From an uncultured Eubacteriales bacterium (GTDB lineage Bacteria; Acidobacteriota; Aminicenantia; Aminicenantales; Aminicenantaceae): a stretch of 64,000 nt of DNA. Of the stretch, positions 1-64,000 are shown in pieces; the stretch's first letter is position 1, and every line of letters starts with the position of its first letter. Made by a program: the position numbers and the translations under genes. The notes beneath the pieces were generated by a model. It had not been told where the DNA came from, searched no databases, and saw only the letters and a program-made list of their open reading frames with translations. The stretch is taken from NCBI GenBank assembly GCA_964645765.1, contig CAZYBE010000006.1, positions 18,175-82,174 on the forward strand, written 5' to 3'.

Positions 1-326
1 TCTTCATCGCTCCTTCGCTTTCTCAAGCCGCCTACCGCAATGTCTGCATTTTTGCCGAGGGAGAGGTCGACCGCTCTCCCACAGGCACTGGAGTCAGCGG
101 CCTGCTGGCCATCCTTCATGCTCGAGGCAAGGCGGCTCCTAAACAGCCGATTATCGTTGAAAGCATCATCGGCAGCAGCTTCACCGGACGCATCGATGAG
201 GCCACAACTTTCGGCCCCTACCAAGCTATCATCCCTGAAATCGAGGGCTCAGCTTATATCACCGGCCGCCATGAATTCTTGATCGATCCTGAGGACCCCC
301 TGCGGCATGGATTTATCCTGCGCTAA
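1..326 (+). CDS. Proline racemase / hydroxyproline epimerase family protein, C-terminal fragment (5' end lies outside the window). The motif DRSPTGTG has Thr at the second catalytic position, as in trans-3-hydroxy-L-proline dehydratase-type members.
   Basis: Codon phase 3 translates to ...FAEGEVDRSPTGTGVSGLLAILHARG...IEGSAYITGRHEFLIDPEDPLRHGFILR*, the typical C-terminus of the proline racemase superfamily. Stop codon at 324-326. Confidence 0.7.
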   Translation, partial: FIAPSLSQAAYRNVCIFAEGEVDRSPTGTGVSGLLAILHARGKAAPKQPIIVESIIGSSFTGRIDEATTFGPYQAIIPEIEGSAYITGRHEFLIDPEDPLRHGFILR

Positions 327-379
327 AATAATAATAAAAAAAGTGGTAATCTGGGATAGCTGTGAAAATTTCTCCCCTT

Positions 380-1366
380 CTAAAACTGGATAATTTTTCT
401 TAAAGCCTGGATATCTCGCTTCAACCTTGATTCGCAGACTTCAGGCCATCTCTCTCGCTCCTCAATAAATAACTTGCCGCCTTGGGCAAGCTCTCTTACA
501 CGTTGAGCCAGGCGGATAAGCGAGACAAATTCCTCAAGGGTTAAATCAGGAAACTCGGAAAGAAAATGGCTTTCAAAGATGGGGAGAAAAAAGCTTCCGC
601 CATGGTCCTCGATTGAGAGATGAACTTCCCATGGGAGAGATGATAATCTTTCAACTATCTGCCTGAAGTCGATAATGCCTTTTCCAATCTCTGCCGGGAA
701 GGAGACCAGCCCTTCCTGAGTCAGAAGGAGCGCTCCATCCTTGATATGGGTGCTGACCACCCAGGGAAGAATTCTTTCTGTTGCCCGCAGAGGTTCTTCG
801 AGCATGGTCAAGAGGTTCATGGTATCCAGACAGATACCGAGATAATCACCGGGCTCTGTATCGCATTGCTCGAAAAGCCTGAGAAGCTCATGGGTTGTAA
901 ACTCAAAGTGAGTTTCGATTGCCAGGATGACGTTGTGGTCTTTAAGCATATTGCGCTGCGAACGAAGGCTTCCTGCCGTCTCATGGAGAAGAGTCTCTGT
1001 CGAAGGACTCTCAGGCCTCCAGCGCATCAGGCCTCCGGAGCATGACCTTACCACCCTTGTCCCTAAAATTGCAGCTTCTTCGGCTGCTCTGCGGTTGACT
1101 TCAAAAATATCCTTCTTCTCCCAGGTATTGGTATCAAAAGGAATGTGCTCTCCCCCGCCCCATTCAAGATAAAAGTTGCGAGAGGAAGCGTATTGGGCAA
1201 GGTCTTTGAGATAGGCAGCATCGACCTTTTTTCTTTCTTCAGAGCTCAATCCTGAAAAATAGACTCCTTCGGCACCATTTTTTTCAGCCCATTTTAAAAT
1301 TTCGAGAGGAGAGAGATTCAAAGGCTGAAGACCGTAATTATCAATGCCTATTCGTAAGACTTTCAT
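380..1366 (-). CDS. Sugar phosphate isomerase/epimerase (xylose isomerase-like TIM barrel) family protein
   Basis: 328 aa ORF. Overall similarity and the spacing of conserved metal-ligand Glu/His/Asp residues match TIM-barrel sugar isomerases/epimerases. Confidence 0.6.
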   Translation of the reverse strand: MKVLRIGIDNYGLQPLNLSPLEILKWAEKNGAEGVYFSGLSSEERKKVDAAYLKDLAQYASSRNFYLEWGGGEHIPFDTNTWEKKDIFEVNRRAAEEAAILGTRVVRSCSGGLMRWRPESPSTETLLHETAGSLRSQRNMLKDHNVILAIETHFEFTTHELLRLFEQCDTEPGDYLGICLDTMNLLTMLEEPLRATERILPWVVSTHIKDGALLLTQEGLVSFPAEIGKGIIDFRQIVERLSSLPWEVHLSIEDHGGSFFLPIFESHFLSEFPDLTLEEFVSLIRLAQRVRELAQGGKLFIEERERWPEVCESRLKRDIQALRKIIQF

Positions 1367-1531
1367 GGCAAGCCTTTTTAATAAATTTATCTTGCGAGCA
1401 ATTTCAGGTTAGATTTCTGCTGATAACTTGTCAAGGGAAAGAGAGGATAGCATCCTATATTGCCTGATAATCATGAAATTGAAGCAAGGGGATTCTGTCA
1501 CGAAATTTGCGATACTTATGGTTGAAATTTT

Positions 1532-2026
1532 TTAGAGCTTAAGGTATCGAACGCTGTTCCCAGCCCAGGACAGAAATTTTTCAAAATCCGAGTAAGCCAT
1601 CTCCACAGTTGCGGTGTTGACATTGGGATGAAAGTTGATTCGATCTGAATTTCCTAAATCCTGGTCAATTATAACCCTAACCTCTTTTTTGCTGTCATTG
1701 ATCAGACCGAAAGGAGAAACTGAACCAGCTTTCAGGCCAAGATAGCGGTTGAGCCTGTCTTCAGAAGCAAAGCTCAGCCTGTCTTCCCCGAGTCGACCTT
1801 CGAGTTCCTTGAGCCCGGCTCTTTTCGTGTGTTCGATAATAACAAGGTAGTGGCGGTTACCCTTTTTGTTGCGCAGAAAGAGATTCTTGCAATGGGCTCC
1901 TCTTATTCCCTGCCAGTAGCGCTCGGCTTCTTCGACTGTGAAGACGGGCGGATGCTCATGCCGGATATAAGAAATATCGAGCTTTTTTAGAATTTCGTAG
2001 ACTTTCTGTTCATTCTCTGAATGCAT
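1532..2026 (-). CDS. YbaK/ProX-type aminoacyl-tRNA deacylase (prolyl-tRNA synthetase-associated editing domain protein)
   Basis: 164 aa, matches YbaK/ProX editing-domain family (GSVSPFGL, HPNVN segments). Confidence 0.55.
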   Translation of the reverse strand: MHSENEQKVYEILKKLDISYIRHEHPPVFTVEEAERYWQGIRGAHCKNLFLRNKKGNRHYLVIIEHTKRAGLKELEGRLGEDRLSFASEDRLNRYLGLKAGSVSPFGLINDSKKEVRVIIDQDLGNSDRINFHPNVNTATVEMAYSDFEKFLSWAGNSVRYLKL

Positions 2027-2134
2027 TGGCCTTTTCTCCGTTTCATAAAGCCTATCAAAAAATCTGCATCAAAATTGATTTTGGGAAAAATATCGTTTTG
2101 CAGAAGCGGATTTGAATCCACTCAGTGATAAACT

Positions 2135-2884
2135 TTAGATTTTAGCAAAATTCTCTTGAGCAAAATCCCAGTTTATTAGATGGTCGACAAAGGCAGCGAT
2201 GTAATCTTTGCGTCGATTCTGATAATCAAGGTAATAGGCATGTTCCCAGACATCTATTGTGAGCAAAGGAATCTGGGCCTTGGTCAGAGGATTATCGGCG
2301 TTAGCTGTCTTAGCGATTTTGAGCGAATCGCCTTCCACAACCAGCCAGACCCAGCCGCTGCCAAACAAAGTCGCTGCAGCTTCTATGAATTCCTTCTTGA
2401 AGTTATCGAAGCTGGTGAATGAGGCAGCTATTTTATCCGCCAATTTTTTTCCAGGAGAGCCGCCTCCGCCGGCTTTCATGCTTTTCCAGTAGAAGGTGTG
2501 ATTCCATGTCTGGGCGGCATTGTTAAAGACCGAGGCTTTGCTGCTATCACCTGCTGTCACTTTAATCATATCTTCGAGAGAGAGCTTTGCAAATTCTGTG
2601 TTCTGGACGAGCTTGTTGATGTTGTCTATGTAGGCTTGATGATGCTTGCCATAATGGAAGCCAATGGTCTTGGTTGAGATGTAAGGTTCAAGGCCGTTCT
2701 CGGCATAAGGCAGAGGAGGCAGCTTAAAAATAGATGGAATCTGCTCCTGGCTTAAATGAATGGCCGGAGATGCATTCAGACGGGATTTGAGAGCAAGAAA
2801 TTCGCCGGACAAAAAAGCCGAGCCACACAGAGCTCCTTTAAAAAATTGACGGCGGCTGAGGAGAGATATCCTTTCTTCTTTCAT
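2135..2884 (-). CDS. Fe/Mn-type superoxide dismutase with an N-terminal twin-arginine (Tat) signal peptide
   Basis: FHYGKHHQAY, WNHTFYW and DVWEHAYYLDYQNRR motifs of Fe/Mn SOD. N-terminus carries SRRQFFKGALCGSAFL, a Tat signal. Confidence 0.85.
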   Translation of the reverse strand: MKEERISLLSRRQFFKGALCGSAFLSGEFLALKSRLNASPAIHLSQEQIPSIFKLPPLPYAENGLEPYISTKTIGFHYGKHHQAYIDNINKLVQNTEFAKLSLEDMIKVTAGDSSKASVFNNAAQTWNHTFYWKSMKAGGGGSPGKKLADKIAASFTSFDNFKKEFIEAAATLFGSGWVWLVVEGDSLKIAKTANADNPLTKAQIPLLTIDVWEHAYYLDYQNRRKDYIAAFVDHLINWDFAQENFAKI

Positions 2885-3049
2885 TTTTTTTCTCCTTAGA
2901 TCAATTAAGTTTCTTTTTATTTTTCAGTTACCAAAGCTGAATTTTCACTCAAGGATTATGACGAAAAAAAGGGGGATATGCAACTTCTCTGTTCTTTTAT
3001 TGACTTTATTTTGAATCCACTGTAAAAACAGAGAACTAGAGGAAGGATC

Positions 3050-5155
3050 GTGCACATTTGGGGCCTTCACATCCTGGATATCGCCATCGTCTTTCTCTAT
3101 ATCTTAATCATCTTGTGGATGGGAAAACTCGCTGCGCAAAAAACAAGCGATTCGAGCGATTTTTATCTGGCCGGACGCAAATTGGGCAAATTCTACCAGT
3201 TCTTTCTCAACTTTGGCTGCTCAACCAACGCCGACCAGGCTGTGGCCGTTTCGCGTGAAATCTACCGCCAGGGAATCGGCGGCATGTGGATTCAATACCT
3301 TGTCCTCTTCTTGACTCCTTTCTACTGGTTCAGCACCTATTTCTTCCGCCGTGTGCGGCTGACAACCATTGGGGACTTCTTCACAGAGCGTTTTAGAAGC
3401 AAGTCTCTTGGGGCAAGTTTTGCTGTTTTTATCCTGCTGGTGTCTCTCCTTGGGGTGGGAATCAGCTATATGGTCGCAGCTAAGACAATGGTGGCCATGA
3501 CTCCTAAGCCTATCGAGAAATGCACACCTGAGGAACGCTTGAGCATCGAGCAATTCGAAGAGTACCAGGGACTCAAGTCAAGATTGGATCAAGGCTTGAG
3601 CCAGCAGGAAAAGACACGATACGAAGAGCTGAATGAAAAAAACAAGAAGGGCGAGCTTCATTCCTTCGTTTCCTACACCAACCCTCTCCTTTTCTACCTT
3701 ATCTTCTCGGTCATCGTCAGCATCTATACGATGATGGGAGGCTTTCGCGCTGCCGCCCTTACTGACACTGTCCAGGGGTTTCTGATCGTCATCTTTTCTG
3801 TTCTCCTCATCCCTTTGGGACTGAGCAAAATCGGCGGCTTTTCCGGACTCCATGCCTCTGTGGCTGACTATATGTTTGAATTATTCGGCTCGGTGACAAT
3901 CGGAGAATATGCCTGGTATACAATCGTGGCCATGGTTCTCTCCAACCTGGCCTCGATCATCGCAGTTGCTCCAGGCATGCAGACAGCCGGCTCGGCCAAG
4001 GACGAAATGACAGCCCGCTTTGGCATGATAACCGGGATGTTCTTCAAAAGATTCCTGATGATTTTCTGGGCTCTGGCAGGGCTGCTGGCCATAGGGCTCT
4101 ATGCCGGAAGGCTCCACGACCCGGATTTAATCTGGGGATTCATGACAAAAGACCTGCTCTTTCCTGGAGGGATTGGCTTGATGCTCGTCGGAATATTCGC
4201 AGCCAACATGTCCACACAGAGTGCAAGCGCTGTTTCCTATTCTGCGCTCTTTATAAAAAACCTTTATCAACCGCTCAAACCGAACAAGCCTGAAATGCAT
4301 TATTTGCTCATCGGCCGAATTGCGATAGCCGCCATGCTGTTGGCTGGAATAGGAATTGCGCTCTTCATCAACAATCTCCTGGTATTATTCCAGTACGCGA
4401 TCTCCATCCCGGCAATCTTCGGCGCCTCTATTTGGCTGGGGTTTGTCTGGCGGAGGCTGACAAAACCTGCTGTCTTCATCCAGGTTATCATCTGTTTAAT
4501 CATCTACGCTGTCATTCCCAATCTCTTTCAAACTCTCAGCTGGACAAAATATCATCAAGCCTTCTTACTGGAGACCAGAGCCAGAACAGTGACCATCACC
4601 ACCAAGGCCCTTACCGAGGACGTAAAGGAAGGAAGGGCAGAGCGCGTCGGCCAGCCTATTAAAAAACAGCACATTGTCGAGCCTGCGGGTGTCTTCTTCG
4701 AAAAGGTTGCGCGAACGAACCCCTCTGACCCTGCTTCGCCCAAGATAGGATTGGGAAGATTCCATGCTGAGATCTGGGTGTTGAGCTGGTTTAGAATCGA
4801 TTTCTCAAAATTCTCAAAGTCTCAGCTTGTTGCGACCCGCTTTCTATTCGATGCGGCTTTCCCCTTTCTTCTCCTCTTCATCTTATCTTTCGTGACTAAA
4901 TCCGTTCCCAAACCCTACCTGGATAGATTCTTTGCCAGGATGCACACCCCTGTTCAGAAAACAGAAGAAGAAGAGAGAAAGGCTCTTGAAGAATCTTATA
5001 GAAATCCGGGAAGGTTCGAAAAAGACAAGCTCTTCCCAGGCTCGAACTGGGAGATTCTCAAGCCGACAAGAATGGATTTCCTGGGATTTGGAGGAAGCTG
5101 GCTGCTGGTAGGTGTAATAATTTTATTGCTCTGGCTGATGGTTTCTATAAAATAA
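3050..5155 (+). CDS. Sodium:solute symporter (SSS) family transporter with an inserted charged loop and a C-terminal extension
   Basis: 701 aa multi-TM protein with SSS-family N-terminus (SDFYLAGRKLG). Probable GTG start at 3050 preceded by GGAAGGA. A ~120-aa hydrophilic insertion starts around residue 150. Confidence 0.65.
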   Translation: MHIWGLHILDIAIVFLYILIILWMGKLAAQKTSDSSDFYLAGRKLGKFYQFFLNFGCSTNADQAVAVSREIYRQGIGGMWIQYLVLFLTPFYWFSTYFFRRVRLTTIGDFFTERFRSKSLGASFAVFILLVSLLGVGISYMVAAKTMVAMTPKPIEKCTPEERLSIEQFEEYQGLKSRLDQGLSQQEKTRYEELNEKNKKGELHSFVSYTNPLLFYLIFSVIVSIYTMMGGFRAAALTDTVQGFLIVIFSVLLIPLGLSKIGGFSGLHASVADYMFELFGSVTIGEYAWYTIVAMVLSNLASIIAVAPGMQTAGSAKDEMTARFGMITGMFFKRFLMIFWALAGLLAIGLYAGRLHDPDLIWGFMTKDLLFPGGIGLMLVGIFAANMSTQSASAVSYSALFIKNLYQPLKPNKPEMHYLLIGRIAIAAMLLAGIGIALFINNLLVLFQYAISIPAIFGASIWLGFVWRRLTKPAVFIQVIICLIIYAVIPNLFQTLSWTKYHQAFLLETRARTVTITTKALTEDVKEGRAERVGQPIKKQHIVEPAGVFFEKVARTNPSDPASPKIGLGRFHAEIWVLSWFRIDFSKFSKSQLVATRFLFDAAFPFLLLFILSFVTKSVPKPYLDRFFARMHTPVQKTEEEERKALEESYRNPGRFEKDKLFPGSNWEILKPTRMDFLGFGGSWLLVGVIILLLWLMVSIK

Positions 5156-5273
5156 GTTGTAAGAAATGCAAGGCTCAGCATAAATTTATTGGAATTAAAT
5201 TTTAAATTAAGGTTTTATTTCATATCTTTGACCTTGTTGTTCATCTAATGAACCAAGGCAAAGGAGGCGGCTT

Positions 5274-6203
5274 ATGAGCAAAACAAGAAGTATTCTTGGC
5301 TGGATAGCCATCGGCTTTAGTGTTGTCATCTCTTCTTTTTGGGCCTATTGGGGGATAGGCGAAAGTTTTCATGAAGGCTGGCACATGGGTACCCTTTGGA
5401 ATAATATCGGCGGGGTGTTTGCTTATCTTATTCCGATGTTTTTAACAATTGCAATTTCGGTCTATGCCCTGATATCGCCTATAGGAGGAGGGCTGATCTA
5501 TTTCGCATTTGGAATTATCTTCAGTATTTTTGTTGTCGCCACCTGGAGCTCCCGTTGGACTAACGTTTGGGTTGCTCTTACCTGGTTTCCAGTGACAGTT
5601 TTGCTCATCATCATCGGCATATTCTACTGGGTTGGAAGGCCAAGGCCGAAGAAGTTTATATATGGGCCGGCAATAGGAATTCCTCTGCTCATCGTAATTG
5701 GTTTTGGCATAGAGCCAGTCATTCGGGTCGCTGGCCGTGTCGATGACGGAATTCGGGACGCACGTCTGGTTGAGGGAAATGGAGTGCGCTTGGTCTGGGC
5801 GCCTGCGGGGCCGGGCTGGCCGAAACACAGCGTTAACTGGGAAAAAGCAAAGCAAATCTGTCTTTATCTTTCTGAGGACGGCAAGACATTGATGAAGGCG
5901 CCGCAAAACATCTGGCGTCTTCCCACTGTGGAAGAAGCAGTCAGGTCGATGGCCAGGCATGGACGCAACTGCGGCGGAGAGTGGGACCCCAAGAAAGAGC
6001 GAGCAAGGTATAAAATCAAGCCTGACAAAGAATCGCCTCTCTGGGATACAACCTCCATGATTATCTATTGGTGGACTTCAACCGAGAAAGATGAGAACAC
6101 AGTCTACGCGATTGTCTATAACGGAGTAGTTTTTTCTGTGGCAAAAGATTTCCAGATAGGGAGCCGCTCCTTCCGGGCTGTTAAAGAAGCTCCTATCAAA
6201 TAA
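5274..6203 (+). CDS. Membrane protein (4-5 TM helices) with a C-terminal DUF1566 (Lcl-type) domain
   Basis: RBS AAGGAGG. Hydrophobic N-terminal half; C-terminus carries WRLPTVEEAV...YWWTSTEKDENTVYAIVYNGVVFSV...FRAVKE, which resembles DUF1566. Confidence 0.5.
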   Translation: MSKTRSILGWIAIGFSVVISSFWAYWGIGESFHEGWHMGTLWNNIGGVFAYLIPMFLTIAISVYALISPIGGGLIYFAFGIIFSIFVVATWSSRWTNVWVALTWFPVTVLLIIIGIFYWVGRPRPKKFIYGPAIGIPLLIVIGFGIEPVIRVAGRVDDGIRDARLVEGNGVRLVWAPAGPGWPKHSVNWEKAKQICLYLSEDGKTLMKAPQNIWRLPTVEEAVRSMARHGRNCGGEWDPKKERARYKIKPDKESPLWDTTSMIIYWWTSTEKDENTVYAIVYNGVVFSVAKDFQIGSRSFRAVKEAPIK

Positions 6204-6249
6204 GTTAACTTCTGATTTAAACAGACAGGATTTAAAATAAAAATATGGA

Positions 6250-7416
6250 TTAGTAAATGCACCTTCGGGCTTCATCGGCATAGGCTCTGATTAACTCGAG
6301 ATCGGCGTCAAAGAAATGGTCTGAGGGAGCTAAAATATATCCGCCTCCCTCCCCTGCTTCCTCAAAGCATCTTCTGACTTCTTTTCTTGTCTCTTCTGGC
6401 TTGCAGCCTTTGAAATAATGAAACTGGTCAAAGCCGCCGATCATGCACACCCTATGCCCGATTCTTTTCTTGGCTTCCTTCAGGTTGGCATCTCCACCCA
6501 TGGCCGATGGGGTAAAAGTTTCCATCGCATCCGGATTCATGTCCGCGATTCTCTCTAAAAAAGGCATCATCCCGCCGCAGGTGTGATAGACGACCCTCTG
6601 CCCGGCTTTGTGAGCGAGTGTAATCAATTCTGAGTCATAGGGAGCGACAAATTCATCGAATATTTTAGGAGAGATGACTGTCGAGGAGGCATCGCCGCCG
6701 CCGTGTTCGATGAGGTCAAATTTGGCGCCTTCTGTTGAGGAAACAAAAACTTTTTTCCTTTCCATCAAAATCTTCAAGAATTTATGCACCCAAATAGGGT
6801 CATAAAAAGTCTCCATGATCAGCTTCTCGATTCCGTATAAAACTGCTGCATCCTGCCAGCAGCCAGGCTGGCCGTAGACATCAAAGCCGGGAATGGAGCC
6901 GCGGACCAATCCCCTTTCGCCGAATTCCTCAACCTGGCGATTGACCTCATCAACATCACAGAGAGGAACCGGAGCGAACTCGGCAAAGGTGTCTATATCT
7001 GATTTTTCTTTAATCATTCGCTCTGTGACCCAGGTCGTGTGCTCATCGCTCTGCAAGACTATGGACAGTGTCTTTCTGGGAGTTTCAAAAAAGTAGCGGA
7101 TTGTCTTGTATCTTGGGTTGGATATATTCTCTGTTCTAGTCCGCCACTTATCAGACCAGATGCGCGGGGCCTGCAAAAACTCCAGTTCTTTTTGTTCCGG
7201 GTCAAAATAATGGCCCTGCGAAGTATCGGGCTTATGGGCAACGACCCAGTTAATCTGGTCTAAGCCGAAATAATCAAAAAACTCCTGGCAGGAAATCCCA
7301 TTCATGTAGGTTTTGAGGAAAGAGGGCATGACATGATGGGTGGTCACAGGAAGACGGTCAGGAATTTCTCTTTTCAGAGCTATCAAAAAGCGTTTTTTTG
7401 AGCTTAACTGTTGCAT
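6250..7416 (-). CDS. Uroporphyrinogen decarboxylase (URO-D) family protein, MtaA/CmuA-like corrinoid methyltransferase (MT2) type
   Basis: 388 aa. C-terminal GGGYILAPSDHFFDADLEL plus N-terminal PDRLPV are typical of URO-D/MtaA family. Confidence 0.65.
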   Translation of the reverse strand: MQQLSSKKRFLIALKREIPDRLPVTTHHVMPSFLKTYMNGISCQEFFDYFGLDQINWVVAHKPDTSQGHYFDPEQKELEFLQAPRIWSDKWRTRTENISNPRYKTIRYFFETPRKTLSIVLQSDEHTTWVTERMIKEKSDIDTFAEFAPVPLCDVDEVNRQVEEFGERGLVRGSIPGFDVYGQPGCWQDAAVLYGIEKLIMETFYDPIWVHKFLKILMERKKVFVSSTEGAKFDLIEHGGGDASSTVISPKIFDEFVAPYDSELITLAHKAGQRVVYHTCGGMMPFLERIADMNPDAMETFTPSAMGGDANLKEAKKRIGHRVCMIGGFDQFHYFKGCKPEETRKEVRRCFEEAGEGGGYILAPSDHFFDADLELIRAYADEARRCIY

Positions 7417-7490
7417 TCTCTTAAAGGAATTTGCTGCTTTTGACTCGCTGGGGCAAAAGCAGCAGTTTTCGAAGCATTCAACCTTAGCCT

Positions 7491-8480
7491 TTACTCAGAT
7501 ATATATTTTAAGGCGTGCTTTCTGACGGTTAACCCATTCTCAGACCTGGAATAAAGATTATTCTTGCTGTCGATGTGAATGGTGTGGGAGCTTTCAGGCA
7601 AGGTGAACGTTAAGAGGTGCTGGCCGTCGCTTCTTAAGACGTAAACGTCGCGGTTTCTATTCTCGGATAAATCACCGCCGAGGACAAAAAGGTTCCCGTA
7701 TGTATCCAAAGCGATTGCCTTGTAGACAGTTTCCTGAGGATATTCACTCAATGTGGCCTTTGTTCCTTTAATTTTTTTTGTCCTGACTTCTCTGTTTCCC
7801 AATAAGCTTTTAACCCAGAGCAGATTTCCATTTCTATCTAATTTTTCAATCTTATCTTTCCAACAATAGGCGATGAGAAGGTTATTGCTCCTATCAATTT
7901 TAAAATTAATCATATTCATCATAGTGAAATTTTTTGAGGTTTCATAGACAATCTTTCCCTTCTCATTTCCCGCGGAATCATAGAGGTAGATGCAAAAATT
8001 GAAATCCCCGTCCTCAGAGCGATCTCGCACCAGAGTCGAGACAGCAATTTGATTACCTGAAGTGATATTTAGATCGGTCACTGTGAAGCGGATAGGAATC
8101 TTAGAGTTGAATTTTAAATCTTCGTCAAAAATGCTTATTCCAGGCCTGTAACTTTCTGTGACATAGAGCCTATCATTGAAGTATTTTATTAAGCTCGGCT
8201 CATTGAAATCTTCTGGCCCTTTTCCGTTTCTTCTTGTCCTTTTCATGAGCTCGCCAATTTTATTGAACTTTTTTATTGAATCTCCTTTAAGGTCAGTTAA
8301 ATAAATATTATCTTCACTGTCAGTGGTCACTCCAACGTTCTGGTACATCACCCCGCCTTCGATTTCATCGATAACAAGAATTTCATCCAAGACAATTCTC
8401 ATCAGCTGCTCTTGAGCGGGCAAAAAAGCCAATAAAGAGAAAGAAAAAATCGCTGCTGATATTAGCTTTAAAGATTTCAT
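7491..8480 (-). CDS. Secreted 6-bladed beta-propeller family protein (paralog of 20890..22023)
   Basis: Signal peptide MKSLKLISAAIFSFSLLAF. Repeated DxxGNIYVxD-like blades (DSEDNIYLTD, DTYGNLFVLG). Confidence 0.55.
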   Translation of the reverse strand: MKSLKLISAAIFSFSLLAFLPAQEQLMRIVLDEILVIDEIEGGVMYQNVGVTTDSEDNIYLTDLKGDSIKKFNKIGELMKRTRRNGKGPEDFNEPSLIKYFNDRLYVTESYRPGISIFDEDLKFNSKIPIRFTVTDLNITSGNQIAVSTLVRDRSEDGDFNFCIYLYDSAGNEKGKIVYETSKNFTMMNMINFKIDRSNNLLIAYCWKDKIEKLDRNGNLLWVKSLLGNREVRTKKIKGTKATLSEYPQETVYKAIALDTYGNLFVLGGDLSENRNRDVYVLRSDGQHLLTFTLPESSHTIHIDSKNNLYSRSENGLTVRKHALKYISE

Positions 8481-8506
8481 CCCTTACTCCTCGACAATCT
8501 TCTCGC

Positions 8507-9151
8507 TCATGCCGCTATTTGGCCCAGCGTCCAGAGAAGGAGCGAGAGAGACAGAGCGACGCTGCAGGCCCACCGGGGATGACGCTGAATAAAACTCTCG
8601 CTGTTCATGCCAATCATTTGGCCGAGGCGAAAGAATAAAAAAGATAGAATGGCTGCCAAGCTTCCATTGATAAAGACGTGGTCAAGGACCTTTAGCAGCC
8701 CCGCTTCGATCCAGTATGGATAGCGGATGATATAGGTCACGAAGAGGGCGAAGAGAGTATGTCCTCCATAAACACCAGCCATCAAGGCCCCAAGCGTTCG
8801 CGAAGAGAACCGGCGCTCATCCTTCCGCAGAAGTGAAAAAGCAAGGTCAAAAGCGATGGCAAGGAAAATAATGCCGTAGATATGGCAGAAAAACGGGGCT
8901 GCGCTCACCAGCTTATAAGCGGCGCCGATGATGCCAACTGCGGTCGAAGAGCCAGGTCTGTTGAGCACTCCTCTTGCTACGACCAGGATAAAGATTGCCC
9001 AAACTGAAAGATAGACAGAGGCACGGGGAACATTTGCATTATAGAGAGCTCCTCCAATAAAGACTTCGCTCATCCCCCAAAGAGAACCAAAGGCCACCAG
9101 CCACGTCAATTGTCTCGTGCTGGTTATTTTTATTCTTCTAAGAGCAATCAT
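8507..9151 (-). CDS. Hypothetical integral membrane protein (5-6 TM; possibly an ECF-type S-component-like transporter subunit)
   Basis: 214 aa, strongly hydrophobic. Lies 26 bp upstream of the propeller gene in the same orientation, so probably co-transcribed. Confidence 0.35.
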   Translation of the reverse strand: MIALRRIKITSTRQLTWLVAFGSLWGMSEVFIGGALYNANVPRASVYLSVWAIFILVVARGVLNRPGSSTAVGIIGAAYKLVSAAPFFCHIYGIIFLAIAFDLAFSLLRKDERRFSSRTLGALMAGVYGGHTLFALFVTYIIRYPYWIEAGLLKVLDHVFINGSLAAILSFLFFRLGQMIGMNSESFIQRHPRWACSVALSLSLLLWTLGQIAA

Positions 9152-9269
9152 TTAGCCTCCATCATAAAACAAATCGGGCATTGATTTAAAGAAAAATATT
9201 CAATCGGTGCTTCTTGTCTTGGAAGTGATGATTTAGTATGCTTACACTATCTCCAAGAGCTAAAAGAAG

Positions 9270-11108
9270 ATGAGTCATCCCGCCTATTACGGCTATTATG
9301 GAAGGATTCTAGAGGTAGACCTTTCTAGAAATCAGATTCAAATTAAACCTCTTGAGCCGATAACGATTGAAAACTATCTGGGCGGAAGAGGGATTGCAAC
9401 CAGAATCTTTTATGATGAAATCGACCCCAAGTGCGAGCCCCTCGGCGAAGACAACGTCATCGTCATCGCTACTTCTCCTCTTGTCGGAACGCGGGCACCG
9501 ACCGCCTGCCGTGGGCATCTGGTCTTCAAGTCTCCGCTCACCGGATTGATCGGAAGCTCAAACTGCGGTGGCTCCTGGGCAAATTTCTTCAAGTCCGCAG
9601 GCTTCGATGTGCTGGTGATCAAAGGAAAATCTGTGCAGCCAGTATTTATTGATATTTCTCCAGATGAAGTTAAAATTAAACAGGCCGATCATCTCTGGGG
9701 GCTTGATGTCCTTCAAACAACAGAAAAATTGAGCGCAGAGAGCAAGCCAGGCAGCCGGCCGCGAATCCTCTGCATCGGTCCTGCCGGCGAGAAGCTTGTT
9801 CTGATTTCATCAGTCATGAACGAGAATAGAGCATTTGGCCGCTCAGGCATTGGCGCGGTCTTCGGCAGCAAAAACCTCAAAGCAATCAGAGTTTCCGGAA
9901 AAGAAAAAATCGCAATCCAAGACCCTGAGAGGTTTCAATCCGGCATGGAACAGGCGCTCTATCTGATGAAGGCAGCTCCTATTACCAAACGCCTATTTCG
10001 GGAACTCGGCACCTCTGGCTTGCTCAAGCTGATCGATGTCATGGATATGCTTCCCCACCGAAACTTTCAGGATAATATTCATAAGCCTGAAGACCTGGAC
10101 AAGATATCTGGCGAGACCCTGCGTAAAAAAATCCTTGAGCGGGCAGCAGGATGTTTTGGATGTCCAATTGCCTGCGCACGCTTAACCCGGGTCGCTGATA
10201 AAAAAGGTGAGGGACCGGAATACGAGACTATCGTCATGACCGGGCTTGATTGCAGCATTTACGACCTTGAAGCTGTCGCCTTGGCCAACTACCGCTTGAA
10301 CGAGCTTGGAATCGACACCATCAGCTTTGGCGGCACTCTTGCCTGCGCCATGGAGCTCTTTGAAAGAGGATATATAAGCAAGAAAGATACAGATGGGGTT
10401 GAGCTCTGCTTTGGAAATTCCGCTGCCCTCACAGAAATGGCTGAAGCCACTGCTTTCCGGAAAGGCATCGGGGACAAGCTTGCCCTAGGCTCCTACCGGC
10501 TTGCGAGTTTTTTCAAGCATCCCGAGTATTCGATGACAGTCAAGAAGCTTGAGATTCCTGCCTATGACCCGCGCGCCTCGTTCACTCAGGCTTTAGGCTA
10601 TATGACATCGCCAACCGGAGCCTGCCACCTGCGAGGTGGCTATGCGGTCTCGCTTGCCTTTTTCGGCGGGACAAAAGAAATTCCCCGCTTCAGCCTGCTT
10701 CAATCCCCAATCGCCATCAAGAACATGCAGAACCTGGGCATCATCCAGGACAGCCTCGGCATCTGCCGCTTCACCGGGTTTGCCTTCTCCACAGACCCTT
10801 GGTCAAGGATGGTGAGCGCGACAACCGGGATGGATTTTTCAACAACAAGGCTGGAGGAGATAGCCGACAGAGTTGCCACGCTGGAAAGGGTCTTCAACCT
10901 TGAGGCGGGTTTGAACTCTGACGATGACTCTCTGCCCGAGCGCTTCTCATGCGAGGCAATTACGGTCAAGGGAAAAGAAAGGCTCATTCCAAGAGAGGCA
11001 ATGGAAAGGATGAGGCGCGATTATTACCGGGCGCGGGGCTGGGATCAAGAAGGGAGGCCAAAGCAAGGCCTTCTCAAGGCGCTTGAAGTTGATGGAAGGA
11101 AAAAATGA
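9270..11108 (+). CDS. aor: Aldehyde:ferredoxin oxidoreductase (tungsten/molybdopterin AOR family)
   Basis: N-terminal AOR domain (YGYYGRILEVDLS..., KSPLTGLIGSSNCGGSWANFF..GFDVLVIKGKS) and a C-terminal CxxCxxxC cluster motif (GCFGCPIACAR). Confidence 0.85.
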   Translation: MSHPAYYGYYGRILEVDLSRNQIQIKPLEPITIENYLGGRGIATRIFYDEIDPKCEPLGEDNVIVIATSPLVGTRAPTACRGHLVFKSPLTGLIGSSNCGGSWANFFKSAGFDVLVIKGKSVQPVFIDISPDEVKIKQADHLWGLDVLQTTEKLSAESKPGSRPRILCIGPAGEKLVLISSVMNENRAFGRSGIGAVFGSKNLKAIRVSGKEKIAIQDPERFQSGMEQALYLMKAAPITKRLFRELGTSGLLKLIDVMDMLPHRNFQDNIHKPEDLDKISGETLRKKILERAAGCFGCPIACARLTRVADKKGEGPEYETIVMTGLDCSIYDLEAVALANYRLNELGIDTISFGGTLACAMELFERGYISKKDTDGVELCFGNSAALTEMAEATAFRKGIGDKLALGSYRLASFFKHPEYSMTVKKLEIPAYDPRASFTQALGYMTSPTGACHLRGGYAVSLAFFGGTKEIPRFSLLQSPIAIKNMQNLGIIQDSLGICRFTGFAFSTDPWSRMVSATTGMDFSTTRLEEIADRVATLERVFNLEAGLNSDDDSLPERFSCEAITVKGKERLIPREAMERMRRDYYRARGWDQEGRPKQGLLKALEVDGRKK

Positions 11109-12427
11109 GCGGAGAAAAATGGAAGGCGAGTGAAGAGTTGATTCGCATGTTTCAAGCTGTGGGTCGCGCTTCGCTCCTGTTAGACCTCCAGGACAGCCAC
11201 AGCGGAAACATGGCCATCCTCTGGAAGGATGAAAAAGGCGAGGATAAAATCGTCATCACTTCAACAGGTTCCCAGAAAGGCGACCTTGAGCCGGACCAGA
11301 TTTGTTTTCTCTCCGCTTCTGAGACGGATTATGGCTATTACAAGGCATCATCCGAGACAGATATTCATGCCCGGATTCTGGCCATCAAAGGCGTAAGGGC
11401 TTCCATGCATGTCCATAGCAAAGACCTGACCATAGCAACTCTTGACGATGAACAAAAGCCCAATCAGCCGCAGCCTTTTGTGCCCATCGACCCCCTAGGA
11501 TTTTATCATCTTGGAGGGCTTGTTCCTGTGGACTGGTTCGAGGTTCCGAGCGGCTCTCCTGAAATGACGAAAACTATTCCCGAAAGGCTTGCCAAACACC
11601 CGGCAACTGCGATTCAAGGGCATGGCGTGTTCACTAAAGGCCGGAGCCTCAAGGAAGCGTTCTTTTTAGCCGGCATCGCCAACAATTCTGGCTACATCGT
11701 CCGTCTGGTACAAAAGCTTGGTATCGACCTCAGTGGATTGAGGAATAAGATTCAGCCTAGCCCTGATTCTTTTTTTTCTTTCCATCCAGCCGAATACACG
11801 ATTGATGACGATGAAGTCTGTGATTTTCCCCATGAAGAGGAGATTGTTAAAGAATTTTTCAAGACAGGGGCCAGAATCTTTGAATCCCGTCTCTCTCCTT
11901 TTCATACAGGAAGCGTGTCGGTCCGCGGCGTGAAGACCATTCTTTATGCGCCAAAAGCAGCGATGCCACGGGAAATTGGCGGGCCGCTTCATGAGCTCTC
12001 TCTTTCTCCAGAAAATTCTGAATCGCCAGAACTGGCGATTCATAAGAAGATTTATGCTGAGAGCAACTTCCAGACTATTATCCACTGTTATCTCCCTGAG
12101 GCTGAAGCCATCTCTCTTTTCATTAATCCTGCCGAAAGCAAGCCATCCGCTCGGATTGTGCCCATAGATGCCGAGGGAAGCTTTCTTTATTTAGTGGTTC
12201 CGATTCTGCTGCCAAAATTTGATTTTAAAGAATTCCTTAAGCTGCTCCATGATTACAAGGTGGTGATTGTCAGGGGAGGCGGAGTCTGGGGGGTTGGAAC
12301 CCAATCGCTTTCCGAGGTTCTCCATCATCCCTCATCACTTCGAGAAATCTGCCTTTACAGAATCGGCGCTTTGGAGAGAGGGCTCGACCTTAAAAAGATG
12401 GAACCAAAGAAAGCGAAAAGGTGGTAA
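11105..12427 (+). CDS. Tandem class II aldolase/adducin-domain protein. The N-terminal domain keeps all metal ligands; the C-terminal copy is degenerate.
   Basis: Start overlaps the aor stop (ATGA). Domain 1 carries SGNMAI...ITSTGS, E(TDIH), MHVHS and QGHG, matching FucA/RhaD-type motifs. Domain 2 has GSVSVRG but IIHCY in place of HxH. Confidence 0.6.
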   Translation: MSGEKWKASEELIRMFQAVGRASLLLDLQDSHSGNMAILWKDEKGEDKIVITSTGSQKGDLEPDQICFLSASETDYGYYKASSETDIHARILAIKGVRASMHVHSKDLTIATLDDEQKPNQPQPFVPIDPLGFYHLGGLVPVDWFEVPSGSPEMTKTIPERLAKHPATAIQGHGVFTKGRSLKEAFFLAGIANNSGYIVRLVQKLGIDLSGLRNKIQPSPDSFFSFHPAEYTIDDDEVCDFPHEEEIVKEFFKTGARIFESRLSPFHTGSVSVRGVKTILYAPKAAMPREIGGPLHELSLSPENSESPELAIHKKIYAESNFQTIIHCYLPEAEAISLFINPAESKPSARIVPIDAEGSFLYLVVPILLPKFDFKEFLKLLHDYKVVIVRGGGVWGVGTQSLSEVLHHPSSLREICLYRIGALERGLDLKKMEPKKAKRW

Positions 12428-12446
12428 ATAAAAAGGAGGAAATTAA

Positions 12447-12923
12447 ATGGCGAAGGTGCTTGTTTGCTATTATTCACGGACTGGGAATACGGAGGAGATG
12501 GCGGAAAAAATAGCCGAAGTCATGAAAGGAGAAGGGTTGGATGTTGACCTGGCAAAGGTGGAAGACACGAAAGTTGACGAGCTCCTCAACTATGACTGTC
12601 TGATTTTCGGCTCGCCGACATATTACGGCTCCATGGCCTGGCCAATGAAAAAGCTTCTGGATGAAAGCGTGAAATTCCATGGAAGGCTGAAGGGAAAAAT
12701 CGGCGGTGCTTTCTCTTCTTCAGCCAATGTCGGCGGCGGTAATGAGACAACAATCCTGAGTATCCTGAAGGCTCTTATCATCCACGGAATGATTGTCCAG
12801 GGAGAGCCGAGCGGGGATCACTACGGCCCGGTCTCTATAGGAACGCCAGATAAAAGGGCTCTAAAAAATTGCGAACGCTATGCCAAAAATCTATCAGCTT
12901 TGGTAAAAAAATTATTTTTATGA
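12447..12923 (+). CDS. Flavodoxin family protein (WrbA/flavodoxin-like FMN protein)
   Basis: 158 aa. VLVCYYSRTGNTEEMAE FMN-binding loop and LIFGSPTYYG motif. RBS AAGGAGG. Confidence 0.65.
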   Translation: MAKVLVCYYSRTGNTEEMAEKIAEVMKGEGLDVDLAKVEDTKVDELLNYDCLIFGSPTYYGSMAWPMKKLLDESVKFHGRLKGKIGGAFSSSANVGGGNETTILSILKALIIHGMIVQGEPSGDHYGPVSIGTPDKRALKNCERYAKNLSALVKKLFL

Positions 12924-13052
12924 AAAAGTTAAAAAAAAGAGTAAGGGTTATTTTAGAATTTCTTTTTTGGCCTCAGGCCATTTTTCTTACTTCTCTAATC
13001 AATTGGCATACGCTGACACATTGTTAGAGCAGAGAAAAAAGCGAACTTTTTA

Positions 13053-13715
13053 TTAGGTAGCGTTCAGATAATCCAGGGCGCCCTGAGGGTCAGGATAATA
13101 AGCGTCTGCCCCGATTCTGTCCGCGAAATCCTGGGTTACAGGCGCGCCTCCGATGATGACCTTTACCTCTGGAGTTTTTGCTTTAATTTCCCTGGTGATG
13201 CTTTCCATGCTGACCATGGTCGTGGTCAGAAGAGCGCTGAGTCCGACGGCAAGAGGCTTATGCGCCTCGACGGCCTGGATGAATTTATCTGCCGAAACAT
13301 CAACACCAAGGTCGATAACCTCCCAGCCGCCTCCTTCGAAAAACATGGCCACGATTTTTTTCCCGATGTCGTGCAAATCTCCGGTGACTGTTCCCATCAC
13401 AATCTTGCCTTTGTGCTTGACTTCGCCCGATTGAAAATAAGGCTTCAGATGCTTCATGGCTGAGGTGAGCGACCTGGCAGACATCAAGACATCCGGAAGG
13501 TAGACTTCGCCGTCACGGAATCTCTCCCCGACCGTCTGCATTCCGGCAATCAGCCCTTTGGCCAGAATCTCAGAAGCAGGGATTCTTGACTCCAGGGCTT
13601 TCTTTGTCAGCTCATCAGCGCCATCCTGACCCTTCATATCAGGAGGATGGGGAGAGTTGGCATCGACCTTCCCCCTTTCCACACACAGAGCAATTCTTTC
13701 AATAATTTCTTTCAT
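13053..13715 (-). CDS. Corrinoid (cobalamin-binding) protein of methyltransferase systems (MtaC/MtbC-like)
   Basis: N-terminal helical cap domain plus B12-binding Rossmann domain with the DxHxxG signature (GDLHDIGKK) and GGAPVT. Confidence 0.75.
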   Translation of the reverse strand: MKEIIERIALCVERGKVDANSPHPPDMKGQDGADELTKKALESRIPASEILAKGLIAGMQTVGERFRDGEVYLPDVLMSARSLTSAMKHLKPYFQSGEVKHKGKIVMGTVTGDLHDIGKKIVAMFFEGGGWEVIDLGVDVSADKFIQAVEAHKPLAVGLSALLTTTMVSMESITREIKAKTPEVKVIIGGAPVTQDFADRIGADAYYPDPQGALDYLNAT

Positions 13716-13824
13716 TTCTTCACTCGATTCATTTCATTATTTTAGCTTCTCTGTTTAAGAAGAGAATAAGCAGAGGAAATTATACTTACTTCGCCCGATG
13801 ATGTGAACAAAAAAATAGCTCATT

Positions 13825-13859
13825 TGACTTTGAACCATTTTTTATTCCATAATAGCCCT
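13825..13859 (+). promoter_or_regulatory. Sigma70-like promoter (TTGACT-N17-CATAAT) upstream of small ORF 13882..14094
   Basis: ttgactttgaaccattttttattccataat, followed by RBS AAGGAGAGG and ATG at 13882. Confidence 0.35.
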
Positions 13860-13881
13860 AGAATTTTCAAGGAGAGGTTCG

Positions 13882-14094
13882 ATGCGTATGGAGTTTAAAA
13901 AAATCGTTAACCAGATAAAAAAACTTCAGCTCGAAGAAAAAGAAGAAATTAAAACTCTCATAGAAAAATATATTATTGAGGAAAGACGGGGAGAAATCCA
14001 GGACAACTATAAAAAAAGCAAAAAAGAAGCGAAAAAAGGCAAATTGGGTTTTTCGAGTGATATCGCCGAACTGAAGAAGTTTATTGATAGATAA
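13882..14094 (+). CDS. Small Lys/Glu-rich hypothetical protein (70 aa, predicted helical/coiled-coil)
   Basis: ORF has a good RBS and a promoter-like sequence upstream. Its 3' end overlaps the convergent rhamnosidase stop by 14 bp. No family recognised. Confidence 0.35.
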   Translation: MRMEFKKIVNQIKKLQLEEKEEIKTLIEKYIIEERRGEIQDNYKKSKKEAKKGKLGFSSDIAELKKFIDR

Positions 14095-16792
14095 ATTTAG
14101 CACTATTAAATTTATAATATCCGCTCCCTGTTTTGAAAACGAGGTATTTTCCTTTTCGGCCAAAGAACGAAACGTCTGATTTGCCTTTTTTTTTCAGAAT
14201 TCCCTTTTCCCAAAGAATCTTCCTGTTTTCTCTGACGACACAGTCTTCGCTCAAAACAGGAATATATATTTCCCCCTCGCTTCCCACAGGGATGAGAGCA
14301 ATCAATTCAAATGAATTTTTCTTTTTCTGCCACGATAGGCGAGCCTCTCCCCTAACTGTCTTCACTGTTGCTGTGGCATAATCGAGCCCATCGAGGACCG
14401 GAGGTCTTATGCGAACTCTCTTCCATCCTGGAGCAAGGCTCGATATTCCTGCAATCACCCTATAGAACCAGGCATCGAGGCTTCCGAGCATGATATGGTT
14501 GTGGGAATTCATGCCGCCGCCTGTTATCTTCTCCCATCTTTCCCAGAGCGTTGTCGCTCCCTCTTCAACCATGTACCCCCAGCCTGGATAGCTTCGCTGA
14601 TTGACAATCCTGTAGGCGACATCGCCATAGCCATTATCGGTGAGAACATCAAGAATGTATCTTGTTCCGAGGATTCCTGTGTCAAGATGATAATCCTGTT
14701 CCTGCGTGATGCTGTGGACAAGGCTCTGCAAAACTTTTTCCTTCTTCTCTTTTGGCACCATATCAAGATAAAGAGGAAGAATGTTGGAGGTTTGACTCAG
14801 GCTTCTCTCGACCGGGCTCATTCGCTGGGCTTTATAATGGTCGTCTTCTAGAAAATTTTTATTGAACGCCTCTTTGATCTTTTCAGCAAGCTTCAAGAAT
14901 CGCTGGTCATCATTCTTTTTTCCAAGAATCTTTGAAATTCTAGCCAGCAAGAGCACATCATGATAATAATACCAGCTCGAGGTCAGCTCCACAGGAGTCC
15001 TCTTGGGGACAACGCTACCTGGAGGGCACCAGTCACCATACTTTCCAAGTTTCTTCAATATGTTTCCTTCGGCATTTGCTCTAAGAAACTCGATATATTT
15101 TTTCAATGAAGAGTAATGTTCCTCGAGAATCCTTCTGTCTCCGTAAAAATTAAATACAAGCCAGGCGAGTGTGATGTAGGCGCTTCCCCACGCTGGGTCA
15201 GCAGGATACAACCGGCCAAGGTAAAGAGGAACTGTGTCGGGCAAACTTCCGTCCTCTTTCTGGGCAAGCTGGATGTCCTTCAGAAATTTTGTGTAGAAGG
15301 CAGCCATATCGAAATTGAAAGCAGCTTCTTCTGCTGAAAGATGGGCGTCGCCGAGCCAGCCCTGTCTTTCATCCCTTTGAGAACAGTCAGTCGGAATGCT
15401 CATCAGGTTTGAAAGCTGTCCCCAGACGATATTGTGGTGAATCTTGTTGAGAAGCTCGTTGGAGCAGAAGAAATCGCCGGCATTCTCCACATCCGTATTC
15501 ACGACACAGCCTTGGACATTCTCCAATGTGGGAACTCCTGGAAATCCTGAGACTTCAATATAACGGAAACCGTGATAAGTGAACCTTGGCTCATAAACCT
15601 CCAGGCCATCGCCTTTCAGGATATAGACATCGGTTGCCTCGGCATTCTGGTTTGGAGCTGTGTTCAGCGTCCCGTCTTCATGGACAAGCTCGGCATGCCT
15701 TAAGCGCACCTCTATTCCTCTAGGCCCGCTAACAGAGAGCCTTGTCCATCCGGCAAAATTTTGTCCAAAGTCGTAGATGTAAATGCCCGGGCTCGGGCTG
15801 TAAAGTCTCTTCGCCTTAAGCCTCTTTGTTACCCGAACGGGCTGAATCATTTGAGAATATAGCACTGGGCCCCTGACGACGGCTGCTCTATGCCATTTAG
15901 AATCATCAAAACCAGGCTTATCCCAGCCTGGCTGCTCGAGCCTGGCATCATACCTTTCTCCAAAGTAGAGGCCATCCTTGTTCAGCGCTCCATAGGAAAG
16001 CTTCCATCTCTCATCAGAAACGATTGTCTCTTTATTGCCGTTCTTGTAGTCGATCATGATTTGAAGGATTAGTCTTGGATGACCATAGCCGTAGTTTTTT
16101 ATATGCCTGCCATTTCCCAAGAGCACACCAATTGCATTTTTTCTCTTTATTTGACTGGTTATATCGTATGTCGAATAAAGAGCGATTTTTTTGTAATCTG
16201 TCTGCGCCGGGTCAAGGACGCGGTCTCCTATTTTGTTGCCATTGAGGTGCAGCTCATAAAAACCAAGGCCGCAGACATAGGCTCTTGCTTTTTGCACTTT
16301 TTCCTTCGCCCCGAACTCTTTTCTCAAATAAAGAGTCTGGCTGTGAACGTATTTCCCCATGTATTTTCCTTGAAAAACTGTTCCTCTTGAGCTGAACTCC
16401 TTACAGCCTTTCTTGCTGACCCACTCGGCCTTCCAGTCGCTCTTATTGAGAAGCCCCATCTCGAAAAATGCTGTCTCGCTGAAAGGACTTGCACTCCTAT
16501 CCTTATCCCACCATCTGACTCGCCAGAAGTATTGTCTGAAGCTTTTGAGCGGCTTTCCCGAATAAGCCGCATTGAATGTCTGCTCGGATTCGACCTTGCC
16601 GCTGTCCCATTGGTCTCTGATTCCGTTCAGGGCAAGCTCGAAGTCCGAAGAGACGATGATTTGATAGAATTTTTGACGCTGTCCCCTGCTCTTGTGTTCT
16701 ACAATCCAGGAGAATCGAGGCCTGAGCCTATCAATACCTAAAGGATTTCTCAGATACTCACATCTTAAATCCCTCGGCGCTGCTATTTTCAT
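14081..16792 (-). CDS. Alpha-L-rhamnosidase (GH78)
   Basis: Canonical GH78 N-terminus LRCEYLRNPLGID...PRFSW, then (alpha/alpha)6 catalytic region. 903 aa. Confidence 0.85.
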   Translation of the reverse strand: MKIAAPRDLRCEYLRNPLGIDRLRPRFSWIVEHKSRGQRQKFYQIIVSSDFELALNGIRDQWDSGKVESEQTFNAAYSGKPLKSFRQYFWRVRWWDKDRSASPFSETAFFEMGLLNKSDWKAEWVSKKGCKEFSSRGTVFQGKYMGKYVHSQTLYLRKEFGAKEKVQKARAYVCGLGFYELHLNGNKIGDRVLDPAQTDYKKIALYSTYDITSQIKRKNAIGVLLGNGRHIKNYGYGHPRLILQIMIDYKNGNKETIVSDERWKLSYGALNKDGLYFGERYDARLEQPGWDKPGFDDSKWHRAAVVRGPVLYSQMIQPVRVTKRLKAKRLYSPSPGIYIYDFGQNFAGWTRLSVSGPRGIEVRLRHAELVHEDGTLNTAPNQNAEATDVYILKGDGLEVYEPRFTYHGFRYIEVSGFPGVPTLENVQGCVVNTDVENAGDFFCSNELLNKIHHNIVWGQLSNLMSIPTDCSQRDERQGWLGDAHLSAEEAAFNFDMAAFYTKFLKDIQLAQKEDGSLPDTVPLYLGRLYPADPAWGSAYITLAWLVFNFYGDRRILEEHYSSLKKYIEFLRANAEGNILKKLGKYGDWCPPGSVVPKRTPVELTSSWYYYHDVLLLARISKILGKKNDDQRFLKLAEKIKEAFNKNFLEDDHYKAQRMSPVERSLSQTSNILPLYLDMVPKEKKEKVLQSLVHSITQEQDYHLDTGILGTRYILDVLTDNGYGDVAYRIVNQRSYPGWGYMVEEGATTLWERWEKITGGGMNSHNHIMLGSLDAWFYRVIAGISSLAPGWKRVRIRPPVLDGLDYATATVKTVRGEARLSWQKKKNSFELIALIPVGSEGEIYIPVLSEDCVVRENRKILWEKGILKKKGKSDVSFFGRKGKYLVFKTGSGYYKFNSAKFIYQ

Positions 16793-16914
16793 TTTACGAT
16801 TAAATTTATTCTCTACTTTTGATTCGCTGGCGCAAAAGCGCCGTTTCTTTGAAACACCAGGCCTGACTCATAATGTGGTTTTGCATCACGGAAAAAAATG
16901 CTAATTCTCTCAAT

Positions 16915-18186
16915 TCACCTGCGCTTGGAAGTCACCTCGGCTTCGTAGCGTTTGATTTCCTCAATCCAGACATCGCCTGGAGGAACATCATTCTTTAAAC
17001 AGTAGAAATCCCAGACTGTACCAAAAGGCATGGTCTTTGCTTCCTCCATGAGCGCCAGGCGGGAAAAGAAATCGCCTCTGTCCTCAGATTCTTTGAGCCT
17101 CGGCCGAGGCTCAAGTAGAGCCAGCAGAAGCCCCTTTAAAACAGCTCGCGCTCCGATAACCCAGGCTCCAATACGATTGAGGCTGGCATCAAAAAAGTCA
17201 AGGGCAATATGGACACGTCCCAGCACACCGCCTCTGACAATCTCTTCGCAGACTGTCTTCAGCTCATCATTGAGGATGACAACATGGTCGCTGTCCCATC
17301 TGACACCTCGGCTGAAGTGAAGAAGCAGATCTGAAGAAAACTGTAGAATTGCTGAGATCTTATCTGCGACAGATTCTGTCGGATGAAAGTGCCCAAGGTC
17401 AAGGCAAAGCATGATGTTTTTTGAAATAACATAGCCCATGTAAAACTCGTGGGAGCCGACAACATAGGACTCGCTTCCGATGCCGAAGAGCTTGCTCTCC
17501 ACAGAATCCTTCATTTCTTTGGGGCTGTATTCCATCTCAAAAATCTTATCCAATGACTCTCTGAGAAGAGCCCGGTGCGTCCAGCGGTCGAACGGCGCAT
17601 CTTTTGAGCCGTCAGGTATCCAGAGGTTATGGATGCAGGGACTTTGCAGCTTCTGTCCCATAAAAGCACTTATGGCGCGGCAGCGGCGGACATGCTCAAT
17701 CCAGAATTCGCGAATTTTTTTGTCCCTGCTACTCAGAGTAAAACCCGAATCTGCTTTGGGATGGGAGAAACAGGTGGCGTTAAAGTCAAGCTTGAGGTTT
17801 TCAGACTTCGCCCATTCGACCCAGCCTTTAAAATGCTCAGGGCCAATCTGGTCTCTATCGACAGGCTTAGCTCCGAATTCACCGTAAATCGCATGGAGGT
17901 TCAGGCGGTGACGGCCTGGAATCAAGGAGTAGGCTTTGTTTAAATCCAGGCGCAGCTCGTCGATGGTCCTTGCTCTTCCCGGATAGTTGCCTGTGACCTG
18001 AAGTCCTCCGCCTTCAAGCCGGGCCCCTGGCTTTTCAAAACCCCTGACATCATCTCCCTGCCAGCAGTGGATTGAGAGAGAAATGCTTTCCAATGTTTTT
18101 ATGGCTTTATCCGCGTCTACTCCCAGCTTGGAGTAGAGCTCATTTGCCATTTTATATGCATCTTCAATTTCTTTTATGTTGTTCAA
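16915..18186 (-). CDS. rhaA: L-rhamnose isomerase
   Basis: 423 aa with HCWQGDDV and other RhaA-specific segments. Confidence 0.9.
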   Translation of the reverse strand: MNNIKEIEDAYKMANELYSKLGVDADKAIKTLESISLSIHCWQGDDVRGFEKPGARLEGGGLQVTGNYPGRARTIDELRLDLNKAYSLIPGRHRLNLHAIYGEFGAKPVDRDQIGPEHFKGWVEWAKSENLKLDFNATCFSHPKADSGFTLSSRDKKIREFWIEHVRRCRAISAFMGQKLQSPCIHNLWIPDGSKDAPFDRWTHRALLRESLDKIFEMEYSPKEMKDSVESKLFGIGSESYVVGSHEFYMGYVISKNIMLCLDLGHFHPTESVADKISAILQFSSDLLLHFSRGVRWDSDHVVILNDELKTVCEEIVRGGVLGRVHIALDFFDASLNRIGAWVIGARAVLKGLLLALLEPRPRLKESEDRGDFFSRLALMEEAKTMPFGTVWDFYCLKNDVPPGDVWIEEIKRYEAEVTSKRR

Positions 18187-18204
18187 ATCGCCTCCTTGAT
18201 GAAA

Positions 18205-19710
18205 TTAAATGAGATTTTGAAATTCTTTGAAACGCTCATAAGCTGAATCCCATTCTTTGCTCTGCTGGGGCTCGTATCGCTCAAGCTCAAAAGACTGGCT
18301 GATGACTTTGCGCACCTCAGAGTGCGAAGAAAAATATCCCAGAGCGAGCGCCTGGACCATTATATTCCCGATGGCCGTGGCCTCAACCGGCCCGGCGATG
18401 ACCGGAAGGCCAGTGGCATTGGCAGTGAACTGGTTGAGAAGTCGGTTCTTCGCTCCTCCACCGATAACATGGATGCGACGAATGGGATGGGGATATACTT
18501 TTCTCAGCTGGTCGAGCGTATGACGATATTTCAAGGCAAGGCTTTCCAGGATGCAGCGGACAAACTCCGCTGAAGAATCAGGCGCCTTCTGTTTAGTTTT
18601 TTGGCAGAATTGACGGATAGCTTCAGGCATATCCGGCGGATTCAAAAATCCTCGCCAGTCAGGCTCGACGAGCGACCTGAAAGGCGATGCAGAGGCCGCC
18701 ATCTCTGTCAGCTCATCATAGCTTAAGAGCCTTTCCTTGGCCCATGCCCGACGGCACTCCTGGAGAAGCCAGAAGCCTGTGATGTTTTTCAAGAAGCGGA
18801 AAGTTCCGCCTACCCCGCCCTCGTTGGTGAAATTCAGCTCGAGCGCCTGCTCATTGATGACCGGCTCTTTTGTCTCCACTCCCATCAGAGACCATGTGCC
18901 GGAGCTGATGTAAGCCCAGTCTTCTCCCTCAGCAGGAACTGCGCCTACTGCAGAGCCCGTGTCATGGGAAGCGACAGCGATGACCGGAATATCTCCTATT
19001 CCGGTTTCCTGTGAGGTAGATTTATCCAAGCGGCCGATGACTGTTCCAGGCAAGACAATCTTCTGCATGATGGACTTTGAAACGCCAAGGCAAGCAAAAA
19101 GCTCGTCGTCCCAATTTTTTTTTCGGGGATTGTAGAGCTGGGAAGTTGTGGCATAGGTGAATTCGGTTTTCTTCTCTTTCGTGAAAAGATAATTGAATGT
19201 ATCCGGCATGAAGAGGAGGTCGCTGGCCGTTTCGAGAAGAGGTGAATCATCCCTCTTCATCGAAAAGAGCTGAAAAAGAGAGTTGAACTGCAAGAATTGT
19301 ATTCCAGTCAACTCGTAGACGCGATGGCGAGGAATTTTCTTGAAAAATTCTTCCATCGCTCCTTCGGTGCGCGAGTCGCGGTAGGCATAAGGCAGGCCGA
19401 GCAATGAGCCATCGCGCGTAAGAAGAGCGAAGTCCACTCCCCAGGTGTCAAAGGCGACGCTCTGCGGCCTGGCGCCTGCCTCCGAGGCACAGACTTTTAT
19501 TCCCTTCTTCACTTCCTCGAAAATACGGTAGATGTTCCAATGCCAGTGCCCGAGGATGAAGACCATGCCGTTGGCGAAACGATTCAGCTCTTTAATTTTT
19601 AATCGCCGTTTATCAAGCCAGCCGAGCATGGCTCTGCCGCTATCAGCGCCTATATCAAAGGCAAGAAAAGAAGGAGCATCAATGGTTTTTCTTTTTTTAT
19701 TATTCGCCAA
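18205..19710 (-). CDS. rhaB: Rhamnulokinase (FGGY carbohydrate kinase)
   Basis: FGGY kinase N-terminus (LAFDIGADSGRAMLG), immediately upstream of rhaA in the same orientation. Confidence 0.8.
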   Translation of the reverse strand: MANNKKRKTIDAPSFLAFDIGADSGRAMLGWLDKRRLKIKELNRFANGMVFILGHWHWNIYRIFEEVKKGIKVCASEAGARPQSVAFDTWGVDFALLTRDGSLLGLPYAYRDSRTEGAMEEFFKKIPRHRVYELTGIQFLQFNSLFQLFSMKRDDSPLLETASDLLFMPDTFNYLFTKEKKTEFTYATTSQLYNPRKKNWDDELFACLGVSKSIMQKIVLPGTVIGRLDKSTSQETGIGDIPVIAVASHDTGSAVGAVPAEGEDWAYISSGTWSLMGVETKEPVINEQALELNFTNEGGVGGTFRFLKNITGFWLLQECRRAWAKERLLSYDELTEMAASASPFRSLVEPDWRGFLNPPDMPEAIRQFCQKTKQKAPDSSAEFVRCILESLALKYRHTLDQLRKVYPHPIRRIHVIGGGAKNRLLNQFTANATGLPVIAGPVEATAIGNIMVQALALGYFSSHSEVRKVISQSFELERYEPQQSKEWDSAYERFKEFQNLI

Positions 19711-19814
19711 TATTCCGCCCTCTTCTCAATGCAGAATTCCAATTATCACACTGAAAGAGCTCTGTCAATTTCAATCTATTGTGTGCTATAAAAGAACAAA
19801 GTGCATTAGCTGAT

Positions 19815-20876
19815 ATGCGCAAGGAAACCATGACTCCGCGTGAAAGATGGCTGGCTGTTTTAAAGCGCCAGAAGCCGGACCGCGTTCCCATGGATTATTG
19901 GGCAACGGATGAGGCGACTGAAAGATTGATGAAGCATCTCGGCTGCAGGAGCAAGAGAAAGATGCTCGAAAAGCTTCATGTCGATTTTTTGGTCAAGGTT
20001 GAACCAAGCTACAAAGGGCCTAAGATTCCTGATGAGCACGATGTTTTTGGCTGTGGATACAAAAAAATGAATTATGGCAGCGGAGTTTATGATGAATGTG
20101 TTGCCCATCCTCTGGCTCAATTCAATTCAACCGAAGATATCGAGAGAAATTACACCTGGCCAAATCCGGACTGGTACGATTACAGCGAAATCAAGAAGCA
20201 GGTCAAAGGAAACGAGATGTACCCTATCCGCGCCGGCAACTATGAGCCTTTCCTCATCTACAAGAAACTTCGCGGAGATGAGAAAGCCTACATGGACTTG
20301 ATGACAAATCCAGAAATGGTCCGTTACTGCCTGGACAAGCTCTTTTATTTAGCTCACGAAGACCTTGAGCGCATACTCGAACAGATTCCCGGCAAGGTGA
20401 TGGTCTCTTATGTCGCCGAAGACATGGGCGGCCAGAACGACCTTTTGTTCTCTCCTGCCCAGATTCAGGAGTTCTTCATTCCCGGCATGAAAAAAATGGT
20501 CGATATTGTCCATCAGGCAGGGGCTTTTGCTTTTCACCACAATGACGGCAGCATCCGCAGAATCCTGCCCAGTCTGGTCGAAACCGGAATCGACATCCTG
20601 AACCCAATCCAGTGGCGCTGCAGAGGAATGGACAGAGAAGAGCTCAAAACAGAATTCGGCCATAGAGTCATTTTTCATGGAGCCATGGATAACCAGCAAA
20701 CTCTTCCTTTCGGCACAGTCGATGAAGTAAAGAAGGAGGTTTTGGACAATCTTCGTATTCTGGGAAAGGGCGGCGGCTACATCCTTAGCCCTTGCCATAA
20801 CATTCAGGCGATAACTCCGGCTGAGAATGTCGTAGCCATGTATGAAACTTGTTATGAACACGGATGGAGAGAATAA
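19815..20876 (+). CDS. URO-D family protein, MtaA/CmuA-like (second paralog). Alternative starts at 19779 or 19830.
   Basis: KPDRVPMDYWA N-terminus and GGGYILSPCHNIQ C-terminus. Diverges from rhaB. Confidence 0.65.
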   Translation: MRKETMTPRERWLAVLKRQKPDRVPMDYWATDEATERLMKHLGCRSKRKMLEKLHVDFLVKVEPSYKGPKIPDEHDVFGCGYKKMNYGSGVYDECVAHPLAQFNSTEDIERNYTWPNPDWYDYSEIKKQVKGNEMYPIRAGNYEPFLIYKKLRGDEKAYMDLMTNPEMVRYCLDKLFYLAHEDLERILEQIPGKVMVSYVAEDMGGQNDLLFSPAQIQEFFIPGMKKMVDIVHQAGAFAFHHNDGSIRRILPSLVETGIDILNPIQWRCRGMDREELKTEFGHRVIFHGAMDNQQTLPFGTVDEVKKEVLDNLRILGKGGGYILSPCHNIQAITPAENVVAMYETCYEHGWRE

Positions 20877-20889
20877 AACAGGAGAAGAA

Positions 20890-22023
20890 ATGAAAAAGAT
20901 AGCGATTTTGATTGTGGCTTTGACTTTTTTCCCCTTCTGCATATCGAAACAGAACAAGGTGGAAAAGACCATGGAAGATGGAGTCGAAGTCGTCATTAAC
21001 CATCTCGATCCTTATAAAATCAAAGGTCAACCTGCCAATTTGATACTCGAAAAAGAATTTTCTATTGATACAGAGAAAGACGGTATCGTGAAGACCGGGC
21101 TGGGACAATTGCATACTTTTGACCTTGACTCTGAAGGAAACATTTATCTGATGGATGCCAAACCTCAACAAAACATTATCTTCAAATTCGACAAAAACGG
21201 AGGCTTTGTCAGTTCTCTCGTCCGAAAAGGTCAGGGTCCTGGCGAGTCCCAATTTCCTTTCTATTTTCAAATAAGCAGCCTTGATGAATTTGTCCTGATG
21301 GATCACGGCAAGGAAAAGCTTTTAATCCTCGGCAAAGATGGAAGCCCAAACAGAGAAATTCCAATAGAGCCATTGAGTTACAGATTCAAACCTCTTGCCA
21401 ACGGAAAATTTTTATTTCTGGAGATACAGTTTGAGCCTCCGAGCACTGACATCACGCTCTTATCTTTATGCAGCCCTGACCTCAAAGAAGAGAAAGAAAT
21501 CGAAAAGATGAAAACTCCCAATGCCTTCACCGGAAAACAAGCCAAGGCAACTCCTTATATGTTTGTCTGGAATCATTCAGGCAGACACATCTATGCTGCC
21601 AGTGAAGAGAGAGGCTATGAAATCTCAGTCTTTGATTTAGAGGGAAATTTAAAGAGAAAAATAAGGAAAGATTATAAGCCTGTGGAGGTTTCCGAAGAAT
21701 TCAAAAAATACGTGTCAGACGCTGCTCCTGAAAACGTCAAGAAAAATCTCTATTTCCCCAGACACATGTCTCCCCTCCAATATCTTTTTGCTGATGATGA
21801 AGACAATCTTTTTGCAATGACCTATGAGACAGGAAAAATGGCCAACGAGTATATCTATGACATATTTAATGCCGAAGGCGCATTCATCGGACGAATGAGC
21901 TTGGATAATTATTCAGATTTCAGGCCCCTGGAGGCAAAGGCCGAGAAAAAACGCCTTTATAGTATGAGAGAAAAAGAAAGCAGCTATAAAGAGCTTGTGG
22001 TTTATAAAATGAGATGGAAATGA
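20890..22023 (+). CDS. 6-bladed beta-propeller family lipoprotein (paralog of 7491..8480)
   Basis: RBS AGGAGAAG. Lipoprotein-like signal MKKIAILIVALTFFPFCIS. Blades DSEGNIYLMD and similar; clear similarity to 7491..8480. Confidence 0.55.
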   Translation: MKKIAILIVALTFFPFCISKQNKVEKTMEDGVEVVINHLDPYKIKGQPANLILEKEFSIDTEKDGIVKTGLGQLHTFDLDSEGNIYLMDAKPQQNIIFKFDKNGGFVSSLVRKGQGPGESQFPFYFQISSLDEFVLMDHGKEKLLILGKDGSPNREIPIEPLSYRFKPLANGKFLFLEIQFEPPSTDITLLSLCSPDLKEEKEIEKMKTPNAFTGKQAKATPYMFVWNHSGRHIYAASEERGYEISVFDLEGNLKRKIRKDYKPVEVSEEFKKYVSDAAPENVKKNLYFPRHMSPLQYLFADDEDNLFAMTYETGKMANEYIYDIFNAEGAFIGRMSLDNYSDFRPLEAKAEKKRLYSMREKESSYKELVVYKMRWK

Positions 22024-22092
22024 GGAGTTATTCTGCAGAAGGATCCGCACGAAAAAATATTATCTTTATAACTTCTCTGATATAATAATTTC

Positions 22093-22320
22093 ATGAAAAT
22101 TTCTAAATCAGAAGCCAAAGCATTCAAGAACCGATGGGAAAGAGTGAACGCTGCCCAGCGCCATGAGCTGAGACAGACTTCTCTCTTAAAAAAGATTCTC
22201 CATCTTGCCGCTCTCATGGCATCGGTGAAAGCCATGCGGTGGGATAAAGCCCTCTCTAAAGAAGTGACTTCGGTGAGGAATCGCTGGAAACGTCTCAGGA
22301 AGGCTTATCATGCCGAATAA
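22093..22320 (+). CDS. Small hypothetical protein (75 aa), putative partner (antitoxin-like) of the downstream nucleotidyltransferase; homolog of 40451..40666
   Basis: Overlaps the downstream gene by 11 bp. Shares an ERxxxA...LLxxxLH segment and a basic C-terminal R[KR]x[YS]H motif with the ORF at 40451..40666. Confidence 0.3.
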   Translation: MKISKSEAKAFKNRWERVNAAQRHELRQTSLLKKILHLAALMASVKAMRWDKALSKEVTSVRNRWKRLRKAYHAE

Positions 22321-22897
22321 AATTTCCGTTCCTTTCTTATCAGCTCTGAAGGAACTTGCCTCGTGGCTGAGGTCTACCCATGTTCCGGGCATGGTCATAG
22401 GAGGCGTTGCAGCTTCTCTGCTGGGAAGACCAAGGATTACGCAGGATATCGATGTTATTGTCTGGATTGATTTTAATAAATGGAAAGATTTTCTTAAGGC
22501 CGGTAAAAATCATGGTTTTAGTCCGAGAATTAAAAATTCCCTTGAGTTCGCACGAAAAAATAGAGTTTTTCTCCTTCGCCATAGTCCCAGCAGAATTGAC
22601 ATTGACATTTCCCTCGGAGCCCTTCCATTCGAAGAGGAAGCCATCCGGAGAGCAGTGGCAAAGAGAATCAAAGGAATTCGGATTTATTTACCGACTCCAG
22701 AAGATTTGATCATCATGAAAGCCGTTGCCCATCGCCCACGGGACCTTGCTGATATTGAATCAATCTTGGATGCCCATCCAGACCTGGACTTGAAAAGAGT
22801 GCGGCGCTGGGTGAGGGAATTCGCTAGATCTCTTGAAATGCCAGAAATTCTTGATGATTTAGAGAAAATAACACACCATCCTAAGAAGAGATTGTAA
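22310..22897 (+). CDS. Pol-beta superfamily nucleotidyltransferase-fold protein (AbiEii-like toxin-type minimal NTase)
   Basis: hG[GS]x9-13DhDh signature IGGVAASLLGRPRITQDIDV, downstream acidic RIDIDISLG, and PEDLIIMK...RDLADIESIL. 195 aa. Paralog at 39898..40494. Confidence 0.5.
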   Translation: MPNKISVPFLSALKELASWLRSTHVPGMVIGGVAASLLGRPRITQDIDVIVWIDFNKWKDFLKAGKNHGFSPRIKNSLEFARKNRVFLLRHSPSRIDIDISLGALPFEEEAIRRAVAKRIKGIRIYLPTPEDLIIMKAVAHRPRDLADIESILDAHPDLDLKRVRRWVREFARSLEMPEILDDLEKITHHPKKRL

Positions 22898-23035
22898 TAA
22901 TTTCTAATGACATTTTAGAGGAAAGCTTTAAAAGATTACTTTTATACTTTGAAGCTCTATGTTCATATTTAATCCTAGAAAGAGCGCCAGCAAAAGATTG
23001 ACCTGAGCTTCCTTATCTCTTATAATTCCCTGCAA

Positions 23036-24328
23036 ATGAAGTGGGTTTATATTGAGGACATCGCTGATTACAAGGACCAGGAGGTTGAACTTCGGGGATG
23101 GGTCTATAACAAGCGCTCGAGCGGAAAAGTCCGCTTCCTTCTTATCAGGGATGGGACAGGAATCCTGCAGGCAACAATCTTCGGCGAAGAAAAGGAGCAT
23201 CCCCTCTTCCAGAAGTTCGATGCTCTGACTCAAGAATCCTCGATCATAGTCCGCGGCAAAGTCAGAGAGGACAAGCGAGCTCCTGGGGGCTTTGAGTTAA
23301 GCATCGAAGATATCGAAATCATTCAGGTCGCCAAAGACTATCCCATCACGCCCAAAGAGCACAGCACACCCTTCTTGATGGAGCACCGCCATCTCTGGCT
23401 TCGCTCCCAGAAGCAGCACGCCATTCTCCAGGTCAGGGCCGAAGTCGTCAAGGCCATCCGCGATTTCTTTGACGGCAGGGGCTTCAGGCTCATGGATACC
23501 CCGATTCTGACTCCAAGCGCCTGCGAAGGGACCACGACCCTTTTTGAGACAGAGTATTTTGACCAGAAAGCCTATCTCAGCCAGAGCGGCCAGCTATACA
23601 ACGAAGCCACAGCCATGGCTTTCGGCAAGGTCTACTGCTTTGGGCCGACCTTCAGGGCAGAAAGGTCGAAGACGAGGAAGCATCTGATCGAATTCTGGAT
23701 GGCCGAACCTGAAGTCGCTTTTGCCACTCTCGCTGACATGGTTGAGTTGGGACAGGACCTTATTGTCTACATCGTCGAGCGCGTTTTGGAAAAAAGAAAG
23801 AGAGAGCTTGAAGTCCTGGAAAGAGACACAAAGCCTCTTGAGCGGGTGAAAAAGCCTTTTCCCTGCCTGACTTACGACGAGGCTTACAAGAAGCTCAAGG
23901 AAAAAGGCTCGAAGATGGATTGGGGTGATGACTTTGGCGCCCATGAAGAAACGCTAATGTCGGAAATCTACGATATTCCTGTCTGCATAACTCACTTTCC
24001 GGCTAAAATCAAAGCTTTCTACATGCAGCCCGATGAAAAGCGCCCGGATTTAGTCCTTGGGGTTGACATTCTCGCCTCCGAAGCATACGGCGAGCTCATA
24101 GGCGGCGGCCAGCGCATCCACGACTTAGAGCTTCTTGAAAAAAAGATCAAAGAATTCAACCTTCCCCGCGAGGCTTACCAGTGGTACCTGGATTTGAGAA
24201 GATACGGCTCTGTCCCACACGCAGGGTTCGGGCTGGGCATTGAAAGGACCGTTGCCTGGATTTGTAAGATAAAGCATATCAGAGAAACCATTCCCTTCCC
24301 CCGCCTCCTCTACCGCATCTATCCTTGA
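23036..24328 (+). CDS. asnS: Asparagine--tRNA ligase (class II, AsnRS type; archaeal-type AspRS not fully excluded)
   Basis: 430 aa. N-terminal OB anticodon domain; class II motifs [24 protein letters not shown] and GELIGGGQR...GFGLGIER. Confidence 0.75.
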
Positions 24329-24339
24329 AAGCAAGCATC

Positions 24340-24530
24340 TCCAAAACCGTGATGCATAGCCTATAAAGGAGGTGAGGGTTGAGGGTGAGGAGGCCCCTAT
24401 AAGGCCTGAGCGGGCATGGTTTCTCTCCCAAGGAGAGAAGAGCGAAGGCCGAATGGGAGCTGATTTTCCTCGCTGGGGAAAATCAGCGTGCGACGAATCC
24501 TCAATCCTCACCTCCCTCACGGAAATTGAG
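24340..24530. repeat. Highly structured intergenic element A. It has a long imperfect terminal inverted repeat (aggaggtgagggttgagggtgagg ... cctcaatcctcacctccctcac) and internal hairpins, and contains the ctgagcgggcatggtttctct box shared with other loci.
   Basis: Inverted repeats read directly. Shared 21-mer also at 59118-59138 and, reverse-complemented with one mismatch, around 33590. Confidence 0.45.
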
Positions 24531-24607
24531 ATACTCAGTCCTTGATTTTTCCTGCATTATCATCAACTGCTGTCTCCATGTTATGTGGCTCAGAAAATGA
24601 CCAATCT

Positions 24608-24773
24608 GGAATGGCTTAAGCGACCATTGAAGGTTTAGCCTTCCCTTGCCGTGCTTCGAGGGGACCCAGCTCTGCTGGGCGGCGAGGATGTCTGAGCGAA
24701 GCGAGTTCCGCAGCCGCCGAGAAGCGCGGCAAGGGAACGGCGTTAAAAACCTGAATGGGAGCGAAGCCATTCC
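24608..24773 (+). ncRNA. Candidate structured non-coding RNA / structured repeat, copy 1 (strand uncertain)
   Basis: 166 nt between asnS and rimO. 10-bp terminal stem ggaatggctt/aagccattcc, internal hairpin cccagc-tct-gctggg, and a 48-nt core identical to copy 2 at 47864..48032. Stems covary between the copies. Confidence 0.45.
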
Positions 24774-24822
24774 GGATTGGCTTCCTTTAGCTGTTTACTA
24801 ATGAGCCGTAACAATTTACAAT

Positions 24823-26151
24823 TTGATTCTGATGAATAAAGTCGCTCTGATCAGCTTTGGCTGTGCCAAAAACCTTGTTGACAGCGAAGTCATGCTCGGC
24901 CTCCTGGACAAGGCTGGCTATACCTTTGTCTCTGACCCAAAGGAAGCTGACACCGTCATTCTCAACACCTGCGGCTTCATCGAGCCAGCCAAAGAGGAAG
25001 CCCGTAATGCTTTAAACCAGGCAGTTGCTCTCAAACGAAAGTCTAAGGAAAAGAGAGTCATCGCTGTCGGCTGTTATGTCGAAAGATACAAGAGTCTTTT
25101 GGCTGCAGAATACCCTGAAATCGACACCTGGATTGGGGTCAACGATTTCGACAAGATTGTCCAAGCCATAGAGGGAAAACCATTTGTAAAATCAGAAACT
25201 TGCTTCCTTTATGACCACACCTTTCCCCGCCTCATCCAGACTCCTCCATCATGGGCTTATGTCAAGATATCCGAAGGCTGCTCCCACCAGTGCTCCTTCT
25301 GCGCCATTCCCCTCATTAAGGGACCTTACCGCTCGCGGCCGATCGCTTCCATCCTCCAGGAGGTTGAAGAGCTTTGTTCCCGTGGAGTCAAGGAAATCAA
25401 CCTTGTCTCCCAGGATACAACCTATTTCGGCCGCGACCTTGGTCTCGAGGATGGATTGACCTCTCTCCTCAGCCAGCTCCTTTCCATTCCAAAACTCGAA
25501 TGGGTCCGCATTCTCTACGGATATCCCGATGAAATAAGCTACTCGCTTCTTGAAATCATGAAGGAGAAAAGAATCTGCTCTTATCTTGACATTCCCTTCC
25601 AGCATTCCCATCCCAAAATCATAAAGACAATGAAGAGGGGAATGGACGGCGAGCGGGCGCTCGAGCTCGTCCAGAAAATTAGAGAAAAACTTCCTGATGT
25701 TGCGCTCCGGACATCTCTTGTTGTCGGGTTTCCGGGCGAGGGAAAAGAGGAATTCGATGACCTGGAAAGCTTTGTTTGGTGCGCAAGATTCGACCATCTC
25801 GGCGTCTTCTGCTATTCAAGAGAAGAAGGAACAGACTGTTTCGCTCTCGGTGACCCTGCTAAAGAGAGCATCAAGAAAAAAAGAAAGGATAGAATAATGG
25901 AGCTCCAGATGGTCATTTCCAAGGAAAACAACAAGAAATATTTTAAAAAGAGAATCGATGTCTTGATTGAAGGAGTTCTGAAAGAGAATCCCAAGATGCT
26001 GGTCGGCCGTGGCCCGTTTCAAGCTCCTGAGGTGGATGGCGTGATATTAATCGATGCCACTCGAAAAGCGTCAGAAGCCGTCAACACCATCCAGAAAGTT
26101 GAAATCAAAGGCTGGGATGTATATGATTTATACGGAAAATTGGGTACATGA
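24823..26151 (+). CDS. rimO: Ribosomal protein S12 methylthiotransferase RimO (radical SAM MTTase)
   Basis: MTTase N-domain (ALISFGCAKN), radical SAM CSHQCSFC, TRAM C-terminus. 442 aa. Confidence 0.8.
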   Translation: MILMNKVALISFGCAKNLVDSEVMLGLLDKAGYTFVSDPKEADTVILNTCGFIEPAKEEARNALNQAVALKRKSKEKRVIAVGCYVERYKSLLAAEYPEIDTWIGVNDFDKIVQAIEGKPFVKSETCFLYDHTFPRLIQTPPSWAYVKISEGCSHQCSFCAIPLIKGPYRSRPIASILQEVEELCSRGVKEINLVSQDTTYFGRDLGLEDGLTSLLSQLLSIPKLEWVRILYGYPDEISYSLLEIMKEKRICSYLDIPFQHSHPKIIKTMKRGMDGERALELVQKIREKLPDVALRTSLVVGFPGEGKEEFDDLESFVWCARFDHLGVFCYSREEGTDCFALGDPAKESIKKKRKDRIMELQMVISKENNKKYFKKRIDVLIEGVLKENPKMLVGRGPFQAPEVDGVILIDATRKASEAVNTIQKVEIKGWDVYDLYGKLGT

Positions 26152-26603
26152 AGTTCCTATCAAAAACGGTTGCAACCTTTCTCGGAGTCGGCTATGTCCC
26201 GCTCGCTCCTGGGACTGCGACAAGCGCGATTATCGTCTTGCTCTATAAGCTCTGCCTCCATAAGCTCAGCTGGCCCCTGTATCTCCTCATCGTCTTTGTC
26301 CTTTTCTTTATAGGGGTATTCGCCTCCACCAAATATTCATCAGAGCTGAATGATAAAGACCCCCGAATAATCACTATAGACGAGGCCGTGGGGCAGCTGC
26401 TTGTTCTTTTCCGAATGAAAGAAGCCTGGCTTTTGCTCCTGGCGAGTTTTCTGCTCTTTCGTCTCTTTGATGTTATAAAAATCTACCCGATAAAAAAAGT
26501 TGAAGACCTTCCCAAAGGATGGGGAATCATGCTCGATGACATCGTCGCTGCGGTCTATGCCGGAATCATTATTTATCTTTATTTACTAATACGAGGGCAA
26601 TAA
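26148..26603 (+). CDS. pgpA: Phosphatidylglycerophosphatase A
   Basis: GVGYVPLAPGTATS motif, 151 aa membrane protein. Start overlaps the rimO stop. Confidence 0.75.
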   Translation: MKFLSKTVATFLGVGYVPLAPGTATSAIIVLLYKLCLHKLSWPLYLLIVFVLFFIGVFASTKYSSELNDKDPRIITIDEAVGQLLVLFRMKEAWLLLLASFLLFRLFDVIKIYPIKKVEDLPKGWGIMLDDIVAAVYAGIIIYLYLLIRGQ

Positions 26604-26608
26604 TTAAA

Positions 26609-27901
26609 ATGTCTTTTAACGAAATGAGCAGCGCAAAGAGGCTTACAATCGAGATCATGGCCGTAGGCTCAGAGCTCCTTACCCCCCACTATCAGGATAC
26701 AAATTCCCTCTACCTGACAGAACGCTTGAATGAGCTCGGGATGGAGGTTTCTTATAAAACGATTGTCAGCGATAACTGGGATGAGCTTCTCCTCTGTATC
26801 AACCAAGCTTTCGCAAGGGCAAATCTGATTATCGCTATCGGCGGCTTGGGGCCGACAAGAGATGACCGAACCCGAGAAGCCTTCGCTTCAGCTTTGACAC
26901 GGAAGCTTATTTTTAAAGAGGAGCTTCTGCGGAAAATCGAGGACAGGTTTAAGCGAAGAGGACTTTCGATGCCCGCAGTGAACAAGAAGCAGGCCTATAT
27001 CATCGACGGCGCAGAAGCTTTGGAGAACAGAAACGGCACAGCCCCTGGCCTCTGGCTCGACACAGGAAGGAATAAAATCGTCCTTCTGCCCGGGCCCCCT
27101 TCTGAGCTCAAGCCCATGTTTGATTCCTCGGTGTGGCCTCGCCTCCAAAAATTCAGGGCAGGCTATGCAGTCCGCAAGGTCTTGAAAATCACCGGCCTGA
27201 CAGAATCGGTGGTGGAAACTCTCATCTCAGATATCTATCCTAAAGATTCTGACCTGAATGTCACCACCCTCGCCTATCCAGGCCTGATAGAACTTCATGT
27301 CGCAGCTCATTCCAGAGTGAGTCAGCGCCAGGCAGAGGCAAAAGTAAAAAATCTAGCAAAAAAATTTCTGGCGAGACTCAAAGAAAATGTCTTTTCTGAG
27401 ACTGGCGAGGAGCTTGAAGAAGTTGTGGGAAAGCTCCTGAGAAACAAGAAAAAAACCCTGGCCGTGGCCGAGTCCTGCACTGGCGGCTTCCTCGGCCACC
27501 GCATCACCAATGTCCCAGGGAGCTCAGATTATTTTCTGATGAGCGTTGTGGCCTACAGCAATGAAGCGAAAATGAACATGCTCGGAGTTCCCTCGGACTT
27601 GCTCAAGAAACACGGCGCAGTCAGCTCTCAAGTTGCCAAAGCCATGGCTGAAGGTGTCAGAGAAAAAGCCCGGTCAAGGTTTAGCCTGGCTGTAACCGGA
27701 ATAGCAGGCCCGACGGGCGGAACTCCAGAAAAGCCGGTAGGACTGGTCTACATTGGTCTGGCTTGGGATAAGGGTTTAGAAGTATCAAAAAATCTTTTTT
27801 TAGGGAAAAGGGAGGCTATAAAATTCCAGTCCAGTCAAAAAGCCCTGAATATGCTGCGCTGCCATCTTCTCAGAAATCGCAAAAAAAGAAAAGGAGCCTG
27901 A
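26609..27901 (+). CDS. cinA: CinA family protein (MoCF-like N-domain plus C-terminal NMN amidohydrolase domain)
   Basis: IMAVGSELLT N-terminus, AESCTGG motif in the C-domain. 430 aa. Confidence 0.8.
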   Translation: MSFNEMSSAKRLTIEIMAVGSELLTPHYQDTNSLYLTERLNELGMEVSYKTIVSDNWDELLLCINQAFARANLIIAIGGLGPTRDDRTREAFASALTRKLIFKEELLRKIEDRFKRRGLSMPAVNKKQAYIIDGAEALENRNGTAPGLWLDTGRNKIVLLPGPPSELKPMFDSSVWPRLQKFRAGYAVRKVLKITGLTESVVETLISDIYPKDSDLNVTTLAYPGLIELHVAAHSRVSQRQAEAKVKNLAKKFLARLKENVFSETGEELEEVVGKLLRNKKKTLAVAESCTGGFLGHRITNVPGSSDYFLMSVVAYSNEAKMNMLGVPSDLLKKHGAVSSQVAKAMAEGVREKARSRFSLAVTGIAGPTGGTPEKPVGLVYIGLAWDKGLEVSKNLFLGKREAIKFQSSQKALNMLRCHLLRNRKKRKGA

Positions 27902-27902
27902 T

Positions 27903-28460
27903 TTGAGAACATTCATCGCCATTGACCTTGACCCTGAGATAAAGAAGACTCTCATTCAACTCATCAAAGAGCTGGATATAGGAAATAGGAGCATAAAGTG
28001 GGTCACTGAGCAGGGAATGCATCTCACTCTGAAATTCCTGGGTGAAATCGGCAGAGAGAAAATTGCGGGCATAGAAGATGTCCTAAGAAGAATCTCGGAA
28101 AAATACAATCCTTTCTTCCTGAAATTCAAAGGAACCGGCTATTTCCCTCCTGGCAAGAAAGCTCCGAGGGTCCTCTGGGTTGGCATCGAGGAGGAGGAGT
28201 CTCTCGAAACACTTCAACGCGAGCTTGAAGCAGAGCTTGAAAAACTGGGTTTTCCAAAAGAGGAACGAAGATTTCACCCCCATCTGACGCTGGGAAGAGT
28301 CAAAGACCCATCAGGTCTCGGACAAACGCTTTCTCTGCTTGAAAAATGCAAGGACCAAACTTTCGGGGAAATGAAAGTGGAGAAAATCACTTTCCTCGAG
28401 AGCACTCTCCGTCCGACTGGCGCTGAATATTCCATTCTTTCTGAATTCAGACTTCGATGA
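27903..28460 (+). CDS. thpR: RNA 2',3'-cyclic phosphodiesterase (2H phosphoesterase, LigT/ThpR)
   Basis: Two HxT/SxT motifs (HLTLKFLG, HLTLGRV). 185 aa. Confidence 0.75.
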   Translation: MRTFIAIDLDPEIKKTLIQLIKELDIGNRSIKWVTEQGMHLTLKFLGEIGREKIAGIEDVLRRISEKYNPFFLKFKGTGYFPPGKKAPRVLWVGIEEEESLETLQRELEAELEKLGFPKEERRFHPHLTLGRVKDPSGLGQTLSLLEKCKDQTFGEMKVEKITFLESTLRPTGAEYSILSEFRLR

Positions 28461-29044
28461 AAATACCTTTTGCCGTCTTATCTTATCTTTTCGGTTCAAT
28501 CCCATCCGGCTATATCATCTTTTATCTCAGCGAAAAAAAGGATATCAGAAACTTCGGCAGTCAGGCAACAGGAGCGACAAATGTCCTCCGCCTTAAAGGA
28601 TGGAAATTTGCTATCCCAATCCTTGCCATGGATTTTCTCAAGGGATTTCTTCCCGCCTTCTTGGCTTTGAAAATCTTCGAAGACAGAACATTTGCTCTTA
28701 TCTGCGCCTTCTTAGCTGTTTTAGGCCACTGTTTCCCGGTCTATATCAGATTTAAAGGAGGGAAAGGGATAGCAACGGCCTTCGGCGCCTACTCGATCCT
28801 GGCTTTTAAGCCTTTCCTCTTCACAGTGGCCATTTTTGCTGCTGCGACCGTAACCAGCCGCTATGTTTCCCTTGGCTCTCTTCTGGCTGCTTTGAGCTAT
28901 CCTCTCTTTATCCTTCTCTTTAACAAGGAAATCGAGATTGCCTGCATGGCTTTTGCCCTTTTCATTCTAATTGCCTTCATGCACCGGGATAACATAAAAA
29001 GGCTTGTCAAAGGCAAGGAAAGGAAATTAGGGGAAAAAATATGA
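28457..29044 (+). CDS. plsY: Glycerol-3-phosphate acyltransferase PlsY (canonical copy)
   Basis: GSQATGATNVLR, GGKGIAT and HRDNIKRL motifs. Immediately upstream of gpsA. Confidence 0.85.
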   Translation: MKIPFAVLSYLFGSIPSGYIIFYLSEKKDIRNFGSQATGATNVLRLKGWKFAIPILAMDFLKGFLPAFLALKIFEDRTFALICAFLAVLGHCFPVYIRFKGGKGIATAFGAYSILAFKPFLFTVAIFAAATVTSRYVSLGSLLAALSYPLFILLFNKEIEIACMAFALFILIAFMHRDNIKRLVKGKERKLGEKI

Positions 29045-30066
29045 TGAAAGCCGCTGTCATCGGTGGTGGAACCTGGGGAAGCGCCTTTGCCCTTCACCTT
29101 GGCCGGCTGAAGATCAAAGCTCAGCTCTGGATAAGAGAGCAAGATGTCTATGAAGGAGCGCTGCGCTATAAAGAAAACATGACTTTTCTGCCCGGACATA
29201 TCTTTCCTCCTGACGTCTCTTTTTTTAATGACCTGAAAGATGCAGTCGCCTCATCCCAGATTGTTTTTATTGCTGTTCCCTCCAAATTCTGCCGCCGGGT
29301 TTATGAGCAGCTCGCTCCCCATCTTTCCTCGGACCAGATCATCGTTAGCCTGACAAAAGGGATTGAAGAGGGGTCTCTAAAAAGGATGAGCGAGGTGATG
29401 AGAGAGGTCTTCACACCTTTCTTCAAGCCGCGGATAGCCGTCCTCTCTGGGCCAAGCTTTGCCAAGGAAGTTGCGGAATGCCATCCCACTGTGGTCGTTC
29501 TGGCTTCAAAAAACCAGAAGCTGGCTAAAAAAGTTCAGCAGCTTATCTCCTGCCTCACCTTCCGCACCTACACTTCAGATGATATAATCGGAGTCGAGCT
29601 TGCAGGAGCTGTGAAGAATGTTATTGCCATTGCTGCTGGAATATCAGATTCTCTTGAGTTCGGCAGCAATTCGATTGCAGCTTTGGTGACAAGGGGGATA
29701 GCGGAAATGACAAGATTGGGAGTCAAGTTAGGGGCGAGGATGGAGACCTTCGCCGGTCTGGCTGGCATCGGAGACCTTGTCCTCACCTGCACCGGAAAAT
29801 TGAGCCGGAACCATCATGTCGGCTACGAGCTGGGAATAGGAAAATCTCTAAACGAGATAGTCTCGGCGATGAAAATGATAGCCGAGGGAATCACCACGAC
29901 TCTCTCTGTGCACCAGCTGGCAAGAAGAGAGAAGGTGGAAATGCCTATCTGCGAACAGGTTTATCAGGTGCTCCACAAGAATAAGCCGCCAAAGGCAGCC
30001 CTTCAAGACCTTATGGCCAGAAAACTTAAAAGCGAGTTTAGGCAAAAAAAGGAGAAGAAAAAATGA
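29041..30066 (+). CDS. gpsA: NAD(P)H-dependent glycerol-3-phosphate dehydrogenase
   Basis: AVIGGGTWGSAFA Rossmann motif, then full-length GpsA similarity. Confidence 0.9.
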   Translation: MMKAAVIGGGTWGSAFALHLGRLKIKAQLWIREQDVYEGALRYKENMTFLPGHIFPPDVSFFNDLKDAVASSQIVFIAVPSKFCRRVYEQLAPHLSSDQIIVSLTKGIEEGSLKRMSEVMREVFTPFFKPRIAVLSGPSFAKEVAECHPTVVVLASKNQKLAKKVQQLISCLTFRTYTSDDIIGVELAGAVKNVIAIAAGISDSLEFGSNSIAALVTRGIAEMTRLGVKLGARMETFAGLAGIGDLVLTCTGKLSRNHHVGYELGIGKSLNEIVSAMKMIAEGITTTLSVHQLARREKVEMPICEQVYQVLHKNKPPKAALQDLMARKLKSEFRQKKEKKK

Positions 30067-30827
30067 AGCCAAAATTCATTTTCATTTTATTTATCTCTTT
30101 GAATATGATTCTTTGTGCATCGCCACAGAAAAAAATCGAGAAGGCGAGGACGAAAGACCCTCAATACCAGTACAACATGGGCCTATTCTATCTCAACAGC
30201 GGAAATGTCGATGAAGCGATTAAATACCTTAACACCGCCCTTTCTCTCAATCCCCGCTATGATGTTGCTCTGTACTCTCTTGGTCTGGCCTACTCGATGA
30301 AAGGAAACGTTGAGGAAGCCATAAAAAAATATCAGGCCTGCCTGAAGATCAATCCAAATTTAGCCGATGCCCACAACCTTCTCGGAACAGCCTACGAGGA
30401 GAGGGGTCTTCTTGATAAAGCTGAGCAGGAGTTCAGGATAGCGATCGCAGATACAAACTATAGATCGAAGGAGCTCTCCTACTATAATCTGGCAAAATTA
30501 TACATAGCAAAAAATAAGCCTGACGAAGCCTTGTTGTATGCTGATAAATCCATCGAAATAAAAAATAACTTTCCCATGGGTTATAACCTGAAGGGAATGA
30601 TATTAGAAAAATTGTCGAGATACAAAGAGGCGATTGAGAGCTACGAGAAAGCTCTTGTTTATCTTGCCAAAGATAAAGATGTCGATATTAGCTACAACCT
30701 CGCGGTTGCTTATTTCAAAAACGATGAGCTCAGCAAAGCCAAAGCGATTTTCATGAGTATTTACCCCCGCGTCACGGACATTGAGATGAAGAAGAAAATT
30801 GACGAATATTTGAAGATGATTAAATAA
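30063..30827 (+). CDS. Tetratricopeptide-repeat lipoprotein
   Basis: Signal/lipobox ILCAS followed by about six TPR units. Confidence 0.55.
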   Translation: MKPKFIFILFISLNMILCASPQKKIEKARTKDPQYQYNMGLFYLNSGNVDEAIKYLNTALSLNPRYDVALYSLGLAYSMKGNVEEAIKKYQACLKINPNLADAHNLLGTAYEERGLLDKAEQEFRIAIADTNYRSKELSYYNLAKLYIAKNKPDEALLYADKSIEIKNNFPMGYNLKGMILEKLSRYKEAIESYEKALVYLAKDKDVDISYNLAVAYFKNDELSKAKAIFMSIYPRVTDIEMKKKIDEYLKMIK

Positions 30828-30831
30828 TCTT

Positions 30832-32088
30832 TTATGTTCCTTCCTGCCAACTCGAAAGATACTTTCTCTGCTCTGACGTTAGGCGGTTTATTCTTACCCC
30901 AAGGCTTCTCAACTTCATGCGGGCAACTTCTCTATCTATTTTAGCCGGAACAGGGTAGACCTTCTTCTGCAGAGTTAGCCCTTTTTTATATAGGTATAAA
31001 ACACAGAGCGCCTGATTCGAAAAGCTCATGTCCATCACTGTGGCCGGATGCCCTTCAGCCGCGGCAAGGTTGACGAGCCGTCCCTCAGCTAGAAGACAGA
31101 TCTTTCTTCCATTCTCTAAAGTGTATTCTTCGACAAAATCCCTTATAAGCCTCTTACTCTTGGCAATCTGCCCCAAAGCCTGGATGTCAACCTCGACATT
31201 GAAGTGGCCGGAGTTGGCCACGATGGCGCCGTCTTTCATCCTCAAGAAATGATTGAGGGTGATAACACCTTTATTCCCGGTGGTTGTGACAAAGACATCG
31301 CCAATCTTTGCCGCTTCCGCGAAAGGCATCACTTGAAAGCCGTCCATAAAAGCTTCCAGGGCCCGCAGAGGGTTGACCTCGCAGATAATGACTTTGGCTC
31401 CAGCGCCGGAGGCTCTCATGGCAATTCCCCGGCCGCACCAGCCGTAGCCAGCGATAACAAAATTTAATCCGGCCAGAAGAATATTCGTCGCCCGAAGAAT
31501 CCCGTCGATCGTGCTCTGTCCCGTTCCATAGCGGTTGTCAAAAAGATGCTTGGTGTCGGCGTCATTGACGGCGATAATCGGGTAATGGAGGACTTTATTC
31601 TTGGCCATGCTCCTGAGTCGAACGACACCTGTCGTTGTCTCTTCGGTGCCGCCGATGACATTGACCAGAAGGTCTTTCTTTTGCGAGTGCAGGGTCGAGA
31701 CAAGGTCAGCTCCATCGTCCATTGTGATTTGGGGTTTATGGTCGAGGGCTTGATTGATATGCCGGTAATAGGTGTTGTTATCCTCTCCCTTTATGGCAAA
31801 AACAGGAATGTCATGATACTTCACCAGGGCAGCCGCGACCTCATCCTGGGTGCTCAAGGGGTTGGAGGCAGTCAAAGCTATCTCCGCTCCTCCCTGCCTC
31901 AAGACTCTCATCAGGTTTCCCGTTTCGCTGGTCACGTGCAGACAGGCAGAGAGCCTTGCTCCCATGAGAGGCTTTTCCTTGGCAAACCTCTCCTTTATCG
32001 AATTAAGGACAGGCATGTATTTTGCGGCCCATTCCATTTTGAGTTTTCCCTTCTCGGCCAGCGATAGATTTTTTACGTCATATTCCAT
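30832..32088 (-). CDS. ahcY: Adenosylhomocysteinase
   Basis: 418 aa with SAH hydrolase N-terminus ([21 protein letters not shown]) and NAD domain GYGWCGRG. Confidence 0.9.
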
Positions 32089-32118
32089 GCCTTTCTCCTC
32101 TTCTATTTTTCGCCGCTC

Positions 32119-33285
32119 TTATAACCCTGCCTCTCTCCTCAACGCTTCGACTTTATCGAGCTTTTCCCAGGTGAACTCTTCTTCATTGCGGCCAAAATGT
32201 CCGTAGCAGGCTGTCTTTCTATAGATCGGGCGAAGCAAATTCAAGTTCTTAATCATTCCTTTTGGAGTAAGGTCGAAATGGGCAAGCATCAATTCTTTCA
32301 TTTTATCCTTCGAGACCTTTGAAGTTCCGAAAGAGTTGACCATGATTGAGACTGGATGGGCGACCCCAATGGCATAAGCAATCTGGACTTCCAATTTATC
32401 AGCAAAGCCGGCGGCAACCATGTTCTTAGCTATGTAGCGGGACATATAAGAGGCCGAGCGGTCGACTTTGGAAGGGTCTTTTCCTGAAAAACAGCCGCCT
32501 CCATGGTGGCCGATTCCACCATAAGTATCGACAATAATCTTGCGTCCAGTCACTCCTGTATCGGCCAAAGGGCCTCCTTGCTCAAAACGGCCTGTTTCAT
32601 TGATATAAATTTTTGTATTCTTATCAAGCAATTGAGGAGGGATGACCTCCCTTATGACCAGGCGCTTGATGTCTTCTCTTAAATCATTCATCTTGATACT
32701 CTGGTCATGCTGGGCAGCGATGACAATGGACTCAGCCCTTATGGGCCTGTCCCCTTCATATTCGAGCGTAACCTGCGACTTTCCATCAGGCCTCAAATAG
32801 TTCAAAATTTTTTCTCTGCGAACCCGGTTTAGCCTTCTCACCAATTTATGAGCAAGCATGATTGGCATCGGCATGAGCTCTTCTGTCTCTCGGCAAGCAT
32901 AGCCGAACATCACGCCCTGGTCTCCTGCTCCCTGTTCACGGTCCGCTGTCTCATCGACACCCAGGGCTATATCAGGAGACTGTTCATGGATGGAAGAGAT
33001 CACACAGCATGTCTGATAGTCAAAACCATAATCAGCTCTTATGTATCCGATATCCCTGACCGTTTCTCTGACGACTTTCTGAAATTCACAATAGCCTTGA
33101 CTTGTTATCTCTCCAGCAATAAAAACAAGGCCTGTGGTTGCCAAAGTCTCACAAGCCACGCGGCTTCTTGGGTCCTGGCGGATGAGATCATCCAGGATGG
33201 CGTCCGAAATCTGGTCGCAAATCTTATCCGGATGGCCTTCTGATACTGATTCGGATGTGAATAAATATCTTTCTGCTTTGCTCAC
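32119..33285 (-). CDS. metK: S-adenosylmethionine synthetase. GTG start at 33285 preceded by GAGGAGG; the longer ATG ORF to 33360 is unlikely.
   Basis: [26 protein letters not shown] and [17 protein letters not shown](S)Y motifs. Confidence 0.9.
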
Positions 33286-33439
33286 CTCTAACCTCCTCAA
33301 ACCTATAGGACCTTCAAGATGAATAGCAGAAAAATTAGCACAAATGCCGTCGGTTTTCAATTAATTTCTTATTCCATAAACATATTTTTTGATAATAATG
33401 AATTATCTAGGCTTTTTTGAAAAATACCTGGACAATAAA

Positions 33440-33700
33440 GTTTCTTATTTATCCCGGGCGAAGGCTAAGTGGTTCGAAAACCGTTTGAATGGCTCCGGCT
33501 AAGTAGCTCGAAAACACGCAGGCTTTGCCCCAGCGAGGCAAAGCCTGCTCGGTTTCAGGCTTCGCTCTCCTCGACCGGAGGTCGAGGAACCATGCCCGCT
33601 CAGCCTTCAAACGGTTTTCGAGCTACTTAGCCTCTGCCAGATGGATCAAAAGCCTGCGTGTTTTCGAACCACTTAGCCTGAGCCCCAATTTGAATTTACA
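33440..33700. repeat. Composite palindromic intergenic repeat element. A 19-bp unit (ggctaagtRgYtcgaaaac) occurs twice direct and twice inverted, with internal hairpins and the ggctgagcgggcatggtt box.
   Basis: Read directly: ggctaagtggttcgaaaac (33463) and ggctaagtagctcgaaaac (33497), with reverse complements at about 33613 and 33661. Hairpin cctcgacc-gga-ggtcgagg. Confidence 0.5.
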
Positions 33701-33740
33701 TTCATTTTTGTGTTATTTTTAAAACCGGCCCGAATAAGCA

Positions 33741-35081
33741 ATGAGTAGAAGCTTTGAATCAATAAAAAAGACTTCAATCCTCACCCTGTCCTTTTTTCTC
33801 CTCGGTATGAATTTCCATGCTTCATCTCAAGAAAAGAAGCTTTCTTTTCCTATCACCCAATTCGAATTAAAAAACGGGCTCCAGGTTATTCTTGTCGAAG
33901 ATTATTCCTTGCCTCTTGTCTCAATTGTCGTTGGCTATGATGTCGGTTCAATCAATGAGCCGCCAGGAAAGACCGGTCTGGCCTATCTGCTCCAGAATAT
34001 GATGTTCCAGGGCTCGGAGAATGTCGGCCGGATGCAGCACGTCAGGCTTATCGACAAGGTCGGAGGAATATTGAATGCAACCACAACTGAAGACAAGACA
34101 ATTTTCTACCAGACTGTGCCATCCAACCAACTGGCAAGAGTTCTTTGGCTTGAAGCGGACAGGATGAATTCTCTTGATATCAATCCTCTTAATATTGAAC
34201 AAGTCAGGGAGGCTCTCATTGAAGAGAACCGGCACCAGAGAGAAGCCAATTCTTATTTTGAGAGCCTCTTAGCCTTCGATAAACTTCTTTACCCTGACCC
34301 CGCCTTCAGCCACCCGATTATCGGCTACGAAGCCGATATAAGGAACCTCACAGTTGAGGACATTAAAAATTTCCACCAGACTTTTTACACGACCAATAAT
34401 GCCGTGCTGGCTATAGCCGGAAATATTGATAAACGCAAAACAGAAATAGAAATCCGAAAATATTTTGAAACCATTCCAAGAGGAAAAGACATCTCTCCTC
34501 CAGAGTCAAAACCCTTAGAAAAAAAAGCAGTCATCAAGACATTCGAAGATTCAATGGTTTCATCACCAGGCTTTTATCTCGGCTACGCAATTGCATCTCC
34601 CTTGAGCGATGACTTTTACCCTCTGACAATTCTCGAATATATTCTTCTCCGGGGCAAAACATCTCGCCTTTATAAAAGACTGATAGAAAGAGAACGAATT
34701 GCCTTCAGCCTCAGCGGGGGTATAGAAAAAAGAAAGAACTTGGCTCGCTTCAAAATATTTGTCATTAACAACAATTGGATGATGGCCGAGGTATGTCAAA
34801 AAGCCTTATTCTCAGAATTCAATAAAATCAGAATTGACCCGATTTCTGAAGAGGAACTGCTAAAATCCAAGAATCTCTTCAAGATGGATTACCTCCGTCA
34901 ATTCGAGACTTCCTTGAGCAAAGCTTTATCCGTCGCCGAGACTTTTCTCGAAAAGAAGAGAGTCGATGACCCGTCGGATGAGTTGGAAAAATATTTGTCT
35001 GTGAGTCCTTATATCATCATGAGAGCTGCCAAAAGATATTTTACCGAAGACAGCATCATACTCAATGTCAAAATAAAATAA
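33741..35081 (+). CDS. Secreted M16 (pitrilysin) family peptidase-like protein lacking the HxxEH zinc motif
   Basis: Signal peptide. M16 N-domain with GLAYLLQNMMFQGSE in place of GxAHFLEHMxFKG. Confidence 0.65.
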   Translation: MSRSFESIKKTSILTLSFFLLGMNFHASSQEKKLSFPITQFELKNGLQVILVEDYSLPLVSIVVGYDVGSINEPPGKTGLAYLLQNMMFQGSENVGRMQHVRLIDKVGGILNATTTEDKTIFYQTVPSNQLARVLWLEADRMNSLDINPLNIEQVREALIEENRHQREANSYFESLLAFDKLLYPDPAFSHPIIGYEADIRNLTVEDIKNFHQTFYTTNNAVLAIAGNIDKRKTEIEIRKYFETIPRGKDISPPESKPLEKKAVIKTFEDSMVSSPGFYLGYAIASPLSDDFYPLTILEYILLRGKTSRLYKRLIERERIAFSLSGGIEKRKNLARFKIFVINNNWMMAEVCQKALFSEFNKIRIDPISEEELLKSKNLFKMDYLRQFETSLSKALSVAETFLEKKRVDDPSDELEKYLSVSPYIIMRAAKRYFTEDSIILNVKIK

Positions 35082-36544
35082 TGAAAAGAAAAAACTGGCC
35101 AACGTTACTCCTTTTTCTCTTATTGAGTTTTTTTGCCTGGAATTCCCTGCTCCTTTCTCAAGAAAGATTCAGGAAAACACCTCCCTATCCTGAGCCCCTC
35201 GTAGAGCTGAAGCTTCCAGAAGTGGACTCCGCCTCCCTCTCCAACGGCTTGGTCCTGTCCGTTATCCATAGGGAGAATATCCCAATCATCAATCTCAGGA
35301 TGATCATCTTTGCCGGAGAGAGCTCTTCTCCAGAAAAGCTTCCTGGCGTAGCCACTCTCACAGCCAGGATGCTCAGCCTTGGAGCGTCAGAACTTTCTTC
35401 TTATGAGATTGAGGAAAAAATTGAGTCCATGGGCGGAAATTTCTCGGCTTCTGTTTATGATGATTATTCCGTCTTTGATTTTACTTTTTTAGAAGAATAT
35501 CTGGACGATGCGATTGAACTCCTGAGCCGGATGCTCCTCTACCCGGCATTCAAGAAGATAGAAATCGAGAATTTAAAAAGGTCTATGAAGTATGAGCTCC
35601 TGAGCAAGAAGAACGACCCTGAATTTCTTGCCAGGCGCCAAATCCACGGCTTGCTGTTCAAGGACCATCTCTATAAAAAAAGCATTTATAACGAGGATGT
35701 CATAATAAACGTAAGCCAAAGGGACATTATTGCTTTTTATGAAAAGCACTACAGGCCAAATAATTCTCATATTATTTTAGCTGGAAACCTCAACCTGCCT
35801 GCTGCCTCACGAGTGGTCAGCCGCCATCTCAGCATCTGGCTAAAAAGGGAGGTGAACCATCCTTTTTTGCAGCCTCCTAATCCCAGTGACAGGAAAAGAA
35901 TATGCGTTGTCAACCTCCCTCGCGCCAAAGATGTCACAATCTATATAGGAAATGCTCTCTCCATGCTTGGGGCAAGCGGAGATATTTTTCCATTCATAAT
36001 CCTGAATCAAGTCTTGGGTGGAACCACGACCAACCGCCTTATCATGAATCTCAGGGAGTCTAAAGGATACGCCTACTGGGCCTTCAGCGAGATCGAATTC
36101 TTTCGAAACTTCATTGTTTTCCTCATCAAAATAAAGGTCAGGCCTGAAGCGACCTACAAATCCATAGAAGAAGTTCTCAACGAGCTTAAAATTATCACTG
36201 ATGGGGAAATTCCCAGCTTCGATATTGAACAGGCCAAATCCTGCTTGATCGGAAATTTTCCGCTGCAAATAGAGGCCTTTCATAGTGTTTCGACCAAGGT
36301 CTCTGAGTCCAGAATTTTCAATCTGGAGGAGGAGCTCTGGAGCAAATATTATGAAAACATCATGCTCGTCAACTCCCAGAAAGTTTTTGAAACAGCAAGG
36401 AGATATGCGCTTTTGACTCCGGTTGTGGTCATAGTCGGAGACCAAAAAAATATTATTGACTATATTACTTCATTTGAAGAGATAGAATTCTATGATAGCC
36501 GAGGAATTCTGCAGCAAACCAACAAAAAAGGAGAAATCAAGTGA
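35081..36544 (+). CDS. Secreted M16 family peptidase-like protein (second subunit), also lacking HxxEH
   Basis: Signal peptide. M16 fold with GVATLTARMLSLGAS at the motif position. Overlaps the upstream M16 gene by 1 bp. Confidence 0.65.
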   Translation: MKRKNWPTLLLFLLLSFFAWNSLLLSQERFRKTPPYPEPLVELKLPEVDSASLSNGLVLSVIHRENIPIINLRMIIFAGESSSPEKLPGVATLTARMLSLGASELSSYEIEEKIESMGGNFSASVYDDYSVFDFTFLEEYLDDAIELLSRMLLYPAFKKIEIENLKRSMKYELLSKKNDPEFLARRQIHGLLFKDHLYKKSIYNEDVIINVSQRDIIAFYEKHYRPNNSHIILAGNLNLPAASRVVSRHLSIWLKREVNHPFLQPPNPSDRKRICVVNLPRAKDVTIYIGNALSMLGASGDIFPFIILNQVLGGTTTNRLIMNLRESKGYAYWAFSEIEFFRNFIVFLIKIKVRPEATYKSIEEVLNELKIITDGEIPSFDIEQAKSCLIGNFPLQIEAFHSVSTKVSESRIFNLEEELWSKYYENIMLVNSQKVFETARRYALLTPVVVIVGDQKNIIDYITSFEEIEFYDSRGILQQTNKKGEIK

Positions 36545-38211
36545 AGATCGTTGAATGCGTCCCCAATTTCAGCGAAGGGCGAGACAGGGAAATCATAAAT
36601 TCCATCGCCAAAGAAATCGAGTCCACATCAGAAGTGAAGCTCCTCGATGTCGACCCTGGAGAGTCGACCAACAGGACTGTTGTCACTTTTATCGGCACAC
36701 CCCAAGGGGTGAAGGAGGCAGCGTTCAAGGCGATCAAAAAAGCGGCTGAGCTGATCGATATGAGGAAGCACAAAGGAGCTCATGGTCGAATCGGAGCCAC
36801 AGATGTCTGCCCCTTTGTTCCTGTCTCAGGTGTAACCATGGAGGACTGTGTCAAGCTTGCCCATGAGCTGGGAGAAAAAGTCTCCAGAGAGCTGGGAATT
36901 CCTGTCTTCCTCTACGAAGAAGCTGCCCAGAAGCCAGAAAGAAAGAATCTTGCCAATATCCGCAAGGGGGAATATGAAGGCTTGCCGGAAAAATTGAAAG
37001 ACCCTGAATGGGCTCCTGACTATGGTCAGCCGGTTTTTAACCCAAAGTCGGGTGCGACCGTGATTGGGGCCAGAGAATTCCTAATCGCCTATAACATCAA
37101 CCTGAACACCAGGGACCAGAAGCTCGCCCATGAAATTGCCCTCAGCCTGAGGGAAATGGGACGGGCAAAAAAAGATAAAGACGGAAACATAATCAGAGAC
37201 GCTGAAGGAAAAGCAATTATGGCCCCAGGCAAATTCAAGGAAGTGAAGGCCGTGGGATGGTATATCGAGGACTACGGAATCGCTCAAATTTCGATAAACT
37301 TCATTAACTACAAGATAACGCCTCCCCATCTTGTCTTCGATGAGGCTGTAAGAGAAGCAGAAAAGCTTGGATTAAGGGTCACTGGAAGTGAGCTGGTCGG
37401 TTTGATTCCCAAGGAAGCCATGCTCATAGCTGGAAGGTATTACCTCGAGAAACAAGGAAAAAGTCCGGGAGTCCCTGAAGAAGAGCTGATAAAAGTCGCA
37501 GTCGCATCCCTGGGCTTGAACGATGTTGCTCCCTTCGACCCCCAGAAGAAAATTATAGAATACCAGTTCAAGGAAGATGAGAGCTCCTTGCTGCGGCTCA
37601 ACTTGAGGGAATTCGCCAACGAACTATCTCTGGATTCTCCTACACCAGGAGGAGGAAGCACGGCCGCCCTTTTTGGAGCTCTATCCGCTTCTCTATCTTC
37701 CATGGTCTCCAATCTTACTATCGGGAAAAAAGGCTACGAAAAAGTTGAGAAGGATATGAAGAAAAATGCGGTCAATGCCCAGCTTTTAAAGGACGAACTC
37801 CTGAGAGCGGTTGATGCCGATACAAAAGCTTTCAACAAAGTCATGACAGCCTACAAGCTGCCCAAGGCAACAGGAGAGCAAGAGAAAGAAAGGGCCCGCG
37901 CAGTGGAAGAAGCTTTGAAAGAGGCGACTTTGGTTCCCCTCTCTGTGCTCGAGAAAAGTGTTGAGGCCTTAAAGCTGGCGAAGGTGGCTGCTCTAAAAGG
38001 AAATAAAAATTCATTGAGCGACGCTGGAGTGGCAGCCCTTGCAGCCCAGGCTGCAGCACAAGGCGCTTATTATAACATCAAGATAAACCTTCCGAATATC
38101 CAGGACAAGCCGTTCAAGGCAAGAATACAGAGGAAAGCTATTTCCCTATGCGAAAAATCCGCAAAGTCAGGCAATGAGCTGAAAAAAATTATGGAAAAAG
38201 AATTGAAATAA
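36541..38211 (+). CDS. ftcD: Bifunctional glutamate formimidoyltransferase / formimidoyl-THF cyclodeaminase (FTCD)
   Basis: N-terminus MKIVECVPNFSEGRD (FT domain) and C-terminal cyclodeaminase domain with TPGGGSTAALFGALSASL. Confidence 0.8.
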   Translation: MKIVECVPNFSEGRDREIINSIAKEIESTSEVKLLDVDPGESTNRTVVTFIGTPQGVKEAAFKAIKKAAELIDMRKHKGAHGRIGATDVCPFVPVSGVTMEDCVKLAHELGEKVSRELGIPVFLYEEAAQKPERKNLANIRKGEYEGLPEKLKDPEWAPDYGQPVFNPKSGATVIGAREFLIAYNINLNTRDQKLAHEIALSLREMGRAKKDKDGNIIRDAEGKAIMAPGKFKEVKAVGWYIEDYGIAQISINFINYKITPPHLVFDEAVREAEKLGLRVTGSELVGLIPKEAMLIAGRYYLEKQGKSPGVPEEELIKVAVASLGLNDVAPFDPQKKIIEYQFKEDESSLLRLNLREFANELSLDSPTPGGGSTAALFGALSASLSSMVSNLTIGKKGYEKVEKDMKKNAVNAQLLKDELLRAVDADTKAFNKVMTAYKLPKATGEQEKERARAVEEALKEATLVPLSVLEKSVEALKLAKVAALKGNKNSLSDAGVAALAAQAAAQGAYYNIKINLPNIQDKPFKARIQRKAISLCEKSAKSGNELKKIMEKELK

Positions 38212-38212
38212 A

Positions 38213-38734
38213 TTGAAGAATTTATTGATCACTGGCCCTCCCCGCTGCGGAAAAACAACTTTGATCATGAGGCTGAGCCAGGACCCTTCTCTTTCTGATA
38301 AAATCGGAGGCTTCATCACCGAGGAATTCATGGAAAAAGGACAAAGGGTGGGCTTCAAGATCATCGCTCTTCCTGGCAAAGAAGAGGGCCTTCTCGCTCG
38401 CAAGAGCTATCCTTCGCCCCATCGTGTGGGAAAATATGGAGTGAACATCCAAGACCTTGAAAAAATCGGATGTTCTTCCCTGGAGGCTGCATTGCATTCA
38501 GGAAAATTTATCGTGGTCGATGAAATCGGCAAGATGGAACTTTTCTCAGAAAAATTCAGGACTGTTCTTTATCAGGCGCTTGAGGCTCCTCAAAAAATGT
38601 TAGCCACGATTATGGAAACAAAGAACCAATTCGCTGACAGGATTAAGAAGAGAAAAGATGTAAGAGTTATTCTTCTCAACCGAGACAATTTCGACCGAGT
38701 CTACCCTGAGGTTCGAGAATGGTTTAAAATGTGA
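38213..38734 (+). CDS. THEP1-type nucleoside-triphosphatase (P-loop NTPase)
   Basis: Walker A ITGPPRCGKTTL. About 173 aa, typical of the family. Confidence 0.65.
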   Translation: MKNLLITGPPRCGKTTLIMRLSQDPSLSDKIGGFITEEFMEKGQRVGFKIIALPGKEEGLLARKSYPSPHRVGKYGVNIQDLEKIGCSSLEAALHSGKFIVVDEIGKMELFSEKFRTVLYQALEAPQKMLATIMETKNQFADRIKKRKDVRVILLNRDNFDRVYPEVREWFKM

Positions 38735-39264
38735 TGAGAGGAGAAGAAATGAAGGCTCTTCTTGTGATTGACATGCTAAAAGACTTTCTCAATAAGGATG
38801 GCGCTCTGTATTGTGGCGATGAATCAAGGAAAATCATTCCCTTTGTCAAAGAAAAGATTGAAGAGTTCCATAAAGAGAGTGACCTGGTTGTTTTCATCTG
38901 CGATTCCCACGACCCCGATGACTTAGAATTCAAGATGTTTCCCAGGCATTGCGTTGCTGGCACAGAAGGAGCTGAGATCATCGACGAGCTTCCGGTTGGG
39001 AAAAAGGATGTTGTTGTCAAGAAGACCCGCTACAGCGCTTTCTACAAGACAAAGCTGGATAAAATTCTGAAGAAAAGGAAGGTCAGCGAAGTCTATATGG
39101 TCGGTGTCTGCACCTCAATCTGCGTCATGGACACTGTTGGAGACCTCCGAAACAGGGACTATCCAGTCTTTGTTTATAAAAACGGAGTGGCAGATTTCGA
39201 CCGGAAAGCCCATCAATTCTCCCTAGAGAGGATGGAGAAAACCTACGGTGCGAAAATAATCTAG
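38731..39264 (+). CDS. Isochorismatase-family cysteine hydrolase (nicotinamidase-like)
   Basis: ALLVIDMLKDF (catalytic Asp), K, and VGVCTSICV (Cys nucleophile). Confidence 0.7.
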   Translation: MMRGEEMKALLVIDMLKDFLNKDGALYCGDESRKIIPFVKEKIEEFHKESDLVVFICDSHDPDDLEFKMFPRHCVAGTEGAEIIDELPVGKKDVVVKKTRYSAFYKTKLDKILKKRKVSEVYMVGVCTSICVMDTVGDLRNRDYPVFVYKNGVADFDRKAHQFSLERMEKTYGAKII

Positions 39265-39351
39265 AAGGTCCTATCCAGAATGGCCTTGCTCCCATTCAGG
39301 TTTTTAACGCCGTTCTTTTTTTTGTGGATTTAAAATTTTTCCTGAAAGGAG

Positions 39352-39888
39352 TTGGACATGAAAGAGCAAACAATAAGGGGAAAAAAAATCAAGCTTATCG
39401 AGGGCAACATTGCTCTTCTCGACGTTGAGGCAGTGGTCAATGCTGCCAACAAAAATTTAATCCTTGGAGGGGGCGTTGCCGGAGCCATAAAGAGATATGG
39501 CGGCCCTTCCATCCAGGAGGAGTGCAATAAAATCGGGCCGATCAAGACAGGCGAAGCGGTCATAACGGGCGCAGGCGACCTCAAGGCTAAGTACGTCATC
39601 CACGCCGTTGGCCCTGTCGCCGGAGAAGGACAAGAAGAAGAAAAGTTACGCAGCGCAACTCTCGCGAGCCTTAAGATAGCCAAAGAAAGAACTATAAAAA
39701 ACATTGCTTTTCCTGCCATCAGCACCGGCATCTTTGGCTTCCCTATCGAGAAGTGCAGCGAGATCATGCTCAAGGCAGCAGCGGACTTTCTGGATAAAAA
39801 TGATTACCCCAAAGAAGTCATTTTTTGTCTTTTTGGAGAAGAAGCTTATTTTGTCTTCGAAAAGGCTCTGGAAAAATTGACCGGATAA
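39352..39888 (+). CDS. Macro domain protein (O-acetyl-ADP-ribose deacetylase / ADP-ribose binding)
   Basis: VVNAANKNLILGGGVAGAI and HAVGPV motifs. Confidence 0.8.
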   Translation: MDMKEQTIRGKKIKLIEGNIALLDVEAVVNAANKNLILGGGVAGAIKRYGGPSIQEECNKIGPIKTGEAVITGAGDLKAKYVIHAVGPVAGEGQEEEKLRSATLASLKIAKERTIKNIAFPAISTGIFGFPIEKCSEIMLKAAADFLDKNDYPKEVIFCLFGEEAYFVFEKALEKLTG

Positions 39889-39897
39889 AATTTCCTT

Positions 39898-40494
39898 TTA
39901 TCCCTCAGATATTCTTTTTTGAACAGCTTGCCAGATGTCTTCTAATCCTAATCTTTTTGCCCACAGAGAAATATAGTTATAATCTATCATTTCTTTTGAA
40001 ATTTTTAGAATTCCTGTGATATCGCGGAGATGTTTTTCTGAACCGCCTTCTCTATAATATTCCATTTTTTTAATAATCACATCTTCGGGAGAAGCAAAAT
40101 TGGCTTCCGCATCTTCCAGCGCTTTGATTCTTTTTATTCGGTTAAATTGACTCTTGTCAAAATCGTCCATTTTGCTGATGATGACATCTATTTTTAGTCC
40201 TGAAGCAGGGTGAATAATATTGAATGAATGTTTGAGGAGAATGGCTTTCTTTATCATATCTTCATCCAGATAAAAATCTTCCTTAGGAAAATATTTTATT
40301 AACGCCTTGATATGTTCCTCCTTGATATCTGCTACAATATCAATGTCAATTGTTAGCCTTGGCTCGCCATAGGCGATACTGGCAATAGCGCCGGTAATCA
40401 GATAGGGAAATTTTAAACTCTCAAAACAGCGGATGACCAGGCGGAGGAGCTCAGACTGTTCCATGAGACATTCTCCTTGCAGTTTCTCTTTCAA
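39898..40494 (-). CDS. Pol-beta superfamily nucleotidyltransferase-fold protein (paralog of 22310..22897)
   Basis: ITGAIASIAYGEPRLTIDIDIV, LKIDVIISK and PEDVIIKK...HLRDITGIL. Collinear with the first copy. Confidence 0.5.
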   Translation of the reverse strand: MKEKLQGECLMEQSELLRLVIRCFESLKFPYLITGAIASIAYGEPRLTIDIDIVADIKEEHIKALIKYFPKEDFYLDEDMIKKAILLKHSFNIIHPASGLKIDVIISKMDDFDKSQFNRIKRIKALEDAEANFASPEDVIIKKMEYYREGGSEKHLRDITGILKISKEMIDYNYISLWAKRLGLEDIWQAVQKRISEG

Positions 40495-40666
40495 TTTTTT
40501 TTTCTGACCAATCAGGATGCAAAGAGTGAAGGCTATTCGAGAGCAAAATTATTGTCGAGCGCCACAGGCCAAAGGCGATGCGCAGGCGCTCAAGAGGGGT
40601 CTTGTTTTTATAGATTACGACCATAACATCATCGACCGCTTCGACATGAAAAAACTTATTCTCCAT
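40451..40666 (-). CDS. Small hypothetical protein (71 aa), putative partner of NTase 39898..40494
   Basis: Overlaps the NTase start by 44 bp. Shares segments with the ORF at 22093..22320. Confidence 0.25.
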   Translation of the reverse strand: MENKFFHVEAVDDVMVVIYKNKTPLERLRIAFGLWRSTIILLSNSLHSLHPDWSEKKIERETARRMSHGTV

Positions 40667-40722
40667 TATTGCCTTTTTTTGCTTTATAGCATAGCAAGAA
40701 AATCAGGTCAAATAAGACTCTC

Positions 40723-41532
40723 TCAAAGAAATTTCTTTCCTCTCTTGAGAAGAAAAAAGAGTCCAAAAAAGAGGAAAGAGAGAATGACAATAGTTCCAGA
40801 AGCGGGAAAGTCCAGATAAAAGGCTAAAAGAAGACCGCCAAGAACAGAAACAAGAGCAGTGAGGGAAGAAAGAATAATAGCCTGCTTGAAATTGGATGCA
40901 AGTTGAAGGCCAGCAGCAGCCGGGATAACGACCAGGGCTGAAACCATAAGAATTCCGACCACTTTCATCCCCAGGACAATAGTCACAGCTGTAAGCACAG
41001 TTAACAGAACGTCAAGGCGATTGACCCTAATTCCTGAAGCCTTGGCTGCTTCCCGGTCAAAAGTCAGGTACATGAATTGGCGATAGTTTAGAATCACAAT
41101 CATGACGACCACCGCAGCCAAGCCGATGGAAAGATAGACTTCTGAGATATCTATGGAGAGGATATCTCCGAAAAGATAGCTGAGGAGGTCCACGTTGAAG
41201 CCATGAGCAAGGGTCACCAACAAAATTCCAACAGCAAAGCCGGCACTGCTGAATATGGCGATAGCCGTATCGCCGTAGAGTCCGGCTTTCTCCTTGACCT
41301 TCATGATTCCCAACGCGGCCAATGCAGCGATGGCAAGAGCCATGGCCAGAGGAACAACTTTAAGAAAAAAGCCCAGGGCAATCCCGGCAAAGGTGATGTG
41401 CGCCAACCCGTGGCCGATCATGGCATCCCGCCTTAAGATGATGAACACGCCTAAAAGAGCACAAGCTAAAGCGACAAAGACTCCGGCAAGGAGCGCACGC
41501 TGCAGGAATCCATATCTAAGAAGAGCTTCCAT
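40723..41532 (-). CDS. znuB: Metal (Zn/Mn) ABC transporter permease
   Basis: 269 aa, ZnuB/MntB-type 8-TM permease. Confidence 0.8.
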   Translation of the reverse strand: MEALLRYGFLQRALLAGVFVALACALLGVFIILRRDAMIGHGLAHITFAGIALGFFLKVVPLAMALAIAALAALGIMKVKEKAGLYGDTAIAIFSSAGFAVGILLVTLAHGFNVDLLSYLFGDILSIDISEVYLSIGLAAVVVMIVILNYRQFMYLTFDREAAKASGIRVNRLDVLLTVLTAVTIVLGMKVVGILMVSALVVIPAAAGLQLASNFKQAIILSSLTALVSVLGGLLLAFYLDFPASGTIVILSFLFFGLFFLLKRGKKFL

Positions 41533-41538
41533 TTTTTA

Positions 41539-42306
41539 TCAATGGTGATGGGAGATGAGGTGGTTTCCTCCGGCAAGCATTTCTTTGAAGGCCGCAGAGC
41601 GGCAAAATTCAGCGTGAGTGCCGTGATAGACCAACCTCTGGTTGATGCAGGCGACTTTGTTCACATGGCGGTTTACAACTCCGATATCGTGGGTGATAAG
41701 AACAATGGTGATGACTTCTTTTTTATTCAAATTATCGAGCATGTCATAGAAATGCTCTTGAGTCTCAGCATCCACGCCAGTTGTCGGCTCATCAAGGAAA
41801 AGAAGATGAGGCTCGCTGACGATGGCTCTGGCAATAAAAACTCGCTGCTGTTGTCCTCCTGAAAGATTCCCGATGCGCCAGCTTTTGAAATGTTCCATGC
41901 CGACATTCTCCAATGCTTTCCTTATGGAAAGCTCTTCCTCTCGCTTTGTCAGCCTTAGAAATTTTCCGCTGGAAAGAAGCCCCATGGCCACGACTTCTTT
42001 GACTGATACTGGAAAGAAAGGGTCAAAATGAGTCGCCTTCTGAGGGACATAGCCTATTTTTTGCCAGGCATTAAACTCCTCGACAGGCTTTTCCAAAATT
42101 TGAACTTCCCCGGTTGAGGGCTTCAGAAGTCCTAGGATGATTTTGATCAGGGTTGTTTTCCCAGAGCCGTTGGGGCCAATGATGGCCAAAAAATCACCCT
42201 GCTGGATGTGGAAGGAAACATCTTTTAGGACCTGGACGGAGCCGTAGCTGAAGGAGACATTCCTGAGGGTGATCAAGGTTCTGTGTTCAGCGGCAGTTGA
42301 GTCCAT
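41539..42306 (-). CDS. znuC: Metal ABC transporter ATP-binding protein
   Basis: Walker A GPNGSGKTT, signature LSGGQQQR, Walker B LLFLDEP. Confidence 0.85.
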   Translation of the reverse strand: MDSTAAEHRTLITLRNVSFSYGSVQVLKDVSFHIQQGDFLAIIGPNGSGKTTLIKIILGLLKPSTGEVQILEKPVEEFNAWQKIGYVPQKATHFDPFFPVSVKEVVAMGLLSSGKFLRLTKREEELSIRKALENVGMEHFKSWRIGNLSGGQQQRVFIARAIVSEPHLLFLDEPTTGVDAETQEHFYDMLDNLNKKEVITIVLITHDIGVVNRHVNKVACINQRLVYHGTHAEFCRSAAFKEMLAGGNHLISHHH

Positions 42307-43228
42307 TTTTTAAATTCTCCAGATTCTTTTCCATTATATCAAAAAATGTCTTCCCCGACTTCAACTCGGCCTTAGTCAGATTTTCTCCAGGATTCAAGAC
42401 AAGGGTCCTGGCCCCAAGTTCCTCAGCCAGAGCCTTTGCTAATTTATTGCCGATTTGAATCTCAAAAAAAATGACCTTTATCTCAAGCTTTCTTGCCGTT
42501 TCCACAGCTTCAGCCATCATCTTCGGTGTAGGTCCGGAATCCGGGTTCAATCCATAGAGAGAAACCTGATGAAGGTCGTAGCGTCTCGCCAGGTAACCAA
42601 AAGCGGAATGCCCGCCGACAATAAAAGTCCTGTGAAGACAATTTCTTAAGCCTTCCCTGAACTTCTGTTCAAGGCTCTGAAGCTTTTCTTTATAGACCAA
42701 AGCATTCTTTTTAAAAATTGACGAATTTTTTGGTTCTATCTCAGAAAGGATCTCGGCAATCCTTTCGACAATCACCTGGTCGTGCTCAAAATCCAGCCAG
42801 ACATGCGGGTCTGGAATCATTTGCTCATGCTCATGATGAGGGCCTCGAGCTTCGCTTTCGAGAAGAGAAATTCCCTGGCTTGCCTCAAGAACTTTAAGCT
42901 GCGGATTCTTGATAATCTTCAGAAAATCCTTGAGCCATGGCTCCATGTTTAAGCCGATAAAAATAAAGAGGCGAGCCGAAGAGAGTCTGATGATATCACT
43001 CGGCCTGGGCTGCCAAGTATGAGCCTCAGCGCCAGGAGGAAGAAGAAGACTGACCTCTCCCCTTTCCCCTGAAACAGCTCGAGCAAACTCCATCAAAGGG
43101 AAAACGCTGGCGACAATCTTAATCTTTTCAGAATCGTTCCAATTTCGCTGGGGAAAGCTCAAAAGGCTAAAAACTAAAAGAATGAAAAGAAAAAACAGAA
43201 ACAACTTTTTTATCAACATCTTAGGCAT
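42287..43228 (-). CDS. znuA: Metal ABC transporter substrate-binding protein (ZnuA/TroA cluster 9) with a His-rich loop
   Basis: Signal peptide, cluster-9 SBP fold, GPHHEHEQ loop. Overlaps the znuC start. Confidence 0.75.
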   Translation of the reverse strand: MPKMLIKKLFLFFLFILLVFSLLSFPQRNWNDSEKIKIVASVFPLMEFARAVSGERGEVSLLLPPGAEAHTWQPRPSDIIRLSSARLFIFIGLNMEPWLKDFLKIIKNPQLKVLEASQGISLLESEARGPHHEHEQMIPDPHVWLDFEHDQVIVERIAEILSEIEPKNSSIFKKNALVYKEKLQSLEQKFREGLRNCLHRTFIVGGHSAFGYLARRYDLHQVSLYGLNPDSGPTPKMMAEAVETARKLEIKVIFFEIQIGNKLAKALAEELGARTLVLNPGENLTKAELKSGKTFFDIMEKNLENLKNGLNCR

Positions 43229-43306
43229 CTTATTTCCTTAAACGAGGGAGGTCATGGATCAGGCCGGGTGTTTAGAAAACGCCCAGCCTGATCCTATTCA
43301 TATGTA

Positions 43307-44431
43307 TTACTCTACAGGATAGAGCCTCTCCTTCCACTCGAACTTTTTCTTGAAAAGCGAAAGACGAAAAGAATTAAGGAGAATGGCGAGGGCAAAAACG
43401 ACTGTCAAAGGGTGGAGCTGCCCATAGACGACATTGACTCTAAACCTCATGGATAAAACCAATTTAATAAGAGCGATGGTCATCACCTGGAAGAGAGGCA
43501 ATGTCAGCGATTGGTGTGATTCTAAAGCTGCCCAGAGGGAAAGATAGGGATAGATGAACAAATAATAACAGCCAAAAAGAATTAGCGCCAGGTAATGAGG
43601 CGCCTTTCCTATAGCTTCATAAGAATTCTTGGAAAATCCAGTCCAGACTTCTTTAAAGCAGGAGTAAAACCTGACATCCATGAACTGAGTTCCATCCAGT
43701 ATAGAAATTTTTCCTTTGTTTTCCTTAACTTTTTTTGCCATGGCGAGGTCATCAACAATCTCAGCCTTAATTGCCTCATAGCCTCCCCAGGAAAAAAAGA
43801 AATTCCTCTCGATGAAGAGAAATGGCCCCATGCCAAATGAGAGCCTTGAATCCTTGGAGAAATTAATCAGCTTGAAAGGAAGAAGAGCGACAAAGACAAA
43901 ATGGATGATAGGGAAATAGAGCTTTTCCGCCCAGGTCTTGGTGATAAAACTCGGAATGCAGCTGACAAAAACTGATTTCCTTTTTCTGGCCACGGCCAGA
44001 GCCGTCGAAACGGATTGCGGCTGATGGATTGTATCGGCATCGGTGAAAAGAAACCAATCACCTCGGGCAGCAAGCGAAAGCTGATGGCAGGCCCAGTTCT
44101 TTCCATTCCATCCGGCCGGAAGCTCCTTGCCTTTGATGGCTCTCAGCTTCTGATGATGTCTGGAGAGGTCCTTCACAATCTCATATGTTCTGTCAGTTGA
44201 GTTATCATCAAGAACGATGATTTCAAGCCTGGGGTAATCAGATTGAAGAAGTGAGGTCAGACAGTTTTCAATTTTTTCTTCCTCGTTCCGGGCCGGAATG
44301 AGGACAGAGATAAGGGGCAAGGGCGATTCAAGCTTTATGTATTCCTGCGAGCGAAGAATCTTAAGATTCTGGAGCAGGTTGAGGAGAATGAGAAAGAGGC
44401 AAATTAAAATTAGCGCCTGTATGAATTGCAT
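43307..44431 (-). CDS. Family 2 glycosyltransferase (membrane-anchored)
   Basis: ISVLIPARNEE...VLDDNSTD GT-A motifs. Additional TM helices. Confidence 0.7.
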   Translation of the reverse strand: MQFIQALILICLFLILLNLLQNLKILRSQEYIKLESPLPLISVLIPARNEEEKIENCLTSLLQSDYPRLEIIVLDDNSTDRTYEIVKDLSRHHQKLRAIKGKELPAGWNGKNWACHQLSLAARGDWFLFTDADTIHQPQSVSTALAVARKRKSVFVSCIPSFITKTWAEKLYFPIIHFVFVALLPFKLINFSKDSRLSFGMGPFLFIERNFFFSWGGYEAIKAEIVDDLAMAKKVKENKGKISILDGTQFMDVRFYSCFKEVWTGFSKNSYEAIGKAPHYLALILFGCYYLFIYPYLSLWAALESHQSLTLPLFQVMTIALIKLVLSMRFRVNVVYGQLHPLTVVFALAILLNSFRLSLFKKKFEWKERLYPVE

Positions 44432-44437
44432 CGAAGC

Positions 44438-45028
44438 TCACCAGCCTGATAGCTGTTTTATTCTCCTCATATAAGGCTCATCGATGAGCCTTTTGATACC
44501 GAGCAAAAAGAGAAAGGAAAGTAAGAGCAATAGCTCCGGCCAAGGCTTCTTCAGGACAGCCCACCAGAGGATGGGAATGCTTGCCATGCCAACGCCAATG
44601 GCAAGGTGAAATCTTCGCAAAAGAAGATAAAGAGCTGCGATCAAAAGACCGGAAATAACGATGATAAGAGGCTGCATGGCCAGAAGAAAGCCCATAGCAG
44701 ACGCCGCACCCTTTCCTCCTCTTCCTTTCAAAAAAATTGGAAACGCATGACCCAGAACAACAAAAAACCCGCAAAGCCAGATATACCAAGGCGAAAGCCC
44801 GAGGAGGAACCCGAGCCAATAGGCCAAGAATCCCTTAGAAACATCCAATAGCCCGGCTATGACTCCATACTTCTTCCCGACAACGTGCCAGACATTCCTG
44901 CCGCCGACATTACCCTCGCCCACAACGCGAATGTCAACGCCTTTGGCCATCCTGGCAACGATATAAGAAAAAGGAATCGAACCTAAAAAATAAGAGAGAA
45001 TACAGCCCAAAATAACTTTTACGGCCAT
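44438..45028 (-). CDS. Divergent PlsY-family (DUF205) acyltransferase paralog, co-transcribed with the GT2 gene
   Basis: GEGNVGGRNV and GGKGAAS counterparts of the PlsY motifs. 6-bp gap to the downstream GT2 gene. Confidence 0.6.
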   Translation of the reverse strand: MAVKVILGCILSYFLGSIPFSYIVARMAKGVDIRVVGEGNVGGRNVWHVVGKKYGVIAGLLDVSKGFLAYWLGFLLGLSPWYIWLCGFFVVLGHAFPIFLKGRGGKGAASAMGFLLAMQPLIIVISGLLIAALYLLLRRFHLAIGVGMASIPILWWAVLKKPWPELLLLLSFLFLLGIKRLIDEPYMRRIKQLSGW

Positions 45029-45119
45029 TTTTTCGTTATTTTTTCTTTATTACATAATCATATAGATGTCAACAAAAAAAACAAAGTTAAACTTAAGTTA
45101 TTGTATTTAAAAAAGAAAC

Positions 45120-45180
45120 AATTTTTCTAAGCTAGGCGAAGGCAGAGTGGCGAGAAGGCCGTTTGAAGGCTGAGCTATTT
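45120..45180. repeat. Short copy of the intergenic repeat family (ggcgaaggc ... ccgtttgaaggctgagc)
   Basis: Shares ccgtttgaaggctgagc with the reverse complement of the 33.5-kb element. Confidence 0.35.
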
Positions 45181-47758
45181 AAAATTGGATAACGACCTCT
45201 TTCCTTGAATAATCTCCCTCTTTGCCTTCAAATTTTATTTTAATCTTCTTCTCCAAACCTTGCTGCCGGATAACTTCGGCCTCCTTGAGCGAGACTAAGG
45301 AGCGGGGTGTGATAAGGTTCAGAATATAATCCTTCCCTCCCAACGCTTCAACCATAATCCGGAGTTGCTCATCGCTGAAGGTCGCTCGAATCACCTTCAG
45401 GCCAGAAGTCCGCTCCCCGATTTGAGGGAAATTCACAGGGGAGTCAATAAAAATACCCTTCTCGGTTATGACTTCCACCAGCGTCTTCGCTTTTATCTCA
45501 AGCTCTAACGCCAAGCAGACTTCGCCGCTTTTGTCTTCAAGACTGAAATTTCTTGCCTCTCCATTAACCTTCACCTCCTTCACCCGAGTTCCGTAACCCA
45601 ATGAGGGGGAAAAGAGGAGACGATAGGAAACTCCAACCTCAGCTTTAGGCTCGATTTGCAGGACAAGCCTAGCCTCAGAGCGCTGGAGGAGAAAATCAAA
45701 AATCTCATTTCCTATCCGAAAATTTCTGACACTGCATTCATCCCACCTTCCAGGAAGATTCGGCTTGAATTCAATCTCTCTTTTTAGAGCGCTTCCTCTT
45801 AATCCTAAAAGCCCTCTGACTGAGCAAGTGATGACCGGCGAAGAAGAGAAAATTTGATGAGGGACAGCTTCTTCGAGAGGCTTGAAAAACTCACCTGAGA
45901 AAAGCTCTGGGCAAAAACCCAAGGCGTTTATAAAAGTATTATAAGCCAAGCTCATAAGATGTGAAAACCCTGAGAAAGAGCGGCCATAATTATATTCTGC
46001 GACACAGACATATCCGGTGAGGAAAGGCCAGACCGAGCCGTAATTATAATTCAATGGGTCATAGTAAGTGCTCTTCGGCGAAAGAGACCTTACTCCCCAG
46101 TCTGTGCTCATCTCAGAGGAGGCAAAGAGGTCAAGGATGTCATCTGCCCTCTCCTGAGGAAACTGCCTGAAAAAAAGAGGCACTGAAGGCCAAACTGTTG
46201 TTTCCATTAGAGGCTTATCCTCTATGGTCACGGCATGGGCATATCGGCGCTCTTCCTCCACCCAGAATTTCTCGCGGACCGCTTGAATAGCCTTGTCAAA
46301 GGTCTTTTTTGCTTCCTGGGAAAGGGCTTTTTCCCCCATGAGCTGGGCAAGCTCTGAAAAGACATGATGCGCCTCGGCTGACAGGGCAGCCAGATATATA
46401 TCCGATTTTGTGCTTTTCAGAAAGGCCCCCAACTCCAGAGCTGCCAATCCAGCTGCAGTGTTTTCCATGAGGCCATCACCGTCTTTATCAGAAGAAAGAA
46501 CGTATTGGTACGCTTTTTTGAGCGACGTCCAGCTTTCTCTGATAAAGCTCAAATCCCCGGACCAATTGAGGTAATCACCCAAAGAAACAATATAGTAAGG
46601 AGTTGTATCCGCATGGTAAAAACCGTAAGGATAATCCTCAAACCAACGGATAAAGCCTGCCCCCTGAGATAGCTCGTGCATGACTTTCCCATCCTGCCGC
46701 TGGTTCGACCTGATAAAAGCCAATGCCTGCCGGGCGACATCAAACGAGCCGTAGCTGGTAATAGCCCAGGAATTGAAAAAAGCATCGCCTCCAAAAAACC
46801 AGTCAAAGCCCGGCCTCTCGCTCCTCCCGGAAAGGCCGTAGCCGGCCACCAGTCCGCATCCCAGTTGAGGATTGCAGACAAATGCCTCATCCACAGCTAC
46901 TTTGGCCCACTCGAAAGCTTGGTTCAATTTCTCATCCGGTGTCCGAAGGGAAAAATTCTCTTTTGCCAGCTTTTCAAAATGCTCGAACTTCTCGAGGTAA
47001 AGCTCCTTGAAATTTTTTCCAAGCCGAGAATAGAGCTCATCAGCCTTTGACCTACCTTCGTGGCTCGCGACGAAAAATATTGGATAAAATGTCCGCTTCG
47101 AGCCTTCAGGAGTAACCTTGATTTTTATCTTCATCTCTCCCTCTGGAAGGGCATGGGCTGGGCCTGCGGAAAATCTTTCACCTGCCGGACTCCCGACAAG
47201 AGCGACATTCTTTCTTGTCCCCTCTGAAAGAACAAAATATTTCTTCTCATCGTCCCAATAGCTATACTGGCCGCCTAAGCCTGCCGGCCACATGGGCTTC
47301 AGGTCAGGAGTAAAGCCGGCCACAACTGAGATGGGCTTGATGGTCTCGGCTGAAATGAGAATGACTGCCCCTGATTCCTTTAAAGGAGCAAAGAAAATTT
47401 CCTCTGCGGTGAAAGAGGAATGGGTGTAGCGAAGGATTGTTTGATGGGGATAAACATCAATCTTGGTTGCCAGTTGACTCCCCTCAATGATTTCATTCTC
47501 CTCTTCTGGGAAAAAATAAAGCTGAAAGTTATGAAGCACCTTGTAAGGGTAAATCCAGATTTCCAGATTTCCGCTTTCTGTTCCCAGGATGGCACTTTTC
47601 TGACCCACGCAGTCGAAATAAGCCCTGGGCTGAACAGCTCGTTCCAAATGAAGCTCTGAGCCCTGAAGTGGAAATTTTTCAATATAGGCTTGATCATTGC
47701 CTGAAGAAAAAATGGAGAGCAAGCAAAGAATTAATAAAAACAAGAAAATCCTTTTCAT
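45179..47758 (-). CDS. Secreted six-hairpin (alpha/alpha)6 glycoside hydrolase (GDE_C / GH63 / GH15-related)
   Basis: Start at MKRIFLFLLIL (RBS AAGGAGGG) is preferred over the longer ORF. Central region GFDWFFGGDAFFNSWAITSYG and DKDGDGLMEN are typical of six-hairpin glycosidases. Confidence 0.45.
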   Translation of the reverse strand: MKRIFLFLLILCLLSIFSSGNDQAYIEKFPLQGSELHLERAVQPRAYFDCVGQKSAILGTESGNLEIWIYPYKVLHNFQLYFFPEEENEIIEGSQLATKIDVYPHQTILRYTHSSFTAEEIFFAPLKESGAVILISAETIKPISVVAGFTPDLKPMWPAGLGGQYSYWDDEKKYFVLSEGTRKNVALVGSPAGERFSAGPAHALPEGEMKIKIKVTPEGSKRTFYPIFFVASHEGRSKADELYSRLGKNFKELYLEKFEHFEKLAKENFSLRTPDEKLNQAFEWAKVAVDEAFVCNPQLGCGLVAGYGLSGRSERPGFDWFFGGDAFFNSWAITSYGSFDVARQALAFIRSNQRQDGKVMHELSQGAGFIRWFEDYPYGFYHADTTPYYIVSLGDYLNWSGDLSFIRESWTSLKKAYQYVLSSDKDGDGLMENTAAGLAALELGAFLKSTKSDIYLAALSAEAHHVFSELAQLMGEKALSQEAKKTFDKAIQAVREKFWVEEERRYAHAVTIEDKPLMETTVWPSVPLFFRQFPQERADDILDLFASSEMSTDWGVRSLSPKSTYYDPLNYNYGSVWPFLTGYVCVAEYNYGRSFSGFSHLMSLAYNTFINALGFCPELFSGEFFKPLEEAVPHQIFSSSPVITCSVRGLLGLRGSALKREIEFKPNLPGRWDECSVRNFRIGNEIFDFLLQRSEARLVLQIEPKAEVGVSYRLLFSPSLGYGTRVKEVKVNGEARNFSLEDKSGEVCLALELEIKAKTLVEVITEKGIFIDSPVNFPQIGERTSGLKVIRATFSDEQLRIMVEALGGKDYILNLITPRSLVSLKEAEVIRQQGLEKKIKIKFEGKEGDYSRKEVVIQF

Positions 47759-47863
47759 CCTTTTCCCTCCTTGTTCAGGAAATGGGCTTAGGCCTATGCT
47801 CATTTATAATCCAGTGCAGGATGATTTTTCAATAATTAAAAATCCTTCATTTGAAAATTTTTT

Positions 47864-48032
47864 GGGAAATAGCCGCAGCGACCATTGAAGATTTAGCCTT
47901 CGACATTCGCTCTTCGAGGGAACCCGACGAAGTCGGGCGGCGAGGATGTCTGAGCGAAGCGAGTTCCGCAGCCGCCGAGAAGAGCGAATGGAGAATGGCG
48001 TTAAAAATCTGATTGGAGCGAGGCTATTTCCC
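47864..48032 (+). ncRNA. Candidate structured non-coding RNA / structured repeat, copy 2
   Basis: 11-bp terminal stem gggaaatagcc/ggctatttccc, hairpin cccgac-gaa-gtcggg, and the same 48-nt core as copy 1. Confidence 0.45.
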
Positions 48033-48125
48033 AAAAATAATATTTTTTCCTTGAATCATTGAGTTTTTTATGTCAATATCTTGCCTCATTTTAAATTAAT
48101 TCTCTTCTTCATCGGAGGCTGAACA

Positions 48126-49583
48126 ATGTCATCAGTATTTCAACAATTAAAGCCATCCCACCTCTGGAAACATTTCGAACAGATTCTCAAAATCCCTCAT
48201 TGCTCGGGCAATGAAAAAGCTTTGGGCGATTATATTGTCTCCACGGCCGAGCGTCTGAATTTGAGCTGCAAAAGAGATAAGGTCGGGAATGTCGTCGTCG
48301 CAAAAAAGGCGACACCCGGACATGAGAAGGCCGAACCTGTCATTCTCCAAGGACATATGGACATGGTCTGTGAAAAAAATTCCGAAGTTGTCCATGACTT
48401 CAACCAAGACGCCATAAAAGCCGAAATCAAAGGCGAATGGGCTCAGGCTAAAGGGACAACCCTTGGCTCTGACAATGGAATTGGCCTGGCCGCTTCTTTA
48501 GCAGCCATGGAAGACAAGAGTCTTGTCCACGGACCTCTGGAATTTTTGTTCACAGTGGACGAAGAAACAGGACTTACCGGTGCGAACAAGATAGAATCCG
48601 GCTTTCTTAAAGCGAAAAAACTTCTCAACCTGGACAGCGAAGATGAGGGAGCTTTCACCATCGGCTGTGCTGGTGGAGCTGACTCAGAAATCAGCTTCCC
48701 TTTGAAGAGGAAGACACGAAGCAGCCAAGAGCTCTATGGGCTTAAGATCCATGGCCTGAGGGGCGGACATTCGGGGCTTGATATCAATCAAGGCCGTGCC
48801 AACGCTATAAAATTGCTGGCGCGCATGCTCTGGCAAGCTTTGAAGAAATTTTCATTTGAATTGGTTCGAATGGAAGGAGGAAATAAAAGGAACGCCATCC
48901 CGAGGGAAGCATGGGCTGATTTGCTCTTAGAGCCGAACCAGATTCAAGACCTTTCCATCTTTCTCCGAAAAGCATTTGAAAAGATACAATTCGAATACAA
49001 GGCTGTGGAAAAGGAGGCCAAATTTTCTTTCGAAAAGTCAGACGGGGAAAAAGAAGGCCCTTTGACTCCAGAATCTCAGGCAAATCTCGTCAACCTCCTC
49101 TTCAGCCTTCCCCATGGAGTCATCGCTATGCACCCTGAGATAAAAGAGCTTGTGGAAACATCTACAAACCTGGCCATCATCCATACCTTTCAAGACCATG
49201 CCCAGATCATCTGCAGCAGCCGGAGTTCAGTCGCTTCATCTCTGGAAGCCACCAGGAATGCTATCACTGCCCTCTGTGAGCTTGGCAAAGCAAAAGTCAC
49301 TCAGCCTGAAGGATATCCTGGCTGGACGCCAAACCTCCACTCCCCTCTTCTCAAAACTTTGAAAGAAGTCTACAAAAAGACTTTTCAAAAGGAGCCGGAA
49401 GTCGTAGCTGTCCACGCCGGCTTAGAATGTGGAATCATAGGAGAAAAATTTCCCGGGATGGATATGATTTCTTTTGGCCCGACCATCGAGCATCCTCATT
49501 CTCCAGAGGAAAGAGTCCATGTTGGCTCTGTGGAAAAATTCTGGAAATTCCTGACCGCAGTTCTCTCTGAGTTGGCTACGTAG
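48126..49583 (+). CDS. pepD: Aminoacyl-histidine (Xaa-His) dipeptidase, M20C family
   Basis: HCSGNEKALGDYI and ILQGHMDMV metal-ligand motifs. 485 aa. Confidence 0.85.
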   Translation: MSSVFQQLKPSHLWKHFEQILKIPHCSGNEKALGDYIVSTAERLNLSCKRDKVGNVVVAKKATPGHEKAEPVILQGHMDMVCEKNSEVVHDFNQDAIKAEIKGEWAQAKGTTLGSDNGIGLAASLAAMEDKSLVHGPLEFLFTVDEETGLTGANKIESGFLKAKKLLNLDSEDEGAFTIGCAGGADSEISFPLKRKTRSSQELYGLKIHGLRGGHSGLDINQGRANAIKLLARMLWQALKKFSFELVRMEGGNKRNAIPREAWADLLLEPNQIQDLSIFLRKAFEKIQFEYKAVEKEAKFSFEKSDGEKEGPLTPESQANLVNLLFSLPHGVIAMHPEIKELVETSTNLAIIHTFQDHAQIICSSRSSVASSLEATRNAITALCELGKAKVTQPEGYPGWTPNLHSPLLKTLKEVYKKTFQKEPEVVAVHAGLECGIIGEKFPGMDMISFGPTIEHPHSPEERVHVGSVEKFWKFLTAVLSELAT

Positions 49584-49628
49584 GGAAGAGTTTTCAAACT
49601 CTAAAAAATTTAAATCCAAAAAAAAATC

Positions 49629-50198
49629 TTATTTTTTCAGCGCTTTAACGCCCCAGAGAGTCAGGGGAGGCGAGAAATATGACTCCATTCCCACAGTTCC
49701 TTCGGGAGTCAGCCGAATGCTTGCTTGTTCGTAGATTCTTCCCTTTCCCTCTCCCTTGTCGTTGATATCGAGCTCAATGACCATGAAGGGAAATCTGGCA
49801 TCTACCCTCTGCTGGGCCTCTACATCCCAGCTTTGCCTTGGGGTAAAGAGCAAAATTTTCCTTCCTTTGTCCGTCGGGATGCTGTGCGCGGCGTGAATGA
49901 CGATTTTCACACCGCGGCCGCCAATAGGTCTGAAAATCCCCTTATTCATCGCATTGAAGACGCTCATGAATGATTCATAACCTTCTTTGGAGAAGACTTC
50001 CTTTAAACGCGAGATTTCCTCGGCACTGGTGTAGCTGTCGATCGAAATCTCGAATTTCGTCGCCACTCCTGCTTTCGGTCCAGATTGCATGAGGAGCCTG
50101 GCTTCAAATTTCTCCTCGCACCAGATGACGGTGCTCAAACCCAGGCAGGCGGCCAGGACTATAAACACCAGGCGAATTTTCATCCTGCGTCTTTTCAT
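49629..50198 (-). CDS. Secreted hypothetical protein consisting only of the about 170-aa N-domain shared with the downstream outer-membrane protein
   Basis: Signal peptide. About 70% identity to the N-domain of 50292..51668; high nucleotide identity indicates recent duplication. Confidence 0.45.
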   Translation of the reverse strand: MKRRRMKIRLVFIVLAACLGLSTVIWCEEKFEARLLMQSGPKAGVATKFEISIDSYTSAEEISRLKEVFSKEGYESFMSVFNAMNKGIFRPIGGRGVKIVIHAAHSIPTDKGRKILLFTPRQSWDVEAQQRVDARFPFMVIELDINDKGEGKGRIYEQASIRLTPEGTVGMESYFSPPLTLWGVKALKK

Positions 50199-50291
50199 TT
50201 CGCACTCCTTTATAATGTCAATATCAGCGTGACTTTGAGAAGTCAGAAAATGCCGCCTTAAATATAGTCATGCGCGACATACGCTGCTCAT

Positions 50292-51668
50292 TCAGAATTT
50301 GAACCTCAAACCGGCCCAGATGCTAAGATTCCGCAAATCGAGCACGGCTTTGCGAGCACCGGCTGGTTCGTTTTCCAGAATAGCCAGCCTCGGCTGAGGC
50401 TCGCTTTCGAGGTAATAGAGCGCTCCTTCCCTTTTATAACCCACCACCACAGGATATCTCTGGAACGACTCCGAACCTTCGAACCCGTCGAGGCGGGCAT
50501 AGCGGCCCTGGGCCTCGATGAACAACGACACCTTAGGGTTCAGAGCTAATTCAAACACACCTCCGCCGTGAACGCCAAACCCCTGTCCTTTGGCGCTCTG
50601 ACCGAAGTCCTCTCTTTCATCCCCCATAAGGAGATTCAGGCTGAGCTTATAGTCTGCCTGATAGAGCCCGACCCCTCCATGGAGATAAAATGAAACCAGC
50701 CTGCCCAGCAGCAGCCAGTATGAAATCCCAAGTCTAACATGAATCGTCTGTAAATTGGGTGCGCTATTAAGATTGAAAAGCATACCAGGATTTTCATAGA
50801 AAACCAGAAGGTTCTCGGCATTCGCCCTCCCGGCACCGACCCCGAGGCTGACGCCGATTCGAGGCGTGACCTTATAGATGAGGTCGGCCGCAATCTCTAA
50901 TCCAGAGCTGAGAGACTGGGTCCGCTTATCGTCGATAGTGAGACCCTGAGCGGCAATGTCCTCGGCCCTCGCTTCGAATTCGCCTTGGCTTCCCCGCTTG
51001 AAATCTCCGCAGTCAAAGAAGCTCCCTCCGCCCGAGAGCTTCAAGCTGAGCCCGATGCCGCGGAATTTGCCTGTATCCTTTTCTCCAACATCCGGTTTCG
51101 GCTCGGCCAGCGCTCTAACCCCCCAGAGAGCCAGGGGAGGCGCGTTATACAAATCCATTCCTACAGTTCCTTCACCGGTCAAGGTGATGCTCACTTGTTC
51201 ATAGATTTTTCCCTTTCCCTTCCCTTTATGGCCAATGTCGAGCTCAATGAGCATGAAGGGAAATCTCCAATCTATTATCCGGGGAGCAGCCGCATCCCAG
51301 CTTTGACTTGGAGTAAAGAGCAGTATTTTCCTTCCTTTATCCGTCGGGATGCTGTGCGCGGCATGGATGACGATATTCACACCGAGGCCGCCGATAGGCT
51401 TAAAAATCCCCTTATTCATCCCACGGAAGGCGCTCATGAATGATTCATAGCCTCCTTGGGAGAAAACCTCCTTAAGCTGCGAGATTTCCTCGGCACTGGT
51501 GTAGCTCTCGATCGAAATCTCGAACTTCGTCGCCAGGCCTCCACTCGTTTCGAGTTCGGTGAGGAGTCTGGCTTCGAATTTTTCCTTGGCCAAAAGGAGA
51601 TTGCTCAAACCCAGGCAGGCGGCTACGGCCATGAAGCTCAAGCAACTTTTCATCATCCATCTTCTCAT
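50292..51668 (-). CDS. Outer-membrane beta-barrel protein with an N-terminal domain of unknown function (paralog of 49629..50198)
   Basis: Signal peptide, N-domain, Gly-rich linker, alternating-hydrophobic beta strands and terminal aromatic (GLRFKF). Confidence 0.5.
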   Translation of the reverse strand: MRRWMMKSCLSFMAVAACLGLSNLLLAKEKFEARLLTELETSGGLATKFEISIESYTSAEEISQLKEVFSQGGYESFMSAFRGMNKGIFKPIGGLGVNIVIHAAHSIPTDKGRKILLFTPSQSWDAAAPRIIDWRFPFMLIELDIGHKGKGKGKIYEQVSITLTGEGTVGMDLYNAPPLALWGVRALAEPKPDVGEKDTGKFRGIGLSLKLSGGGSFFDCGDFKRGSQGEFEARAEDIAAQGLTIDDKRTQSLSSGLEIAADLIYKVTPRIGVSLGVGAGRANAENLLVFYENPGMLFNLNSAPNLQTIHVRLGISYWLLLGRLVSFYLHGGVGLYQADYKLSLNLLMGDEREDFGQSAKGQGFGVHGGGVFELALNPKVSLFIEAQGRYARLDGFEGSESFQRYPVVVGYKREGALYYLESEPQPRLAILENEPAGARKAVLDLRNLSIWAGLRFKF

Positions 51669-51961
51669 TTCATCTCCTATCTAGACAAGAAATCTGAAAT
51701 TGAGGTTTTTGCAGAAAACCAAAGAAGCCTTGGCTATTGAGCAAGCCGTAATTTTCGACTGCGCTTTTTTGAGCAATTTTGCCGTCCCTCTATTAAAAAA
51801 TTGTAAATCATTACAAGTGGGGATGTCAATTGAAACAAGCGACGAACAGATAACGCGGGAGAAAAGCTCAAAGTCTACAATACATCTATTTGAAATCATG
51901 GCCTGAAAATTATATTATAAAAAATATAAACCTGTGGAGTAATTATGGAGGGAGGAAGACC

Positions 51962-52762
51962 ATGAAAAACAGAATGTTGCTTCTTCTGACCTTCGCTTTC
52001 TCTTTTATCCTTCTAGCGGCCGATTGGAGCTTCGGCCAGAGAGACTTCAACATGGCGGAGAGGAAGCTCGTCGATAAGTTTAAAATGGCTGATGCCAAAT
52101 TCCAGAAAGGCAAAGGGCTCTTCGTCAAGGAAAAATACGAGAAGGCTGAAATGGAGCTGAGAGCCTGCCTGGAAATCATGCCCGAACACGCCGATGCACT
52201 TTTTTTCCTTTCCCAGATTGATTACAAGAAAGGTGACTTTGAACAGGCTTTAGCCGATATCGAAAAAGCTAAAAGCAATTATGAATTTATCGGCCGATTG
52301 TATACCTTTACCCACCAGGAGCGCCTCGAGGCTCTTAGGGACGAGAAATTTAAGCTGGAAAACGATGTGATGAACCTTCAGACTGCGTTGAGCCGAATCA
52401 CCAGCCAAGAGGAGAGACAAAAGGTGCAAATGTCGATTGATAGAGTGAAAAATGATATTTCGGCCATAAACTTGCGCCTCAATGAGCCCATACCTCCTGT
52501 GCTTAAAACCCCGGCTGAATATTATTATTTTCACGGGAATATATTCTTCAAGTTGAAAAAATTCGAGGAGGCTCATGACCAGTATCTGGAAGCTATAAAG
52601 ATTGAGCCCAAACATGCCTCCGCTTACAATAACCTGATTAACCTGTACTATATGACCAAAAATTATGAACAGGCCCTCAAGTTTATCGACCAGGCAGAAG
52701 CCTCTGGCGTCAAGTTCAACCCCGAACTCAAAAAGGCCGTGCTCAAGGCCTTGGGGAAATAG
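51962..52762 (+). CDS. Secreted TPR-repeat protein
   Basis: Signal peptide MKNRMLLLLTFAFSFILLAA, then TPR units and a coiled coil. Confidence 0.5.
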   Translation: MKNRMLLLLTFAFSFILLAADWSFGQRDFNMAERKLVDKFKMADAKFQKGKGLFVKEKYEKAEMELRACLEIMPEHADALFFLSQIDYKKGDFEQALADIEKAKSNYEFIGRLYTFTHQERLEALRDEKFKLENDVMNLQTALSRITSQEERQKVQMSIDRVKNDISAINLRLNEPIPPVLKTPAEYYYFHGNIFFKLKKFEEAHDQYLEAIKIEPKHASAYNNLINLYYMTKNYEQALKFIDQAEASGVKFNPELKKAVLKALGK

Positions 52763-52828
52763 GGCATTCGGCTTCGACAAGAAACGAAGCTTCTTGAAGA
52801 ATAAAAGCGCTTCTTCTATAATGAAATA

Positions 52829-54904
52829 GTGAACAAAAAACGCTTTCTAATATTTATTCTTTTCTTTTCACTTTTTTTGACCTTCGCTCTCCTCGTCCCG
52901 GCACAGACAAAAAAATCACCCAAAGACCTCGCACCCAAGTACAGGAAATGGCTGCAAGAGGAAGTCGCCTACATCATCACGCCTAAAGAGAAAGCCGTCT
53001 TCCTGCAACTGGAAACAGATAAAGAAAGAGAAACCTTCATCGGAGCCTTCTGGAAAATACGCGACCCTGACCAAGGCACGCCGGAAAACGAATTTATGAA
53101 GGAACATTACCGCCGCATCAACTTCGCCAACCAGTACTTTGGAAAGGACTCGCCCGGCGAAGGCTGGCGAAGCGCTATGGGCAGGATTTATATCATTTTA
53201 GGGGAGCCCAACACTATCGACAGGTTTGAGAATCTTTCTGAAATCTACCCGACTATCATCTGGTATTATACCGGCAAGGCGGAATACGGTCTTCCCAATT
53301 CTTTCAGTGTCGTCTTCTTCAAAAGATCGGGCATCGGCGAATACGAACTTTACAGCCCAATCAAAGACCAGCCGCAGAGTCTCCTCATTCATTATAAAGG
53401 CGATATGACCGATTATCTCTCTGCCTATGAAGAGCTCCTCACTATCGAGCCTGCGGTCGCCCAAGTTTCTCTTTCCCTCATTCCTGGGGAGACTGCCCTT
53501 ACACCCCAACCTTCGATTGCTTCCGAAATCCTGGTCGCTAATAAAATCCCATCCGCTCCGCACCAGAAGGTGAAAGATGCCTACGCAGAAAAGCTTCTCA
53601 AGTACAAAGACTTCGTTGAGGTGGAGTACACGGCCAACTATATCGACAATGATTCTGAGGTGAGAATAATCCGGGATAATTCAGGCATGTCCTTTGTCCA
53701 CTATCTTATCGAGCCTGCGAAACTCACCTTTGAGAAAGTCGGCAACACATTCCGCTCCAACCTCGAGGTTAGCGGCAAAATTGCCGACCTCGGGGGGAAT
53801 GCAGTTTATCAGTATCAAAGAACAATTCCCTTCGAATTTGATAAGGAACAATTAGATAATATAAGAGCCAAGCTCTTCAGTTTCCAGGACATGTTTCCTC
53901 TCATCGAAGGAAATTATAAGTTCAATGTCCTCATAAAAAACACGGTCTCTAAAGAATTTACCTCCATAGAGAAAGACCTCTCTATCCCGCCTCCTTCCTC
54001 TCTTCAGATCAGCCCCCTCCTCCTGGCCAACAGAATTGTCAGGAATTCAGAATACACAGGAAAAAACAAGCCCTTCCTGATTGGAGACATCCAGCTTGTG
54101 CCGTCGCCGAGAAATGACTTCTCGAAAACAGACAAGCTCTATCTCTATTTCCAAATCCACGGTTTGCCGGACGACCTTCGAGAAAGAGGCACGTTAGAAT
54201 ACTCGATTCTCAAAGATGGAAATAGGGTTCATGGCCTGGTCAAGAACATAAAAGATTACCCAGACCAAGAAAATTTCTTTGAGGAATTTTCTCTGGCCGA
54301 CCTCATGGCTGCCTATTATAAAATAAAAGTTTCCGTGCTCGACGCGGAAGCGAAGGAAATCCTTTTCGAGCAGTCCGATTTTTTCATCTCCCACCTGCCT
54401 AATCTTCCGAGGCCTTGGGTTCTTTCCATCCCCCAGCCTTCTTCAGAAGACCCGTTTTACGACAACATCCTGGGAAACCAGCTTTTGAGCAAAAAAGACT
54501 TGGCCCAGGCCACGCGTCTTCTCGGCGACGCTTATCATAAAGCCCCGAATTCGAAAAAATTTGCTCTTGATTTCTGCCGTGCCCTCTTCCTCAACAAGAA
54601 CTACCAGAAGGTGAAAGAGGTGGCCTCTCCTTTCCTCAAAAACGAGGAGGAGAAGTACGAATTTTTGTCCATCATCGGTCAAGCCTCACAAGCCTTGGGA
54701 GAGCTCGCTGAGGCCATCGCCTATTATAAAGAGTATCTGGCTCATTACGGGGCATCTCTCTACATTCTCAATTCCATAGGTGACTGCTATTACCGTCTGG
54801 GCGATATCGAACAGGCCCTCATCGCCTACGAAAAGTCGCTGGAGATAAATCCCAAACAGGAAAAAATCAGAAAAATCGTTGACACCCTGAAGGCAAAAAA
54901 ATGA
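52829..54904 (+). CDS. GWxTD-domain protein with C-terminal TPR repeats
   Basis: Signal peptide. GEGWRSAMGRIYIILGEP matches the GWxTD(RG) domain signature loosely. N-domain paralogous to 54901..55803. Confidence 0.5.
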   Translation: MNKKRFLIFILFFSLFLTFALLVPAQTKKSPKDLAPKYRKWLQEEVAYIITPKEKAVFLQLETDKERETFIGAFWKIRDPDQGTPENEFMKEHYRRINFANQYFGKDSPGEGWRSAMGRIYIILGEPNTIDRFENLSEIYPTIIWYYTGKAEYGLPNSFSVVFFKRSGIGEYELYSPIKDQPQSLLIHYKGDMTDYLSAYEELLTIEPAVAQVSLSLIPGETALTPQPSIASEILVANKIPSAPHQKVKDAYAEKLLKYKDFVEVEYTANYIDNDSEVRIIRDNSGMSFVHYLIEPAKLTFEKVGNTFRSNLEVSGKIADLGGNAVYQYQRTIPFEFDKEQLDNIRAKLFSFQDMFPLIEGNYKFNVLIKNTVSKEFTSIEKDLSIPPPSSLQISPLLLANRIVRNSEYTGKNKPFLIGDIQLVPSPRNDFSKTDKLYLYFQIHGLPDDLRERGTLEYSILKDGNRVHGLVKNIKDYPDQENFFEEFSLADLMAAYYKIKVSVLDAEAKEILFEQSDFFISHLPNLPRPWVLSIPQPSSEDPFYDNILGNQLLSKKDLAQATRLLGDAYHKAPNSKKFALDFCRALFLNKNYQKVKEVASPFLKNEEEKYEFLSIIGQASQALGELAEAIAYYKEYLAHYGASLYILNSIGDCYYRLGDIEQALIAYEKSLEINPKQEKIRKIVDTLKAKK

Positions 54905-55803
54905 GAAAAGAATTAGGACTCCTGTTGCTATCCCTGACCCTGCTTTATGCCTGTTCCTCGGCTCAACTGGAAAAAAATCTAAACTCAGAAGAAAAAGAAT
55001 TTCTTTCCTATGTCCGCTACATCATTACCAGAGAAGAGCGAAAAGCCTTTCTTCGGCTTCCTCCCTCCGAAAGGAAAGCCTTCATCGAGGAATTCTGGAA
55101 GAGGAGAGACCCCAACCCTGAAACAGAAGTGAATGAGTACAAGGGCGAATTTTTCAAACGTATCGAAGAGGCCAAACATCTCTTCGGAGGGACTTCTGGC
55201 TGGCTTCAAGACCGGGGAAGAATTTATGTTCTTTTCGGGCCGCCCCATCAAAGGGAAGTTTACCCCCGGGGCATCGGCTTTTACGACCCGCCGTCGGAAA
55301 TCTGGTATTACGGTTTTTATCGCCTCATTTTCATCGACTACGGCTGGAATGGGAATTACCAGTTAGAGCCCCAGAGCGCGCAGCTCATCGCACAAATCAA
55401 CATCGCTCAGATAGGATTAAGGCCTAGAGTCGAGACAAAAAAAGAGAGAGCTTTATTCGACTTCGACCTCCAAATCCAAGAAAGCGCTGAACAGAAGCAC
55501 CTATGCCAGATTAAAGTCTCCTACAGAAACATCTGGCTCTCTGCCGAAGGGGATAATTTTCAAACAACCTTAGAAGTCGCTCTTACAGTTTTTGATTCCA
55601 AGGAAAAAAAAGTTTGGGAAGAAAAAATAAGCTATCCCATTTCTTTGAGTAAAGAAGACCTCAAGGGTTTGGCGGACAAAGATTATCTTATTGAAATCCA
55701 GCTCCCTCTTCGACCAGGAGCCTATCAATTGGAAGCTGTCGTAAAAAACATGACCGACGAAAGCCGTGCGACGAGAAAAATCAAATTGACCATTATTCCA
55801 TAA
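54901..55803 (+). CDS. GWxTD-domain lipoprotein
   Basis: Lipobox LLYAC. SGWLQDRGRIYVLFGPP. Confidence 0.55.
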   Translation: MRKELGLLLLSLTLLYACSSAQLEKNLNSEEKEFLSYVRYIITREERKAFLRLPPSERKAFIEEFWKRRDPNPETEVNEYKGEFFKRIEEAKHLFGGTSGWLQDRGRIYVLFGPPHQREVYPRGIGFYDPPSEIWYYGFYRLIFIDYGWNGNYQLEPQSAQLIAQINIAQIGLRPRVETKKERALFDFDLQIQESAEQKHLCQIKVSYRNIWLSAEGDNFQTTLEVALTVFDSKEKKVWEEKISYPISLSKEDLKGLADKDYLIEIQLPLRPGAYQLEAVVKNMTDESRATRKIKLTIIP

Positions 55804-55807
55804 CAGA

Positions 55808-56797
55808 TTGGAGGTCAGGATGAGGAAAAAAAGATTATGGACCTTTGTGGCTGTGGTTTTTTCTCTTCTTCTCTTTTTTCATGAAGGGGATGCCCAAGCA
55901 GGAAGAGGAAAAGCGCGGCTCGGCGGAATAGTCATCGATGAAGCCAGAAATCCCATCGCCTCTGCCAAAGTTGTTCTTCAATTCATGCAAGACCAGTCTG
56001 TCCAAAAGGAAACGACTACCAATAAAAACGGGGAATGGGCTTTCCTGGGCCTGGGTTCGGGAAACTGGCGCATCACAACAACAGCCCAGGGTTACCAGCC
56101 TCTCTCCAAGAATGTTGTGGTGAGTCAGATTGATATAAATCCCAAAGTGGTTTTGGTCATGAAGAAGCTGGAGTCGTTGGAAGCTTCTACTATCAAAGAC
56201 GCGGACTCACTGGTTTTCATCGATAGAGCCACTCAGCTCTTTAACGAAAAAAACTACGATGAGGCCCTGACGGTTCTTCAGCAATTCCTGGAAAAGAATC
56301 CTAATGCCTATCAGGCCCATATCCTCGTCGGCGACTGCTATAGAGAGAAAGGGGATTTGGATAAGGCTATCGAAGTCTATAACAGAGCCATTGAAGAGGC
56401 CAAGAAGGACGAAAAAATGGGCAAGGAGATCACCGCCAAGGCACTGGCCGCGATCGGCAATTGTTACTTTAAAAAGGGGGACTTTGAGACGGCCCAGTCC
56501 TTCTTCAAGCAATCCATCGATACCTATCCTGAAAACGAAGCTCTGGCCTATAATGTCGGCGAAATCTATTTTTCCAGCCAGAAGCTCGACGAAGCCATCC
56601 AGTACTTCACCATCGCCACCAAGATCAAGCCCGACTGGCCGCCCCCCTACTACAAACTGGGGCTGGTGAACCTGAACAAGGCCGACTATGAAAAGGCCAA
56701 GGAGCATCTCAAAAAATTCCTCGAACTCGAGCCGGACTCAGAGCTCGCCGCCCAGGTGAAAAATATTCTTGCCTATCTGGAAAAGATAAAAAAGTGA
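55808..56797 (+). CDS. Secreted carboxypeptidase-regulatory-like domain plus TPR-repeat protein
   Basis: Signal peptide. Ig-like transthyretin-type domain (GGIVIDEARNPIASAKVVL), then TPR units. Confidence 0.5.
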   Translation: MEVRMRKKRLWTFVAVVFSLLLFFHEGDAQAGRGKARLGGIVIDEARNPIASAKVVLQFMQDQSVQKETTTNKNGEWAFLGLGSGNWRITTTAQGYQPLSKNVVVSQIDINPKVVLVMKKLESLEASTIKDADSLVFIDRATQLFNEKNYDEALTVLQQFLEKNPNAYQAHILVGDCYREKGDLDKAIEVYNRAIEEAKKDEKMGKEITAKALAAIGNCYFKKGDFETAQSFFKQSIDTYPENEALAYNVGEIYFSSQKLDEAIQYFTIATKIKPDWPPPYYKLGLVNLNKADYEKAKEHLKKFLELEPDSELAAQVKNILAYLEKIKK

Positions 56798-56811
56798 GGC
56801 CGGGAAGGAAT

Positions 56812-59043
56812 TTATTTCTGTCTTAAGAATTTCTCTAAATTGACAAGTTCCTGCCGCGCTGAAGTGATGCGTGATTCGTCCTCGCCTTCGGTGTTCTCGA
56901 GATAAAGCTTCAGATAATTAACCGCTTCTTGAATCTTTCCCACATTTTTGAAGGCAACGGCCAGGTTGTAGTAGCCCAGCGGTGTCGGATGGAGGCTCAC
57001 CGCCTTTTTCAGGCTGTCGATGGAATCGCTTATTTTCCCCGCATAGCCGTAAGCAATCCCCAAATCTTGCCATATTTCGTAATCATCGGGATAATCACTG
57101 ACGAGGATTTTGAAAACATCGATAGCTTCTTTAATTTTCCCTGATGTGGCCAGGTTCATGGCGTAGTTCTTGCGTAAAAATTTATTTTCCGGCTCAACGG
57201 CCAGAGCTTTTTCGAAATAGCCCCGGGCTTCCTCCTTCTGACCCATGAAATTGAGACTCCAGGCTGAGGCCAAGAGGGCATCAAATGAGCGGGGGTTAAC
57301 CTCCAAAACAGCCTGCATCGCCTCCAGAGCCTTTTTCAATCTTCCCACCACCATATATGTATGACCCAGCCGAGTAAGGAGAATCTCGGATTTTGGGATT
57401 TTTTCTACCCCCTGCTGGAGAGTGCTGATGGCGTCCTCAAACTTGCCCATTTTGGCTTGCATAAGGGCTAGATTGACGTAGCTCACCGAGGTCTCAGGCC
57501 GTAAAGAAAGGATTTTTTCATAAATCTTGGCTGCTTCGGCAAAATTGGATTCAAGGTCGAATGTCTCCGCCTGCTGGATCAGGCGCAGCTCTCCGAGTCT
57601 ATCTTTAGGGTCGGGAAGCGGCCCGCTGGGAACGTTCTCCGAATAACTTATATAGCCCAAAGACCTCAGCTTTTCTCTCTCTTCGGCTGTCATCTCCCTC
57701 TTTGCCGATTGCAGGAGGGAGGAATTTCTGGCGACCGTCTCTTCAAGCTTCGCCCTCTTCTCTTGCCCTATTTTTTTCTCTTCATCGATGACGTTTCTCA
57801 TCTCCTCTGGGTCTTTTTTCAGGTTATACAACTCTTCCTTCGGTGCCCGGATGTATTTCCAGTCGCCGCCGACCAGGCCGACAAGCTCCGACCAGCCGTA
57901 ATTCTCCCTCGGGAAATACGTTTCGATGTACGAGTCGAGGTCCTCTTTTTTCTTTCCCGCTATATAAGGCAAGAGGCTTAAGCCCTGAATGTCTTTACTT
58001 GCCGCGACATCGAGCATATCCAGAACAGTTGGCATGAGGTCGATGAGCCTCACCCTCGGCTTGACAGTCAAGCCCTGGGGAAGGTGATTCTCAGCATAGA
58101 AGACCAAAGGGACTTTCATCGTCCCCTGGTAGAGAAAAATACCGTGGCCGGCCTCCACTTTCTCGCCGAAAGCCTCGCCATGGTCTCCGGCCAGGATGAG
58201 GAAGGTGTTGGCGAGCAAATTTTTCTCTCGGAGTTTATCGACCACCTTCCCGACATAATCATCCATGTAGGAGATTTCTCCGTCATAGGGATTATCGGCA
58301 AATTCTTCTTTGTAGGGCGAAGGGGGTTCATAGGGAAGATGAGGGTCATAAAAATGAACCCAGCAGAAAAATTGTCCGGCGTGGTTTTTATCAAACCAGC
58401 GGGAAAAAGCCTCGAAGACCTTGTCTGCCTTTCTTTCCGAGTTCAAGGCCTTAAAGGCCTGGCCTTCGGCGAACCTGTCGTCGTAGACATCAAAGCCCTG
58501 GTCGAGCCCGAACCGGGAATCAACGGTGAACGAGCCGACAAAAGCCGCTGTCGCGAAACCCTTTCCCTTCAAGACTTCGGCCAGGGTGGTGATTTCTGGA
58601 CGAAGAGCATAGGAGCCGTTGTTGTGAACCTGGTGATAGATGGGGTAAGTCCCGGTTAAGATCGAGCAGTGTGAAGGAGTGGTCAGGGGGACCTGGCAGT
58701 AAACATTCAAAAAGCGGACGCCTTTTGAAGCTAAGGAATCTAAACGCGGGGTTTTCGCCTTTTGGTATCCATAGCAGCCAAGCCTGTCTGCCCTGGTCGT
58801 ATCCAGGGTGATGAGCAGGACATTCAAGCGGCTGTCTTTCCTGACTTTGCTCGGAAGGAGAAAAAGGCGAACAACAAAAAGCAAGGCGATTAAAAGAAGT
58901 AAAATAAAGGAAAGAACAAGATATAGCTTTACCTTTTTTGGCTTTTGCTGTCGAGGTTCTTCTGTGGATGGTTGCGGTGCGGGTGGCCGGATGACGCTTT
59001 CTTGAGCCTTCTTTCTTTTTTTCTTTCTCCTCTTCTTGGCCAT
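56812..59043 (-). CDS. Membrane-anchored sulfatase-like (alkaline phosphatase superfamily) hydrolase/transferase with C-terminal TPR repeats. The active-site motif is TTPSH, not C/SxPxR.
   Basis: Polybasic N-terminus then TM. NVLLITLDTTRADRLGCYG...LTTPSHCSILTG. Five or more TPR units at the C-terminus. Confidence 0.6.
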   Translation of the reverse strand: MAKKRRKKKRKKAQESVIRPPAPQPSTEEPRQQKPKKVKLYLVLSFILLLLIALLFVVRLFLLPSKVRKDSRLNVLLITLDTTRADRLGCYGYQKAKTPRLDSLASKGVRFLNVYCQVPLTTPSHCSILTGTYPIYHQVHNNGSYALRPEITTLAEVLKGKGFATAAFVGSFTVDSRFGLDQGFDVYDDRFAEGQAFKALNSERKADKVFEAFSRWFDKNHAGQFFCWVHFYDPHLPYEPPSPYKEEFADNPYDGEISYMDDYVGKVVDKLREKNLLANTFLILAGDHGEAFGEKVEAGHGIFLYQGTMKVPLVFYAENHLPQGLTVKPRVRLIDLMPTVLDMLDVAASKDIQGLSLLPYIAGKKKEDLDSYIETYFPRENYGWSELVGLVGGDWKYIRAPKEELYNLKKDPEEMRNVIDEEKKIGQEKRAKLEETVARNSSLLQSAKREMTAEEREKLRSLGYISYSENVPSGPLPDPKDRLGELRLIQQAETFDLESNFAEAAKIYEKILSLRPETSVSYVNLALMQAKMGKFEDAISTLQQGVEKIPKSEILLTRLGHTYMVVGRLKKALEAMQAVLEVNPRSFDALLASAWSLNFMGQKEEARGYFEKALAVEPENKFLRKNYAMNLATSGKIKEAIDVFKILVSDYPDDYEIWQDLGIAYGYAGKISDSIDSLKKAVSLHPTPLGYYNLAVAFKNVGKIQEAVNYLKLYLENTEGEDESRITSARQELVNLEKFLRQK

Positions 59044-59076
59044 GAGCTTAAAATTTACCTTAATGACCTTCAGGAG

Positions 59077-59140
59077 TCAAACGCTAATACGAGCGGTGAG
59101 TGGTGAAGGCCGGTATGAGGGCTGAGCGGGCATGGTTTCT
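59077..59140. repeat. Copy of the intergenic repeat family (gaaggccgg ... ctgagcgggcatggtttctct)
   Basis: 21-mer identical to 24407-24427. Confidence 0.4.
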
Positions 59141-59146
59141 CTGCGC

Positions 59147-59185
59147 AAAAAAAAACCCGCCTCCCCACTCGGGGGAGGCGGGTTT
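59147..59185 (-). terminator. Rho-independent terminator for the TonB-dependent receptor gene (perfect 11-bp GC stem; T9 tract on the minus strand)
   Basis: aaaaaaaaacccgcctcccc-actc-ggggaggcggg. On the minus strand the stem is followed by TTTTTTTTT. Confidence 0.65.
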
Positions 59186-59210
59186 GAGCTTCGACTTATC
59201 TGCGAGGAAC

Positions 59211-62200
59211 TTAGAAGGTGATCTTGGCTCCGAACCTGACCGAGATTGCGCCGTAGAAACCCGTTTTCATCAGCCACCTCGGATCCTGGACATAATTCCA
59301 TTGTCCACCAGTTATATCCCAGTTTTTGGAAAGGATCGTATCTTCGTCAACACTCAGCGCGTACAGGTTTCGGACTTCGTAAAGTCTGTTTGCTGTTTTG
59401 ACGTTGAAGACGTTGTCGACATTGACGTTGAAGTTGATCGTGTATTTATCCCCTACTCTCAAGTTGTATTCGGCATAAGCGTTCATGAACCACATGAAAG
59501 GCGTCCGCATCTTTTTCAGGGTGTCGCCTGATTCAGCTTCTCTGATATAGCCTCTGTTGAAGGGATACCAGTATGTCCCGAGAGGCGACCAGGTTTCGGT
59601 CACCGGAGTACCGCTCATCGCCTGAACAAGAGTGCCGACCGTAAGGTGGAAGGGGAAGGTGTAGGCGCCGTAGAATTTGAACTGGTGGGGCCTATCGGTC
59701 ATCAGAGGTCCGTCAATTAGTTCAAGATTCTTGGTATAAGCCATGGCCCAGTTGTCAAACATTCTCTCCACATAAGGGCTGACTCGGCCGTACTCATCAG
59801 CAGCTGCCAGACCGGAGCAGTTGCCGGTAAGACTGCTCAAGGTGTAAGAGAACCCTGCCAGCCAGTTGTTGCTCAGCCTCTTGTCAACGGAGAGGTTGAC
59901 CGCCCAATACTCGCGTTTTGCCTTAGGTGTCTCTGGATAGGCGGGGTCCATCTTGCCTTCAGGTTCATGGAGAGAATAGCCAAAGCCAGGGTTACATTCG
60001 TAGTATTGCTCTCCGAGCAAGGGCACGATGACGCCCACGTCTTCAATCATATAGCGGAGGTGCTTCTGAACAAAACGAGCGGTAAAAGCAAGGTTTTCCA
60101 TCAAGCTTTTCTCTACACCCAGACTAAATTCCCGCTGGCTAACGGGATGCAGGTCAGGGTCTGTGCTATCAAAAGAGGGATACCGCCAGTCAAAAACAAT
60201 CGGGTAAGTAACCGTCCCTACTGGCGCGGGATAAGTTATTACTTTCCCCACTCCTGGGAAGTTGTTGCCTACTCCAATTGTCGCCCAATCTAAACTGTCC
60301 AGTGGGTAGTAGGCGCTCTTCCATTTCATCCCGGCATAGGAGTGGATAGCCATGTAGGTCTTGATGACGTCATAATAGAGGCCGTAGGTTCCAAAGATTT
60401 TTAAGCTGGCATCGCCAAACATGTCATAGACGAACCCGAATCTGGGGGCAAGTTTATCACCCCACTTGAATTCGATGGCTTTAAAACCTGAAGGAATAGA
60501 AGGATCCTTAGAGTAGGGGGGGACATATTCTGATTCTGCTCGAACACCAAGGTTCACGGTCAGCTTGTTAGCAATCGTCCAGCTGTCCTGGATATAGACT
60601 GCCCATCGGTCGTTATAAACTTTCCAGGACTCGCCAAAAGAATCAGTGACTGGGCTTCCACGGACTTCGTAATAGCCGTATGTTCCCACCATGCCGTAAT
60701 CATATCCACCGAGGACGAGCGGTCGGCCCCAGTTCATGAAAACTTCAGGGTATTGCTTATTGACGGCGCTCTCAGCGTCTCCTCCCTGCCGTACCCATTG
60801 GACTCCGGCTCTCCAGGCGTGCTCTCCGTAAAAATTAAGATAATAGGTGAAATCGGCGCCGGCGTGGTTCTTGTACTGTATATATTTTTCTGTTTCATAG
60901 ATCCTGGGACTGGTCTGCCAGCCCCTGATCCTATAGCGTGAGTCGGTTGTGGCAACGTAAGCTGAATTTGAGTATGCAAAATTCTGGCGGGTCGCAGTAG
61001 CTACAACCTGCTGATTTGTGGTGTTGGAATAGAATCTGCCTCCGCGGAGGTTGACCATGAAGTTATTCCCGAAAGTGAAATCAGCAAAGCCCTGGGCAGT
61101 ATAGTTGGGATAGTCGAAACCGTATTTTTCGTAAATATCAGTGGGACTACCTGTGCCGTCTCGAGCCGGAAGATTTCCCCTGTATTTGCTGAAATTGTTG
61201 ACATAAGAAGCGCCTACCCGCACGAAATTGAAAGGCTGCGCGGTTATCTTGGCCTGCCAGTTGTACTCCCAGTCATCCCGTTCGTTTCTTCCATATACTG
61301 GGGGGGTAGTTAAATATGTAACAGTTCTTGTGGTGGGTGTATACACGGGGAGCACTGTAGCGAAGAACCACACTCTGTCTTTGATTAAATACCCGCTCAG
61401 GTTAAAACCAGCTTCAATCCTGTCCCTTGTGTCCTTTCCATACATGTCCTGGTAATTGACATATTCAGCTTCAGTAATAATTAAGGGATTCAGCCGTAGA
61501 GTGTCTCTTTCTTTTCCTGTCAGTCTCGACCCCTCATAATAGCCGATGAGTTCGCCGGTAAATGCATTTCCTCCCTGTCTGGTGACAACAGTGATCACGC
61601 CTCCTATGGCGCCGCCAAATTCGGCCGGATAGCCGCTGGCCACGACCTTGACTTCATCGACGAATTCGAAGGCAGCGCTCTGACCGCGGACACCGGTCTG
61701 AAGCCTGGTAATGTCAGTTCCGTCCATGTAGAACATATTCTCAGCACCAGAAGCACCGTCAACGGACAGCCCGCCAAGCCAGGGCTCTGAGTTCACACCA
61801 GGAACAGCACTCACCAGGGTGTCAAAATTTCTTCCCCTGGGTAGAATCATAAACATCTCCTTGGTCAGGGTCATGCCTTTGGTCGTGCTCTTGACGTCGA
61901 TGAGCGGTGACTGGCCGACTACCGTCACTTCCTCTTCTATGGCACCCATCTGCATTTTAATGTCAATTCTAAGGGTTTCCTCGACGTGGACGATGATATT
62001 TTCCCGGATGTAGGGCCTGAATCCCTGAAGATTGAAGGTGATTTTGTATTCGCCCGGCGTAAGGTTAAACAGGCGGTAAAGGCCGCTTGCATCTGTAACC
62101 GTCGCCGCCTTACCAATCAACTTCGGGCTTGTGGCCTCTATGGAAACACCGGGAAGAGGAGTGCCTTCTTCATCGGTGACAGTTCCGTAAATTTTTCCGG

Positions 62201-62273
62201 TCGGAATCTGGGCGGAGAGAAAGACGCAGACGAAGAACAGGCCAAGCAAGGATAGGATGATTCTTTTAAACAT
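59211..62273 (-). CDS. TonB-dependent outer-membrane receptor with N-terminal carboxypeptidase-regulatory-like domain
   Basis: Start at MFKRIILSLLG (RBS AGGAGG, 7-nt spacer). CarbopepD_reg segment GTVTDEEGTPLPGVSIE, plug then barrel, C-terminal F. Confidence 0.7.
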   Translation of the reverse strand: MFKRIILSLLGLFFVCVFLSAQIPTGKIYGTVTDEEGTPLPGVSIEATSPKLIGKAATVTDASGLYRLFNLTPGEYKITFNLQGFRPYIRENIIVHVEETLRIDIKMQMGAIEEEVTVVGQSPLIDVKSTTKGMTLTKEMFMILPRGRNFDTLVSAVPGVNSEPWLGGLSVDGASGAENMFYMDGTDITRLQTGVRGQSAAFEFVDEVKVVASGYPAEFGGAIGGVITVVTRQGGNAFTGELIGYYEGSRLTGKERDTLRLNPLIITEAEYVNYQDMYGKDTRDRIEAGFNLSGYLIKDRVWFFATVLPVYTPTTRTVTYLTTPPVYGRNERDDWEYNWQAKITAQPFNFVRVGASYVNNFSKYRGNLPARDGTGSPTDIYEKYGFDYPNYTAQGFADFTFGNNFMVNLRGGRFYSNTTNQQVVATATRQNFAYSNSAYVATTDSRYRIRGWQTSPRIYETEKYIQYKNHAGADFTYYLNFYGEHAWRAGVQWVRQGGDAESAVNKQYPEVFMNWGRPLVLGGYDYGMVGTYGYYEVRGSPVTDSFGESWKVYNDRWAVYIQDSWTIANKLTVNLGVRAESEYVPPYSKDPSIPSGFKAIEFKWGDKLAPRFGFVYDMFGDASLKIFGTYGLYYDVIKTYMAIHSYAGMKWKSAYYPLDSLDWATIGVGNNFPGVGKVITYPAPVGTVTYPIVFDWRYPSFDSTDPDLHPVSQREFSLGVEKSLMENLAFTARFVQKHLRYMIEDVGVIVPLLGEQYYECNPGFGYSLHEPEGKMDPAYPETPKAKREYWAVNLSVDKRLSNNWLAGFSYTLSSLTGNCSGLAAADEYGRVSPYVERMFDNWAMAYTKNLELIDGPLMTDRPHQFKFYGAYTFPFHLTVGTLVQAMSGTPVTETWSPLGTYWYPFNRGYIREAESGDTLKKMRTPFMWFMNAYAEYNLRVGDKYTINFNVNVDNVFNVKTANRLYEVRNLYALSVDEDTILSKNWDITGGQWNYVQDPRWLMKTGFYGAISVRFGAKITF

Positions 62274-62379
62274 CCAGTTTTCCTCCTTTTTTTCTTTCAC
62301 GCTTTTAAAGCGATTTCCCGATTGATAGTCATCTCTATCAGACACTCTTTTTTGAGCGCTGATTGAGATAACTCCACCC

Positions 62380-62404
62380 TATGGAGCAATAGAATTGCTC
62401 CATA
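62380..62404. promoter_or_regulatory. Perfect 11-3-11 palindrome TATGGAGCAAT-AGA-ATTGCTCCATA about 107 bp upstream of the TonB receptor start (candidate operator)
   Basis: Read directly. No U-tract on either side, so not an intrinsic terminator. Confidence 0.3.
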
Positions 62405-62736
62405 ACCTATGCTCCTTCTTACTGCTGGCTTAGAATTATCACCTCCTATACAGAAAAATTTATTTTTATCCATATTAATACTTCTTTTTATCTCATGCAA
62501 AAATTGTGCCAATAAATTTTAAATTTATTTTTATTATTTTCAGTAAGTTAAGTTTTCGACCGGGTATTGATTATCCAATTTTTTGAATTCGATTCAAAAG
62601 AATGGATTGTCTTTGACTCTTTCGTCATTTTCCTTGTCTCCTCTTTTTTTATTTTTTGTCAATAGAGCGGTGGTAGATCAGACCATATTAAATTTAAATG
62701 ATTCTCTTCCAAATTAAAATAATGGACAGGATGCTA

Positions 62737-63258
62737 TTACTTTAGCCTTTTGAGAAGCGCCTGCCAGCGAAGGATGTGGCCGAATTCATCAGCCTGATTC
62801 TTCTCGATTATCTTACGGGTTTCGTCATCCCACTCAATCTCTTTCAAAAGATTTTGGTAATGGCGGACAGCCTTCTCCTCAGTCCAGATGCCTGTCTTGA
62901 GCACAGCCTTTCGGCCCATAAATCTTGAAAAGAAGCCCAGGCCAAATCCAACAAGCCAGTAAAGAAACCTATGAATGCTCGGATGAAAACCGTATTCATA
63001 AAGCTTGACCTGAAAATCCTGGAGATGCATCATCTCGTTGCCCATAGCTATGATGAGCTGCAGGTCGTGCTCAGTCGCTTTTTTAGAAATCTGGAACTTG
63101 TAGATATTGACTGCCATTGTCTCCAGAGTGTGAAAGGTCTGCAAGCCCTTCTTAATGTTTTTTAGCTTTTTCTCGGACATTCCCTGCCCTCTGAATTTAA
63201 AGTCTTCGACAACCATTCTCGGCCGCACGATAGAAATATCAAAATCCTTCTTTGCCAT
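62737..63258 (-). CDS. Ferritin-like di-iron protein, COQ7 (demethoxyubiquinone hydroxylase) family-like
   Basis: Two ExxH motifs (GNEMMH, ADEFGH) in a four-helix-bundle-length protein of 173 aa. Confidence 0.45.
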   Translation of the reverse strand: MAKKDFDISIVRPRMVVEDFKFRGQGMSEKKLKNIKKGLQTFHTLETMAVNIYKFQISKKATEHDLQLIIAMGNEMMHLQDFQVKLYEYGFHPSIHRFLYWLVGFGLGFFSRFMGRKAVLKTGIWTEEKAVRHYQNLLKEIEWDDETRKIIEKNQADEFGHILRWQALLKRLK

Positions 63259-63279
63259 GACGAGCCTCCCTCATGGGCT

Positions 63280-63468
63280 TTAAAAGATATGGCCAAAATT
63301 GAAGTAGATCCCTTCTCCTTCGCGGCTTAGGCCCATATCAAACCTAACAACAAAGTTTCGCAGATAATACCTCAATCCCCAGCCGACATCAACAGCAATC
63401 TTATCCAGCCTCGCTCGTGACAGGGAGGGCCAGACTCGGCCTGCGTCCAGGAAAACATTTCCCCCCAA
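63280..63468 (-). pseudogene. Remnant of an Omp85/BamA-type outer-membrane barrel C-terminus (62-aa orphan fragment)
   Basis: Ends GEGIYFNFGHIF*, like surface antigen D15 C-termini. No upstream barrel or POTRA region; flanked by a repeat element. Confidence 0.3.
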
Positions 63469-63529
63469 TTTCTTCCAGAGAGGAAAGCGGACTGTTCTCT
63501 TTTTTCATTACAACTCACGAACCTGCTCA

Positions 63530-63600
63530 TTGACAATAGCGAAGGCTTAGTGCTTAGAAAACCGTTTTCAAAGCACTAAGCCTGAGCTTTGGTGTAGACC
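63530..63600. repeat. Copy of the intergenic palindromic repeat family (gcgaaggcttagtgcttagaaaaccgttttcaaagcactaagcc)
   Basis: Palindrome cttagtgctt...aagcactaag around gaaaaccgttttc. Overlaps the stop codon of the radical SAM gene. Confidence 0.4.
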
Positions 63601-64000
63601 TTTTTTTGGGCATGGTCTCGCTGGAAGATGGATAATTTAAGAAGGATGAAAGACAGCAAGAAAGGCTGAAATGCTTTCCTCAGAAGGCCGCCTTCAGCCG
63701 ACATGGCGGTGATGAATCTCCACCACCTTTTCAGGATGTTTTTCCAGGAATAGAAATGCTTATTTACCCTGCGAAATGCTTCGAAAACTTCTTCAGAAGA
63801 AACTCTTTTGGGCTTAAAGACAAGATGGTCGCCTTCATAGTGGGAGAGGTTTCTATCAAAAATCCGTCCCTCTTCATCCACCTTTTTATGGAATGGTGTT
63901 CCTGGAATTGGAATAGAAATGGAGGTCAGGATTGAGCTCGGGTCGATCTCGTCAATTTTCTCCGGCAGGCTCTGATAATAGGCCTGAGTGTCCTCATCAA
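63576..64000 (-). CDS. B12-binding radical SAM protein, C-terminal (DUF4070-like) portion. Gene continues beyond the window.
   Basis: Continuous frame from the window end: ...AYYQSLPEKIDEIDPSSILTSISIPIPGTPFHKKVDEEGRIFDRNLSHYEGDHLVFKP... Confidence 0.5.
   Translation of the reverse strand, partial: DEDTQAYYQSLPEKIDEIDPSSILTSISIPIPGTPFHKKVDEEGRIFDRNLSHYEGDHLVFKPKRVSSEEVFEAFRRVNKHFYSWKNILKRWWRFITAMSAEGGLLRKAFQPFLLSFILLKLSIFQRDHAQKKVYTKAQA

Follow-up and report, generated by a model that had tools for sequence, protein, structure and literature searches.

We found, in a 64,000-nucleotide stretch of DNA (the window), an operon in which an aldehyde:ferredoxin oxidoreductase (AOR) is joined to a tandem class II aldolase, and we consider it somewhat better than an even chance that the two make up a two-enzyme "lactaldehyde branch" module of 6-deoxyhexose catabolism in an anaerobe. 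The three open reading frames of the operon lie where the sequence-only reading of this DNA had placed them, all on the forward strand: AOR (9270-11108, 612 aa; Pfam AFOR_N 246 bits, AFOR_C 403 bits), the aldolase (11105-12427, 440 aa, with two Aldolase_II stretches in Pfam) and, as the last gene, a short flavodoxin-family protein of 158 aa (12447-12923; Pfam Flavodoxin_1 51.7 bits against a cut-off of 25, short-chain flavodoxin equivalog 57 bits against 123, and a partial match to WrbA, 79 against 132). The translational coupling of AOR and aldolase proposed in that reading was borne out, with the stop codon TGA of the former and the start codon ATG of the latter sharing the ATGA at 11105-11108. 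The flavodoxin gene follows 19 nt past the aldolase, with the ribosome site AAGGAGG, and a consensus scan marks a terminator-like hairpin, a pattern match only, at the end of the operon (12968-12980, forward strand; TGGCCTCAGGCCA then TTTTTCTT). The source of the DNA is an uncultured sediment bacterium of the Aminicenantes.

We compared 104 related loci, with neighbours identified by tblastn mapping and de novo ORF clustering; pairing was counted in the 69 Aminicenantes-type loci with enough upstream sequence, and downstream partners in the 62 loci with downstream sequence. AOR stands immediately 5′ of the aldolase in 68 of these 69 loci, which span 62-94% identity, so the pairing is far beyond chance and the two genes form a conserved unit. 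The junction is a 4-nt overlap in 25 of the 78 junctions scored, and nearly all others have a gap of at most 30 nt. Such tight coupling argues for a shared task of the two proteins, and the simplest reason for coupling an enzyme to an aldehyde oxidiser is that it forms an aldehyde. Both points weigh against the reading, unlikely in our view, that no pathway links the two: AOR would then be a general aldehyde scavenger, the tandem protein would have some other class II superfamily activity, perhaps not that of an aldolase (epimerase, dehydratase, decarboxylase), and the gene neighbourhoods would reflect inherited synteny. The tandem protein falls under all equivalog thresholds and the linkage to rhamnose genes appears to be a single event, as this reading would have it, but the two independent neighbourhood types described below, rhaAB and L-lactate dehydrogenase, converge on lactaldehyde/lactate.

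The AOR-aldolase pair is near-universal in Aminicenantes metagenomes (307 confirmed matches), and in most genomes it occupies a housekeeping-looking site (secretin-NTPase-...-TilS) with no sugar genes near. This distribution, together with the retention of the pair where rhaB is absent, would suit a salvage "DHAP shunt", in which 5-deoxyribulose-1-P or methylthioribulose-1-P (radical-SAM/polyamine by-products) is split into DHAP and acetaldehyde or methylthioacetaldehyde, AOR detoxifies the aldehyde, and the adjacency of rha genes is incidental; MtnB is also the second-best NCBIfam match of the aldolase, and the MtnB-like aq_1979 its second-best PDB profile match. We nevertheless judge the shunt to be quite improbable: mtnA, mtnK, mtnP or drdI/K-like neighbours were found in none of the 104 loci by tblastn mapping and de novo ORF clustering, and the shunt would leave unexplained why 27 loci have L-lactate dehydrogenase genes after the aldolase. 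Relatives of the aldolase at 26-39% identity have neither AOR nor rha genes nearby; their genes overlap an Nramp gene or stand after a histidine kinase.

The aldolase is a true tandem duplication, since aligning the profiles of its two halves with hhalign gave a probability of 98.6% and an E-value of 1.2e-15 over 189 columns, and the order of secondary-structure elements is identical in both halves of its AF2 model (pLDDT 91.8). The N-terminal domain (aa 1-215; 11105-11749) is an intact class II metal-dependent domain containing the full FucA-type set of catalytic, metal and phosphate-site residues, of which H102, H104, H173, E84, N35, T52, G55 and S82/S83 are conserved without exception across 19-51 members of the family. 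The C-terminal domain (aa 236-440; 11810-12427) repeats this fold in degenerate form and has lost the metal site, with Y329 standing where the N-domain has H104, G392 in place of H173 and S270 in place of N35. The signature of the class II superfamily PF00596 (His-x-His plus a distal His, Glu acid/base, phosphate pocket) is thus present in the N-domain and lost from the C-domain, whose profile still matches 2fk5 (E 4.5e-12) and in which P353, D355, E357 and G393 are invariant across the family. At the position of FucA Tyr113, a residue contributed by the neighbouring subunit, the aldolase has a Pro, and a PxDxxG motif is found there instead.

The FucA/RhaD-type assignment made in the sequence-only reading holds in part. 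Compared with RhaD, FucA and MtnB profiles, the protein is closest to FucA-type aldolases in sequence and in fold, which provide its best fold and profile matches, but it misses every curated threshold: it scores 19.9 bits on the FucA model PRK08087 (cut-off 264), 23.7 on FucA_Meth (cut-off 250) and 21 on the RhaD equivalog (cut-off 170), and the RhaEW model gives no match at E ≤ 0.001. An assignment to the FucA, RhaD or RhaEW equivalogs is therefore not supported. The MtnB and AraD types are less close than the FucA type in sequence and fold, and the MtnB model TIGR03328 gives 56.1 bits against a cut-off of 137.

Its partner is an AOR sensu stricto, presumably of the tungstopterin/4Fe-4S type, with both AFOR domains far above their cut-offs, and is placed in the broad-substrate AOR clade. 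Among solved structures, 9mqx, 9g7j and Pyrococcus furiosus 1aor come closest (E 1e-132 to 1e-139), the last matching over the full length at E 5.7e-132. The protein contains the cluster motif CxxCxxxC (C295/C298/C302, plus C499), an EYE motif at 317-319 (E319) and H453, which we take to correspond to C288/291/295/494, E313 and H448 of the P. furiosus enzyme. The related tungsten enzyme WOR1 oxidises lactaldehyde well in vitro (PMC11725836).

Downstream of the operon, as the sequence-only reading had reported, lies a rhamnose block (at a measured distance of 1.16 kb, given there as 1.2 kb). It is on the opposite strand and consists of a GH78 alpha-L-rhamnosidase, which frees rhamnose (14081-16792; all five Pfam rhamnosidase domains), the L-rhamnose isomerase RhaA for pathway step 1 (16915-18186; 665 bits on the NCBIfam equivalog, above its cut-off of 572) and the rhamnulokinase RhaB for step 2 (18205-19710; FGGY_N and FGGY_C domains, and 516.8 bits on TIGR02627, 11 bits under the cut-off of 527.95). 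The rha genes and the AOR operon are convergent and not co-transcribed, and a corrinoid-protein gene that the earlier reading had left out (13053-13715, reverse strand) lies between them. Among the 50 ORFs of the window (at least 120 aa) that we scanned against Pfam, there is no second PF00596 aldolase, no aldehyde dehydrogenase and no iron alcohol dehydrogenase, so that the absence of a rhamnulose-1-P aldolase and of a lactaldehyde dehydrogenase or reductase, previously noted for the block, extends to the whole window; the scanned ORFs include no tungstate transporter or tungsten cofactor genes. No further aldolase or lactaldehyde enzyme was found near rhaB-rhaA in one related locus (L102). 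Judged by this gene content, the aldolase and lactaldehyde steps of the rhamnose cluster would be filled only if the AOR-aldolase operon supplies both.

Across the related loci, rhaA is found within 7 kb of the pair in 18 of 62, all in a single clade that includes the window; in seven loci, one of them in a 4.35-Mb genome, AOR, aldolase and flavodoxin are followed by a directly convergent rhaA-rhaB. The co-occurrence with rha genes expected by the sequence-only reading is therefore real for a whole clade, but ten of the 18 loci have rhaA without rhaB (one has a split rhaA), no rha genes occur near the distant relatives, and, as far as the sequences indicate, the linkage is one evolutionary event in one lineage. 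The proposal in that reading that flavodoxin takes the electrons of AOR did not generalise. Flavodoxin is present in 8 of the 18 rha-linked loci, exactly those with rhaB, and is missing from more than 50 AOR-aldolase loci, with none in the Lut-, CbiX- or TilS-type loci; it thus tracks rhaB rather than AOR and is not a general electron acceptor.

The commonest downstream partner of the aldolase is an L-lactate dehydrogenase of the LutC plus LutB-LutA (LdhG/LdhH) type, found in 27 of the 62 loci, which the aldolase tree places in several deep clades. In these loci LutC, a LUD-domain protein forming the small subunit, and a LutB-LutA fusion stand co-directionally and immediately 3′ of the aldolase; on the NCBIfam model for the L-lactate dehydrogenase (quinone) large subunit LdhH, the fusion reaches 732-738 bits, just short of the cut-off of 800. 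The lut genes were found only in loci with AOR and are absent from the window, whose clade has rhaA (and rhaB) at that position. An L-lactate dehydrogenase after the pair is expected if AOR makes lactate. The fusion also matches the GlcF (89-101 bits) and GlpC models weakly, which would fit cleavage of another ketose-1-phosphate (ribulose-1-P, xylulose-1-P, fructose/tagatose-1-P) to glycolaldehyde or glyceraldehyde, with AOR forming glycolate or glycerate for use by the CCG-domain protein. A weak 40-bit match of the aldolase to the NCBIfam model of the haloarchaeal ribulose-1-P aldolase points the same way, and archaeal sugar pathways reportedly use AOR-family oxidation of glyceraldehyde or GAP (in part PMC9246946). 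We hold this scheme to be decidedly unlikely: the LdhH scores far exceed those for GlcF, glycerate kinase and glycolate-pathway genes do not recur in the loci as clustered by de novo ORFs, and the adjacency of rhaA/rhaB points to a 6-deoxy substrate.

In the lactaldehyde scheme that we infer, with substrates, metal, electron acceptor and direction read from gene identities, overlap, conserved residues, fold and neighbourhoods, the rhamnosidase would free L-rhamnose, which RhaA and RhaB would convert to L-rhamnulose-1-phosphate. The N-domain, with a divalent metal presumably held by H102/H104/H173 and E84 as acid/base, would split this into DHAP and L-lactaldehyde, and may also accept L-fuculose-1-phosphate; the role of the degenerate C-domain would be limited to completing the oligomer. 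The co-translated tungsten AOR would oxidise the toxic L-lactaldehyde to L-lactate and reduce a low-potential carrier, probably the operon flavodoxin in the window's sub-clade and, in other lineages, a ferredoxin whose gene lies elsewhere. In relatives with LdhG/LdhH (LutC/LutB-LutA) behind the aldolase, lactate would go on to pyruvate. Class II aldolases are reversible, so the pair could also run in the biosynthetic direction, with AOR reducing lactate to lactaldehyde at the expense of reduced ferredoxin/flavodoxin and the aldolase joining it to DHAP to give a 6-deoxyketose-1-phosphate. We regard this as very improbable, because known 6-deoxyhexose biosynthesis runs via nucleotide sugars and the neighbours (rhamnosidase, isomerase, kinase, lactate-oxidising enzyme) are catabolic, even though acid reduction by AORs, driven by low-potential donors, has been reported (PMC9295118). 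Overall, the lactaldehyde hypothesis of the sequence-only reading agrees with the FucA-type residues and fold, the conserved pair, the rha clade and the L-lactate dehydrogenase neighbours; against it stand the restricted occurrence of flavodoxin, the single rha event and the missed equivalog thresholds.

Little is known of what AOR-type tungsten enzymes act on in the cell, and they are usually labelled general aldehyde scavengers. In the present case, about 70 independent loci tie an AOR genetically to a single putative aldehyde producer, and neighbours that are rhaAB or L-lactate dehydrogenase name its likely aldehyde. Our results point to ferredoxin-linked lactaldehyde oxidation as a previously uncharacterised way of handling rhamnose/fucose; the broader claim that AOR had not been described in deoxyhexose catabolism was too strong, since a 2022 MAG study had already proposed AORs for rhamnose-derived lactaldehyde (PMC9324843). 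If this is correct, the module would join RhaD with AldA/FucO and RhaEW as a third non-orthologous way of carrying out the rhamnulose-1-P aldolase and lactaldehyde steps; deoxy-sugar fermentation in anoxic sediments would yield lactate/pyruvate and low-potential electrons rather than propanediol, and pathway-completeness calls would be corrected for Aminicenantes MAGs otherwise scored as lacking rhaD. A bolder version, to which we give rather little credence, is a phylum-wide tungsten-dependent route in which strict anaerobes would use AOR and the tandem aldolase, joined in most lineages by LdhGH, to take both halves of rhamnose/fucose to pyruvate and gain reduced ferredoxin/flavodoxin with no excretion of 1,2-propanediol, the dead C-domain and the translational coupling reflecting a lactaldehyde-channelling aldolase-AOR complex; this AOR would then be the first from a bacterium to have a defined physiological substrate dedicated to it.

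Among known systems, the single-domain proteins of about 200 aa represented by the Thermus thermophilus HB8 "FucA" (PDB 2fk5) and the NCBIfam PRK08660 "aldolase" group, for which we know of no established substrate, differ from the tandem protein, which scores 126 bits on PRK08660 against a cut-off of 203. Escherichia coli RhaD/FucA share with it the fold, the His3 metal site, the Glu acid/base and the phosphate pocket, along with the predicted products DHAP and L-lactaldehyde; unlike them, it reaches only 20-21 bits on both equivalogs, is tandem rather than single-domain, and has Pro and PxDxxG in place of Tyr113. The proposed anaerobic fate of lactaldehyde would be oxidation by AOR, instead of the reduction to 1,2-propanediol by FucO that accompanies RhaD/FucA with AldA or FucO. 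P. furiosus AOR and Eubacterium limosum WOR1 belong to the same enzyme family as the window AOR, with the cluster and cofactor motifs in common, but are viewed as general scavengers that have no dedicated partner making their aldehyde. WOR1 counts lactaldehyde among the five substrates on which it works best, and a flavodoxin is co-regulated with it (PMC11725836); it is, moreover, a multi-subunit bifurcating complex, whereas the window AOR is a single gene. The 27 lut loci resemble LutABC/LldEFG/Desulfovibrio LdhGH in their LUD-domain small subunit and LutB-LutA fusion, despite the fusion's sub-threshold LdhH score and the lack of these genes in the window. The nearest parallel is RhaEW (YuxG; Chloroflexus aurantiacus Caur_2283, B. 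subtilis), an aldolase fused to a lactaldehyde dehydrogenase, with proven pathway logic: in that system, as proposed for the window, a non-RhaD class II aldolase is physically coupled to an L-lactaldehyde oxidiser in rha loci, and some genomes, with lldEFG in some RhaR regulons, add a LldEFG/LutABC-type lactate dehydrogenase leading to pyruvate (Rodionova et al., 2013; PMC3870299). RhaW, however, is an NAD-dependent short-chain dehydrogenase within one polypeptide, where the window has a separate AOR, presumably tungstopterin-dependent, that would reduce ferredoxin/flavodoxin, and the window aldolase, a tandem with one dead domain, is not recognised by the RhaEW model. The AOR-aldolase route is best read as a putative non-orthologous analogue of RhaEW plus LldEFG.

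The three plus-strand genes that the sequence-only reading had grouped together were reproduced at exactly the same coordinates: the AOR gene (9270-11108; 612 aa, with the AFOR_N and AFOR_C domains of Pfam), the tandem class II aldolase gene (11105-12427; 440 aa, with two Aldolase_II stretches according to Pfam), and a gene recognized by domain match as encoding a flavodoxin-family protein (12447-12923; 158 aa). The AOR stop codon TGA shares bases with the aldolase start ATG in an ATGA at 11105-11108; the flavodoxin gene starts after a 19-nt spacing, with an AAGGAGG site ahead of it, and is followed by a terminator-like hairpin found by pattern (12968-12980). On the minus strand lie genes for a corrinoid protein (MtgC/MtbC-like; 13053-13715), which sits between the flavodoxin and rhamnosidase genes, the GH78 rhamnosidase (14081-16792), rhaA (16915-18186) and rhaB (18205-19710). 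Among the 50 window ORFs compared with Pfam there is no further class II aldolase, aldehyde dehydrogenase or iron alcohol dehydrogenase, which agrees with the earlier claim that the rha block has no rhamnulose-1-phosphate aldolase and no lactaldehyde dehydrogenase or reductase.

The AOR is most similar over its full length to the solved structures 9mqx, 9g7j, and 1aor from Pyrococcus furiosus (E 1e-132 to 1e-139), and contains the CxxCxxxC...C cluster motif along with the conserved histidine and the glutamate of the EYE motif; judged by sequence, it is an AOR sensu stricto. The tandem aldolase is the product of an internal duplication: profile alignment matched its N- and C-terminal halves with 98.6% probability (E 1.2e-15), and in the AlphaFold model (pLDDT 91.8, pTM 0.92) the secondary-structure elements repeat in one order. 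Residues invariant in the family in the N-half (N35, T52, G55, S82/S83, E84, H102, H104, and H173) align with N29, T43, G44, S71/72, E73, H92, H94, and H155 of FucA; Tyr113 of FucA has no counterpart. The C-half has lost two of three histidines and the phosphate-site asparagine, and we therefore regard it as a structural pseudo-domain. Its possible role as an AOR-docking adaptor was weakened, since family members without AOR retain the same C-domain. The tandem aldolase missed every NCBIfam equivalog cut-off to which it was compared (PRK08660, 126 against 203 bits; MtnB, 56 against 137; FucA, 20 against 264; RhaD, 21 against 170). Thus the proposed FucA/RhaD assignment holds insofar as FucA-type folds outscore MtnB, but not at the level of the FucA, RhaD, or MtnB cut-offs; on its alignments the protein belongs to a distinct subfamily among the FucA-like class II aldolases, and its substrate is a prediction.

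This family is small, with ∼40 clusters at E < 1e-30 among 1.84 billion cluster representatives searched exhaustively; the metagenome scan used a close 10-sequence alignment. We collected 104 related loci (L001-L104), mapping neighbors by tblastn and de novo ORF clustering; 92 of them form a close set, with aldolases 62-94% identical to that of the window, and the locus counts contain some near-duplicate contigs (e.g., L065/L066 and L007/L090). L104, reached by way of RhaA, added no information on context. AOR lies immediately 5′ of the aldolase gene in 68 of the 69 close-set loci with at least 1.9 kb of upstream sequence, and the 4-nt overlap seen in the window recurs at 25 of 78 scored junctions, nearly all others having a gap of at most 30 nt. 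It is unlikely that the two proteins have no pathway link, given that the coupling of their genes is near-absolute. More distant aldolase relatives (26-39% identity) have no AOR, and are found either at the same secretin-NTPase...tilS position, overlapping an Nramp gene, or after a histidine kinase gene. For example, in L010-L012, L014, and L015 (aldolase at ∼10001-11260), 38-39%-identity homologues overlap or abut the gene of an Nramp divalent-metal transporter, with no AOR; this adjacency hints that the aldolase metal may be Mn or Fe. The NTPase_1 (THEP1-like) gene, the usual upstream neighbor of the AOR-aldolase pair in other Aminicenantes, is found in the window at 38213-38734 (plus strand), behind a formiminotransferase-cyclodeaminase gene and 27 kb from the pair, which therefore appears to have left its ancestral site in this lineage.

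Downstream neighbors were classified in the 62 close-set loci with at least 2.5 kb of downstream sequence: 27 have a co-directional LUD-domain gene and a LutB-LutA fusion gene, 18 have rhaA, nine have an HD-domain gene and tilS, seven have a CbiX gene, and one has another neighbor. The fusion protein scored 732-738 bits against LdhH (L-lactate dehydrogenase (quinone) large subunit), compared to 341-357 for LutB/LldF and only 89-101 for GlcF. An AOR acting on L-lactaldehyde would make the acid that an L-lactate dehydrogenase consumes, and RhaA and RhaB make the ketose phosphate from which an aldolase would release L-lactaldehyde; two independent types of neighbor thus lead to one intermediate. 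An aldolase yielding glycolaldehyde or glyceraldehyde instead is very doubtful, as both the LdhH-versus-GlcF scores and the adjacency to rhaAB go against it. A salvage aldolase of the DHAP shunt (MtnB-like) would fit the housekeeping position of the pair and the secondary matches of the aldolase to MtnB and aq_1979, but it is quite unlikely, since no shunt genes recur among the neighbors, FucA-type folds score above the MtnB type, and the lactate dehydrogenase genes would be left unexplained.

In a neighbor-joining tree of the aldolases (unrooted and approximate), the Lut-linked loci are scattered over several deep clades, whereas all rha-linked loci, including the window, form one clade; the rha association is a single evolutionary event. 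The co-occurrence with rha genes that the sequence-only reading had proposed as a check holds for that one clade. Its flanks are reshuffled, with the AOR-aldolase pair beside rhaA in every arrangement: upstream lies a DUF4416 gene in some loci and an SSF-UROD-propeller-membrane protein series in others, the rhamnosidase gene is on either strand, and the corrinoid gene is variably present. Ten rha-linked loci have rhaA without rhaB, and rhaA is broken across two frames in L026. In the rhaA-only sub-clade (L021, L026-L030, L033, L037, L038, L054, and L103), rhaB, rhamnosidase, and flavodoxin genes are not found within 10 kb, and an Asparaginase_2 gene often separates aldolase and rhaA; in L030 it is AOR itself that is lacking. 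The rhaB-rhaA locus of another Aminicenantes genome (L102) has no AOR-aldolase pair and no aldolase of any kind within 10 kb. The eight loci with a flavodoxin gene are precisely the ones carrying rhaB. As a partner of AOR in general, flavodoxin can clearly be dismissed; its proposed role as electron acceptor may hold in this sub-clade.

On either side of the AOR and rha genes, in inverted orientation, lies a URO-D-like (MtaA-type) methyltransferase gene paired with an NHL/beta-propeller gene (6250-8480, minus strand; 19779-22023, plus strand). Every Aminicenantes locus of the rha type, L102 and L103 included, has a URO-D gene next to rhaA or rhaB. These neighbors suggest that the use of rhamnose or rhamnosides is tied to a corrinoid methyltransferase system, its substrate perhaps being O-methylated sugars or methoxylated rhamnosides. 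A 701-aa SSF-family symporter (3050-5155, plus strand), syntenic with URO-D and rha genes in L001, L021, L027, L030, L040, L102, and L103, may transport rhamnose or rhamnosides. Divergent from AOR is a gene (8507-9151, minus strand) for a 214-aa multi-pass membrane protein without Pfam or NCBIfam match, whose position is kept in L001-L004, L009, L023, L033, and L037-L040. Between the propeller gene and asnS lies an inserted AbiEii/DUF6036-type nucleotidyltransferase (toxin-like) gene (22310-22897, plus strand), which related loci such as L021 lack at this point. The Rfam scan of the whole window returned no riboswitch (e.g., Moco/Tuco) or other RNA, and we sought an operator common to the AOR promoter region and the rha intergenic regions and found none. 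A 24-nt palindrome, CTTTTGAYTCGCTGGSGCAAAAGC, has two copies (7437-7460 and 16816-16839; none expected), both intergenic in minus-strand operons (propeller|URO-D and rhaA|rhamnosidase); none of the 104 related loci contains the element, which was set aside for that reason.

The simplest model, which we consider somewhat probable, builds on comparative evidence throughout: gene identities, residues, fold, and neighborhood statistics are shown, whereas its substrates, metal, acceptor, and direction are predicted. RhaA and RhaB would yield L-rhamnulose-1-phosphate, and aldol cleavage would give DHAP and L-lactaldehyde, with the N-domain of the tandem aldolase cutting a 6-deoxy-L-ketohexose-1-phosphate (rhamnulose-1-phosphate in this clade, possibly fuculose-1-phosphate). 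The co-translated AOR would at once oxidize the reactive lactaldehyde to lactate, reducing a low-potential carrier, and LdhGH, in loci having its genes, would convert lactate to pyruvate. A reductive, biosynthetic direction is extremely improbable, since the neighbors are catabolic.

The use of AOR for lactaldehyde, put forward as new, has precedents: a MAG study mentioned briefly that lactaldehyde derived from rhamnose could be detoxified by AORs (PMC9324843), and tungsten-dependent lactaldehyde oxidation was measured for WOR1 of Eubacterium limosum, though as a way of detoxifying aldehydes when the cells grow on lactate (PMC11725836). We found no description of the AOR-aldolase operon, the tandem aldolase, or the LdhGH link in the open-access literature searched. 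RhaEW, validated in vitro and in vivo, joins a non-RhaD class II aldolase and an NAD-dependent lactaldehyde dehydrogenase in one fusion protein, and some regulons contain lldEFG (PMC3870299). The AOR-aldolase pair follows the same logic with different proteins for both catalytic parts: its AOR is a tungstopterin enzyme, and its aldolase a pseudo-dimeric tandem.

Follow-up and report, generated by a model that had tools for sequence, protein, structure and literature searches.

The window, by which we mean the whole 64,000-nucleotide stretch of DNA that was analyzed, probably contains two independent and distantly related toxin–antitoxin (TA) cassettes of the MenAT1 type, in each of which a nucleotidyltransferase (NTase) toxin would be neutralised by a small helical partner. 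One of them, pair 2, appears to be a regular MenA1/MenT1 module, and the other, pair 1, carries a partner from a different, un-named family. The evidence brought to bear on this assignment was the observed gene structure, family membership, fold, residue conservation, strict linkage of the two genes and their presence or absence in close relatives. As judged from the sequences, the whole would be a known kind of system that includes one apparently undescribed antitoxin family.

Organization and distribution of the two gene pairs

A preliminary description of this DNA had reported two pairs of open reading frames (ORFs), each composed of an NTase gene and an overlapping upstream ORF of 71–75 aa. 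Both pairs were confirmed, at 22093–22897 on the plus strand and 40666–39898 on the minus strand, as were the overlapping small ORFs. The features of the two pairs are the following:

22093..22320, plus strand: small gene of pair 1, an ORF of 75 aa, pI 11.3; putative antitoxin, its conserved family being un-named
22310..22897, plus strand: NTase gene of pair 1, 195 aa, pI 10.1; MenT1-like putative tRNA nucleotidyltransferase toxin
40451..40666, minus strand: small gene of pair 2, 71 aa; putative MenA1-type antitoxin, Pfam PF18993 "Rv0078B-related antitoxin"
39898..40464, minus strand: NTase gene of pair 2, 188 aa counted from ATG 40464; MenT1-like putative toxin
22076..22112, no strand: imperfect 16-nt inverted repeat (TCTGATATAATAATTT / AAATTTCTAAATCAGA) from a repeat search, 81% complementary

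The small and NTase ORFs of pair 1 overlap by 11 nt, and a Shine–Dalgarno-like AGGAAGG is located 6 nt 5' of the ATG of the NTase gene. For pair 2 the overlap is 14 nt if its NTase begins at ATG 40464. The mechanical ORF list puts this start at TTG 40494, but ATG 40464 is most likely the correct one because AAGGAG is found 8 nt upstream of it and homologues begin MEQ.ELL. As such, of the sizes of 195–198 aa originally given for the NTases, 195 aa stands for pair 1, but the pair 2 protein most likely has 188 aa rather than 198. The inverted repeat covers a TATAAT-like box together with the start codon (ATG) of the pair 1 small gene and may, with low confidence, be a candidate operator or mark a leaderless start. 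Promoter and terminator scans gave counts that were not above those for shuffled sequence, with no site at either operon start, and neither tRNA genes nor Rfam families were found across the whole window. Both proteins of pair 1 are strongly basic, the small one having a net charge of +14 in a family whose median pI is 9.9. The neighbors of both pairs in the window are housekeeping genes, including those for AsnRS, a beta-propeller protein, a macro-domain protein and a zinc ABC transporter.

The module had also been described as present twice. The same architecture does occur twice, but the two NTases are distant paralogues with 26% identity and their partners belong to two different families, so that the repetition is one of architecture only.

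The site of pair 1 was compared in two close relatives whose flanks to this site are both 88–90% identical to those in the window. In one (L096) pair 1 is absent, with 37 bp in place of 974 bp, and in the other (L094) it is reduced to a 55-bp relic. Such loss or decay at the same site in close relatives is as expected for an accessory cassette. Viral contigs yielded a single distant match to the pair 1 family and no match to that of pair 2; on plasmids, pair 1 had one weak match and pair 2 had six (32–36% identity, annotated as hypothetical). The closest genome match was a Candidatus Aminicenantes MAG. One related locus (L011) adjoins a cas1-like gene.

Assignment of the nucleotidyltransferases

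By their profile matches and conserved residues, the two large proteins fall into the DUF1814/AbiEii superfamily of nucleotidyltransferases, as MenT1-like members. In Pfam, the pair 1 NTase matched DUF6036, AbiEii and DUF2204 at 37.5, 36.6 and 32.3 bits, respectively, all of which exceed the cut-offs (22.5 bits for AbiEii, PF08843), and the pair 2 NTase reached 18.1 bits against AbiEii, which is under that cut-off. The best PDB sequence match for each single NTase was MenT1 (8AN4/8AN5/8RR5), and MenT1 8AN4 was likewise the best solved-structure match for the family profiles of pair 1 (E 4.3e-10) and pair 2 (E 4.1e-9). A predicted structure was made for the pair 1 NTase, and the fold of pair 2 rests on the profile match to 8AN4. 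The top Foldseek matches of the pair 1 AF2 model (pLDDT 89.1, pTM 0.84) were to MenT1 8an5_B and 8an4 over the whole length (E 3.6e-11 to 7e-10, TM 0.73–0.77), about five orders of magnitude ahead of 5uvd, which was followed by MenT3/TglT (E ~2e-5) and then by ANT(2''); the matches to ANT(2'')-Ia and LnuA had E values of 3e-5 to 1e-4 and TM scores of 0.5–0.6. The HMM of the pair 1 family also recovered the pair 2 NTase, at 40 bits and with an E value that varied between ~1e-11 and 1e-14 with the sequence set used. The clade of the pair 1 NTase is sizeable: a word-indexed search gave 2869 homologues, and species-representative genomes contain more than 517 loci. An extended form in Herpetosiphon, Haur_5016, bears an N-terminal extension, for which a Pfam search gave no match.

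The residues that make up the catalytic set of each protein are:

Pair 1 NTase: G31 G32, T44, D46, D48, D99, K137, D145, D148
Pair 2 NTase: G25, T38, D40, D42, D93, K133, D148

The signature that had been read as hGGx12DIDV/I is in essence present, in that both proteins have hG[GA] and then DxD, but the spacer is x13, and pair 2 has G-A instead of G-G, at a position where its family usually has G-S. The "second acidic DxD strand" of the preliminary description proved instead to be a single conserved catalytic Asp (D99 in pair 1, D93 in pair 2): D97 of pair 1 is not invariant and the pair 2 sequence is K-I-D. MenT1 residues T39, D41, D43, K137 and D152 correspond to T44, D46, D48, K137 and D148 in pair 1, where they are kept in 80–81 of 81 sequences, and to T38, D40, D42, K133 and D148 in pair 2, where they are kept in 37–39 of 39. 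In MenT1 itself T39, D41, K137 and D152 have been probed by mutagenesis, and D43 comes from structural superposition (PMC10435456). The DUF1814-specific C-terminal K...R..D..D motifs are invariant in the NTases.

The small partners and their known relatives

The small protein of pair 2 matched PF18993 with 30.7 bits (cut-off 27.1), and this family is on record for 19 of its 20 homologues; the match of its family profile to the MenA1 chain 8an5_C was weak (E 0.36). Since its partner is a member of PF18993, pair 2 would be an ordinary MenAT1-type module and thus not an undescribed one. A PF18993 domain and an NTase also occur fused in one polypeptide, and PF18993 genes are found as orphans without an NTase.

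The partner in pair 1 belongs to a family with the consensus K.EA.AFK.RW..VN..E..ELR.TP...KL.QL.ALM.S....GW...L...E.EVR.RW.RLR. An HMM built without the window sequence scored the pair 1 small frame at 95.3 bits (E 1e-28), its sole match among the 1197 frames of the window, and both small ORFs are real conserved genes. Conservation of the gene pair, which had been put forward as a check, was complete: in all 79 of the testable pair 1-type loci, which come from many phyla, a gene of the partner family immediately precedes the NTase gene on the same strand, and a PF18993-family ORF precedes the NTase in all seven related loci of the pair 2 type. The overlap in pair 1-type loci is mostly 8 nt, and the partner-family HMM had no match elsewhere in those 79 loci. 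In ten of them an XRE HTH domain (HTH_3) is fused to the partner (E 1e-9 to 4e-14). Antitoxins classically combine one domain that binds DNA with another that binds the toxin. The AF2 model of the pair 1 small protein, based on no more than two aligned sequences (pLDDT 77, pTM 0.49), has three helices (5–28, 31–46 and 52–74), with two RW-containing basic helices predicted to flank a hydrophobic one. W65 is the only invariant residue in the family, and no His is conserved.

That the small partner matched no recognized family held for pair 1 but not for pair 2, which is in PF18993. There was no Pfam family match among 39 members of the pair 1 partner family, including none to PF18993 (0/39), no match in NCBIfam, PADLOC or a PDB profile search and no fold match in Foldseek (best E 2.3). 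Similarly, the PF18993 HMM had no match upstream of pair 1-type NTases, and hhalign of the partner family against the PF18993 alignment gave a probability of 1.4%, with 8 of 200 column shuffles scoring equally well. Homologues of the partner are named "hypothetical protein" in databases; no description of the family was found in the literature on MenT, and no relevant paper in that on DUF6036, DUF2204, PF19502 and PF09970. Thus the suggestion of an undescribed module applies to the pair 1 partner, whose family is in no database searched, but not to pair 2, which is of the described MenA1/MenT1 type. Neither in sequence nor in fold does the pair 1 partner significantly resemble MenA1 or any other known antitoxin, and we consider it apparently an undescribed antitoxin family, a role assigned to it by context. 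A pI this high is uncommon in antitoxins that sequester their toxins, and it would suit a partner that binds nucleic acids as well.

The segments ERxxxA...LLxxxLH and R[KR]x[YS]H, at first thought to be common to the two small ORFs, did not withstand comparison. BLASTP between the two proteins gave E = 15; the motif register has nine identities in 32 residues, which was reached by 26 of 500 shuffles (p ~0.05) and is no better than chance; and the residues of the alleged motif are not conserved within the pair 1 family. These values and the hhalign result are marginal and were rejected as evidence for direct homology of the two small proteins.

The precise known relative, which the preliminary description did not name, is MenA1/MenT1 (Rv0078B/Rv0078A) of M. 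tuberculosis. The likeness extends to an antitoxin gene of ~70 aa directly upstream of, and overlapping, an NTase gene of ~190 aa, to the toxin fold (TM ~0.75 for the pair 1 model), to the T/D.D/K/D active-site residues and to the pocket that holds the MenA1 helix, in which MenT1 L8 and L123 are hydrophobic in pair 1 as L13 and I123. However, the NTases here are only ~20% identical to MenT1, and the pair 1 partner is outside PF18993, with three predicted helices versus the two-helix V of MenA1; as such, pair 1 is MenT1-like in its toxin and not a strict member of MenA1/MenT1. Residue E35 of MenT1, which forms a salt bridge to MenA1, is E in 32 of 39 sequences of the pair 2 clade but R in 75 of 81 of the pair 1 clade. 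This charge reversal at an antitoxin-contact residue (R40 in pair 1) suggests that the pair 1 partner docks differently. MenA1 also lacks an HTH and MenAT1 lacks autoregulation, whereas some pair 1-type partners have an HTH.

The earlier comparisons with AbiEi/AbiEii and MNT/HEPN fail, although the underlying idea of a two-gene, TA-like module around an NTase of the AbiEii/DUF1814 superfamily stands. AbiEi/AbiEii and MenA3/MenT3 (TakA/TglT) share that superfamily, and PF08843 is passed by the pair 1 NTase, with that of pair 2 below the cut-off, but AbiEii and MenT3 toxins have ~290 aa versus 188–195 aa here. These toxins are paired with COG5340 antitoxins that carry a winged-helix domain (22.5 kDa for MenA3), whereas the partners here are helical, have 71–75 aa and gave no AbiEi family among their Pfam, NCBIfam and PADLOC matches. 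MNT/HEPN (type VII) is likewise a two-gene module with a minimal Pol-beta-type NTase, in which the HEPN protein, with its Rx4-6H motif, serves as the toxin and the NTase as its antitoxin. The partners here differ in having no conserved Arg...His motif of this kind, in being too small for a HEPN domain and in giving no Pfam match to one, and the NTases differ in their DUF1814-specific C-terminal motifs.

Proposed mechanism, alternatives and significance

In the mechanism that we propose, the small helical protein would be translated first, its gene overlapping the start of the ~190-aa NTase gene, and the NTase, which shares its fold and active site with M. tuberculosis MenT1, would act as the toxin. 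The small protein would bind it through an amphipathic helix and so neutralise it, and may bring the conserved Thr (T44 in pair 1, T38 in pair 2) nearer to the bound NTP; with the Thr so displaced, the toxin is proposed to phosphorylate and inactivate itself. MenT1 attaches CMP to tRNA 3'-CCA ends, is without toxicity in E. coli, and forms a T:A:T heterotrimer with MenA1 (PMC10435456), which triggers auto-phosphorylation of MenT1 at T39 (PMC11375011). For both pairs here, we infer the toxicity, the tRNA target, the nucleotide used, the mode of neutralisation and the physiological or anti-phage role.

An unlikely alternative for pair 1 is that the small protein is a nucleic-acid-binding accessory or regulatory subunit, such as the transcription factor of the operon or an RNA- or tRNA-recruiting cofactor, and that the NTase is a non-toxic RNA- or nucleotide-modifying enzyme. 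The extreme basicity of the small protein, shared by its NTase, its unlikeness to any known antitoxin, the inverted repeat over its start codon and the HTH fusions, which tie the family to DNA binding, would all suit such a subunit, and MenT2 shows that not all MenT proteins are toxic (PMC7450476). Against it are the strict two-gene linkage and translational coupling in 79 of 79 loci, the patchy cross-phylum spread with loss or decay among close relatives, and the retention by the NTase of all residues that MenT1 toxicity needs, including the regulatory Thr; in addition, the small domain in the HTH fusions is placed like the toxin-binding domains of type II antitoxins. 

We consider the odds evenly balanced that the pair 1 partner is a new, widespread antitoxin class for MenT1-like tRNA NTase toxins, found mainly in uncultured lineages, with three predicted helices and an optional XRE-HTH fusion. 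Such a class would be related neither to MenA1 nor to the COG5340 antitoxins of MenT3/MenT4.

It is unlikely, slightly more so than the accessory-subunit reading of pair 1, that the modules serve primarily in abortive infection or phage defence, as AbiE does, and are triggered by infection rather than being chromosomal stress or addiction modules. The toxin superfamily takes in AbiEii of the AbiE phage-defence system, the authors of the MenT1 study speculated that low-specificity MenT toxins might hit phage tRNAs (PMC10435456), and one related locus has the cas1-like gene beside it; however, PADLOC gave no match, both copies in the window lie among housekeeping genes and not in a defence island, and the family is essentially absent from viral contigs. 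This proposal concerns the biological role and is compatible with a MenT1-like molecular mechanism. That the NTases are small-molecule, antibiotic-type enzymes related to ANT(2'')-Ia or LnuA, with incidental upstream ORFs, is very improbable. Both enzymes were among the fold matches, but MenT1 was better by about five to six orders of magnitude and over its full length, the DUF1814-specific C-terminal motifs are invariant, the NCBIfam resistance models gave no match for the NTases, and each upstream ORF belongs to a conserved family whose linkage to the NTase is strict. The grouping with aminoglycoside-type NTases lacking partner genes that the preliminary description had considered was accordingly not found, with ANT(2'') far behind MenT1 and a partner always present.

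MenT toxins, a class characterized recently, inhibit translation by preventing the charging of tRNA; the antitoxins published for them fall into unrelated families, and auto-phosphorylation of the toxin may be a common trick among them. Pair 2 brings nothing new beyond extending the MenA1/MenT1 family to an environmental lineage. Pair 1 is modestly more important: its toxin clade is large and has the same un-named partner in all sampled loci, which points to a MenT-like branch that is annotated only as "hypothetical protein" and "nucleotidyltransferase". If this partner were named and tested, the annotation of TA systems would benefit in many uncultured phyla. The occurrence of both partner types in one genome offers a natural setting in which to examine the insulation between cognate pairs, and, if the pair 1 partner is a new antitoxin class, it would provide a third, independent test of antitoxin-induced Thr auto-phosphorylation as a general means of control.

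Two toxin–antitoxin-like gene pairs and their nucleotidyltransferases

The preliminary description placed a small gene ahead of a nucleotidyltransferase (NTase) gene at two sites, and both pairs of ORFs were indeed present there:

22093-22320, + strand: pair 1 small ORF, 75 aa (ORF call)
22310-22897, + strand: pair 1 NTase ORF, 195 aa (ORF call)
40666-40451, - strand: pair 2 small ORF, 71 aa (ORF call)
40464-39898, - strand: pair 2 NTase, 188 aa (likelier start, ATG 40464)

The pair 1 ORFs overlap by 11 nt, with AGGAAGG 6 nt ahead of the NTase ATG, and a candidate imperfect inverted repeat of 16 nt covers the ATG of the small gene together with a TATAAT-like box. For the pair 2 NTase, ATG 40464 is more likely to be the start than the TTG 40494 of the mechanical ORF list, because it has AAGGAG 8 nt upstream and homologues start with MEQ.ELL; the protein would therefore have 188 aa and its gene a 14-nt overlap with the small gene. 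The two enzymes are 26% identical (E 5e-10), and across the whole window HMMs of both enzyme families and both small-protein families had matches only at these two loci. The NTase motif had been given as hGGx12; DID is present in both enzymes, but the spacer is x13 and the second glycine is replaced in pair 2 (G-G-x13-DID in pair 1, G-A-x13-DID in pair 2). The pair 1 NTase is strongly basic (pI 10.1) versus the acidic pair 2 NTase (pI 5.9), and the family medians are split in the same way (9.3 versus 5.3).

The pair 1 enzyme exceeded the Pfam cut-offs for DUF6036, AbiEii (PF08843) and DUF2204; the pair 2 enzyme reached only 18.1 bits for AbiEii, under the cut-off. For both, the top relative of solved structure was the M. 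tuberculosis toxin MenT1 (Rv0078A; 8AN4/8AN5/8RR5), which matched the family profiles at E 4.3e-10 (pair 1) and 4.1e-9 (pair 2). When the pair 1 enzyme was modelled with AlphaFold2 (pLDDT 89.1, pTM 0.84), the model matched MenT1 chains over its full length in Foldseek (E 3.6e-11 to 7e-10, TM 0.73-0.77), followed by a fungal NTase-like protein (1.6e-6), MenT3/TglT (~2e-5) and ANT(2'') (~3e-5). In MenT1 the catalytic residues T39, D41, K137 and D152 are conserved, toxicity is lost in D41A, K137A and D152A and kept in T39A, and D43 assists metal binding, based on structural superposition (PMC10435456). In pair 1 the equivalents of T39, D41, D43, K137 and D152 are T44, D46, D48, K137 and D148, and 80-81 of 81 family members retain them; in pair 2 they are T38, D40, D42, K133 and D148, retained in 37-39 of 39. 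The third Pol-beta Asp is D99 in pair 1 and D93 in pair 2. Both window enzymes are thus assigned from their sequences as MenT1-like, the pair 1 enzyme from its predicted structure also.

Two different partner families

The small partners had been thought to belong to no known family, which holds for pair 1 and fails for pair 2, whose partner scored above the cut-off of PF18993 (‘Rv0078B-related antitoxin’, the family of the MenT1 antitoxin MenA1; 30.7 versus 27.1 bits). PF18993 is also recorded for 19 of 20 of its homologues, and a PF18993-family ORF lies directly upstream in all 7 loci (7/7) encoding close relatives of the pair 2 enzyme. The partner family profile aligned weakly with MenA1 (8an5_C, E 0.36), with its ERLRIAFG helix on MenA1 helix alpha-1, which bridges both MenT1 protomers (PMC10435456). 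Three relatives of the pair 2 enzyme (P0160, P0261, P0247) carry PF18993 N-terminal to the NTase in one polypeptide of ~290 aa. Orphan PF18993 genes exist too, in agreement with the published count in which 15 of 21 menA1 genes adjoin a menT-like gene. With pair 2, the described MenA1/MenT1 family gains a further member.

Several other arrangements were seen around such genes. Two orphan PF18993 (MenA1-type) genes (L089:3001-3267 and L092:3001-3213) have no NTase downstream; a 3-keto-disaccharide hydrolase-like gene follows in one locus and a methyltransferase gene in the other. A small TA cluster (L093:3001-4433) consists of a pair 2-type module and, immediately beside it on the other strand, a MazE/PemK (MazEF-type) pair. 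On Herpetosiphon aurantiacus pHAU01, Haur_5016 (L175:1237-2085, 282 aa), likewise related to the pair 2 enzyme, is extended at its N terminus by ~88 aa that have no Pfam match, and a separate XRE-family gene lies upstream of it. Another relative, on Planktothrix agardhii plasmid p1 (L176:398-2058), is directly downstream of an IS701-family transposase; no antitoxin-family ORF was detected beside it, and its partner may have been displaced by insertion.

For the pair 1 partner, a word-indexed protein search gave only two homologues, which were near-identical, and we therefore fetched 80 loci with relatives of the pair 1 enzyme (49-71% identity) from species-representative genomes, all MAGs. Their record titles included Ca. 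Aminicenantes, Nitrospirota, Methylomirabilota, Planctomycetota, Acidobacteriota, Chloroflexi, Elusimicrobia, KSB1, Delta- and Gammaproteobacteria and others, with one record labelled Woesearchaeota. In 79 of these loci the ORF immediately preceding the enzyme, in the same orientation, belongs to the partner family and mostly overlaps the enzyme start by 8 nt; the 80th is truncated by a contig edge. Elsewhere within the 80 loci the family was absent. An HMM of the family (consensus K.EA.AFK.RW..VN..E..ELR.TP...KL.QL.ALM.S....GW...L...E.EVR.RW.RLR), made with the window sequence and its nearest relative left out, recovered the pair 1 small ORF at 95.3 bits (E 1e-28). Ten of the 79 partners begin with an HTH_3/XRE domain (E 9e-9 to 4e-14). 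None of 39 members matched any Pfam or NCBIfam family, PADLOC and PDB searches gave no match, and public records label the members ‘hypothetical protein’ and the HTH fusions ‘XRE family transcriptional regulator’. A two-sequence AF2 model of the partner (pLDDT 77, pTM 0.49) predicts three helices (5-28, 31-46 and 52-74) and had no significant fold match. On this comparative evidence we consider the pair 1 partner to represent a real, conserved, widespread and un-named family. Its pI is 11.3 and its net charge +14. Such basicity in the two pair 1 proteins calls for caution: nucleic acid may be a further ligand of the partner, or its ligand in place of the enzyme.

One pair 1-type module, in an uncultured Brocadiaceae MAG (CAZPUD010000096.1; L011:2649-5752, module at 2649-3588), is followed by a P-loop kinase-like ORF, an orphan PF18993 (MenA1-type) gene (4395-4622) and a 328-aa ORF (4766-5752) that looks like a putative Cas1.

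A motif common to the two small proteins had also been proposed, and was not supported on comparison. BLASTP between them gave E 15, and the ER...A/LL...LH register has 9 identities in 32 residues, a level reached by 26 of 500 shuffles, with the matching pair 1 residues falling at variable positions of its family. Profile-profile comparison placed the families in a different register (‘ELR.TP...KL.QLAALM.S’ versus ‘R.KT..ERLRIAFGMW.S’) with a probability of 1.4%, and 8 of 200 column-shuffled controls scored equally. By these measures homology of the partners is not detectable; their central amphipathic helix may have a very distant common origin. MenT1 E35 forms a salt bridge with MenA1 (PMC10435456), and at the equivalent position the pair 2 clade has E (32/39) and the pair 1 clade R (75/81), a difference that would be consistent with a different docking partner for the pair 1 enzyme.

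Genomic setting, gain and loss

Both pairs are surrounded by housekeeping genes, pair 1 being flanked by a beta-propeller protein and AsnRS and pair 2 by a macro-domain protein and a zinc ABC transporter. Where AsnRS is 77-94% identical to that of the window (80 metagenomic loci), the pair 1 enzyme is upstream in one locus only. In one relative (L096) the 974-bp interval of pair 1 is replaced by 37 bp with a hairpin, between flanks 88-90% identical in DNA, and in another (L094:1408-1462) a 55-bp relic of the small gene (91% match to window 22210-22264) remains at an otherwise empty site. Judging by these near-empty sites, close relatives differ by gain or loss of the cassette, which is the behaviour expected of a TA module. 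Viral contigs are essentially free of it, and it is rare among sequenced plasmids.

In a further locus (L095:250-290; compare window 22886-23005), the ~100 bp that separate the NTase stop from the AsnRS promoter are missing, with short AGATTG repeats bounding the deletion, which joins the NTase 3' end to the TTGACC -35 box. Beyond AsnRS, a ~490-bp gap (24329-24822) holds short ORFs only, and the long gene after it, starting at 24823, is a putative radical-SAM-like ORF. Adjoining pair 2 on the opposite strand (38213-39888), NTPase_1 (THEP1-like), isochorismatase-family and macro-domain genes stand in a row and may form a nucleotide or ADP-ribose metabolism cluster. No tRNA genes or Rfam families were found across the whole window.

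Proposed mechanism and significance

MenT1 extends tRNA 3'-CCA ends with cytidines and thereby blocks aminoacylation, and MenA1 spans two MenT1 monomers (PMC10435456) and induces auto-phosphorylation of MenT1 at T39 (PMC11375011). Since the phosphoacceptor Thr and the complete catalytic set are retained in both window enzymes, the same chemistry is expected: by analogy, they would extend tRNA 3' ends as MenT1 does, and partner binding would neutralize them, with or without Thr auto-phosphorylation. The pairs had been likened to AbiEi/AbiEii or MNT/HEPN systems; they are TA-like modules in kind, but the nearest relative is MenA1/MenT1, and pair 1 is a variant on that type whose widespread partner family is apparently undescribed. 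Unrelated antitoxins of MenT toxins are already known, so another family is useful and unsurprising; it would serve annotation and offer a test of the auto-phosphorylation model.

Follow-up and report, generated by a model that had tools for sequence, protein, structure and literature searches.

Several families of small repeats that fill intergenic DNA without coding for protein are known from bacteria, among them Correia/NEMIS (Neisseria), ERIC/IRU (enterobacteria), RUP (pneumococcus) and Nezha (cyanobacteria). These elements are small (<300-450 bp), non-coding and multi-copy, end in terminal inverted repeats (TIRs) flanked by target-site duplications (TSDs), vary in presence between relatives and can form a hairpin from end to end. 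The same features recur in an element of Candidatus Aminicenantes, three copies of which lie in the window, the whole 64-kb stretch of DNA that was analysed. The Aminicenantes element, however, belongs to another sequence family in another phylum, is flanked by an 8-bp duplication, and has an interior that consists of a three-way junction with invariant blocks and carries a hairpin tip common to many phyla; to our knowledge, a tip shared with the repeats of many phyla has not been reported for any of the four described families.

A sequence-only reading of the window had described two copies of an identical 48-nt core, surrounded by three stems that pair despite sequence differences, and had proposed a novel structured RNA on the forward strand upstream of rimO and pepD. 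The 48-mer GGGCGGCGAGGATGTCTGAGCGAAGCGAGTTCCGCAGCCGCCGAGAAG does occur exactly twice in the window, both times on the forward strand, where none would be expected by chance, and all three stem differences were found as written in copies 1 and 2, along with a fourth long covarying stem (CCTTGCCGTGCTTC/GAAGCGCGGCAAGG versus ACATTCGCTCTTC/GAAGAGCGAATGG). Folding showed each copy to be a single long hairpin with a three-way apex; the proposed hairpins are real, but their limits are wider than had been given (Table 1). The minimum free energies are -93.9 kcal/mol for copy 1 and -80.9 kcal/mol for copy 2, corresponding to z-scores of -7.7 and -6.8 against dinucleotide shuffles, and the complementary strands fold too, though less well (-81.2 and -70.8 kcal/mol, respectively). 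Copy 1 contains an outer stem of 17 bp (CCAATCTGGAATGGCTT/AAGCCATTCCGGATTGG), a three-way junction, the side hairpin CCCAGC-TCT-GCTGGG and the tip hairpin, while copy 2 represents a sub-lineage with the outer stem TTTTTGGGAAATAGCC/GGCTATTTCCCAAAAA. The two copies share 63% of their positions outside the core (85/134), a divergence at which 48 consecutive identities have a probability of ~3e-10. When the 60 consensus pairs are compared between them, 15 have changed on both sides and still pair, one has changed on a single side and still pairs, and three are broken in one copy. The original observation is confirmed, and is stronger than was stated.

That there are just two copies did not hold. 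A third, a remnant with only the 3' outer arm, lies on the reverse strand of the window and begins on the final base of the stop codon (39262-39264) that ends the upstream gene. It was exposed by comparison with L020, one of two related MAGs that carry the same element, whose DNA is ~83% identical to window positions 39343-43449 and whose orthologous site holds a full copy of a long variant. Relatives supplied 52 further copies (54 in all), one of them a full-length copy in L169 that aligns with copy 1 at 87.8% identity over 180 nt (blastn); the RimO and PepD homologues, with 70-94% identity, carry the name Candidatus Aminicenantes, whereas the window's exact RimO sequence had no database entry. 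When JGI metagenomes were scanned for a 32-mer of the core, 49 loci were found; in many of them the match lies right at a contig end, a mark of repeats that interrupt assembly, and the elements explain contig breaks in Aminicenantes assemblies. Copies were also seen to adjoin, or to sit inside, other hairpin repeats.

Alignment of the flanks showed that conservation extends beyond the previously noted hairpin by ~65 nt on its left side and by ~45 nt on its right. Full-length copies measure 261-268 bp (consensus 268 bp), with a longer variant of 421-440 bp that has an extra module in its 5' arm, and they end in 22-bp TIRs, GGATCTCTTCCAAGTTGTGTGG on the left and CCACACAAAATGGAAGAGAACC on the right. 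The TSD is A/T-rich and 8 bp long, with perfect 8/8 examples in L169 (AAATATAA) and L174 (ATTTTCAT) and 7/8 examples in L133, L141, L150 and L156; a duplication of at least 6/8 flanks 13 of 25 copies (52%), compared to 4.7% in a control in which left and right flanks were taken from different copies. A 77-bp derivative (L169, 3659-3735) has kept both ends and lost the whole central hairpin, and it too is flanked by a perfect 8/8 duplication, ATTAAAAT. Six-frame translations of the element, analysed as one of four families that included other repeats, had no match in Pfam, and substitutions in the element track pairing and not codons. The family is abundant in Candidatus Aminicenantes and has no conserved coding capacity. 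It unites TIRs, a TSD of fixed length, small size, multiple non-coding copies and presence/absence polymorphism, and we conclude with high confidence that the window elements are decayed copies of a MITE. Copy 1 lacks its right TIR and retains an eroded left one, and the TIRs of copy 2 are eroded; as neither has intact repeats, we infer their own arrival from intact relatives.

Table 1 Positions in the window of the element copies, their parts and the flanking genes.
Feature	Position	Strand	Remarks
Segment carrying copy 1, absent in L125/L126	24514-24786	+	From alignment
Copy 1, left TIR, eroded	24569-24588	+	GCTGTCTCCATGTTATGTGG vs consensus GGATCTCTTCCAAGTTGTGTGG
Copy 1, central foldback hairpin	24601-24780	+	MITE positions ~47-226 of the 268-bp consensus
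Copy 1, 48-nt core	24677-24724	+	Identical to copy 2 core
Copy 1, tip motif T-GTCTGAGC-GAA-GCGAGTT	24689-24708	+	Cross-phylum motif, inside the core
rimO	24832-26151		Flanks copy 1
Copy 3, remnant with 3' outer arm only	39264-39315	-	MITE positions 188-239
Copy 2, central foldback hairpin	47859-48037	+	MITE positions ~63-224
Copy 2, 48-nt core including tip motif	47935-47982	+
pepD, M20 dipeptidase	48126-49583		Flanks copy 2

The genes beside copies 1 and 2 had been named correctly, but a two-copy RNA locus tied to rimO and pepD is not supported: the element is a dispersed mobile repeat with TIRs and 8-bp TSDs. Upstream of rimO lies a gene for a 430-aa class-II aminoacyl-tRNA synthetase, and the spacer between the two measures 503 nt in the window versus 74-87 nt in the relatives L123, L127 and L128 (RimO identity 89% and 77%). 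The segment carrying copy 1 is missing from L125 and L126, the closest relatives at this site (93% RimO identity), and the junction reads CCTCA-CCT-[insert]-CCT-TTAGCTG; another insertion, a different foldback repeat at 24356-24513, is shared by the window and L125/L126. At the pepD site, the closest relatives L178 and L179 (94%) have kept no more of the element than its final 38 nt, and it is missing altogether from L181 and L182 (88% and 79%). Over the 54 copies, the element has the same orientation as a neighbouring gene in 31 cases and the opposite one in 44, and the gene end that it faces is a 5' end in 41 cases and a 3' end in 34. No promoter-like site was found upstream of window copies 1 and 2, nor any conserved promoter or terminator, and the promoter-like site of rimO is located downstream of copy 1. 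Given the site polymorphism, the mixed orientation and the lack of an own promoter, the link to rimO and pepD is incidental: the window copies are not regulators of either gene but recent or decaying insertions, and they show neither the own promoter or terminator nor the fixed orientation or position relative to genes that would mark an independent ncRNA. For the annotation of the window, the elements are transposon debris, which removes a false lead as rimO or pepD regulators.

Insertion sequences of the IS6 family (IS26, IS257/IS431, IS1216) generate 8-bp target duplications and move by forming cointegrates, and they are not known for MITE derivatives as a typical feature. In a comparison of short sequences made by eye, the terminal repeat of the L160 copy, TGGTTCTCTTCCAAAGT, agrees at 15/17 positions with TGGTTCTGTTGCAAAGT, the IS6-family repeat that PMC10581047 gives for an IS431mec-like element. 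The Aminicenantes element has both an IS6-type end (GGTTCTGTTGCAAAG-like) and the 8-bp duplication of IS6, which favours an IS6-like enzyme. Unlike in the IS6 family, no IS6 transposase was seen beside any copy or in the loci examined, no autonomous element with these terminal repeats was present in the window or in ~1.3 Mb of related loci, and those loci contained no longer element with the same ends and no transposase gene, so that the assignment draws entirely on repeat similarity and duplication length; it is also tentative in that ISL3-type ends are similar to the element's repeats. With moderate confidence, we suggest that the element is probably moved by an IS6-like transposase.

Constraint on the interior was assessed in a covariation alignment of 27 distinct canonical copies with a consensus of 60 pairs. 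The stems are maintained in these further copies, with 96.4% of cells in the central hairpin of ~170 nt forming standard pairs, and double compensatory changes occur in 24 of the 60 pairs (113 cells). Slid-register controls, in which the 3' partners were shifted by 1-3 columns, gave 5-12 pairs and 11-29 cells, and none of 500 shuffles matched the real alignment on any of five measures. Between the covarying helices lie invariant unpaired blocks, TTTAGCCTT, CTTCGAGGG and GGCGTTAAAAA (also given as ATTGAAGGTTTAGCCTTC, CTTCGAGGGAACCC and GGCGTTAAAAACCTGA), which fall outside the search pattern. The sequence-only reading had taken compensatory changes as evidence of selection on pairing, which the alignment bears out, and as excluding a DNA transposition signal, which fails because the element's transposition signals, its TIRs and 8-bp TSDs, lie further out.

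Transposition via terminal repeats alone does not account for the covarying stems and the invariant blocks, and it is an even poorer account because the 77-bp derivative suggests that the interior is dispensable for insertion. The same derivative, in suggesting that the hairpin is unneeded for insertion, makes a role of the fold in transposition less likely. Since single insertions are freely truncated or lost, selection is placed on active element lineages and not on host loci, and we infer that it acts on the single-stranded folded state of the active (master) copies. The explanation that we consider likely as a whole is that the window elements arose as MITE insertions, with the fold selected in master copies and its formation nucleated by the tip. 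Insertion, by cut or copy, would be carried out by a DDE transposase given in trans, most likely an IS6-like one; the tip would nucleate snap-back folding of the whole element, in the form of either single-stranded DNA or a read-through transcript, and the resulting fold would help the element to persist or propagate. Strong RNA-like covariation inside a DNA transposon is a caution for covariation-based RNA discovery.

The tip itself extends well beyond this family. Its conserved unit is T-GTYTGAGC-GNA-GCGAGTT, as near-matches in the same loci show; in these, the middle loop base is A, C or G and one T-to-C change turns T.G into C-G. Among the matches listed from a one-genome-per-species collection, the 20-mer GTCTGAGCGAAGCGAGTTCC was present in more than 119 stretches, compared to ~1 expected by chance, a figure that we estimated from collection size, and it also occurs in two viral contigs. 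The 20-mer always sits at a hairpin apex, on arms that are self-complementary but unrelated between taxa. At least nine phyla carry the tip, namely Nitrospirota, Bacillota, Bacteroidota, Pseudomonadota, Desulfobacterota, Spirochaetota, Campylobacterota, Patescibacteria and Acidobacteriota, the last being the phylum that holds the Aminicenantes. Among the hosts are Nitrospirales, Lachnospiraceae, Mogibacterium, Peptoniphilus and Acidaminococcaceae; Barnesiella, Phocaeicola, Sphingobacterium and Geofilum; Marinobacter, Stenotrophomonas, Stagnimonas, Methylotenera, Thauera, Iodobacter and Ralstonia; and Desulfobacterales, Spirochaetota, Campylobacterales and Saccharibacteria. In several phyla, and in the window element, a purine-rich CCGAG(A/C)A(G/T)(C/G)GC lies beside the tip hairpin.

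The repeats that bear the tip are built in various ways. Many of the families have perfect arms of 35-50 bp. In Marinobacter, a plain 35-bp stem with the tip and without terminal repeats is found at orthologous sites in several species, and one hairpin of a Marinobacter locus (L090) arose by recombination between two hairpins that lie side by side in another (L003). The Nitrospirales family has a consensus of ~215 nt, in which the tip-bearing hairpin is followed by two small hairpins, again without terminal repeats and with flanks that are not conserved, and Proteobacterial and Bacteroidales loci have a similar trailing hairpin with an A/T stem after the tip-bearing one. As the architectures differ between families, the tip-bearing hairpin is a module found in several kinds of repeat, of which the Aminicenantes MITE is one carrier, and the Marinobacter and Nitrospirales families suggest that the module may lead a life of its own. 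No linked protein family or transposase was found among the ORFs within 1.2 kb or in the whole 8-kb loci at 121 loci. Clusters of ORFs near the motif comprised just spurious ORFs from GC-rich sequence and housekeeping families with no relation to it.

In hairpin form, TGAGC-GNA-GCGAG would consist of two G-C pairs, a GNA triloop, tandem G.A/A.G and a T.G pair; the tandem G.A lie in a Y-GA-R context, and the three-way junction closes with CGAG opposite CGAG. The d(GCGAAGC) mini-hairpin and tandem sheared G.A pairs, e.g. in d(ATGAGCGAATA)2, are unusually stable in both DNA and RNA. The tip resembles these motifs in having GC-GNA-GC flanked by TGA...GAG, with a middle loop base that varies; d(GCGAAGC) and Y-GA-R are, however, structural motifs and not genetic elements, and their presence here is read from the sequence. 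By analogy, the tip is expected to form an unusually stable mini-hairpin, with a GNA triloop on C-G over tandem sheared G.A, and the complementary strand would not adopt the same structure. Nearest-neighbour folding, a method that ignores sheared G.A pairs, returned no structure for the isolated tip.

Covarying stems interleaved with invariant unpaired blocks are the classic signature of an RNA family, and a possible, though not probable, alternative to a fold selected in MITE master copies is that the central hairpin is a true structured ncRNA, carried in many copies as cargo of MITEs and other repeats and acting in trans or in read-through transcripts, possibly as a decoy for proteins, as a cap that resists RNase or as a signal for processing. 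Such an RNA would be in line with the retention of the tip, and not of the arms, over at least nine phyla, with the perfect core of copy 2 between eroded terminal repeats, and with the 77-bp derivative, which in suggesting that the repeats suffice for insertion implies that something else conserves the core. Comparison of the strands points in the same direction within the Aminicenantes family, where in 26 of 27 copies the motif strand is favoured over its complement by ~14 kcal/mol in folding energy, and G:T (G:U) outnumbers A:C by 47 to 20 over the 60 consensus pairs. The gain in folding comes mostly from purine-rich loops, and with the apex masked the motif-strand arms are better by just 1.3 kcal/mol. 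The G:U excess is smaller (29 versus 19) when counted on the 40 pairs that are predicted for both strands alike, and is gone in a structure-free comparison of the arms of all tip-bearing families (G:T 114 versus A:C 140). Arm mismatches are strand-symmetric in this wider tip-bearing group, which does not favour one functional strand; neither the folding of masked arms nor the mismatch spectra showed a robust difference between the strands. The missing conserved promoter and terminator, the unconserved flanks of the Nitrospirales family, the random orientation to neighbouring genes and the free loss or shortening of copies between close relatives also speak against an RNA gene.

Known RNA families were searched with Rfam 15, which gave no match at gathering thresholds over the whole window and, at E<=10 around copy 1, two chance-level matches of 12 bits versus thresholds of 100-200; at 18 diverse loci with related elements from other phyla, again at gathering thresholds, it returned nothing except an unrelated cobalamin riboswitch. 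The original statement that the core was not recognised as a standard RNA family stands at both of the thresholds applied. 6S RNA is comparable in being an irregular long hairpin of ~170-180 nt with internal loops, in which stem structure is conserved above sequence, but the Aminicenantes element has no Rfam match at E<=10, occurs in many copies per genome, is mobile, lies in random orientation and lacks a promoter and terminator. The reading of the window copies as a novel RNA gene thus has only partial support.

An unlikely explanation is that the hairpin is a REP-like module of single-stranded DNA, the tip being the site of an HUH transposase (RAYT or IS200/IS605) encoded once per genome, and that the MITE captured it. 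GCGAAGC is a classic ultra-stable DNA mini-hairpin, and the Marinobacter and Nitrospirales tip hairpins without terminal repeats, the copies beside or within other hairpin repeats and the strand-symmetric arm mismatches, which suit a DNA-level palindrome, would all fit such a module. Like REP and BIME sequences, the repeats are multi-copy extragenic palindromes that cluster as adjacent hairpins, and the tip TGAGCG-N-AGCGAG is near that of enterobacterial REPs, which reads TAAGCG-N-AGCGC (PMC2817692, Table 1). Unlike REP/BIME units of 20-40 nt, however, the Aminicenantes element measures ~170-268 nt, and tip-bearing elements as a whole 95-268 nt; the foot of the hairpin is without a GTAG or CGTC head; no RAYT was seen; and the ORFs of 121 loci held no Y1 cluster and no enrichment of Y1/HUH transposases, although a gene present once per genome could escape such a comparison. 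The terminal repeats and 8-bp duplications of the Aminicenantes element are also not products of HUH transposition, and the tip spans phyla for which we know of no described REP-RAYT system.

It is very unlikely that only the terminal repeats are selected, with arms corrected passively by gene conversion or mismatch repair and a core inherited from a recent master copy: the strand-symmetric G:T versus A:C spectrum, the perfect 35-50 bp arms of many families, the adjacent-hairpin recombination in Marinobacter and the decay of single copies without visible cost would agree with this, but recent common descent cannot give 48/48 identities in copies that are 37% diverged outside the core, arm-to-arm correction cannot maintain unpaired blocks or an asymmetric tip, and the same tip sits on arms without sequence similarity in at least nine phyla.

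Other identities were considered and rejected. Integron attC sites have a pattern opposite to the one seen here, which combines a conserved tip with a variable base and has no GTTRRRY box; hammerhead and other small ribozymes are excluded by the lack of their core motifs and of an Rfam match. A CsrA decoy does not fit, as the GGA lies inside a stem and most families have GGAC, and a K-turn or box C/D shows a register mismatch. A small peptide is contradicted by an ATG that is confined to this sub-family and by substitutions that follow pairing, and a sequencing adapter or artefact by the occurrence of the motif in finished isolate genomes and in many palindromic contexts.

Tentatively, the tip and the flanking CCGAG-type purine loops may together define an undescribed and very widespread class of structured module that acts in single-stranded form, be it RNA or DNA, is read by a broadly conserved factor of the host or of a mobile element, and rides on MITEs and REP-like repeats of nine or more phyla, Patescibacteria among them. 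Should a common factor recognise the tip, bacteria and their repeats would share an interaction that is both new and almost universal, and the idea is approachable in the cultured carriers Ralstonia, Stenotrophomonas and Marinobacter. The tip is absent from Rfam 15, and we found no published description in the literature searched: full-text searches with the core 14-mer, as DNA and as RNA, returned only unrelated plant primers, and literature on hairpin repeats, MITEs or REPs in Ralstonia contained nothing matching the tip element. Copy 1 had no blastn match in plasmids, and the 38-nt tip had none in a phage collection and matched E. coli genomes only as chance 19-mers within a restriction-enzyme gene. 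Searched against plasmids, the same 38-nt tip was found in unannotated copies on Ralstonia megaplasmids.

Besides the MITE, the 268-bp non-coding element of Aminicenantes, the window carries a second, distinct foldback repeat, whose best copy has a minimum free energy of -85.2 kcal/mol (z = -6.1) and contains the motifs GAGCGGGC and GAGCGAAGGCC. Comparison of the spacer upstream of rimO across related loci showed that this repeat is present in L125 and L126 and absent from L123 and L127, indicating that it is an insertion too; MITE copy 1 is inserted directly at its 3' foot. At another related locus (L124 248-2416, 88% RimO identity), a 722-aa sulfatase/TPR gene separates rimO from the aminoacyl-tRNA synthetase gene. 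Since several kinds of insertion, this gene included, occupy the same spacer, we regard it as an insertion hotspot.

Coordinates of the truncated MITE copy and of the second foldback repeat in the window
Feature	Position	Strand	Remark
Third MITE copy, truncated	39264-39315	-	includes 39264, the final base of the stop codon (39262-39264) of the upstream gene
Second foldback repeat, distinct from MITE	24356-24513	+	three-way-junction hairpin
Second foldback repeat, weaker copy	33524-33607	-	
Second foldback repeat, weaker copy	59091-59142	+	

The site orthologous to the third MITE copy in a related MAG is occupied by a long-variant copy of ~430 nt (L020 4280-4710), and to the left of the two elements synteny between the window and this MAG is broken, which suggests that rearrangement or microhomology-mediated deletion occurs at MITE repeats. 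An internally deleted, 77-bp MITE derivative was observed at L169 (3659-3735), in which both terminal repeats are kept and the central hairpin is gone; direct repeats of CTCTCC bound the deleted segment on either side, and a perfect 8-bp duplication, ATTAAAAT, flanks the element. At five further loci (L143, L150, L163, L165 and L172), the side hairpin of the MITE junction, CCCGGCNNNGCCGGG, is replaced by the mini-palindrome AAAAGGGGACAGTCCCCTTTT, perhaps a very short repeat in its own right with the junction as its insertion site.

Hairpins bearing the conserved tip also occur in other phyla. An A/T-stem hairpin, e.g. GGTTACTTTTTTTGG-CGAAG-CAAAAAAAGTGAG, comes next on the 3' side of the tip-bearing hairpin in Proteobacteria, Bacteroidales and Nitrospirales (loci L005, L008, L009, L012, L073, L080, L104, L116 and L122); it resembles a back-to-back pair of short inverted ends. 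After it there is often a third hairpin, which is GC-rich and has a loop of the GCGAAA type. Two neighbouring tip-bearing hairpins are present in Marinobacter sp. ATCH36, compared to one in a related Marinobacter (L003 1926-2168 versus L090 3010-3230); the single hairpin takes its left arm from one of the ATCH36 pair and its right arm from the other, and is thus a recombinant with mismatched arms. In Nitrospirales, pairs of tip-bearing hairpins ~800 bp apart stand on both sides of small accessory genes: in one case (L077 2398-2844) the gene encodes an HTH/XRE-type regulator, in the other (L100 2953-3465) it is an ORF of 170 aa with no family assigned.

Two related MAGs (loci L001, L020, L028 and L103; records CAZJYC01 and CAZGMN01) are titled "uncultured Eubacteriales bacterium". 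One of the MAGs so titled is ~83% identical to the window at the DNA level, and relatives of the window's RimO and PepD proteins bear the name Candidatus Aminicenantes; these titles look mislabelled.
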